Shown here one piece after another: positions 1-64,000 of a DNA stretch of 64,000 bases (its first letter is position 1; every line of letters begins with the position of its first letter). Made by a program: the position numbers and the translations under genes. The DNA is taken from contig JAHLWZ010000636.1 in NCBI GenBank assembly GCA_020536535.1, positions 62,001-126,000 of the forward strand, in the 5' to 3' direction. This stretch comes from Pelomyxa schiedti. Lineage: Eukaryota; Protista; Evosea. Below the pieces are notes generated by a model. It searched no databases. It was not told the origin of the DNA and worked only from the letters and a program-made list of their open reading frames with translations.

Positions 1-157
1 AATTGGAGAAAATCCAAGAACAACTTGACAACCTCAGTTGAACACTATCCATATCCAACCCAAGACTAAACAAAACCTGTACTTTTCACGTCTTGCGTTC
101 TACAAAGTTTCATCATCCAATTTACAAACAGTGAAGTTGGTTCTTTTACTTTGAAAA

Positions 158-3100
158 ATGATGAACCCACCAACCACCGACGTCGTTTCGGGCAACCAAC
201 AGACACCTCCTGTCCCACAATTCAGTGTGTTGGCAGCCCCACCACCCCCAATGAAACCCAAGACCCTTGGGCGGGGTTCATTGACAGCCAGAACGCACGG
301 CACGGCAGCTGCACCCTCCCACAATTCGAAACCGGGTGCTGTGGAACACGTCAGTATGTTCGTTGTGTCGTGACACTGAGAGCCTGACTTTTTGTGCCTA
401 TTTTGTTGTTGTGGGATGTGTGCAGCACACAAGAGGTGCAGAATCGGTCCTGAGAAGCTAGAATGGGGAAGTGCCGAATCTGTCACCAGTGGAAAATCGG
501 GTGCTCGTGACGTCATATTCGTCACAATGCCAAAGGGCACAGTGATGGTCAAAGAAGTTGTGGAAGATGATTGGGTGGGTACAGCTACCCCACTTTTATC
601 TTCTACATGTCACTCACACTTTTTCAAAAAATAAAAATTAAAAACCACAACCAACAAATAAAACAAGCACTTCATCTTGGCAACTCAGCTGGCACACAGG
701 ATAGGTGTCAAAGTACCAGCTGTCAATTTAGTGGAAACTTCTTGCAGTGGTTGTTCCTATTTTCTATCAAATGCCTAATTTACAACACGATATAGAATGG
801 AATGAAATAAGTTCAGTAGTGGAGTCTTTAGACACTACAAGAGCGTGAGATTCATTCATGTGCATTCTCGAAATTTCTTAACTAGATAGAGAAAAGCAAA
901 GGAGGCCATTCCTTGTAATGGAATTGGCACCTGGCCAGCCCCTTGATACACTGACAAAATCAAAGCTCTCTGAAGTGTTCAACACAGTCAACACTCTTCA
1001 AGTACTATCCAAAAATCAAACTATTTAATGCTGTGAAGATATCATCACCAGAAATGCTCCACTATGCAACACAGAAGAATACCTACTTGCGACAATTTGG
1101 GAATTTGATGTTCTTTGATGCACTGTGCAACTCTAACAGGCTTCCTCTCTTGAATGGCAGAGAGTGCCAGTTGGGGGCAATCTTCTATGATAACTCTGAC
1201 GGAATCTGGGGAATTAATGGTTTCCTTCAACCCTTACCCCTCAACAAGGTTTGTACCACCTTCTTCCTTTCTGTTATCCCATGTCCATTTTTATTTCATA
1301 ATACCGGATTCCACAGCAACCGGACTATATTTCACAGTTATCTGAAACCCTCGGGGCCATGTCTAAGCATCCACAACGCTTGTGTGTAGAAATTGCTTCC
1401 ATGAAAGAGTTCCTGGGCGTGGAAATTGGCCTATCATCTCCAGTGGAATCATTTATTCAAGTTCAATTTGGAGTCATGGAGGCATTTGTCCGAGCTTGCG
1501 AATTGTACACGTCCTTCACTGATATTTTCGAGCAGATACAAGTGCAAGTAGTAACATGCAAATGTCTCCCACATAACAGTTCCCAAAGGCATCCCCCGAG
1601 TTTAACCAAAGTCTGAAGCTTGTCTGTATACCTTTCATACAAAATGCCTTGAATATCTGCCACGTCCACTATGACCAAGCAGTTGGAGTTTTGAAACATG
1701 TTAAGTTACTTATAATTTTCTTTCTTTTAAAATTGGCAGTGGCCCGCAGAGAGTGTCTGTATTGCAGAACACCCAACCTCAAGTACACGAACGGATGTAA
1801 AAATTCTGGTTATGCAAGAACGCTATGGTGGAGAAGATACTGCAGAAGTCTTGGATGAGCTGCTTTCTTCTTCCGACAAGTGTCATTGTGACATGTTAGT
1901 GCTGTTTTAATTTGTGCACAGTGCAGATAGAAAAACTGACATGGTCATTTTCCCTGAGCTCTGGCTTTGGAGTCATAGTGGTGGAATATCAGTGAAGCAA
2001 AAAGGCATTGCACAATTTGTACCAGTGGCAATCAAGTGTGTCTCTTTGTCCCCTCTTTCCATTCTTTTCACACTGTTTTCAAGGCATGCAGTCTTTATCG
2101 TTCTTGGAACGATGGAAGAGGTGGTTGTTGGTGGGGCACGGTATATCACATCTGTGATGCTGGGACCTGACGGCCAAATTGCAGGGTCGTACAGAAAACA
2201 AAGGCTCACGACTCTTTCACATGAACCAGGCACTGTTCCTGGAGTAAGCAATTATTGTTCTCTGTAAAACTGTTCATCATGTTTCCCAGGTCTTCACCAC
2301 ACCCTTTGGCAAAGTGGCCATTCTTATTTGCTTTGATGTCGAGAATGAAGATGTATTCAATGCCACAATGGCACTTGACCCTTTGTTGATACTAAACCCG
2401 GTCTTCATTCCATCACCCGACCCGCGATATTCTACACCAGCGGCACTTTGCAAATGGGCTGGTGAGTCGTGAATATTTCCTGTGGGACTCCCTTTTCATT
2501 TTCTGCTTTTAGTGGCAAGAGATTCAATGAGACGGAAATTTGAAGCCACAATGGGTGAAAAAATGACTCACCTTATTCGGTGTGACATGCCTTCCTCCCA
2601 CGGTATCTCAAGCAGTCTACCAGCTCTTTTGCTGTAGCCAACCACTCCCAGGGGCATTTGGCTCCAGTCAGTACATTGGACCTTATCACACAACAATGGC
2701 TCCATCACCCCTTGATTGCCACTTTTATGTGCATGCTGACACAACGATACAAAACTTCTGGAAAGGTTCTTCAATTCCACCTCATGGCCGCACTGCCAAA
2801 GTGAGAGTTATAATCACTCCGGTTAATTTACATTAATCACGCATGTTCAGGAAGACAACACGGGCAACCGTTACCTCTGCAGATTGCTGCAGGCACCAAC
2901 GGCCTCCCGAACACTTGCGATTTGTGGAAAAACCCTGGCCATAGTAACTGCTGACTCAAGTGCAGTGATGTATGTCGCCTTTCAGAAAATAGCGTCTCTC
3001 ATGATGTGGTGACAGGTTGTGGAGCACGGTTATAGCTCACAGTGTTGCTCAAGTTATTCCCCCAAGTTCGGGGGTGCATGTCTCGTGCATGTGCTTCATT

Positions 3101-4391
3101 CCACGAGTGCAGGTGCTGGTAGTATGCTGGGACAACCGAACTCTCAGCACAATACATATTACAATGGCAACCAACTCAGCTTCAGTTCAAACAAACCTTC
3201 TTGGAACTGCTCCCATGCCCGCTCTTGCTTGCTCTTGTGTAGTGCAAAATCCAAAATGTTTTTAAAAATGTCTGACATACCAATGACAGATACCTTTGGA
3301 GGAGACCAGATTTGTCGTAGGTACAGAGAATTATTTTTGCCCTCAATAAAACTGAACTTCACAGGCCATCTGGATGGAACGCTTTCTGCTTGGAAGATTG
3401 ATCCCTTTCTTGTGGTCTCTGTCTCACCCCATAACAGTGAAATTGTAGCTACTGTCAAGGTTGTCCTTCACTTTTGATTTCTGAAGATAACAAAGTTCAC
3501 AAGATTGATCGGGGAGGGTTATGTGTGATTTGGAAAGATGGGAGTGTTGGATTATTTTCCATTGAGAACGCTTCACTTCAAGTAAATTTTTCCGAATTTG
3601 GTTGTACTCCTTAAAAAAAAATAAACAGATCATTCAGTTACAACATCTTGATTTGCCCAGCTCCATAACAGCGGTTACCTGGAGTGATTCCAGACACCTC
3701 CTTCTTATTGGAACCTCCGCCGGGACTATCACTTTGGTTTCCACACAGCCGACTGTTCTTTTTGCAGAAGTGCAAATAGGTCATTTCACAATCACTGGCC
3801 TTATTGCGGTTTTTTTCCATTTTTTTCCCTTTTCCTTTTAACTTCGGCACACAGGTCCCTAACAGTGACTTTGTTGTTGTTAGTAACAACACCCGATACC
3901 ACAACCTGTACGGGATTGACCTGATGGAGCTGCAACAGAACCGCAGGGCCGAAGTCCAACACTTCTTCCCAAGCCACACTGCCCCAATCACATGCCTCAC
4001 CTCAGATACAAATTGTATCTGCAGTATGGACCAGACTGGCCTCACACAGATTCTGGAGTTCACACAAAACCAAGTCCCAACAGGAATCGCTACAACGCTT
4101 TGTTGTGGCCAAAAATGTAAGGGTGCTCCTTGTGAAAACCTTTTCTGAATCTTTTTTGGGTTATTAAAAATGAGGATGGAAAGCACCACGTTAGAGCAAA
4201 AAAGGGCCTGGTTCCAAAAAACTGGAAATCTTTTGATCTTTCCTTGTTTCTCTCAAGGGCACCTCAACCAGGCTGCTTGTGTGCCTTCTCTGGGTCTCTG
4301 CCTGCTCCACAACTGTTTTGCTTTGTTGAAGGAGCTGATTACATGGTGGTTGTGGTTTTCCTCACAGAGATGGAAACTAGTGGCTGATTAA
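158..4391 (+). CDS. Multi-exon protein: actin-fragmin-kinase-like (probable pseudokinase) domain + carbon-nitrogen hydrolase (nitrilase) domain + WD40-like repeats
   Basis: Spliced reading gives LEWGSAESVTSGKSGARDVIFVTMPKGTVMVK, ATQLAHRIGVKVPAV, PFLVMELAPG and LRQFGNLMFFDALCNSNRLP (AFK-like). It continues into VIFPE, YRKQ and ILICFD (nitrilase E-K-C triad), then SSITAVTWSD and SHTAPITCL (WD40-like). Start and stop are inferred. Confidence 0.65.
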
Positions 4392-4470
4392 ATAATCAAC
4401 AGACCGGAACGCTGTACTTTTCGTTGTCGTCGCTCAGGATCGGCGGTCTGGTGTTTTTTGAATCCAGCCA
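4381..4470. mobile_element. Short imperfect-palindromic MITE-like element, copy A
   Basis: TGGCTG...CAGCCA termini, inner CAGACCG/CGGTCTG inverted pair, AG on both flanks. Homologous to 51818-51894 and 54130-54214. Confidence 0.5.
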
Positions 4471-4491
4471 AGTTCCTTCCAAAGAAAAATC

Positions 4492-6541
4492 ATGAAGTGC
4501 GCTGCCTACAGCTATGCTCTCGGTTTTGAGTCGCGAGGGATGTCGGCAACAGCTATATCAATGAGATGGAACCTAGACACACTTCTGTGTGAGTACGTTA
4601 AAAAACCACGATTATAGCAGCTGGTTTTTGTCTCTTTACATGTCTTACAGTTGTTGGAGGAAGCCGCAGGGGTGTCTCGGGCACCGATTCCACTGTGCGG
4701 CTTTTCGACACAACGTCGCATAAGGTGTCAAAAGTGTGCAGCACGGTGGACGTCACTCGACCTTTGGATGCAGTGGAATCCTGTATGTGAATGCCATTAG
4801 TCCCAACAAAATATTAAACCACTGAAATGCCATACCTCTCGTAAAATGCACCATGTGAAATAATACTCAGGTAGGTGTCTACATGCCAAAAGAAAACCAA
4901 GTGTATATGATCGGTCGCCTGCCCTGTGGGGCCATATCATTGGACATTGCAACGGGTGCAATTAATAAACTCGAAATTTCTGGACATCCACCGCCCATAA
5001 CACACGGCTGTGCAGGTAATTTTTCTTTTATTTTCTCCTCTTCTTATACTGCGCAGTCACAGTTCTCTCTGACCATGAGATCGCTGTCTTTGGCGGAATA
5101 AACGACTCCACCAACACACTTTCAAATGACTTTCATGTGTTGAATACTCAAATCATGGTAACGTAGGAGGCATTCGTATCGAAGCATGATAAATTATACA
5201 GGAATGGAAAAACTACATCCTTCCAGATCCCCCACTTCCACGATACAAAGCAGCCTCTGTTCTTGTGAATGACTTCCACCTTCTTATCCATGGTGGCAGG
5301 TGTTTTTTATGAACAGATCACTTTTTTTTTATGTGTCCACTAAGTCTTTTTCAGGCAAACCACTGCTGACTCGGTGGCGTCGATGCTTGCTCATTCAATT
5401 GAATGGAGATTTCCCTCAAGGTGGAACCCGGTTCCCGAAAGTGTGAGTGCGCATAGCCGAGCTGGTCATTCAATAACTAGTGTCGGCGGAGTACCTGTAA
5501 TGTTTGGGGGATGGGCCGGTACTGTCCAAGACGAAAGGTGCGAGTAGCGAATTTTTCCCTATTTTTCCTACTTTTTTTTAGAGAATGGGGTGCACTTGGC
5601 GATGTCCGAGCACTACAAGACTTCAATTCTGATACACTAGCGAGATGGGAGCAAGTGAACATAGTTGGAACCGTGATACCACCTCGTGACTGTCATGCCG
5701 CGGCAGTACTTCCATTTCTTCACTTCCTTTGCCCTAATGTGGGACTTCCTTTTAGGCCAGTTCTGACTCCTTGTGGATAAGCTGTGGAGTTGGTCCGACA
5801 TTTGAATACTGGCAAGACATTAACAGAATTTGCCTCAGGAGATACGTAGCTGTTCCCCCCTTAAGTGTACTGGCAGGAGGGACCCTTGTACAAACCCTGA
5901 CTAAGACCACTGCCAGCAAGAAGCTCGTTCATGCCCTAAAATACAAGAAAGAAGAATGGGATGAACGGCAGAAAGCTCAAGTATTACAAGAAGAAGAATT
6001 GCACAAAATGATTACCACTGTTATGGAGGAGCGAAATATGGTGTTGATCAAAAGGGGAGTCAGAGAACTGCAGGAAGAGCATCCACCCGGAGCACACACC
6101 ATGGCAGCTGAGGGGGTGAACAGACCGAGAAGTACCTCTGCGTTGGAGATAAGGTGTGGTTGCCTTGGGGTATTCTTAGGAAGAATCTTTCCTCCGCAAA
6201 CACCTGAGGAGCTACTTCTTGGGGAAGAAGAAAAGCTCCGAGAATTGCGTGAAAGATGTGAAAACATCAAAGCACTGCACACTCAACAACTAACAGAGCT
6301 CAAAGAGTGGGAAACACGGCACACACAACAAGAGGCATCTATGATCACCACTGTGCTACGAAAAATCCTCTCGGATATGTTTCCCAACAGAAATATCTCA
6401 GAGGCATTGATTGAAACTCTGGAATTCGAATGGCGAGACCAAATATTGTACCCCCCCATACCCGAATCACATACCACAACCGATCCCAGTGTTGTATCCA
6501 ACCAACAGAACGACCACCCCACAGCACCACACCACACTTAA
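4492..6541 (+). CDS. Kelch-repeat protein with C-terminal coiled coil
   Basis: Kelch-type segments VVGG, IAVFGG, ILIHGG, PPRDCHAAAV and LWISCG; E/K/Q-rich helical tail in ORF 5771-6541. Confidence 0.65.
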
Positions 6542-6947
6542 GACACATTGCATACCTTTCACCTTCACACCTTCCTCATGATTTCCAGCTTGTGCATATT
6601 ATGTAACAGTCTATTCTCCCAAGTTCATTCACATTACCTGGTACATCACCAACAATTTTTCTGCTTCCCCACGCATTGTGACAATAACACCCTAGGAGCA
6701 CGTTTCAGTATTTTTTTTGTTTTGTCATCTTGAAGTTCCTCGTTTAGTCTCTCGTGGAGGGACACACCAAATTTCCGGTACTGCAACGACGATTCAGCTA
6801 AAAAAAACCAAAAGGGAAAAAAAAAGGGGTGTGACACAGCGCAGCAACACAAGGCACATCGTTGAACACAGCGACTTTTCTTCACCTTCCATCTTCATCT
6901 TGTTGTTGAGTTGCACGCACACACACAAACAAAAACCCCATCATCGA

Positions 6948-9900
6948 ATGTCGGTGACATCGTGGCTCGGGGGACTTCGCCGTATCGCCGTCGCGCCGCC
7001 GCAGAAGCCCCAAAAGGATGACCCCTCCTCCTCCGCCGCCGCGGCGACGGCGGCGCAGTCGCAGCAGCAGCAGCAGATAACGATGACGGCGACGTCGGCG
7101 ACCAACACGCCGCTGCCGGCGTCGCTGGGGGTGCCGGGGGCGTCGTCGGCGCCGACGCGGTCGCGCTCCAGCTCCTTCCGCGCCGTCCTGTTCCCCTCGC
7201 CGCGCCCGGGGACCCCGATCGAGGCGCCGCCCGCGCACCCGCACCCAGAGTCGCTCACCAACCCACAGGGCGGCAAGGACAAGGACAAGGACAAGGACTC
7301 GCTGTCCTCGTCGTCGCCGTCGACGTCGTTCACTTCCACGTCGTCGACGTCGGCGCCCAACTCGCCCGCGTCGGTTGCGATGCCGGCGCCGACGTCGGTG
7401 CCCATGCCGATCCCGACGAGCTCGTCGTTCACGTTTTCGTCGTCTTCGTCTTCTTCTTCTTCTTCTTCTTCTTCTGCTTCTGGGTCTGTTTCGGGATCTG
7501 TTGCTACTAGCACTGCCTCGGGAACCAGCGTGGATTCTTCTCACCACACTCCGCCGCAGTCTCCGAATCCCAGTTCGCAGAACGTGGCTTGCCCGATTCC
7601 GGTTTCTCCTCAGGGTTCATTGTCATCTTCTCTGCCGGCTTTGATTGGAATGTTGGGTGCTGGCCTGGGAACGCGTAAATCGGCTTCACAGTGCCAAGGT
7701 TTCCTTTGTCATTGAGCTGTCTGGTGTTTTCACTCTTCACTAGAAATTCCTATAAATGAGGATACTACCACATTTGTGAATGAGCTTCTGGAGCGCCCTG
7801 AGACCTTTGTTCACTTCCCTATTGAAAAGGGACAAGTCTTCACTTTGATGCCTGAGGAGGAAGATCATGCACGTAGGATCATGCAGGCGTGCCCAAAATT
7901 CGCCAAACTGAGGCTGGACTTGTGCAAAACAAAAAACCAATTGTATTATGATACACTCCAACAATCTTAATTAACATTTCTAGATCAGAAGAACAATTTT
8001 GGACTGTCTATTTCCGCCTTATCCGTCAGCAATTCAAGCTACCTCCTCATGGTATTCTAAACGTTTGGTCTTTTTTAAATCAGTACCTTGCATCCATATT
8101 AATATTTACTTTCTTTTTAGAGGAACCACCCGCACCTGTTGCTGTGGAAGTTCCAACAATAGCCTCCCCACCCATCAAAGAACAAGAACCCACACCAGTA
8201 CCATCTTCTCCCTCTATTGGGGCACTGAATTCAGCCAGAACCAGTGGGTCCAATAAATCTGAGCCCGCCTTGTTGACAAAACACCAACGCATCAAGGTAC
8301 TCTCATTCAAAAAGAATTTATTCTTATCTGGTCATAAGAATCGCGTCCAAGCTATTGGTGAACTTCTTTCTCTTTGTGAATTGGCATCCCCCGAATTAAA
8401 AGAAGAGTTAAGTCAAGGTACAATATCTCATGAAGAGAAAGTCATCTAATAAAATTAAGGAATTGTTCACAGAGAAAAGGTATTTTTCTTGGTAATCCTT
8501 TTTTTGGTACCCAATACTCCCATAAGGCATGGGTGTTCATGACCGGTTGTGCGCTTTATATGATCTATGACCCCGATTTATTCTATGACGCACTCAATGC
8601 TGCCTTTGGTCAGCCAATGATGAATAAGGAATTAGAGGATATCTGTTTCAGTAAAGACTTCAAGTAAAGAGCCAACGTCCCGTTATTCAACAAGAAATGA
8701 CTAACGAATCCATTTACAAAGAATAGAGGAACACAAACTGGAGGAGCACGCCGTTCTTGCTCTCAAGAATATCTCACACCTCATTTCCCTTCATTACCAA
8801 ACTGATGATGCATACCTCCCGTTCATTCCCGATTTGATATCAATTCTGCTCAATGTCTTGCCAGTATGCAGTTCCCTGCCCTCCATTGAGCTTACATTTT
8901 TTCGCGAAGGTGGAGCAAAGTTTTGTCATTGTACATCTTGTTCTATACAAACCTTCATACTACCTCCCAACTGATCGAGCTGGACACAGACAACTCATGA
9001 ACAAGTTTGTTGATCTCATCCAGAAGCACGTTCCTGCAGTTTATAACAGTAAGTCAAAAATTTCGTATTATTCTCTCAATTTTCCCTCAAAAGCTATGGA
9101 ACAACTGGAAGTTGATGTAAGGGAGTTTGCTGATGTTTGGTTCGAAAAGCTCTTTGTTGGAACCCTCCCATACGATACTGTAATTAGAGTAATGGACATG
9201 TATCTTGACTTCTCTTCTACTGTTCATTCATTCTTCCGTTTAAAGGTTCCTTGTTGAAGGAAATTGCATACTCCATGAAGTTGGGCTCGCACTTCTACAA
9301 TATGCTTCTGATGTATTAGTTGCAGATACATCCCCGATTGAGTTTATTTCTCACATTAGAACCCTTGTATATGATATCGACGAGCACACATTGTTTCAGG
9401 TAATTGTAAGAAGACCTTTATCGTGTTTCACGTTTTCCATACAGAAAGCCCGATCCTACAATGTCATTAGTTGTGAGACACCATCTGAAGACAAAACTGT
9501 ACCTGATTGGTTTCTGGTCAACGAAAAAATTACACTCCAAACCACAGAGCTCTTCCTGGATTCCTTTGCAATGATTAATCCGTCAGCCATTGTATCTGAT
9601 GCGCAGGTGCCTAGTCAAATTCATTTTTTTTACTATCCCCAACACAACTTAGTTTGACACCATTTGGAAATGGCTTCCACCACACGTTAGAGTCATGGAG
9701 CCCACCCTCCTTTATGCAACAAAGACGGTTTCAGAACTTTTCTCTTACCTCATGATACTAACACCTGAACAGGAAGGTTTCAGTTTGAGCAGACTGTACC
9801 AGCTTTGCACATCATCCCCATTAATCTTAATCATTCAAACTAGGGAAAAAAATGTAAGTGTAATTTCCACTACTTCCCACAGTAAGAGAAACAAACAAGA

Positions 9901-10340
9901 TCTTTGGTGCCTATATTGCCGATGAACTTTATATACACCCAGAACATTTTATTGGCTCTGGTGAGACATTCCTCTTCACACTTTCACCAAATGCCACAAA
10001 ATTCTCTTGGACCAGAGAAAACAATTACATTCTTCTGGTGGAGCATAACCAATTGGCCCTAGGGAGTGGGTATGTCTTTTCTCCTTTTCATTCGCTACTC
10101 TCTTCCCTGTGGATTTTTCCTTTTTCCTTTTGCTTGCTACACATACTCCACCCACCAGCAACAGACTAATGATTCCTATCACCAACAAACAAAAGAGGGG
10201 GCAAAGGATTTGGATTGCAAATAGATGAAGAACTGCACTGGGGAACAACAACCACATGTGACACGTTTGGTAATCAGCCACTCAATGCTGGGCACACTGA
10301 GTTTGAATGCATTGAACTCGAAGTTATTGGTGTAAATTAA
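6948..10340 (+). CDS. BSD + Rab-GAP TBC + TLDc domain protein (TBC1D24-like) with Ser-rich N-terminus
   Basis: CPKFAKLRLDLC..EEQFWTVYFRLI (BSD); WFEKLFVGTLPYDTVIRVMDMY (TBC); EGFSLSRLY, FIGSGETFLF and CDTFGNQPL..FECIELEV (TLDc). Confidence 0.8.
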
Positions 10341-10371
10341 AAACGAATTCCCTTTGTGTGATAGCTCTATA

Positions 10372-10402
<31 letters not shown>

Positions 10403-10449
10403 CAAAAAAAACCAAACTGATTGTGGCGGTTTTTTTACCTCTGTAAAAA

Positions 10450-12099
10450 ATGGCTCTGTGGAGACTAGTCTTTGGGGTTGTGTGTATTGGAATAGCACTG
10501 AGAGGAAGTTGTGACATGAGTCTCCACATCCTAAGTCTGGCTGATCAATATGGTGCTTATTGTCTTGACGGTGTGTTCAATACTTTAGCTTTTCCCCCTT
10601 TTCGGGTCTGTATTAATAATGGGAATAATGAAATATCATTGACAGGGAGCCCTGGGGCAATGTGGGTAAAAACAAACACAGCAAGCACCAAGTGGCTGCT
10701 AATGTTACAAAGTAAACTTTTCCTTTCTAAATACCGCTTGATAACATGGAACCATCCAGGTGGAGGATGGTGCTACGAGGAAGCGGATTGCCTTGCCAGA
10801 TCACTAACAAGCCTTGGCTCGTCTGATCTGATGGGAACCACGGCGAGTGTAAGTGGTATTATGTCAGAGGATTCTACAGTGAATCCAGATTTTTACAACT
10901 GGAATCACGTTTACTTTGCATACTGCGATGGAGCAAGTTTTGCTGGGCAAAGGGCTGACACTATTACATATGAAGGAAGCCAACTTGTATGTGTAACTCC
11001 TTGCAATTATAATATATTAGTTCTGTGATAACTATAAAAGCTCTTCGCACTTCAAACTACACTCTCATGGCTTGTTCTGTATGAAGTCTAGTTCTTCCGA
11101 GGCAGAAATATTTTAGATGCTTCCTTTGCAGAACTATCCAAGAAGTTCCAGTTTTCTACTGCCACTGATGTCTTTTTCACTGGGAGCTCAGCTGGAGGTA
11201 TGGTAAATTTGGTGTATATTCCACTTAGACCCCCAAGGACTCGGATTGTTAATGCATGCAGATTACGTTAAAAGTATTCTCCCGAAAACTGTGACCACAT
11301 ACAAAACAGCAGATCTGTCTGGGTTCTTCTTAAATCACAACAATGTTGAGGTATGTAGCTGGATTACATTCTGTTTCTTATCACATCACCAAACAGGAAA
11401 AAGCCGTTTACCCAGATCAAATGAAATATGTATGGAGCATGCAAAATCTCTCCGCCTCGGCAAATCCCAGCTGCCTCTCCTCTAAGTCCCCTGAAAACCA
11501 ATGGCTGTGTGCATTTGCAGCAGAAAACTACCCGTTTGTCGAAGCCCCGATTTTTGTTTCGAATTCTGTGTGTAAAATTCATTGTACCTTCCCTCCTAAT
11601 CACCAACGTACAGGCCATTGACTGGTGGCAAGTAACATGCATCCTAACAGCTGAGCCAGTGCCCCTAAATAGCCCTAGCAATGGCAACTGTTCTGCTGCT
11701 CCGGGATGGAATTCCTGCTCAAACCACCTTCTCTCTTGCACACCCGATCAAGTTCAAGTCTACATGGACTATGGAGACACATTTCTACAAACAATCAATT
11801 CTACCTATGTGTTCACCAAAGACGGAAATGGTGCCTTCATATCCAGTTGCTTTACTCACGGTTACGAGATATACACCTATTCCTGGCAGTCTGTGTGCTT
11901 TACCTTCACTAATCTATCCTACCACCACCCACAAGAAACACAGGTAACAATAGATGGAGTGACAATGAGGGATGCATTTAGCAAATGGTGGTACTCAGAA
12001 TCAACGACACCAGCATCACAAAATACACACCTACCTTGTACCTACAGCCTATCTGATCCCCCAAATTACCAATGCAACCCAACCTGCAAGGATCAATGA
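10450..12099 (+). CDS. Secreted pectin acetylesterase / Notum-family hydrolase
   Basis: Signal peptide; CLDG, GGWC, NPDFYNWNHV, YCDGASF, GSSAGG nucleophile elbow, SCFTH and C-terminal CNPTC. Confidence 0.9.
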
Positions 12100-12544
12100 G
12101 TATGCATGATAGGGAGACGAATAGGTTTCTTGTTCGTCGAAGATCTAGGATCCTCTGTACACGTAACTGCTTTTGTGTAGCCAAGGCCTTTTTTTGGCTA
12201 TTTGGCGGAATAAAAAAAAAAACGTCATTGTGGATTGGGTTTGGATAGTGACCACCACACTGTGAGGTGTGTTGGGAAAAAGAAGCCTCTAGAATCAGTT
12301 CTAGGTGTCACCTGAATCTCCCTCAGGGGATCAGATTCGCGGTCGTTTTCCCGGAAATCCATCATAACAAAATCGAACATGGCTCTTGTATTTCGTTGTT
12401 TTTATTTTTCATTTAGAAGGCCGCTTTTTTTTTTCAGAGTCGGATTTTCGGGGGCTACTCTACCTGCAGGTAAAATTGAAAAGCCTGAGAAATGTTGTTC
12501 GAACAGAACAGCTCACACTTTCATTTATGTTTTTTGGTGAAGGG

Positions 12545-14623
12545 ATGGTGTGTTGTGGAGGAGTGCTTATTGCTCTGGGCCTTGCTTCGTTGGGTTTCTT
12601 TGTCCAGGCCTTGTTCTGTGTTGGGGTGTGTATTTTTTGGGGGGCAATCGGCAAGTGAAACTTTTTACTTTTGTAACTGGGGTTGTAACAACCAGAGTTT
12701 CGCAATGCAGTTGCTTGACTATGCCAACAAATGGCGACTTGTTCGCCAAGCTGCCAAGAAGCAGGCCAACTTCGTTCAAATTCAGAGGGCTCTCCTGCAG
12801 TCAATCCTGCAAAGAAGCTGCGCAAACGGGGGTTGCGATTTCGCACGCAAGCACAGGATCATGATGGCAAACGATGGTGTGTGCACGATGGAGCAATTCA
12901 GAGCCAGAATTCCGCTGTGCACTTATTCGGACATTGCTGCGGATGTTGACAAGGTGGCACAGACTGGCTGCAAGTCCTCTTTGTGCTCGGATCCTGTTAT
13001 TTTTCTTACTGCTACAACTGGTTAGTACTATTTTTACTAGTATTAATTTTGTAAGTAGCGGGGGGAACTTCTAATTGTTGCCTCTATTGTATAACTGCAT
13101 GTTTGTAATTCTCAAGGAACAACTGGGCCTCAGAGACTGGTTCCAGTAACCAAGATTGACATTGACAAGGTGAGGACCTCATCTTATCGGGCAGTCTACA
13201 ACCCCAGGTCCCTGGGTTTGTTCCTGGCTATCAACACCCAGCAGGGGGTGAAAAAGAGCCCTGGAGGAATCACTCAGGGTGCAGTGGGTCCAATAACTAT
13301 TTCAAGGATGAGACACTGGCTTCCATTTGTGTCAGCATCACCTTTTGCAGTCTATCAAGTATTTACTTCCAGCCCAATCTGTTGACGTTGATTTACTTAG
13401 TTTGAAAGGCAGCGGAGTGGGTGGAACCGGCAATGTACCTTCACTCCTTGTGGGCATTGAGAAGCTCCAACAAGGTTGTTTGTCTGACAATTCCATTTGC
13501 CGGAATGCTTCACTCCTTCTTTTCAGTCATGATTCGAGACTGGGACAACCTCATTTTTGACGTGGAACACGGCACTCTGCACCGCGAAGTTCCACCTCCT
13601 CAACTCAGTCACGCACCAATGCCCTCTCACGCTTCAGTATTAAGCGCTTACGGATCGAAAGTCCCACCAGGGATGCCCGGCTGGGTTCACACTGTGTTCC
13701 CAAGGCTCAAATTGGTTGTGGCCAATGTTCCAAATCCAGCTCTGAGATATGTCAGTGAATTGGAGAAATGGTTTGGAGATGGAATACAGTTCAGACCGCT
13801 CATGTACGGAGCATCAGAATGTGTCATGGCACTTCCTCCTCCAAGCAGCACCTTCAAAGAAAACAAATTCCGGCTTCTTGCTGACGCTGCTTTTTTTGAA
13901 TTCCTGCCCGTGGATGAAGAAGAAGCCAAACGATGCGCGGGGACTGGTGGAGCCATTTTGCCACAGGAGGGTGTTGTTGGGCACATTTACGAAATGGTTC
14001 TGACAAACTTCTCTGGGTTGTGGAGATACCGCATTGGAGATGCCATTCAGTTGGTTGGATTTGAAGGTCAATGCCCAGAGGTTAGTTTCCACCCTTTTTC
14101 TTATCCATGTGTTCATCTTGTGTTGCAACAGATAAAATTTGCGTATAGAGTCGGATCCGTTCTGAGCATCTTCGGCGAGAACATCAATGAGATTCACCTT
14201 CGCAAAATAATGGCCACTGTGTTTGGATCCAACGTTGTGGACTTCACATTCTTCCAAGATGATACTGCGAGCCGGTACCATGCTTATGTTGAACTGAACT
14301 CTCCTCTTGACACTGAGGCAGTACGCACCTTCTCACGACCGTCGTATCACAACTGACCACCTTCAACAAATAAAAAGGTGAGCGGACTGAGTGACAAGAT
14401 GGACCAGGCCATCAGACAAACAGTTTACAACTGCAGACTCTACCCAATCAAGAAGCCCTTTGTGATGATTGTGAAGCCCGGCACCTTCGCAGCACTGACA
14501 TCCCACATTCAAAGGACCACTCTGAGCCAAGCAAAAGTACCCCCGAGACTCACGAACCCCACCCACATCAATCTCCTCAATGACAATGTCACCCAACAGT
14601 GCCTCGACTCAAAAACGAACTAA
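12545..14623 (+). CDS. GH3-family acyl-acid amido synthetase, copy 1
   Basis: TTGTTG P-loop, YGASE and LWRYRIGD adenylation motifs, QAKVPR-like C-terminus, hydrophobic N-terminus. Confidence 0.9.
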
Positions 14624-14713
14624 CACCTTACAGGAAACTCAATCAATAGGCGATTCGCCTGGCAAAGAAAACAAATAAACAAAAATATTTTTTCGCCTAG
14701 TGGGGGGAAGACT

Positions 14714-16267
14714 CTACGTGCCCGGTGCTTTCTTTGAAGAATGGCTAGCGGTTGACTTTGTTGTTGCCTTTGTGAACGCACCCAAGCTGCGTTGGAAGAG
14801 CAATCCGAGCTTCTGATTTGCCTCTTCGCTTCCTGCATACGCGGCCCTCTTGTAAAGTGAGAATGCCATTTCCAAGTCCATCGGGGCTTGTTGAGCCTTC
14901 TCAATACACTTTCCAACCAGCACTAAGGAACTCACGGCGCCGATTTCAATGACTTGCTGATAGAGAGAGTTGGCTTTGCTAATGTCCGCATCCACACTCC
15001 ACCCGTTTTCATAGCACATGGCCAGCATGACTCTCGCTTCACAGGACGGCGTTTCTGCAACAGCCTGAAGAATAGAATTGATACTGTTGAAGCCACGAGA
15101 AGCCCCCATCATCTCAGCGGTACCAAGCATAAGGATTGCGCCAAGATTGCCCATATCAAAGGCCCTTTTAAAGAGTGACATCCCCAAGCTCTTATCAACA
15201 GGAACTCCCACTCCATGGAGGTAGTAAGTACCAAGTTCGAAAATGGCTTCACTATATCCGGCATCTGCTCCACTCTTCAGGAGGGAGAAGGCCTTCTTGT
15301 AGTCCACGCCAACTCCCTCGCCGCTATAGTAATGCTGAGCAAGTTTGAACATTGCAGGTACGAATCCCTCGTTCACAGCTCTCTCTAAAAGTGAAGCAGC
15401 TTTAGCCGAGTCTTTGGGAACGCCATCACCGGCATCATAGTGTTCAGCCAGGTTGCTCATTGCCATGGCACAGCCGCCTTCAACTGACCGCTGGTAAAGC
15501 TCGATTGCCTTTGTGAGATCTTTCTCGACTCCACGTCCCGTGTCATAGCAGTTGCCCAGGAGCCACAAGGCCTGAGGTTCGCCTGCCTCAACAGCCTTTT
15601 GTATGAGTGCAACAGCTTTTGCGGTGTCCCGGGGTACTCCATCTCCACTCATGTAGAGGTAACTGAGATTCTGCTCAGCACGCCATACAACCTCTGGATC
15701 ATTTGTAGCAGCTGCTGCTCTCTGGAATAGAGGAACCGCCTTACTTGTATCTCGTGGAACGCCTGATCCACCGAGAAAGATATATCCAAGATTGAGACAT
15801 GCATCCATCCTTCCAAGATCAGCCGCTTTCTGTAGAATGGGAATAGCACTGCCTGGGTTCCTAGCAACGCCAGAACCCGTGATATAACATGTACCAAGGG
15901 TATACAGTGCTTCCGCATCTCCAGCATCTGAAGCTCTTTGCAGGTAAAGAATCGCTCGCGCAGGATCCTTCTCAACGCCGGTGCCCGTCATATAGCAGCT
16001 GGACAGGCTCACCATCGCCTTCACACTGCCGGCGTCAACTGCCTTGTTTAAGTACTGGATGGCCTTGATGGGATCTGGATCTGTGCCCTGTCCCCTCCTG
16101 TAGAACTCGGAGACCGCGAACAGCTGATCGGGATCTCCCAGCCTATCGGCCATGGTCTTAACCAGCTCAAATCCCCTGGGTTCGTTACGCCCGACTTCCA
16201 TGCAGAACTGCAAGGTCATAGATCCGCCATTAGCCCTAGCCTGTGCAAAGAGATCTGCGAAATTCAT
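14714..16267 (-). CDS. Sel1-like repeat protein (intronless)
   Basis: More than 10 tandem A...LG.CY..G.GV.KD..KA..L.Q.A repeats. Confidence 0.92.
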   Translation of the reverse strand: MNFADLFAQARANGGSMTLQFCMEVGRNEPRGFELVKTMADRLGDPDQLFAVSEFYRRGQGTDPDPIKAIQYLNKAVDAGSVKAMVSLSSCYMTGTGVEKDPARAILYLQRASDAGDAEALYTLGTCYITGSGVARNPGSAIPILQKAADLGRMDACLNLGYIFLGGSGVPRDTSKAVPLFQRAAAATNDPEVVWRAEQNLSYLYMSGDGVPRDTAKAVALIQKAVEAGEPQALWLLGNCYDTGRGVEKDLTKAIELYQRSVEGGCAMAMSNLAEHYDAGDGVPKDSAKAASLLERAVNEGFVPAMFKLAQHYYSGEGVGVDYKKAFSLLKSGADAGYSEAIFELGTYYLHGVGVPVDKSLGMSLFKRAFDMGNLGAILMLGTAEMMGASRGFNSINSILQAVAETPSCEARVMLAMCYENGWSVDADISKANSLYQQVIEIGAVSSLVLVGKCIEKAQQAPMDLEMAFSLYKRAAYAGSEEANQKLGLLFQRSLGAFTKATTKSTASHSSKKAPGT

Positions 16268-16898
16268 CTTCACTAGCAAACACGTTATACATACAAAATA
16301 CATGTACATATACCCACAGGTGTGTTACGTCGATTCCGCTGCAATGTATCCTTGCCCTTGTTGTATGTTTTTGTGGTTTTTTTCCCGCTTCTCTGCGGCG
16401 TCACTACACTTTTGCCCTGTTTCCCTGCCTGATTGCCAATCGATCCTTTTCAAATCTGAAAAGTTCCATAAAAAAAAAATTTGGACATTTCCACCCAAAC
16501 ACCATTAGGCAAAAGAAGAAACTTCCTATTTTTTTTGGACTCATAACAAGAGCACTAAAATCCGTGGAAACATTCGAACATAACCAGTACGAAGCTGATT
16601 AAGGGAAGAGTGCAGAACATAACCGTGTCTCCGAAGTGCACCTCAGCGCCGCACCCTAGAGTCTTAACACCACAACTGATGAGAACTTGTAAGCAGAGTG
16701 AAACAACAGAGAACAACTTATCTTGATTCTCGACTCGAACCTCCACTGAACTCCGCACTCTCAGGCACAGACAACAGAGCCTATTATTAAAATTGTAGAG
16801 AGATATTAGAACAGAATTATAGGGAGAGATGTAATGTAAATACCTTTGCTTGCTGCGAACTGAACTTGCTGGCTGCTGAAAATGCTCCGCTCTCTGCC

Positions 16899-17099
16899 CT
16901 CAGAGAACTCCACACCACAACTTAACTGCGCACCACAACTTAACTGAAGTCCGCCTCAGCCAACTTAACTGAAGTCCCCACCACACTCCAGAGAACTCCA
17001 ACTCCACACCACAACTTAACTGCGCACCACAACTTAACTGAAGTCCGCCTCAGCGCCGCAGCCAACTTAACTGAAGTCCCCACCAACTTAACTGAAGTA
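16899..17099. repeat. Nested non-coding tandem repeat with 7 copies of CAACTTAACTG
   Basis: Core at 16918, 16936, 16961, 17012, 17030, 17063 and 17084, organised in two higher-order units of about 90-100 bp. Confidence 0.9.
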
Positions 17100-17475
17100 G
17101 CATATGCTGATGGAATGTCCGCTGTGTATCATCCGCCTTCTTGTTTTATTTGTTGATTGCTTTTATTTTTTTTTTGTTTTGAAGAAGAATAAGCTTGGGA
17201 AAATACGTGAAAAAAAACCGCTGGGAAAAAAAAAGCGCAAATCATGAAACACAGACAAACCACCTGTGTTGTAGTCTGTTGAAGCAGACGATGATGTCTC
17301 CTGTTTCGTGACGTACGTAACCCTCGCTGATGTGTTTATTTTTTTTTGTTTTTTGTCCCCTGAACTTTTATTTTTGACAGAAACACGCAGGGGAGTGGTG
17401 TCAAATTCCCCTTTGGGGGTCCGAGGTTCTCTGTGTGTTTTGAAAAAAGTTCGGTTTTTTTTATTTACAAACCTT

Positions 17476-19179
17476 CTACATTTTTTTGTAGCTTTGAAGC
17501 ATCACCATGGAGACAACTTCCTCGACGCGGCCTTGGCACTCTTCTAACAACATTTTGAGCAGTGGTCTGTCAGTGAATCCCATGGAAACCAGCAGGTCTA
17601 CTTTCTCGTCTAGCTTGGAGGCTGGTGCTGTGGGTGTGGGTGTGGGTGTGGGTGTGGCTGTTGGGGGTATAGGCAAGGGCAGAGCTGGGAGTGTAGGGAG
17701 TGGCGTCATGGTGGGAACAGGGAGGAATAGTGGTGTAGCGGTTGGTATTGGGGTGGGTGTCTGTGGTGGAACGAGGTAATCCACCCACAGCATCAACCCG
17801 AACGGGCGTCCTGTATCGTCAACAAGGTGCCAGCAGGTTCGGTAGTGTCCAGCTGCCTTGGGTGTGTGGAACTCCACAGCCAACTCCGCTTCAGCACAAG
17901 GTGCCGGGCACGGTACGGGAAGTCTGCTCTCAACAGCAGGGTTTTGTCCAGTCACAAATAGCAGCTTGCATCCTGGGAAAAATGAGTTGTGGAAAATTGT
18001 TGTTCCGTGCTAACCTCTTGGCCATTGTTTTGAACCGGTATTCTTCACTCGCCATATCTTGACACGTCGTGTGTCAGGCTGCACAACGGTCCCATCTGGA
18101 ATCGTTACATCGGCGACAAAGGCGGCGTTGCACAGTGGAGGAACAACAGCTTGGTTAATGGCAAGTGGAACCACAATAGTGGGAGTGGGAGTGGGAGTGG
18201 GAGTGGGAGTGGGAGTGGTCTTGCTTGGTGGAGGGATAGGCTTTGCGGGTTCCTCATGCACAACATCCAACCTTTTTTTTGGTGAGTTTTGAGTGTTGCA
18301 ACCAAGAAAAACAAACTGAACATGTGTACGCGTGCGGAGTTTAATGAAAACATGCTCAGGGCAATGTATGTGTGCCTGTAGATTGCGTGCTTCACATAAT
18401 TCACATAGATCCTAAAAGTTTTTGAGCCATTTTTGAGAAATGATTGCTGGTTACATAGTCTGGGCAATGAACGCAGTGGTATCTTACACCCTCAATTCGT
18501 TTTTCACATCCATCACAGATTGCGTTATGAACGACAGCTTAATTGATTTAATGAGGATGAAATTTGGTTCGCTTGTAGAAGTACCTTTCTTTCCTCGAAT
18601 GGCATCTGACACTGCAATACGCAAATTTTCACAGGCAGCTGCCGCTGCACCGGAGTTCTTCAAAGCAGCTAAGGCTTGCTCCACATTAACACCTGGTGGC
18701 ATGATACTCTCCCACACGTTTGCAGGAAACCCGTGGAGGTTAGATTCGACAGGTTGGCTTGTGGCTGGAGGGGACTTGGGAGAAACTGCAGTAATTGGTT
18801 TGTCACTAATGATCGGCTTCAGAACTGGGGGCGCTGGTTTGGGACTAGAGACCCGTGCAGGAGCGGGAATCTTAGCCTCCACATTCACCAACAACGCTGG
18901 GAGATTTTGTTGCTTTGCACAGCGAAGTGCGGTTCTCAATTCATTCGTTGTTGACATCGTGACTCTATCTCCTTCATCATCTTCATTTTGATTAAGTTGC
19001 GCCGTTTAACAGTGTTACTGAAGGAGAGTGAACAAACCGTTGTACGTTATCAACAGGGGGACGTTATTGGGGATTCCAAACATGCCGCAGATCCGGCTGT
19101 GGAAATCATCATACGTGTGGTCCGTAGAAAAAGTTGTGCTGAATCTTGCTCCCTTATGCGTCACGTGTACTACTTGCAT
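17476..19179 (-). CDS. NBR1: NBR1-like selective autophagy receptor (PB1-ZZ-FW-UBA)
   Basis: ITY.DEDDEGDRVTM (PB1); CDGCEKRIEGVRYHCVHCPDY (ZZ); FVADVTIPDGT..KIWRVKNTG..W and FGLMLWVD (FW); LVSMGF (UBA). Confidence 0.88.
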
Positions 19180-19509
19180 TTTGCTTCTTTGCGTAACTTC
19201 ACGTCTTTGTTTTTTTTATTGTCTGTTGTTTTTTCTTGTGGATTTTGATCCGGGAAGTAATTCTGAACTGGCGGTTGGCACCCAATTGGGTGGATAAAAA
19301 TAGCACCTTGTTGGTGGGTAATTGGTGGTGGCGAAAAATGATGCTTGCAAAAAAAATGGGTTGATAGGGAATAATCAGTTTGTATGGATGGTGGTAGGTT
19401 ACAAATCACTGGTTGTGATTGTGAGTTGTTTGTTGTGTTGTGTGCCTCGTGCTTTACAGTTGGCAAAATTGTGCTTTGTGGGTGCCTGTTTACAACAGTG
19501 TTGTTAGTT

Positions 19510-22500
19510 TCAGGGTAGAAGTAGTCCGATGTCAGTTTCTTCCTCTTCTTGTTTGTTGGTGACCTGTTGGGATGTGAGGAGTGTAATCTTATTAAATACT
19601 GCTAATAGGAAGGGAATTGCCTGTGTAGAGTCTGAGGCCTGCGTCGTCTGAACTGCGTTTTCTTTGGTGTGGATTGAGTTAGTTTGCACTTGGTTGGATT
19701 GTCTGTGCGTACCTTCTATTTGTCTGTTGGCAGCTTTTTCTTGTTCAATCACCCGTAGGAGTACTGAAAATTGATGCCTCTCATCCTTCATGTTAAGTTC
19801 TCCACATATTTCAACAAGTTCCCGTAGACCTGCAGAAAGTTAATGAAACTAACCATTTGATAATGAAAGCACACAGGCACTGTCATAAGGATATTTGTTA
19901 TGATAGTCCAAGTACACTGAATAGGCTTGTGCTGGTTGATTACTACATTTGTAAGAGGAAGCGACCATAAGTTGCCAACGGGGGTTCTGCGGATCCAATT
20001 GCATCGCTCTTTGGATTGTGATAAATTAAAAAAACCATGCATTGGAAGCATAAAAACCTTTGGAAGAACGGCAGGGCCTTATCAGGTGCCATTGTTTTTA
20101 TGTAGTAGGCTCCGAGCCATGAAACCACTTTAAGATTAGAGGGAAAGAGTTTGAAGGACTTGCAAGTATTAGAAATAGAAGAATGGAAGCGAGGCAAACT
20201 TCATGGTAATGTATATAGGCCATATTGTCGTCACCCTTTAAATGGTATAGGTCACCTAACTTGGCGGCAACTCCGGGGTCCGATTCCTGAAGAAGAGTGT
20301 TGAGCTGCTTGAAGTACTCTATTGCTTGATCTATCGCTCCTTTTTTTTCATGCCTGGGAAAAGAAAGGATAGAGTTAGATTGAAAAGAGGTCAGAATAGG
20401 CACACAGCGAAGCTATTTGAAATACAACTTCAGGGTCGTTTGGAAGCATAGAATTCAGTTTAAAGAAAGAGTGCAGTGCCATTTCAATGTTATTCATTTG
20501 TTTGTATGTTAATCCTGAAATCGTTAAGAGACGTGCTGTATCTACTCATTCTACCAAGATTATAAATGGCTTCTGCGCAGTCAATTGAATCATAACCAAA
20601 TGCACTGTGGTAGGCTTGTTGAGCTTCCTCTAGATTATCACGCTTTGCTAGACAGTTCCCCTTATTTATAAGTGCTTTGGCATTAGACCTAAGCTGGAGT
20701 CATGAAAGACGCAGACTAAAGGGAACACACTTATCCGCATTAATTGCAGTATTTGCATGTTTCTCCGCATTATCATAGTCCCCCTCAAGAAAGTACAAAA
20801 ATGACAGGTTTGTAGATGCTGCAGCTGCCATTTCTGTATCTCGCATTTCAAAACTCTTCAACGTCTTGAAGGCCTTCAAAAATTAAGTGAGAGAGAAACA
20901 GTTCCTTTGAAAAAAACCTTGTCAAATTGCCTTTTTTTCATGAAGGCAACAGCCTTGGTAACTTCTAATTGATTCGCTAAGTCGGTACTTCCGTTGGCAA
21001 CTAGTGTCTCAATAACCCAGTCATATCCGCTGGTTACGTCACTGTCAACTATGGGAGCAACCAGTTGTGCTGCAGTCAAAATTGCGCGGTCAGTTTGTTT
21101 TTTTCTTGCTTGAAGCTCAAAATAAAATTCGTCATGAGGTTCATCATCCCCCTCACTTGAACGCATGATAGCTATGTCAGTTGGTGAATTGCTTCTGGTT
21201 AAAGGGTTCCCATGGCCTGGTCCGCCACTACTATCAGGAGGCCCATCGCTGGGCTGACTCCCACTTGAATGAGGGGGTCCACTCAATTGATAAAGTAAGG
21301 TTGCCGCCTTTCTCATCTTCAACATCAGTACAAACGCATTCATCAACCGTTTTTTGTCTTCAAGGACACAGAGGCATACAATCAAGTTGATAGCTATTCA
21401 AAATTATAAGTTGCCAGAAAGCCTGGCTTTCTTTCATACCATATTTGGGTTCAGGACAGGCGGACACAACATCCATGAGGAGTGCTGCTGCTTCTGAAAA
21501 TTTTCCAAGGTGAATCCAACAGTTGGCAATATTTCCTTGTATTTTCAACCTATTTGCGTGGTTTATTTTAATGAGAAACAAGATTGAGTCAGTCTGGAAA
21601 CAATAACTGCAACTCTCCCGTGGATGAAGGTAATGAATCAACAGCCATTTGGTAACTTTGGACAGCCTCGGCATACTTCTTTTGTTCATAGAGGACGTTC
21701 CCAATATTTACACGTAGTCTACCAACCTGGGGAATGTTACATTTTCTATTTTCAAGTGGGTTTTACATGTGCATAGCGTTTATGTGCCGCAATATGCTGG
21801 TACCATCGCAAAGCTTCATCGTGCATCTTATTAGCATGATACCTATCCAATAATAAGATAATTTTTGAATCGGACATAATACTGATTTGCCAAGTTGAAG
21901 TGAGCACAGTAAGTTAAATCGATATTTTGTTCAGGATGCTTGGGGTTAGCATTTTTCCTATGTAGTTCCAATTTCTTGTTCAAATCCGCAGCTTTCTTGG
22001 CTTGAGCCAAAGCTTGACTACATGTATGAGTCGATTGAAAATGTGAAATATCTGTAACCACTCACGGAAAGTCTTGGACTTGGTGAGCAGCAGCACTTGC
22101 TTCAAGAAGTTTATTTATTTCTTTCTCCATTTCACGTGCTATCTCCTCAGAGGTTTCAGGGAGTCGTTTTTGAAAGGAAAAAGCAGAAGCAGCTGTATTT
22201 TTGGTAAGTGACAAATAGTTGGCTATGAAGGCCACACAAAGGGAGGTTGTGCTATTCAGTGTTGCCTCCGACTTGAATTTAGCTGGGTTGATAGAAGAAG
22301 GCCTTGCACTCATAGGCCTCGAAGCTACTGCAGTTTTCCTCCTGAAAGGAAAAACAAGGTTGGTCATGACATTTTACTGTTGGAACAACATACCTTGCCG
22401 AAGTGCCAGGAGGCTTTTTTGTTATAAAATTCCAAATCAAATGAGAGACAAAATGTCAAAAGGGAAAATAGGGGAGGGGAAGAAAAAAAAAAAAAAACCC

Positions 22501-22801
22501 ATACCACTTGAGGCTGAGGAGCTACGGATACGGCAGCAATGGGGGGCAACGGCGTTTCATCAAACGCGTATAGCGACTCGTCGTCAACGCCGTTGTTTGT
22601 GTTTGTGGCGGACAACTTAGACGTGGCGCTCAACACACGGCCGTTGTCTAATTTTTTTTTTTTTTTTTTTTTTTTGTTAAAGTCACAAGCTCTGAGAGTG
22701 TCGTTGGGGGGTTTTTTTTTTTTTTTTTTTTTTTGCTCTGAGTGTTGGTTTGGTGCCGGTTGCAAACGGAAAAAAAACGAATCCGCACCGTCGTCGCCCA
22801 T
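19510..22801 (-). CDS. IFT88: Intraflagellar transport protein 88 (TPR)
   Basis: NIDLTYCAHFNLANQY, GYDWVIETL, LANQLEVTKA and RWQLMVAS motifs with TPRs. Start codon is tentative. Confidence 0.88.
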
Positions 22802-22912
22802 CGCCAAATTGGATGTTTTTACGTTCGTGGAAACCGTATTTTTTTAGCCGGCGTTTTGTGTCTGATTGTTAGGAGAAAGCCAGGTCCGCCTGCTTAGTAT
22901 CTCGACCGCTTG

Positions 22913-25888
22913 ATGGTGTCGCGCCAAAACTGGAACAAGCAGGGTGCGTTGTGCTCGCTTGCTGATCTCGACAGTTTCATTGCCATTATGGGTAGTGGTC
23001 ATTGTTGTTGCGGTGTCGGCGTTGGTGGATGTGGCAACGCTGATGGGGGGGCGGTGGCTTCGCCTACTTATGGGAGCGACCTTAATAGTGGTTGTCACTT
23101 CTTTGGCTTGTGTGCATTTTTCTGAAAGATAGTAATTTCACTACCAGGTGTTGGAAATGGAAACAATTCTGGAAGTAATAATGAGTGTTGGTGGCTGTGT
23201 GGTGTTGATGGACATAGCTGTATACATAAGATAGAGAAGTTACGTCCAAGGTCCACACCAGGAGGCAAAAAGCTCCATTGTTGCCACGGTAAATTCCCCC
23301 GCTTCCTTGCTTTTTTTTTTTCAATTCTTTTGGCTTTTGTAACAAATAAAACAGATATGATGGGAGGCTACCTGGATAAAGATTGTACAATTCAAGGTAT
23401 CTTATTCTGCTTCCGTTTCTTCATGTTAAATACTACCAGGGGAGGGATTAGTACCTGAACCAGCTGTCTATAACATAAGAAATTGGCAGGTTTTGTCCCA
23501 TGCGCCCTGATACCTACCAACTACCAAGTAGATAATTGACAGTTTTTGTTATTTCAGGTGCGCCTCCCACCTTCACATTATCGTGATATACTTGCTTATT
23601 GTTGATAACTTACCGTATCAAGTCATAATCGTGTTACAATTCCACCAGCCTGCTGGATAAACTGTGGACATATCAATGGGACCAAAGTTTTGGTCTTTTC
23701 TTATTTAATTTTATTTATGTTCTCACCCCATTTTAGGGGACCTTTATTACTGAATGGGGTGAAGGCTTCACTGAGTGTCAAACCCTTCTTAAGGATCCAA
23801 TAGTTGCTTCCTTTGGTCGCACGTAACATGTTAATTCTGCACAGGGGTACTCAGAAAAACTAGCCAAATTAATGCAACGATTTTCGTTTGATGGCTGGCT
23901 TCTCAACATAGAGAACAAGATTACGCCAGAATCGATGCCGTCACTTTTCTTGTTTGTAAATACTCTTACTGAAGCCTGTCACAAATACAACCCACTCTCC
24001 CTGGTATGCTGCTCTACTGTTTCAGCCCAATTTAGATGTTTTAGGTTTTGTGGTACGACTCCGTAACGGTAGAAGGGGCTCTTGAATGGCAGGTGAACCT
24101 ATTCACATTGGTAAACGTTGTAACTCTACAAAGAATCAACTTACCCCGCGAAACATCCATTTCTTTGGTCTGTGTGATGGGCTATTCACAAATTATTGCT
24201 GGTACCCTGCGAAATTTGGTATATTAGACTCAAACATTGTGGGGGAAAATAGGAAACCTGGATTTCCAAAGACTTCAAGTGAACTTGCAGGGGCTCGGAA
24301 GTATGACATCTATACAGGAATAGATGTATTTGGGCGGCATACCCCTTTTGGCCCAGGTTTTGAGTGTTGTCAATCTGTTGAGTCAATTGCCAATGGTTAA
24401 TCCTACACATCCACAAGTGCATTATTCTGATTACATGAAGATACTTCTGTTGCTCTGTTTGCTCCTGGTTGGGTGTATGAGAATCTGGAAAAGTGACTTG
24501 TTTCGTTTCCCATCTAGTCTAATTCCTTTCACTACAGAAGTGATTTCATTGCTAACAATTCACGGTTCTGGAATCAACTGCAACAAAATTTTGCAATACA
24601 GCCCTTAGAGTTCCAACCAGGCGAGGTTTTTTGTACCACATTTGATCAAGGTACAAAAAAACCCAAAGAAATCGAACTTGCCAAGACAGTACAGGATATG
24701 GTAATAGTCTATCAGTTGCTGGGAAAAATCTTACCTCCACTTTCAATTCCCCGTGGGTAAATATTAACTTCCAGGTTCCTCTGCAGACAGCATAATAATT
24801 TAACCAACTATGGAATAGGAACTACTCCCCTCATATGGTGACCCACATAGTTTCATCTATCAAAATGGTCGCCCTCCAATCTTGTGACATGAGAAAACAG
24901 CTCACTTTTAATAGGGGCTTCTGTGTCTACTACCATCGTTGCCTCTTCACAAGCCTTCAGTGGGGGCAGCCTTCTTGAGATAAAGTCATCTGAACCACTG
25001 CCTGCACTTCCTGACAATTATGCAGTTGATTTATTTTCTCTCAACTATCCGGTTTGTATTTGGTTTTTCTTTATCTCCTTTTGATCCTTCTAGTGCACAG
25101 GGAAAACTATTGTTACATTTGTGGTGAACTGCGATACAATTTCATTCATGTTGAAGGTGGAATCGATTGGGGAAAGCTCGCAATCAACCCATTCTGCATA
25201 TGTGGCTCTTGTATCACAAGGAAGGGTTCGCACTCATTTTCCCCAACGAACTTGTAACCGCACCTAGCCGAAAAATCCTGCTGTGCACCTGTCACCAAAC
25301 GGCACAGTTACTCCAAGTTTATGCCAAGAAGCTCAAGCCGTGATACACCTTTCCGGGGCATGGATTCAAATGTGCTTTGCACTGGACCTTGAAGGCAAAA
25401 GAATCACATCCTTAAGTGCACTACTGAGCTACTCGGAGACCAGCCCGGTCGTGCGCCTGGGCGGAATATCCATCCACAGCAGCGGGATGTCACAATCACC
25501 CCAACCTCTTCCTCAATCGGCACCAATCCAGTTCACTTCCAAGAGCTATCACTGCTCTGGTGAAGAATCCGGGGACATCCTGGCCCTCAGATGGGATCCC
25601 ATAAGCAACCCGGAGCCCTCCTACATGCTCATCCACTACCGTTCCAGTTCCGGCACTGTACCCGGGACCGGAACCGAAACCGGAACTGGAACTGGAACCG
25701 AGACTGGGACGAGTACCCCGACCACAATTTGCCTAGGCCGGACCAAGAATAACTGGTTTGTTCTGACTCATGCCACTCTTCAGCAACTCCAGCAGAGATA
25801 CAATAATGGGACACCTCTGTCTCCTCACGATAACTTGCACATCGAACCAGTCTGGTATTGTGGACTCAGTCCTTTTGGTGGTGTGTGA
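22913..25888 (+). CDS. ENGASE: Endo-beta-N-acetylglucosaminidase, GH85
   Basis: CHDMMGGY, GTFITEW, FDGWLLNIEN, WYDSVT, GIDVFGR and ALFAPGWVYE motifs. Confidence 0.92.
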
Positions 25889-26019
25889 ACAAAATTGATG
25901 TTCAAAAAAGTGTCCAACTTGGGCAAACATGAAACCAAAAAAAAAACTGCTTCGTCGTGCAAACGCACTTTTTTTTTTCTTTTTGTAAGTAACGTGACAC
26001 CCGCGCCCGGGTTTAAAAT

Positions 26020-27624
26020 ATGGACGCTGTAGCGAGTTTCAGCAGCAAAGTTCTGCAGGAGATCTTGTCGATACGGGCGCAGTCGGCAACTGCGCCGCCG
26101 CCACCATCGCCGCCATCGCCCACATCGCCCACATCGCCGACAACACCTCCGACATCTCCCACTAGCGTAAACACGGAGGACGACCGCATCCTCGACAGAA
26201 TCAGCGACTGCATCAGCAGCAATAAAAACAACATCGACTTGGAACCCGAGGAGCGAGGCGGAGGAGGAGGAGGCGGGGAGCAGCACGTTGGGGAGCAAGG
26301 GGGATGGCGGCTCGGCGGCGGGGGGCCGCTGCCCGGAGCCGTGCCGTCCTTCGGGCTTAGGCAGCAGCCGCACCCGCCGCCGTCCTCGCCGCCCACTTCG
26401 TCGCCGCCGCCGCCGCACCCGCACACGCAGCCGCAGCCGTCCTCGGCGACTTCGCCGTCGCACTTCGGGGGGTTCCGCGTGGCGCCCCCCGGCTCCCTGC
26501 CCCCTTACTCGCACTCGCTCTTCCCGGAGGCCTGCTGCTCGCCTCCCCTCGGAGAGATAAGGAGTGCGCTTGGGCATGACTTCCGGTCTCTGTCGCCGCC
26601 ATCGTCCCCGCCGCCGCCGTCGTCGCCGACGTCCCCTGCGTCGCCTTCGATGTGCCGCTGTGGTGGTGGGGGGGGAGGGAGCCAAATACAAAGTCAAAGC
26701 CATCAACATGATCAGGGTCACCAATCTCACCAGCAACCGCAACCGCAACTGCAACAGCAACACAATCACGAGTCAGAACAAGTGCATGGGGATTGCCCTG
26801 AATCGTCGTCGCAGTGCGCGATGAGGGGCAGAGACCATAAGACTGGGTTTGCGGAGAGCCTCAGGAACGAATACATGTCTATAATGAAGAACGTGGAGTC
26901 CGACCCTGGGGCGACGAGGGCCGCTTTCGAGAGAATCGGCGCTAGCCTGGCCAAGATGATCTCATCGTCTCCAAGTGCTCTTGATCACGATTCTGTATCT
27001 GATTCGGAGGCCGCGGCTTTGGCGGACATGTACCTCTGCTCCAGTCTTATGTACAAGGGCGTACAGTACAACAGGGTTGTCAATACTCCCGGGAGGTCTG
27101 CTTTTCTCATTGGAAGCTACTCTGTTTGCGACATGAGAGTCGGATCCATGATGCAGGGAGTGAGCCGCGTTCATGTAATACTGTTCTTGATTCCTGGAAA
27201 GAATGTTGTACTCGTTGACCCAGGATCCCTTTGTGGATTTGTCTCTAAACCCTTTGACCAGCACAATGCCCCAGTACACACACATAGTCATGAGGAGTCT
27301 GAAACTGAACACACTCCTGACATATCACCTTCAAAACCAGCCCACTCGGGCGGCAAACGGAAGCAAGTGGTGGTTTACAAATGGGCCCAGGCCTTCTATT
27401 TGAAAGTACCTGGAGTTACTATGCGATTCACATGGGCAAAAGAGTGTGTAGTGTGCCTATCTCTACCTCGCAGCATTCGTTTCAACTGCGGGCATTGCGT
27501 TACATGCCACCACTGCTCCAGACATGTTCGTGAATGCCCAGTGTGCCGTTTGCCCGTTGGTTTTCTTGTTAACGACCTTTCCAACAACTTGGCAACCTTT
27601 GTTAGCTATGGAACCAAGTCTTGA
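26020..27624 (+). CDS. Pro-rich N-terminus + degenerate FHA domain + C-terminal RING (intronless), putative E3 ligase
   Basis: LIGS..CD, VSRVH and LVDPGSLCG (FHA-like); CVVC..CGH..C..C..CPVC (RING). Confidence 0.75.
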   Translation: MDAVASFSSKVLQEILSIRAQSATAPPPPSPPSPTSPTSPTTPPTSPTSVNTEDDRILDRISDCISSNKNNIDLEPEERGGGGGGGEQHVGEQGGWRLGGGGPLPGAVPSFGLRQQPHPPPSSPPTSSPPPPHPHTQPQPSSATSPSHFGGFRVAPPGSLPPYSHSLFPEACCSPPLGEIRSALGHDFRSLSPPSSPPPPSSPTSPASPSMCRCGGGGGGSQIQSQSHQHDQGHQSHQQPQPQLQQQHNHESEQVHGDCPESSSQCAMRGRDHKTGFAESLRNEYMSIMKNVESDPGATRAAFERIGASLAKMISSSPSALDHDSVSDSEAAALADMYLCSSLMYKGVQYNRVVNTPGRSAFLIGSYSVCDMRVGSMMQGVSRVHVILFLIPGKNVVLVDPGSLCGFVSKPFDQHNAPVHTHSHEESETEHTPDISPSKPAHSGGKRKQVVVYKWAQAFYLKVPGVTMRFTWAKECVVCLSLPRSIRFNCGHCVTCHHCSRHVRECPVCRLPVGFLVNDLSNNLATFVSYGTKS

Positions 27625-27758
27625 AAAAAAACTTCGTATTCATAGAAATTTGGTTCCTTTTTTCTCTTCAGTTCTGCTTTTCTGACCATTTTTACCAGTC
27701 AAATCATTCAGTATGGTCATTCACTCAATCAATGAATGGAATAGGTATGCAAGTTCAC

Positions 27759-28139
27759 TCAGAAGTTCGGATTGGTAGGAGGAGCAGTAGGACTCAAGCC
27801 CTCACCAGACCTTGTAGCAATACTCTGTGCCCTTGCCGCAATGCTTCCCCTTGGAATTTCCTGCCTGCCACCTAGCTCAGCAGAAGCCTTTGCATGCAAA
27901 GCTGCAGCTTCAGCGCCAGTGATATTGGACATAGCAACCTCCTCCTCCGTTGGGGTCCTGGGACCCACCACCTGTGATGCCGGGCGCTCACCGCGAAGTG
28001 CTTCAGCAGCAAGGATATCATCAGTTGTCATGGGGCAGCAACAGGCTCCAGTCTTCATGTGAGGGGGAGGGGGATATGCAGGCCCAGGCATCATTTGTGG
28101 GGGGATATTCTGCTGGGTTTGGTCTGTGGGTGGTTGCAT
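27759..28139 (-). CDS. SMP (seed maturation protein)/LEA-like small protein
   Basis: ITGAEAAALHAKASAELGG...RGSIAARAQSIATR resembles the SMP repeat. Confidence 0.6.
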   Translation of the reverse strand: MQPPTDQTQQNIPPQMMPGPAYPPPPHMKTGACCCPMTTDDILAAEALRGERPASQVVGPRTPTEEEVAMSNITGAEAAALHAKASAELGGRQEIPRGSIAARAQSIATRSGEGLSPTAPPTNPNF

Positions 28140-28422
28140 CGCTTCGGCTTGCTTTCTCTTTCCTTGCCTTTGTGGTGTTTTGTTGAATGCTTTGTTTGAC
28201 TTAGTTTCTGTTGTGCATTAGTGCTTTTTCCTTTGTGTTCTGGCAACTTGTTACACACCTTTGTTTCCCGCAATATGTCACTGTATGCTTTGCTTAACTT
28301 TGTTTCCCTTGTTCTCGAAATTACGCTCTCTACAAGTAAAACATATTAGTGGTTGCTAATGCCTAATAGTATGGACCAAAATTTTGTTTTTTGGACAGTA
28401 AAGGTTTTTTTGTTCCGTCACT

Positions 28423-30500
28423 TCAAGGGTTGGTTTGTTTCGTTGTAGTAGTTGATGCATTTGAGGCTGTGGTGTTTGGGAGTGATTGTTGTCCGGTGAA
28501 CACTGCTCTAAAGGAGTATTGATAGTTTCCATGACGAGAAAATTCATGCTCAACTACTCTTATGGCTGGGGGATTTTCCTCAGGGTTGCCAGTGGGGCCT
28601 CTGCCTGAGGCTATGATATCGCGGTCCTTGTCCCACCTGTTGATTGAATGGTGATAATTAGAGGAAGGAAAGGAAATGGGTGCTTCCTGTACCCAAAGAG
28701 AGCAGAACTGGTCTTGTTCCAGAAAGGGTTTATCTCTATTACACGGACTTCACCACTATCACGGATGTACAAGTCTATGACATAACTGATTGTCGATAAA
28801 TAAAAGAAGAAATAAGGGAAGGGTTCACCTTTTGTATAGGGGTCTAAGCTTATCCTTCAAAACTTGGTCAAAGAATTGTACGATCTGTTTTTGGATAAAA
28901 CTAAGTTCAATTGTGGACTGTGAGACGGCTAACTTTTTCTTTGATGTGCTGTTTCTCAGATACAAGGCTTTCAAAAAAGCAAGAATGAAGGTACTGTGTG
29001 ATAGCTGTCAACATTCCATTGTGCACAAAAACTCTGAATTCCATCGAAGGATCAATTTGTTCCCATTTGCGAACTAGTACATTCATTTTAAAGAGACCCG
29101 GATTTACCTGCAGCCACCTGAGTTTACATGTTACATAAAAGAATGCAGGGTGGCTTCATACTGAGAAAGGTCTTCGTGGACACGTTGACTACAGGCAAGA
29201 ATTTGAACAGCTTCGATTCCCCAATTAATTGCCATTGCATGATTTACCACTCTGAAGAACTCAATAGAATCACGGTTTGAATCACCAGCAGGAACTTGGC
29301 TCATTCTGGCATTGAATAAGGCAGAAAACCGTCCACCAAACTAGTGGTAATTTAAACTTTGGGAGTATTATTTTATCTGTAGGTAGAAAGAACCAACTGG
29401 AATGGCATCCTTTGGGCTCCGGGTGGATAGTCGTACAAAAGCAGCTCCTCCGAGTTGTTGAATAGCATTTTGAATAGCCACAGCTAATTCATACAGTATT
29501 TTGTGCTGAAATTCCTCTGCGCTGAGTTCTGGGACTGTCGTTGAAGGCATTTCTGATGTTACATTAACATCGTGGGGAGCCGTTACAACTTCCTTTGAAG
29601 AGGAAGTCTCAGAGGCTGCTGGCATCCTATCAGGTTGCTCACTTGGTAATTGAGGCACGAAAGGAACCTTTCTACTCTCAAAGCAATGAATGAGAGCTTT
29701 TGCTTGATCTTGGCTCAGTTCCAATTGAACTGTTGGGAAGGTGAATTCTGTCAGAGCTGGATACCAGCGATCAAGATCAAAGAGAGACTATTGCTTCACA
29801 TTAGGAAGGCTCAGGGAGAACTAAATAAATCATACTTGGTACTGCTTCATTGGAAGCAAAGTTTCTTCTGTAACTGTTTGAAAACGTTAAACGAAGCCAG
29901 ACAAAATTTCCCAGGCCACCTTCAAATGTAGGCGATTCACTTGTCGATAAATTGGTAACATAAGCATAAGTGACAACATGGGGCAGGTGATACTGTTCAT
30001 CTTGTTCAGCACTTCTGGAACAGGGAGTTAGTGATTGAATGCAAAAGTCAAGTACCTTTGGTACATTCGAACTATTGATTGGGGTGCATTACTAGTGTCC
30101 AGTTCCAAGTAGGATAGAGATAAAGGGTCATCCAACAATAATGTAAAGGGTTTTTGAAATAGAGCTCCGGCTTCCGCCACAGCACGCCCACATATATCAC
30201 TGGTCCTCAAATGTTCCCCGATAGTAGCCAACAAACTACCTATATAACAGAGAGCACGGAAGGATAAGTTGAACAGCCTCCATGACCAAAGTTAATGTCA
30301 GGGTGAAAGATAAACAAAAAACAAGGAAATTTTACAACAGCACAAAGAAGAAAATCGATACCAGTCTCCGGAGGTGCAATTGAGCACTCCAACTGCAACA
30401 CCTTGAGAGTGCATGAGGCACTACGAAACATCCTCACACTATCCAAGTGTCTTGGTTCCACCAACACATACTCCCTCTTCCCCAACTCTGACACCTCCAT
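28423..30500 (-). CDS. ZPR1-like helical domain fused to Cdc123/R2K-type ATP-grasp
   Basis: N-terminal RMFRSASCTL and PFTLLLDDPLSLSYLE..YQRSAEQDE (ZPR1-like); C-terminal FDLDRWY, AFVRLSTRSPKDA, EFRVFV..LTAITQY and VIEINPF (Cdc123-like). Confidence 0.7.
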
Positions 30501-30776
30501 TCACTCAAAAACAAATAATGCCCCCTCACCCGATGTGGCGAGGTGCCTTCTCGTCACTGTAGTTCGAATCACTGATGGATTTCTGGGAAAACTGAGCATA
30601 ATGCGCACCGAATGCAAACACAAGTGTTTGTATTGTTGATGACTGTGTTGCGAGCTACAATGGTGTTCCCGCCTTATAAAGGCACTAGAATCGGTCAGTG
30701 ATGAAAAAAAAAGATGGGGGTTTTTTTAAAAGTAAAAGTAAATTACAAAGGGCACATGGCTTTGTGTGAAGAGTAT

Positions 30777-32780
30777 TTACAAGATTGTACAAGGCTCCTC
30801 AGGCTCATATTGCGGTTGGGCTGGGCGCTTGTGGCTCCCAGTACCACCCACACCCCCACTTGATCCCATAACCCCGGGGTGGTGGCTGGTGGTGGGGCGT
30901 TCTGGGAGTTGGTTGTTAGCTTTCTGGTGCTCCTGTTCGTCAATGTGTAGGGCGAGGGCAAAGTCCGCGTCAAGCCTAAGTTTGGTGTGGGATATTCGTT
31001 TTGTTTTTTTTTTTGGTTTTTGTTTTGGTTTTTGGTTGGTTGTTGTTTGTGTTGGGGAAGTTACTGTTGGATGGAGTCATCTTTCAGCTTTGTTGGGGGT
31101 TTTTCTAGAATAGGTGGCGGCTCTGTGTAAGGGTGGAAGCTTCCATCACACAAGACAGTGTCTCCGTCAATCTAAAGAAAATGTGTGTAAAAAAAGTAAG
31201 GTGCCCAGTTATAAATACCGCACTGAACTTCTCCCACACAACAGGTTGGTGTAAAAAGCCGAGGTCAGTAACGAGAAGGTATAGTTCGTTCTTATGCTTC
31301 GTTATCACACTGAAGTGATTTGACCTGATTTGGCATCAGTGGCAATTATCGACATATAACAGATGGTTACCGAAACAGTACGCCAAGTTCCCTTAGGTTT
31401 TTGTTTTTAGGGTACTTTAAGTTGACTGTTTTAAAGACTGGATATGATACCCTTCAACTAGTGCTTTGTGCAACTGTACTAGACCTTCCACTGTAAGTTG
31501 GTTTGAGGTATGTGAAAACCACTTGTCGATAATATAGCCTTGAGTGTATTGGAATTAAAGTATTCCTTTACTGTTATACCTTGTCTCTGGAGCTCTTCTT
31601 CCTGTGGAGTAAGAGATGTTTGAGCCCCTGTTGCCACTCTCTCGTTCAACTGAGTGCAAGCAATAAGACGCTCTTGTGCAGAATTGTACGAAAGTGTTTG
31701 CAGTGCATTGTAGGTATCTCGGTCCTGGAAGTTCCTTTAGAAATTGTTCAAGGGAAGAAAAACTTGCCTGTTTATCGCAGACCCATCCATGGTAAAGATT
31801 TATCTGTATGATGTTAAAAAGGTACACCTCAAAATTGGTCACTGAGGAATCTTATTTAGGGGAAGGGGGAAAAATTATATGTCAAACAAGATAACCGCAC
31901 GTTAACATGCCTGTGCAATGTCAAACGCTAAGTGCCCTGGAGTAAATTCAAAATCCTGTGGTCTTCAAAGAGTCAAATTTTCATAAAAGAACAAAGACAC
32001 GAACCCAGTAAATTTCACATTGACGTCGAGGCCTGCCTGGAGATCCGGCAAAATCTTGAGAGCGTCTTCAACGTTTTTCTTGTGATTTGCTTTAAACGAG
32101 TCAATTACCTCAGGAGTTGCATCTAGCTAAACAGAGAGTGAGTTCCTACAAACCATAATAAAATGGGGAATAAATGTACAGGGATATCAGCAGGTACAGT
32201 TCGGAAATGGTCAGCCAGCATCTCCACCTTGTAATATTTAACCAAACGAAAAAAAGGGGGTGCAAGATACCATTTGATATCCATAAAGGCCCTCCATCCT
32301 GCAAGTCAACTGTTTTCTCAAAAAAAGAACATTACCTATCTCTTAAAATGAGTATCAAGTAAAAGAGGGTAGAAAAAAACACAAAGGGGCAGGCAAGAAT
32401 CCCATAATTCACGCACATATAGCCAGCAGGGGACACGGCCCGTTCCTGTTCTGAATCACAATGCTCGTGTGCATCCCATCATACCAAACCACCTTGCTCG
32501 GGTGCCTCTCGTCAACCCACCCCTCGTGCCCCGGAACCGACGATGCCGCGGGCGACATCATCGACGGGAAGGCGTAGGGAGGCGGCGGCGTGAGCGTGGC
32601 CCCGCTCGAGAACGTGAAGGAAGCAGGAGGGGGAGGAGCCGTGGCGGTAGGGGACGAGAACACAGCAGAGGAAGATGACGAGGCCGTGGCCTCGTGCGCA
32701 GTGGCCGAGGGGACAGGGGTGACAATGATGGGAGCTTCTGTGATGAGGGGCACGACTACATACGACGTGGTGCCGTCCAT
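30777..32780 (-). CDS. MINDY1/2-family deubiquitinase with MIU motif and CaaX end
   Basis: QNRNGPCPLLAI, GLDVNVKF, LYHGW, HFSV, LYLLVTDLGF and DADFALAL; ends in CTIL. Confidence 0.9.
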
Positions 32781-33208
32781 CGAAAAATTTCCAACCAATT
32801 TTGATTGTGAGCTTGTTCTTCGAATGGAAGGCGGGAGAGTCACCCAATTGTGCAAGCCAAAATGGTTTGCTGGCAACACTCACTGAAATTGCGCGCTGCA
32901 CCTTCCTTGATTCCCAAGTCAGGCACTAGGGACCAGAAGGAGCAGCGTGCCCATAATCCTGACTTCCCAGAAGGGGTAGATAAGCGAACAGCCGGAGAAA
33001 AATAAAAATCACCGGCGCAGGGCCAGGCGCATAACGTTTTTGTCATTCGCCTTTTACTAATGAGCAACCGTGCTCCTGGTCGTCAACTAATGCGCTTTGA
33101 TCACGTATTTTTGTGATTGGGAGGGGCTTGTACTCTCCCTTCTTTCAAATCAATAAAAATTGCCGTCCGTCTCTCCGATCGGATAAACCACAGCCAAGAG
33201 GCGTTTCC

Positions 33209-34555
33209 ATGAAGCTGACACGTCGACAGCCCCACAATAGCAACGCACCCGACGCCTGCACCGACGCGTTCACGTCGTCCGTCACATGGTGCCTCGCTGC
33301 GCGCGACCAGTTCGTCGCCCTGGTTATGTGCAGCCACGCCCGGTGCGGCCGACGCAGCCCCGCCCGCATACTCACCCCCTCGGCTCTGCGCGACCTCGCC
33401 AACGATTGGATTATGAACCGCCACGCCTCGTTCGGCTTCAGCCTGCTCCTCCAAAACCCAGTCGGCGCGCCGCACCAACCACCACCACCACCACCACCAC
33501 CACCATACAACACCACCAGCAGCAACGCCAACAACGAAGCCGACTACGACAACACCAACGACTCCACCCTCCACTGCGTCTCGTTCACGACGTCGTGCAC
33601 CGGCGGCGTCGTCGAGCCCATGGGGACCGTCTGCCGCAACGGCCGCATCGTCGGCTGGGCCGACACCGACACCGCGCTGGTGCTTGTCTCGGGCCCCAGG
33701 TCGCTGGACCTCGTGCCAGTCCTTGGGCGGCTCTCCGGGGCTCCGTCCCGGGGCAGCGCGTCGACGTTGGAGGCGTCGGAGAGTGTCGGACGAACGCAGA
33801 CCTTTGCGTGCAACCGCAAGTGGGTAGTGTACGACGAGAGCCCGGAGAGGCTGGCTATATGGCAGGTGGACCGGCCTGGAAAGCCCCCGGTCGAAATCCC
33901 GTTGACCAAGTTCGTGCTGTTGCATCTGGAGCAGACTTTGCTGAAATTCACGCGGTCCATGGAGAACGGGCAGAATGTTACTATTCTTGCAAGTGCGAGT
34001 GATAGTGCATGCACTAGTGCAAGTAATAACAGCAACAGAGTGGTGGGGACTGATGATGAGCTCACTTTTGTGATGTATTGCGTGGACCGGACCTACATGA
34101 TACTAATAGATGTGGCTACCACCTACGCAACGAAAGATCTGGTCACTTTGTATGAGTTGGAACACCCAAGTGACTTTCACTCGACCGACTTCCTGCTTAC
34201 AAGTGGATGTGAATTGATGGCCCTGATATCAGAAGGCACTGAGGAGTTTGTATTACACAATGTATTCACCGGCAAGAAAATTCTCATACCTGGTAACCCT
34301 TCCAATGCCTTCACACTGGGAGACTCCCAGTACGCAACAAGGTCATGGGCTGATGTTGGTGTGCACAGAATTTACAGTGTAGATGACCCACAAACATGCA
34401 TGTTCACAGTGCCGGCACCATGCCTTGTGTACAGCAAGGACCTCATCATCATTAGGAAAGGGGCTCACAAGTGGGAGATTCTGGATGCCACAAGCGGAAC
34501 TATACTTATACAGACATCCCTTGATCTCTCTGGGATAAACCACCAAGCGTTCTAG
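33209..34555 (+). CDS. Intronless hypothetical protein of a probable lineage-expanded family
   Basis: Open frame of about 448 aa; N-terminal QFVALVMCSHARCGRRSPARIL motif followed by a beta-rich C-terminus. Confidence 0.7.
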   Translation: MKLTRRQPHNSNAPDACTDAFTSSVTWCLAARDQFVALVMCSHARCGRRSPARILTPSALRDLANDWIMNRHASFGFSLLLQNPVGAPHQPPPPPPPPPYNTTSSNANNEADYDNTNDSTLHCVSFTTSCTGGVVEPMGTVCRNGRIVGWADTDTALVLVSGPRSLDLVPVLGRLSGAPSRGSASTLEASESVGRTQTFACNRKWVVYDESPERLAIWQVDRPGKPPVEIPLTKFVLLHLEQTLLKFTRSMENGQNVTILASASDSACTSASNNSNRVVGTDDELTFVMYCVDRTYMILIDVATTYATKDLVTLYELEHPSDFHSTDFLLTSGCELMALISEGTEEFVLHNVFTGKKILIPGNPSNAFTLGDSQYATRSWADVGVHRIYSVDDPQTCMFTVPAPCLVYSKDLIIIRKGAHKWEILDATSGTILIQTSLDLSGINHQAF

Positions 34556-34903
34556 CTGGCTCTTGAAAGGTTCAATTGAACACTGCTGGGTTAAATTTTT
34601 GATGACTGTGTTTTTGTGTGGCTCCTTTTTATGGAGGCTAACTCAACAAGAGTAGAATAATGATGGGGAAGGGTGTTTTGTGGAGAGGCAAGATGAGCCC
34701 ATTGAGTACACAATGGAACTTGTCATCCTTCCCCAACGCGACACAAAGAGCCCAATCCAGCCTGAGGCGAGTGTTTTGCTGCTGTAGAGCCAGTCCAACC
34801 TCTCCCGCCTTTGGCCAAATCCAGTGTCTCTTGCACCACACTCTCACCCCCAACCAAGTCGAAAAAAAAAAATTTATCTTTCGCCAGCAGCGGCGAATTA
34901 TTT

Positions 34904-37030
34904 ATGAGTGGTGCGGCACCACCTACGGCGAGCGACGGCAACTGCGGGGAGGGGAAGGCGGGCGATGGCGTAGGGGCCGGCGGGGCGGACGAGGAGGTAC
35001 CGCGGGACGACGTTTTGCTCGTGGTAGCGCAGTTTCTGAGGGAGACCGGGCTGGTCGACACGTTGCAGGCCATGGCCCGCGAGTGCGAGGCCAAGTTGCA
35101 CCCGCCCCCGCAAGTCGATGTTCTCTCTCCCGTGTGTAGCAACTTATTTTTTTTTTTTTTTTTTCTCCCTCTGTTGGCAACGGTTTTTTTTTGTGGAACT
35201 CACGGTAGTAAGGGCACAGGGTGTGGGTGAACAGCCAAAGAGGCTTGCGGCGTTGTTGTGGGAGTATATCACGCTGAAGCACACGCAACAGATTCGCAGC
35301 ACGTTTGTGCGGTCGCACTCTTTGTCACAGCACTTTCCATCGCTGATGAACCGGCTTACGAATCTCCTTGACGACTACAGCACTTGGGTGTCGGCGCACC
35401 TCCAACCAACCGGTGAAACTGAACTTTGCCAAAACTGTGTGCTACCAGGAACAAATTTTGGAGAAGCAAGTCTCCAGTCTAATGCAATACCATTTGCACC
35501 TCAATCAGCCAACGCACCTTATGCATATAAGATTCCTACGAGGATAAACACAGAAACTCAGCCAATAAATGTGAACCAACAAACACAAATCCACAACATG
35601 GAATCACAACCAATTCCAAATCTCCAAAATCAGGAAAACCCACCACAAACTCACCGAATAAGAAAGTCCACTCCTCAATTCCATCAGCCAGCCCCCAAAC
35701 GAAATGCTACAAGGAATGCACATAAAGCCTGTACAGTAGTACCCATTTCCACACAGAAAGAGCAGCCACATGACAATTACCAACCCCCTCAGACCCCACC
35801 ACAACAATTCCGACCCTCAGTTGTCTCTCCAACTGCCACACTATCAGGTCGAAGACGAAAGAGCACCCCCACAAGATTAATTGGATCACCACAGAAACCC
35901 CTCCCTCAGGTTTGAGACCATTCACTTTTTTTTGCATTCCTTAACTTTGTTTTTTGGAACTCTTTAGCTCTTCTTTGCAGCCGATAATACTTCTGCATCT
36001 TCATTTCCCAAGAATGACACACAAGCTATTGAACTGCCGTCTTTACCATCGCATCAAGCGCCACCAATAGATGTCCCCCCTGCGAACACAACAACAAATG
36101 CACTTCCAATACAAGGGCTTTTAGAAAATCCAATGCTGCAAGAGAGACTTGCAGAACACATAAATACACATCTGCACCCTCTCCCAATTTCTCCACCACT
36201 GTGTGATGCACCACTTTTACTTGAAGATGTATCTCCTCCATTTCCTTAGTCACTTCTAACTTTCACTTTCTTAGTCAATACAAGGAATATTTGAGAGCAT
36301 ACAGAATGACCCCTTTTTTGAAGCCTTCAATTTGGAAAGCCCACCTGCAACTCCGTTGTTCTATTTACAACAACAACCCATTCCTTCTGCTATCACAGAC
36401 CAATCCATGTTGCCCACACGCTTGGCTGATCCACAGCAACAAGCTCCAGCCGCCCCACACCCTCCGCTTCCACCAAATCAAATTCAAACACAAGTTCTCC
36501 AATCCACAACCCAGCAAGCACAACCGCAAGTGGATCCACAGTCCCAACAGCAAATGCAATTACCACTGCCGACACAGGTGCACTCACAGCCTCAGTCACA
36601 AATACCAGTGCAGTTCCAACCCCAAATCCCACCAGATACAATGATGGTTCAACAGACAATGCCACCCCAAATGCAGTATTACGAGCCACAACGGCGACTA
36701 CAACAACAAGGGGTAATGCCACCCACCTCCAACTCAATAGTGCCAGTGACATATCAATACGTCCCACAAGCCCAAATACCACCACTCCCAACACCACCAC
36801 TACCACTACCACAACAACAACAACCGCTGAAATGCTCCACTCCCCACCAACAAACTGCAGTGAGCTCCAACCAAATAATAACAACACACACAAACAACAC
36901 CAGAAGCCGTAAGAGGGCAACCCAGACTCACAACATCACAAACGCCACAACAAATCCCAGTGCACCTTCACCCCAAGCTGGACACTACCAAAAAATGGAA
37001 GAATTCCTAGACACTCTCCACTATGAGTAG
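34904..37030 (+). CDS. NPAT-like protein (LisH N-terminus, Q/P-rich middle, NPAT-type C-terminal motif)
   Basis: DDVLLVVAQFLRETGLVDTLQAM (LisH), KRLAALLWEYITLK, and C-terminus MEEFLDTLHYE. Confidence 0.65.
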
Positions 37031-37191
37031 TCTGAAACAAAACGCAAACTGACGGAAATAGAACTTTAGACCATCAACGCCTTTGTTCATTCCTTTAAAC
37101 TGAACTCTTTTTCCCAAACCACGCACCTTGGGGCAACATTCCTGTTTTGCTGTTAAGGCTCAGAAGCGAAACCGAGGGTTCGTTATTGAGC

Positions 37192-49371: not shown

Positions 49372-49621
49372 CATCCCTAAAAAGATTTGAAGTTTGTTTT
49401 TTTTCCATTCCGATTGTTGGGGCAACCCACCAAGACCAAACCACGCCTGATGGATTCCTGTAAAAAAGGGCGATGAAGTTTCCCGAACAGCATCGATTGT
49501 GGTGTGGGAATGCTACCCTTGTCGCCCCATCATGAGAACACAAGAATAGAAGGGAAAAGGGAAAAAGGTCCGGAAGCAAAAAAAAAAGTGTTTCCCGGCC
49601 AGCACTGACACAGTGGTGCAG

Positions 49622-51767
49622 TCAACCACTTACATGAATGACGTTGTCATTGAGGAGTTTGATGTGGGCAACGTTTTTGACCCTCGGTGGAATTTTTGCT
49701 TGGCTCAGAGTGGACATTTGAATGTGGGATGTCAGCGATGCGAAGGTGCCGGGCTTCACAATCATCACCAAGGGCTTCTTGATTGGGTAAAGTCTGTAGT
49801 TGTAAACTGTTTGTCTGATGGCCTGGTCCATTTTCTCACTCAGCCCACTCACCTTTTTTTATTCATTTGAAAGTTAGTGAATGAGAACAGAGCCTCACGT
49901 TGTGGGAGAATTCAAGAATTTGAGTACTTACTGTTTCCGTGTCAAGAGGAGAGTGCAGTTCCACATAAGCATGATACCTACTTACAGTATCGTCTTGGAA
50001 GAATGTGAAGTCTACAACGTTGGATCCAAACACAGTGGCCATTATTTTGCGAAGGTGAATCTCATTGATGTTCTCACCGAAGATGCTCAAAACGGAGCCC
50101 ACTCTATACGCAAATTTTATCTGCAAACTCAAAGAGTGAGCGAAGAATTGACAGTTGCAGGAATGGAGAAGAAAAAAGGAGTGAGAACGAACCTCTGGGC
50201 ATTGACCCTCAAATCCAACCAACTGAATGGCATCCCCAATTCGGTATCTCCACAACCCAGAGAAGTTTGTCAGAACCACTTCGTAAATGTGTCCAACAAC
50301 ACCCTCTTGTGGCAAAATGGCTCCACCAGTCCCCGCACATCGTTTGGCTTCTTCTTCATCCACAGGCATGAATTCAAAAAAAGCAGCATCAGCAAGAAGC
50401 CGGAATTTGTTTTCTTTGAAGGTGCTGCTTGGAGGAGGAAGTGCCATGATACATTCCGATGCTCCGTACATGAGTTCTCTGAACTGTATCCCATCTCCAA
50501 ACCATCTCTCCAATTCACTGACATATCCCAGTGCTGGATTCGGAACATTGGACACAATCAAGTTGAGCCGTGGGAAAGCGTTCTGAACCCAACCAGGCAT
50601 CCCTGGTGGAACTCTCGATGCGGAGGCCCTCAACGCGGAAGCGTGAGAAGGCATTGGTGCGTGACTGAGTTGAGGAGGTGGAACTTCGCGGTGCAGAGTT
50701 CCGTGTTCCACGTCAAAGACGAGGCTGTCCCAGTCTCGAATCATGACTGAAAAGAAGGAGTGAAGCATTCCGGCAAACGGAATTGTCAGACAAACGACGT
50801 CGCGGTAACTTCTCAAAGCCCACAAGGAGTGAAGGTACATTGCCGGTTCCACCCATTCTGCTGCCTAAAAGAAACCTCTGTCAAAGTCAATCGAATGGTT
50901 TGGAAATAAATACTTGATAGACTGCAAAAGGTGATGCTGACAGAAAAGGGATCAAGTTCTTCACTCTGAGGACTATAATGGGGCCCACTGCACCCTGAGT
51001 GATTCCTCCAGGGCTCTTTTTCACCCCCTGCTGAGTATTGATATTCATGTACAACCCCATGGACTTAGGGTTGTTACTGGCCATATAAGCGCCAGTCATA
51101 CACTTGTCAACGTCAATCTTGGTTACTGGAACCAATCTCTGAGGCCCAGTTGTCCCTTTGACAAAAAAAAAAAAAAACCCAAGCATCAGTACGCCAGAAA
51201 CGTAAGCATGCGGCCACTTCCCCTCGTCTCACTAATTTGAATGTGTGGTGCTAATACAAAACAGTTACCGGTTGTTGCAGTCAGCAAAGAAATAGGATCC
51301 GAGCACAAAGAGGACTTGCAGCCAGTCTGTGCCACTTTGTCAACATCCGCAGCAATGTCCGAATAAGTGCACAGTGGAATTCTGGCTCTGAATTGCTCCA
51401 TCGTGCGCACACCATCGTTTGCCATCATGATTCTGTGCTTGCGGGCGAAATCGCAACCCCCGTTCGCGCAGCTTCTTCGCAGGATTGACTGCAGAAGATC
51501 CCTCTGAACTTGAACGAAGTTGGCCTGGTTCTTGACAATTTGGTGAGCAAGGCGCCGTCTGTTGGCGCGATCAACCAACTGCATGGCGATGACCTGGAAA
51601 TTACAATGGCGGAGAGTCATCCAATGCGAAAAGTTGAAACCCAAAAAGAATGGGGAAGAAAGGAAACCACTCACCCCAACGCGGAACAGAGCATTCACAA
51701 CGCTTTGCCTGAAGATGAAGACCAACGAAACAACACCAAGAGCAGTCAGCACTCCACAACACACCAT
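49622..51767 (-). CDS. GH3-family acyl-acid amido synthetase, copy 2
   Basis: Same motifs and exon structure as copy 1; reading frame intact. Confidence 0.9.
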
Positions 51768-51817
51768 CCGGCTTTTCCAGAATTTAGTTGTTTTTACACT
51801 GAAAACTCGACGCGATC

Positions 51818-51894
51818 TGGCTGGAATAAAATAATCAACAGACCGGAACGCTGTACTTTTCGTTTGGATCGGCGGTCTGGGGTTTTTTCAGCCA
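51818..51894. mobile_element. MITE-like element, copy B (internal deletion)
   Basis: TGGCTG...CAGCCA termini, TC on both flanks, shares AAATAATCAACAGACCGGAACGCTGTACTTTTCGTT with copy A. Confidence 0.5.
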
Positions 51895-52024
51895 TCTTTT
51901 GATTGAACCGTTGTTGAAAGTGAGGAATCTCCGGCCTCGCGGAACTACATTCAGAAGAAAATCACTTTCGAGAAGGCTACTTTAAGTATGTTTCCCGAAC
52001 AGCAGTGATTGTGTTGTGGTGCAG

Positions 52025-54121
52025 TCAACCACTTACATGAATGACGTTGTCATTGAGGAGTTTGATGTGGGCAGCGTTTTTGACCCTCGGCGGAATTTTT
52101 GCTTGACTCAGAGTGGACATTTGAATGTGGGATGCCAGTGACGCAAACGTGCCGGGCTTCACAATCATCACCAAGGGCTTCTTGATTGGGTAAAGTCTGC
52201 AGTTGTAAACGGTTTGTCTGATGGCCTGGTCCATTTTCTCACTCAGTCCACTCGCCTTGTTTTGTTTGTTGTGGAACGTTATCATTGGATGAATTGGAAG
52301 TTCAGTTGCTTACTGCTTCAGTGTCAAGAGGAGAGTTCAGTTCAACATAAGCATGATACCGGCTCGCAGTATCATCTTGGAAGAATGTGAAGTCTACAAC
52401 GTTGGAACCAAACACAGTGGCCATTATTTTGCGAAGGTGAATCTCATTGATGTTCTCACCGAAGATGCTCAAAACGGAGCCCACTCTATACGCAAATTTT
52501 ATCTGCAAACCCAAAGAGTGAGCGAGGAATTGACAGTTGCAGGAAAAAAAAAAGGATGAAGGATGAATGGAGAAGAAAAAAGGAGTGAGAACGAACCTCT
52601 GGGCATTGACCCTCAAATCCAACCAACTGAATGGCATCCCCAATGCGGTATCTCCACAACCCAGAGAAATTTGTCAAAACCACTTCGTAAATGTGTCCAA
52701 CAGCACCCTCTTGTGGCAAAATGGCTCCACCAGTCCCCGCACATCGTTTGGCTTCTTCTTCATCCACAGGCATGAATTCAAAAAAAGCAGCATCAGCAAG
52801 AAGCCGGAATTTGTTTTCTTTGAAGGTGCTGCTTGGAGGAGGAAGTGCCATGATACATTCCGATGCTCCGTACATGAGTTCTCTGAACTGTATCCCATCT
52901 CCAAACCATCTCTCCAATTCACTGACATATCCCAGTGCTGGATTCGGAACATTGGACACAATCAAGTTGAGCCGTGGGAAAGCGTTCTGAACCCAACCAG
53001 GCATCCCTGGTGGAACTCTCGAGGCGGAGGCCTCAACGCGGAAGCGTGAGAGGGAATTGGTGCGTGACTGAGTTGAGGAGGTGGAACTTCGCGGTGCAGA
53101 GTTCCGTGTTCCACGTCAAAGATGAGGCTGTCCCAGTCTCGAATCATGACTGAAAAGAAGGAGTGAAGCATTCCGGCAAATGGAATTGAAAGACAAACGA
53201 CGTCGCGGTAACTTCTCAAAGCCCACAAGGAGTGAAGGTACATTGCCGGTTCCACCCATTCTGCTGCCTTAAATACGACTCTGTCAAAGTCAATCGAATG
53301 GTTTGGAAATAAATACTTGATAGACTGCAAAAGGTGATGCTGACACAAATGGAAGCCTGTGTCTTCTCTTGAAAACAGTTATTGGGCCCACTGCACCCTG
53401 AGTGATTCCTCCAGGGCTCTTTTTCACCCCCTGCTGGGTGTTGACAGTCAAGCACAGCCCCATGGACTTAGAGTTATAGATTGACACATACGTTGCAGTG
53501 ATCCACTTGTCGATGTCAATCTTGGTTACTGGAACCAATCTCTGAAGCCCAGTTGTTCCTTGATAAGAACATAAGTAAGACAGCAATATAAATGCGTGTC
53601 GGCCTTCCAGCAACACCCACCGGTTGTTGCAGTCAGCAAAGAAACAGGATCCGAGCACAAAGAGGACTTGCAGCCAGTCTGTGCCACTTTGTCAACATCC
53701 GCAGCAATGTCCGAATAAGTGCACAGTGGAATTCTGGCTCTGAATTGCTCCATCGTGCGCACACCATCGTTTGCCATCATGATTCTGTGCTTGCGGGCGA
53801 AATCGCAACCCCCGTTCGCGCAGCTTCTTCGCAGGATTGACTGCAGAAGATCCCTCTGAACTTGAACGAAGTTGGCCTGGTTCTTGACAATTTGGTGAGC
53901 AAGGCGCCGTCTGTTGGCACGGTCCAGCGACTGTATGGCGAATACCTGACAAGACAAAAAAAATAAGCAGTGACAGTTACCAAGGCGAATAAACCGCGAA
54001 AAGAAAGTACCAGAAGAAACCACTCACCCCAACGCGGAACAGAGCCACGCACAACGCTTTGTCTGAAGATGAAGCACAACAAAACAACACCAAGAGCAGT
54101 CAGCACTCCACAACACACCAT
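52025..54121 (-). pseudogene. GH3-family copy 3, tandem duplicate of copy 2 with apparent frameshifts
   Basis: 1-nt deletion at 53031-53032 (CC versus CCC at 50627-50629) inside a coding exon; +1 nt in exon 1 near 54046. Confidence 0.6.
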
Positions 54122-54129
54122 CCCGTAAA

Positions 54130-54214
54130 TGGCGGAATAAAATAATCAATGGACCGGAACGCTGTCGTTATCGTCGCTCAGGATGGGCGGTCTGGTTTTT
54201 TTTTTATTCCCACT
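54130..54214. mobile_element. MITE-like element, copy C (diverged)
   Basis: TGGCGGAATAAAA...TTTTATTCC ends; shares GACCGGAACGCTGT and TCGTCGCTCAGGAT with copy A. Confidence 0.45.
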
Positions 54215-54449
54215 AGGCTTTTTTCTTTTCTAGATTTTGATGTTTGGAAACAACCCGAACTGATTCCGTGCCTTCATAAGGTGGTGAACAACACCATCGT
54301 AGTGTCTCACACTTGCATTGCTCAGATCAGCATCACTCCAGGCATGCAAGCAGAATTTACGGAGAAACGCCCAAGTTTGCCGCAAACACCCAAGTTGGTT
54401 TACTAACTACGGTAGTTCGTGGTAAGAAACGCAACTTAAAAGCCACCAA

Positions 54450-56704
54450 ATGGCAACGGATGCCCGTTTGTGCCCCATCTGCGGGCGAGCGTTTTTCCAC
54501 ACCGGAGGGTGCCAGCCCTTGGCCTGGCCCGCCTGCGGCCACCACGCGTGCACGTGCTGCGCCGTGGCGATGGCCCACACAGCCCTCCTTGCCTCCCTCC
54601 CGCGTCCCCCACCGCGTCTCGTCTCTGCGGCCGCCGCGACGCCCACTATCCCTTCTGCGTCGGCCTCTGCTTCTGTTTCCTTTGTCATTCATTGCCCGCA
54701 GTGCAATGGAGGTGCGAAGCTCACCGTTGACGACATTTCGTCATCAAGGTAATGGGAGATTAGTAATTATGGGTGGGGGTCAGACTGTTGCCGCACTATC
54801 TCTATCTCATTAAGCAGTTAGCACAAAATTAACTCTTAGGTAGGTGCGTCGAAGAGGCTGTTGTGGCGGTGCTGAAAACAGATAGCAGTCTTTTACAGGA
54901 GAGCGAGGCCTTGAGGGCGCCACAGCTCGAAGCGGAATCGCCCCTGTGTGCCGCAGAGTGCGGAAAGAAGGCCACATTCTTATGCGTTCAGTGCAACAAT
55001 GCGCCGCTGTGCGAGGAGTGCTTCCCGGGATTGCACAAGTTCCAGTTCCAGAAGGGCCACACCAAGAAGAGCATCGGTGAGATGGCGGCGATAAGAGACG
55101 CGGAGAGGGTCCTCAACACATCCAATTGCAGGGAGCACTTTCAGCCGCTCACCATTTTCTGCACACAATGCGATACTCTGAGCTGTGTTGTGTGTGGGCA
55201 GTTTGGGAAGCACAGAGATCACTCTGCCAAGTGCGTGCCTGTGGTCGAAATGAAGGAGAAGTTGATGGCGAAGTTGACCACAGTTTTGGATCAGTGTACA
55301 GCTTTGCAAAAGCGGATGAATGCTTCGGAGCAAGAAATAAGCCTTAAGTGCACAACTCTCGCTCAGAATTCTGGAGAAGTGGAGAAGTGTATCAACGCGT
55401 TTTTCGATTCATTGTTGGAGGACATTCAAAGAAGGAGGAATCAGCTACTCACACAGCTGAATCTTCTGCACTCCATCTCCTCAGAAAACCTAGAGATTCA
55501 GAGGCTCTCAACAAAAACTGCCAGGGAGTTCCTCCAGGCCCTGGCCCAGCAGAAACCACAAGCAGGGGAAACCTCTCCGAAAAATTCTTCGCCCCCTTCA
55601 CCCGGTAGTGCACTTCCAACCAGTGCTGATGCCGTTGTTGTTCTTCAAACCGAGGAACGAATCCAAGTTCTTCAGAACATCCTGAAAAGGCTCTCAGCCG
55701 AGAGCCTTGACCTCTCCCCGTGTTGTTCGCCAGTGTGGAAGTGGGAAGTGGATGACAGTTTGCTTAAGTCCCTCCAGAATATGTGCATCACAACAAATAT
55801 TCCAGTGAGCAAAGGTACTACAGTTCAAACTGTTGTGACCCAAAGTACCCCTGCGTTTTCAATCACGTTCACAACACTCAATGGGCACAACCAGGTTCCA
55901 CCAACTACAGTTGACTACACTTCTCCATATCAGAAGAGTGTCATACTGTCGGGTGGGATTCAAAAGTGGGTCGTTCCATCAAGTGGAAAGTACAAGATCA
56001 CCGCCGTTGGTCCGAGTGGTGGAAATAGTGCCTACTTTCATACTACGGGGGGCCTTGGTGCTGCCGCTGTATCAGTGGTGGAACTGAACGAGGGGACTAT
56101 CGTCAACATTCTGGTTGGGCAAGAAGGCGAGGGAGACAAGAGCACAGGGGGAGGAGGGGGAGGTACGTTCATTTGGGAGGCGAACGGAGACGAGGGGCCC
56201 CTCGTTTGTGCCGGAGGTGGTGGTGGTGCAGTACAGACGGCAGGCAAGGATGCCAGTGTGACACCAGACGGGACACACGGGAATGGGCTGACATCTGGGG
56301 GTGGCGTGAATGGCGGCGGTGGAACACCAAGCGACCCTCGCCAGCGGGCAGGGGGAGGAGCTGGCTGGCTATCCGATGGCTGCCAAGGGGAAGGGTACAC
56401 CATCAAAGCCGGGGGTGGTGTGTCCCCACTGCGAGGTGGTGGGGGTGGCACCTTCGGGGGGACCCAAGAGCGTGTTGGCAGCGGTGGGTTCGGCGGCGGT
56501 GGTGGAGGGCAGGGCCAGGGGGTAGCCCTTGGGGGCGGTGGGGGTGGCGGATACAGCGGCGGGGGGCCCGGGGCTCCCAATGGTTCACTGTTCCTGGGTG
56601 GGGGCGGTGGGGGTTCCTTCTGCAGTACCAAATGTCAGCAGACACACATGACAGTGTCCCAATCCAGAGGAAATGGCTCCGTCACCATCGAGAACCTAGC
56701 CTGA
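54450..56704 (+). CDS. TRIM-like protein (RING, two B-boxes, coiled coil) with C-terminal ALK/LTK-type glycine-rich domain
   Basis: CPIC..CGH..C..C..CPQC; CVQC..LCEEC..LH; CREH..FCTQC..CVVC..HRDH; GIQKWVVPSSGKYKITAVG and GGGGGTF. Confidence 0.85.
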
Positions 56705-56756
56705 GTCACCAGGTGACCACCAAAATTATGCATAATTTTTGTTTTTCCTCATTTTG

Positions 56757-57710
56757 ATGGTGTCGGTGCCCGGGAGTAGTAAACGGCGGTACGTGAACTA
56801 TGCACAACACTCGGGATCAGTAGATGTGCTACGAGAGCTCCATTCTTCTTCGACCTTACCTCCATACGACGTAATTTGCCTGTTTTTTTTTTTTTTTTGT
56901 TTTTTTGTTTCGTTGTAGTGTATTCTTACTTTGCAAGGGCAGGATGGTTGAGCAGCTTGCATTGGCTGTAAACCATTGTTCCACTTCCACTTCTCCCTCG
57001 TCTGCGCACGACTCTGCGTCACCGACTCTTGACGAGTCGGATACTCCCAACTTGGTTGGGCAGTTGGCGGCGGCTCGCTCCTACCGCTGTGCCATGGCAT
57101 ACTTGTGTGTAATCTTCTATTATTATGATAAAGTACTCTATCCAAAGCTAGTTTCACTTTATCTTGTTTTAATCAATATGTGTTGTTTTCTGCTCCCTAT
57201 ATCATGATAAGAGAGACAATAGAAAAAGAATTCTATTATGCGCGTGCTGAACAATTTTGTAGGACAGCAAGATTGGACAAAATTCGCCAAATGAGATGGG
57301 AAGTGGGCTCAGCACTGCCAGATCAATTACGGGAGAGAATGTCACCGCAGGAACTTTCGTTCCACATGGGTTACTGCCGACTCCTTGCCGATTACATGGC
57401 TTCTATAGGCATGGACCTCACAATGGTACAGAAACACACGGTCATGCAAACCCTAATCCCTACCTAATAGGACCTTTCTCACCCACCTGTAAGTAATGAT
57501 GACATTTACGTCGAGATTCGAGGTACCCCTCAAGCAAGTGAAAGCAATACCACTTCCACTTCAGCCGAAGGCGACCCTTCTTCAGCCGTGGAAGTAGTCA
57601 CAGAAACAGGAACCATTGTTTTGGACAACAGAATGCAGTTTGTAAAAAGGTGCCCGACTGTGGATTCCCTCATCAAGCAAGGCCTTATTGCACACGTACC
57701 CCATTCTTAG
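56757..57710 (+). CDS. GINS1: GINS complex subunit Psf1
   Basis: LRELH..LPPYD, RCAMAYL..RLDKIRQMRWEVGSALP, LADYM, IYVEIR and LIKQG. Confidence 0.88.
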
Positions 57711-57760
57711 TTACATAAGAATGAAAGAATCATCAAGAAAAATTTTGTTTGTTTAACAAA

Positions 57761-59789
57761 TCAAGGCTTCTTTACTGTTACGTGTGTGATGGAGGAAGGG
57801 GCATGGGGTTTGAAAACACTGTAGGAAAAGTCCATGGGGAACGAGCCTGGGTTTGCGAACCAAGATTCTTCAACTTGGTGGGAGTATTGCATGCATTGGT
57901 CTCCAATCACGGTCTGAGTGGTGAAAGTTAATGACAGTCAAAGGAAATGTGGGGCTTACCAGGTGTGGGAGTGGGAAAAGGAAAAAGGCATGCTCAAGGG
58001 TCCAGTGAATTGGCCGAACGAGTGTTGAAAGAGGGCACAGATGTGCTTGTGAGGCCAGTGTCTTTGCAAGCTGGAATTGGAGAATGTTAGACACGAATTG
58101 AAATTGGGATTACCATAAGGGATGGTGGCACGGCGTCAGAAGTGCTATACGGAGTAATGTTGTTTCTAAATAAGGAGCTGAGAAGGTCCTGACGGAATAC
58201 CACTATTTCTTGCGTGCAGTACCGTATTCTATAATTATGTTATACACGAGGTTATGGAAAGCAGTAATACCTTGCTGGATTTGTGGGAAAAGAAACTTTC
58301 TCCAGTACTGTTGTTAAAGGTTCAATCAGGCACGTTGGAAGTGGAGGATAAGGTAAAGTTCTGTTGAGATTTCCACAAGGATCGTTGGGGCCTGGAACAA
58401 AAACGAACCTGGATCGCGAAGGGAGAAAAAAATCTCAGAACAGTCAAAAAGACTACCCTACCTGGTAGTTTGACAGATCGACGAATGTTGACTGAGCATA
58501 TTCGCCAGGGAATTGAATAGACCTAGTACATGACTGTAGTCACTTCCACCTCCGTAAGGCCGACTGAGAAAATTTCCAAGCATAACAATCATATCAGGAG
58601 GGGAGTCATCACACCCAGAAAGGAGTGTATCAAGATTTGCCATTACCTTTGGAGTAAGACGGGTTACTTCAGGGGAAAAAGACTGCAAATGGTAAGTACT
58701 TGGGAGTTATCTATCCACACGTCAGACAAAAAGAAAATTCTGGCCTCCGGGTTTTCCTCTTCATATTGCTTCAGTTGTGACTGGAAGAAGTGTCAAACAT
58801 TGGTTTTGGGTGTGGAAGACCAACCATTATTTGCGAATTAGGACACGCCCCAAACAAATCTATACCTCCAAGTGAAGCAAGGCTGGCATCGCGGTGCTCA
58901 GGCGGTGGTTGTGCCAACGCATTTACTACAAACACGCTTTCTTTCATTTGCCCCTCTGCAAGTACAATGGAGTTTTCAGTGAATACTGACTGCTCTGGCA
59001 CGAGCATCTGGCATCAATGTGAACCAAATAGGAATAAGGGTTTCTTTACACACTGCATTTGTGATGTCTATTGGTACTAGTGATGAAGAACTTTCAAGGT
59101 GAAGTTGACCGCCACGTAAACGGCTGAGAACACCAAGCACAACTGATGTAGATGACGTACCAAGAAGAGACTCCAAGGCTGTCAACTAGAAATCGGTCAG
59201 ACTTTGGAGGAGCACATTGTGTGGGGTGACTTTTAGGAGGAAAGGCATCTGACAGGAGTAGTGGCAAATTTGGGACTTCGAAGCTGTCTTTGATGAATGA
59301 CATTGTAACGTCGATCAAACACAGTCAACTTATCTTGAGCAGTACCGAAAATCGATGATGGCTTCGTCACACTGTGTGATGGTGAGAAATGGAGGGTTTT
59401 TTTAGGGGTGCACCGACGTTGTGAATCCATGCTTGGCAGGATTGAATTCAAACTTGGGCATATCGTTAACAGTCAAAACAGTAAACAGGCTCTCAGTAAT
59501 GGATTGAGCCGCGCTGCTGACTTTGGAAATCCAAGTTGCTGCCAAACTTTCATCCACGACTGCACTCTTCGCTTTCGGAACGTAAAAAGCGAGACCCAAA
59601 AGAAAACGAGAAAGTAAAAGACTCACGGGGTTCATCTTGGAGGAAATCGGCGATAGCGTCGTACGAGTCCGGCGACGAAACTAAATGCGCAGCTAGAACC
59701 GCAGCCGCCTTTGGCGTAACATTAAGTCCCAACAACTTGAACTGAGCCGCCACACGCTCCGGTGTCCATTTCACCACCCCACCCAGCAT
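57761..59789 (-). CDS. POLE2: DNA polymerase epsilon subunit B (Dpb2)
   Basis: FTENSIVLAEG, FLSDVWID, VMLGNF, FVFVPGPND, TNPARI, IVVFRQDL, SQAHLCPL and NPGSF. Confidence 0.92.
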
Positions 59790-60009
59790 CCCAGATCCAA
59801 AGACAACAAAAAAATGAAGATCACAGGAAGAAGCTCTGGGACTCATTTATTTCGATGTTCGTGAGGCCATGAGGCGATTTCATACAACTCTTGACACCAT
59901 ATAATGCCGGATCGAAGGAGACCCACTCATCTGAATCTGCAATCTACAAATTGTTTTTTTCTCTCAACAAACGCCCGTTTGTTGTGTCGGTGGTGTTGTG
60001 GTGTCGAAG

Positions 60010-64000: not shown

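Follow-up and report, generated by a model that had tools for sequence, protein, structure and literature searches.

Pelomyxa schiedti is an anaerobic, symbiont-bearing amoeba. The stretch of its genome analysed here (hereafter the window) spans 64,000 nt, corresponding to positions 62,001-126,000 of the forward strand of contig JAHLWZ010000636.1 in assembly GCA_020536535.1, and carries three GH3-like paralogs. Two of these, arranged in tandem on the minus strand, are nearly identical over most of their coding sequence but differ strongly in two short segments (patch 1 and patch 2) on either side of an invariant spacer. The question raised by this locus is how two such segments come to stand out from an otherwise uniform pair of genes: through diversifying selection on substrate choice, through gene conversion of everything around them, through weak constraint, or through the way in which the genome was assembled.

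Gene structure and integrity of the paralogs

The GH3-like paralogs each comprise six exons separated by five spliceosomal introns and encode proteins with a hydrophobic N-terminal anchor. Copy 2 (49622..51767, minus strand) is intact and encodes 583 aa from exons at 51767-51675, 51593-51269, 51155-50914, 50864-50193, 50120-49932 and 49852-49622, with GT-AG borders at all introns and a clean frame; it is supported by Pfam matches to the GH3 N and M domains, and the NCBI entry P0001 models it with a truncated N-terminus. Copy 3 (52025..54121, minus strand) shows the same six-exon layout, with boundaries projected from copy 2 (54121-54028, 53945-53621, 53558-53317, 53267-52597, 52502-52314 and 52255-52025). 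Copy 1 (12545..14623, plus strand), also intact, has the opposite orientation to copies 2 and 3, from which it lies about 35 kb away, its exons being modelled at 12545-12625, 12696-13020, 13117-13358, 13409-14080, 14132-14320 and 14378-14623. A spliced RNA contig of 1676 nt, whose mismatch counts fit copy 1, confirmed the exon junctions including that between exons 1 and 2; copy 1 is transcribed and spliced, and this includes the stretch from patch 1 through the spacer to patch 2. When the genome was searched by DNA and protein for further exon-3 cassettes or donors, no genes other than these three and a fourth paralog came up. Each of the four public models (P0001-P0004) contains an error, in or close to exon 3 or at the N-terminus; similarity searches were run with single exons or with these NCBI proteins, and the spliced, joined models were used for codon analysis alone.

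Copy 3 is not intact as assembled because exon 1 carries a +1 shift at about 54046 (94 nt against 93 expected) and exon 4 a -1 shift at about 53031, where the plus strand reads CC instead of CCC (671 nt against 672). Identical 223-nt DNA contigs from two runs cover the exon-1 stretch with the +1 present, and no alternative splice site that keeps the exon 1 frame was found on inspection by eye. The NCBI model of this copy, P0002, skips across the exon-4 break. As assembled, copy 3 looks like a recently broken gene, the exon-4 deletion being unconfirmed by DNA runs X1 and X2, in which this homopolymer site has almost no contig depth. In the distant fourth copy, paralog 4, a 13-nt deletion falls within patch 1 of the assembled sequence.

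Family membership and predicted fold

In exon-by-exon Pfam searches, GH3 N was matched with 52.3 and 31.4 bits and GH3_M with 63.5-65.1 bits (cut-off 23.6), whilst GH3_C scored 22.0 bits on exon 6 alone, slightly below the 23.6 cut-off; the N-terminal, middle and C-terminal domains (PF03321/PF23571/PF23572) are precomputed on P0001-P0003. All four paralogs have the P-loop, though with Arg as its last residue, at a family column that is 93% Lys; YGASE and YRIGD, the other two nucleotide-binding motifs, are found as well, as is the C-terminal catalytic Lys. P0002 retains the invariant family columns E255, Y312, G321, R324, Y325, P341 and K458, and its AF2 model reached a mean pLDDT of 89.6 and a pTM of 0.89. 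When this model was compared with the PDB using Foldseek, at least the 20 best matches were all plant GH3 proteins (E-value about 1e-31 to 1e-33; TM up to 0.75, for GH3.15), with acyl-CoA ligases, PaaK-type and others, ranking next; a sequence search of the PDB with exon 3 alone gave no match. By domain profiles and modelled fold, the genes belong to the GH3 family within the ANL adenylating superfamily, with acyl-acid adenylation and amide formation as predicted reactions, and the enzymes are presumably active. Close kinship with the plant hormone-conjugating groups I-III is not indicated, pairwise identity to the plant structures being 21-24%, and the nearest relatives outside Pelomyxa, at about 32% identity or less, are encoded on intronless, densely packed contigs of bacterial type.

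Two variable patches around an invariant spacer

Both patches lie inside exon 3, the ends of which are conserved, as is the spacer. In copy 2, patch 1 (51040-51102, minus strand) comprises 21 codons, with 13/21 residues unlike those of copy 3 and 12/21 unlike those of copy 1; the spacer (50980-51039) comprises 20 codons; and patch 2 (50941-50979) comprises 13 codons, with 9/13 residues differing from both copies 1 and 3. The corresponding segments are found at 53443-53505, 53383-53442 and 53344-53382 in copy 3 (minus strand) and at 13170-13232, 13233-13292 and 13293-13331 in copy 1 (plus strand), the latter three all within the stretch supported by the RNA contig. Copy 3 combines its own patch 1, where star-like site patterns leave all three copies mutually different, with a patch 2 of copy-1 type.

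The counts from which the original prediction started were reproduced for copies 2 and 3 in both patches, as was the identity of the 20 spacer residues in all three copies and the single difference (V/A) among the 136 residues from MPGW to QCPE, a stretch that starts just past the 1-nt deletion of copy 3. Residue differences between copies 2 and 3 affect 22/34 patch positions against 18/513 elsewhere (Fisher p=4e-20), those between copies 1 and 2 affect 21/34 against 57/514 (p=3e-11), and those between copies 1 and 3 affect 18/34 against 55/513 (p=1e-8), so that differences are clustered in the patches far beyond chance. The statement that the paralogs are hypervariable only in the pocket holds roughly for copies 2 and 3 but fails for copy 1, which shows further clusters of differences where exon 2 begins, at three positions within exon 4 and at the C-terminal end. 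Neither is the unit of variation a single specificity exon, as had been proposed, since it consists of two sub-exonic patches.

The spacer is 19/20 identical in paralog 4 despite saturated silent sites (dS 1.3-2.4), which points to constraint at the protein level and requires no micro-conversion to explain its invariance; among copies 1-3 its silent differences are at background level. Across the family, column entropy reaches 3.2 bits in patch 1 and 3.4 bits in patch 2 against a mean of 2.5, and the exon-3 region overall is among the most variable of GH3 proteins.

Silent sites, introns and a probable conversion mosaic

Divergence in the patches extends to silent positions. At third codon positions, copies 2 and 3 differ in 7/21 codons of patch 1 (p=3e-4) and 8/13 of patch 2 (p=4e-7) against 31/513 elsewhere, where stretches of 80 codons occur without any such difference; silent-site divergence of this pair in the patches exceeds that of the remaining gene 6-10 times. 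By the Nei-Gojobori method, dS is 0.6-0.8 in patch 1 and, for patch 2 of copy 2, has reached saturation; in the other exons it is 0.05 between copies 2 and 3 and 0.2-0.25 versus copy 1. For copy 2, pS is 0.42-0.48 and pN 0.26-0.35 in patch 1, and pS rises to 0.84-0.89 (saturated) in patch 2, where silent differences occur in 3/4 of the codons that specify the same amino acid (background 28/495, p=8e-4). The introns are uneven too. Introns 3 (50865..50913, minus strand, in copy 2) and 4 (50121-50192, minus strand) are 90% (z=11) and 97% (z=12) identical between copies 2 and 3 and lie in a long tract, from about 50940 to 50000, homogenised between these copies; introns 2 and 5, in contrast, each match between the two copies no better than shuffled sequence, and the flanks are unalignable too. 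The groupings of the copies also switch along the gene: copy 3 sides with copy 1 at 15/22 informative sites of patch 2 (p=6e-7) and at 9/11 in the 3' end of exon 5 (p=2e-5), and with copy 2 elsewhere. The longest concordant run of polymorphic sites uniting copies 2 and 3 spans 28 sites (permutation p=1e-4), that uniting copies 1 and 3 being by itself borderline (p=0.07).

A mosaic at silent and non-coding sites, with groupings that change along the gene and a long concordant run, is characteristic of interlocus gene conversion, and the mosaic seen here is best read as an ordinary gene-conversion patchwork. That part of the original prediction in which conversion homogenises the scaffold and spares or swaps the variable part was thereby upheld by the silent heterogeneity, the intron contrast and the switching groupings. 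The same observations make it very unlikely that the copies are recent duplicates under diversifying selection focused on the pocket, with gene conversion unneeded. Such selection would agree with the extreme concentration of amino-acid differences in the patches, with the few replacement and silent changes counted in patch 2 of copies 1 and 3 (below), and with patch 1 of copies 2 and 3, in which just 1/8 of the codons with an unchanged amino acid differ silently. However, the patches also have much elevated divergence at silent and third positions, the groupings switch, and recent duplication cannot account for introns 2 and 5 and flanks that are unalignable. Nor did the codon analysis reveal an excess of replacements: pooled pN/pS in the patches never exceeded 1, being 0.49, 0.54 (each significantly lower than 1, p=0.01) and 0.90. 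A single small comparison, patch 2 of copies 1 and 3, gave a ratio of 1.8 (6 replacement changes against 1 silent), which was not significant. The diversifying selection that had been proposed finds no support, in the form put forward, in the pooled ratios, and positive selection or adaptive hypervariation in the patches is not demonstrated.

Reliability of the assembly

A contrast that is largely an artefact, in which the assembler merged near-identical stretches of the tandem and output them twice, leaving the most diverged patches as the sole differences, and the frameshifts arose as gap-filling errors, appears quite unlikely, although several features of the data lend themselves to it. The genome was assembled with SPAdes --sc as a hybrid of Illumina and Nanopore reads from seven amplified cells, and a single-cell hybrid assembly of this kind can collapse near-identical paralog tracts and so inflate 100% identity. 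The exon-4 frameshift coincides with the poorly covered homopolymer, and patch 2 of copy 3 was not seen in runs X1 and X2, where the sole contig at that place has copy-1 letters and gives no independent confirmation. Contig C836, 100% identical over 9 kb, was considered as a second allele and rejected; its sequence does not differ from the window anywhere in copies 2 and 3 or in the copy 1 gene, so it is redundant and provides no allelic check. Against an artefact, copy 1, about 35 kb away and 5-8% different throughout, shows the same patch pattern versus both other copies, and its sequence is confirmed by the independent RNA contig. Scattered differences between copies 2 and 3 (50279, 50292 and 50307) are moreover retained within the similar tracts and were seen in run X2, and the exon-1 insertion of copy 3 is present in the DNA contigs of two runs.

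Relation of the patches to the acyl-acid pocket

Pocket residues of plant GH3 enzymes were taken from published work (PMC9894192, PMC10747189, PMC12493201). In these enzymes the helix after the P-loop holds specificity residues, namely Arg130, Leu137 and Tyr134 in OsGH3.8 and GH3.6, and a role in specificity has been shown experimentally for Arg130 and Leu137 of OsGH3.8 and for residues of the JAR1 helix. In the AF2 model of copy 3, patch 1 covers the later half of the post-P-loop helix, a loop and a strand, and patch 2 forms two short helices following the spacer. The pocket was mapped by sequence and profile alignment to PDB chains. In these alignments, at 21-24% identity, the first residue of patch 1 aligns with OsGH3.8 Arg130, and a neighbouring 10-residue deletion covers Tyr134 and Leu137, rendering the helix register ambiguous. 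The plant pocket residues Val174 and Leu175 are matched by positions of the invariant spacer; Leu175, Tyr178, Tyr179, Thr193 and Tyr195 align in or near patch 2 at positions that are invariant here, and Phe184 aligns close to the variable positions 7-8 of patch 2. From these alignments, patch 1 plausibly maps to the specificity helix after the P-loop; the assignment of patch 2 to short helices at the channel entrance, adjoining the acyl-acid site, is looser.

These alignments bear on whether the patches are no more than weakly constrained segments without a part in specificity, left behind when the rest was converted and kept apart by a divergence that blocks heteroduplex formation. This is conceivable, if doubtful. 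The pooled pN/pS range fits weak constraint, the whole exon-3 region is highly variable across the family, the plant pocket residues near patch 2 fall on invariant positions, and the frameshifts of copy 3 and the patch-1 deletion of paralog 4 suggest partial decay of the family. Patch 1, however, corresponds to the helix that bears the experimentally shown specificity residues; the variable residues of the patches are chiefly small or hydrophobic, unlike typical surface residues; and the patches are not free to drift, because pN/pS is significantly below 1 in two pairs.

Proposed history of the locus

The history that we favour, and consider probable though by no means secure, is that old paralogs were homogenised by patchy gene conversion which left the two least constrained pocket-adjacent segments unconverted or swapped. 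The coding scaffold would have been homogenised repeatedly by DNA-templated interlocus conversion, with a very recent round in the tandem pair of copies 2 and 3 (dS about 0.05) and older exchange involving copy 1 (dS about 0.2); tract boundaries and ages are rough because just three close copies and one distant copy are available. Two short exon-3 segments, probably the least constrained part of the family, would have escaped, patch 2 being exchanged between copies 1 and 3, and for this reason would hold older, near-saturated divergence, whilst the spacer would be kept invariant by strong constraint on the protein. The patches may persist through heterology that blocks conversion across them, through selection on the acyl substrate that removes converted alleles, or both. 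A more elaborate version, which we regard as unlikely, treats the patches as a two-part specificity cassette kept distinct by selection, with the 60-nt spacer as a recombination joint that shuffles them among paralogs; a membrane-anchored GH3 family of bacterial type would then possess a small combinatorial set of acyl pockets, with N-acyl amino acid lipids as one possible use.

Should substrate choice indeed depend on the patches, the locus would constitute a compact natural experiment on change of acyl specificity in non-plant GH3 enzymes, with copies 1 and 2 as two ready-made variants for assay or swap. What it mainly shows is that concerted evolution can mimic pocket-adjacent hypervariability without positive selection.

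Comparison with known systems

The Pelomyxa copies share with plant GH3 acyl acid amido synthetases (AtGH3.15, 6AVH/6E1Q; AtGH3.6, 7VKA; OsGH3.8, 7DK8; JAR1, 4EPL) the two-domain fold, the YGASE and YRIGD motifs and the C-terminal catalytic Lys, and their patch 1 sits at the post-P-loop helix that bears specificity in plants. They differ from the plant enzymes in being merely 21-24% identical to them, in a post-P-loop helix that is about 10 residues shorter, in a P-loop that ends in Arg in place of the family Lys, and in the added hydrophobic N-terminal anchor. A possible further parallel is with OlsH, a non-plant GH3 enzyme that can join fatty acids to amino acids, a reaction that would suit a membrane-anchored enzyme; as a point of difference, the Pelomyxa genes, each interrupted by five spliceosomal introns, make up a family specific to their lineage.

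In the L and M opsin genes of primates, conversion homogenises the paralogs and a few short function-determining segments stay distinct. The likeness to the present locus lies in homogenised paralogs with short differing segments, whereas in Pelomyxa divergence in some introns far exceeds that in the exons, the patches have pN/pS below 1, and one copy appears to be broken.

Gene copies, exon structure and family placement

Three GH3-family paralogs, each with six exons and GT-AG introns, are encoded in the window, namely copy 1 (12545-14623, forward strand) and copies 2 (49622-51767) and 3 (52025-54121), which lie in tandem on the reverse strand. A genome-wide scan of Pelomyxa schiedti with the Pfam GH3 model matched these three copies, a redundant contig (C836) and a divergent fourth paralog on contig C922, and no others. 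C836 was rejected as allelic evidence, since it shows no difference across the copy 1 gene and matches at 100% identity along 9 kb encompassing copies 2 and 3. Copies 1 and 2 have clean reading frames of 584 and 583 aa, respectively, with a hydrophobic 17-residue segment at the N-terminus (mean Kyte-Doolittle hydropathy 2.2-2.6). The piecewise mismatches of a 1676-nt spliced RNA contig (30, 31 plus 2 gaps, 56 and 9) fit those expected for copy 1 (34, 34, 57 and 8), which confirms the copy 1 junctions and shows that this copy is expressed. All four public NCBI protein models are faulty: P0001 (copy 2) is N-truncated, P0002 (copy 3) hops over a frameshift by an artificial intron, P0003 has a mis-spliced exon 3 and P0004 exits exon 3 too early; a retained intron piece and a skipped or out-of-frame exon 3 are also listed among their faults. 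The Pelomyxa schiedti genes are new GH3 family members and can be placed there securely: the paralogs match Pfam GH3 domains, and the AF2 model of P0002, built with an alignment of 101 relatives (pLDDT 89.6), has only plant GH3 enzymes as its top PDB matches. Searches and fold prediction took exons or the NCBI proteins as input, and the joined spliced models served for local codon analysis only.

Other features were observed around the tandem pair. A dispersed repeat of 46-50 nt with 7-nt inverted ends (51817-51864 and ~54160-54210) precedes the start codons of copies 2 and 3 by ~45-60 nt, with none before copy 1. At least 279 first-look candidates occur genome-wide, the 40 scored being 90-100% identical, and contig depth at the repeat is several thousand, with many differing flanks; it may be an element of MITE-like or promoter-proximal type. 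Copy 3 is adjoined by a 613-aa open frame (54863-56704, forward strand) whose N-terminus is rich in Cys/His and B-box-like, whose middle resembles a coiled coil and whose C-terminal third is very rich in glycine. An unbroken T run of ~75 nt lies at 45885-45960.

Divergence of the exon 3 patches and probable gene conversion

Following the P-loop, exon 3 contains two variable patches of 21 and 13 codons on either side of a spacer. The residue counts of the original prediction were reproduced: between copies 2 and 3 there is 1 difference among the 136 residues from MPGW to QCPE, as against 13 among the 21 of patch 1 and 9 among the 13 of patch 2, and the 20-residue spacer is identical in copies 1-3. 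Together, 22 of 34 patch residues differ between copies 2 and 3 versus 18 of 513 elsewhere (p=4e-20), with the same clustering against copy 1 (p=3e-11 and 1e-8). Both patches are inside exon 3, which is conserved at both ends, so that the variable unit is not a single exon as had been proposed.

Adaptive hot spots on a young duplicate would leave silent sites there like those of the rest of the gene, which was not observed. Third positions differ between copies 2 and 3 at 7 of 21 codons in patch 1 (p=3e-4), 8 of 13 in patch 2 (p=4e-7) and 31 of 513 in the rest, where 80-codon stretches have no third-position difference at all. Estimates of dS were 0.6-0.8 for patch 1 and saturated for copy 2 in patch 2, compared with 0.05 (copies 2-3) and 0.2-0.25 (copy 1) in the rest of the gene. 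At codons with unchanged amino acids, silent differences between copies 2 and 3 amounted to 1/8 in patch 1, 3/4 in patch 2 (p=8e-4) and 28/495 elsewhere. With pooled pN/pS values in the patches of 0.49 and 0.54 (both <1, p=0.01) and 0.90, and with silent divergence raised there too, the diversifying selection that had been suggested for the patches is not shown.

The other proposal, that gene conversion homogenised the scaffold while sparing or swapping the variable part, was supported by this raised silent divergence together with unequal introns and switching site patterns. Between copies 2 and 3, identity reaches 90-97% in introns 3 and 4 (z ~11), whereas introns 2 and 5 and both flanks, 5' and 3', show no more similarity than shuffled controls do; the only intron with recognisable similarity to copy 1 is intron 3. 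Sites shared by copies 2 and 3 prevail in exons 1, 2, 4 and 6, with up to 28 concordant sites in a row (permutation p=1e-4). At 15 of 22 sites in patch 2 (p=6e-7) and 9 of 11 at the 3' end of exon 5 (p=2e-5), copy 3 sides with copy 1, and patch 1 is star-like among the three copies. No further exon-3-like donor sequences were found in the Pelomyxa schiedti assembly. Taken together, the silent-site, intron and site-pattern evidence points to old duplicates with a gene-converted scaffold. Patchy, DNA-templated conversion would have homogenised the coding scaffold, the patches would have stayed at their older divergence, and patch 2 would have been swapped between the lineages of copies 1 and 3. 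Ordinary concerted evolution that left out two pocket-adjacent, weakly constrained patches is the best explanation of the pattern. Silent differences in the spacer are at background level among copies 1-3, and 19 of its 20 residues are identical in paralog 4 despite saturated silent sites there; protein-level constraint explains its invariance, making a special micro-conversion unnecessary.

The genome was assembled with SPAdes from Illumina and Nanopore data of seven amplified cells (single-cell hybrid assembly), and the exact identity of copies 2 and 3 may partly reflect assembly collapse. The patch pattern is not confined to this pair: copy 1, divergent over its whole length and backed by RNA, has the same patches. 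In two DNA runs the sole cover of copy 3 patch 2 was a copy-1-type contig; the runs probably come from the assembled sample and are therefore not independent support.

Integrity of copy 3 and paralog 4

As assembled, copy 3 carries a +1 frameshift in exon 1 (~54046) and a -1 frameshift within an exon 4 C-run (~53031), just upstream of the MPGW-QCPE stretch. No splice-site alternatives restoring the exon 1 frame were found, and 223-nt DNA contigs from two runs of one sample cover this stretch without differences. Contig depth at the exon 4 site is nearly nil, and this homopolymer frameshift may be a gap-filling error. In paralog 4, with a protein identity of ~62%, exon 3 (3017-3245 of the C922 locus, 26500-33500) is 13 nt shorter than in copies 1-3, the deletion lying within patch 1 and shifting the frame, and the ATG is out of frame with its own hydrophobic N-terminal segment. 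Otherwise exons 4-6 remain intact, and dN/dS of ~0.06-0.2 at dS 1.3-2.4 in exons 4 and 5 indicates purifying selection. Given these defects, copy 3 and paralog 4, two of the four genes, appear to have been disrupted recently or else to be mis-assembled. One RNA contig with zero copy 3 mismatches joins 52003-52122 to 52597-52654, from the end of exon 4 to mid exon 6, skipping exon 5 at a non-canonical joint with three extra letters; this may reflect mis-splicing of a broken copy or an error of assembly.

The predicted acyl-acid pocket and relatives of the paralogs

The patches were placed by aligning sequences and profiles with plant GH3s of solved structure and compared with published contact and specificity residues of GH3.6 with its inhibitor (PMC9894192), OsGH3.8 (Arg130, Leu137, Val174, Leu175, Met337, Ala339 and Tyr344; PMC10747189) and JAR1 (PMC12493201). 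Plant Arg130 aligns with the residue that opens patch 1, which is V, C or W depending on the copy, and Tyr134 and Leu137 fall in an adjoining 10-residue deletion of ambiguous register. Val174 and Leu175 map to the spacer and are invariant in the copies, as are Tyr179, Thr193 and Tyr195 within or beside patch 2, while Phe184 lies near the variable positions 7-8 of patch 2 and varies. Tyr344, in exon 4, is I in copies 2 and 3 and V in copy 1. In the P0002 model, patch 1 forms the second half of the helix after the P-loop strand, together with a loop and a strand, and patch 2 forms two short helices following the spacer. Both patches are among the most variable columns family-wide. From this variability and the residue mapping, patch 1 is plausibly the specificity helix, and patch 2 bears more resemblance to the channel entrance.

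The best matches outside Pelomyxa reach only ~32% identity, and those with readable context are intronless and in bacterial-type neighbourhoods. On a contig of GCA_031551325.1 (1-4674), the bacterial relative P0009 directly follows two ~843-aa genes fusing ATP-grasp (RimK / D-Ala-D-Ala ligase-like) domains to a GH3 domain, making three consecutive GH3-type genes. The characterised bacterial GH3-like enzyme OlsH couples fatty acids to ornithine, and a lipid-type acyl substrate would be a reasonable guess for the Pelomyxa paralogs, given their N-terminal anchor.
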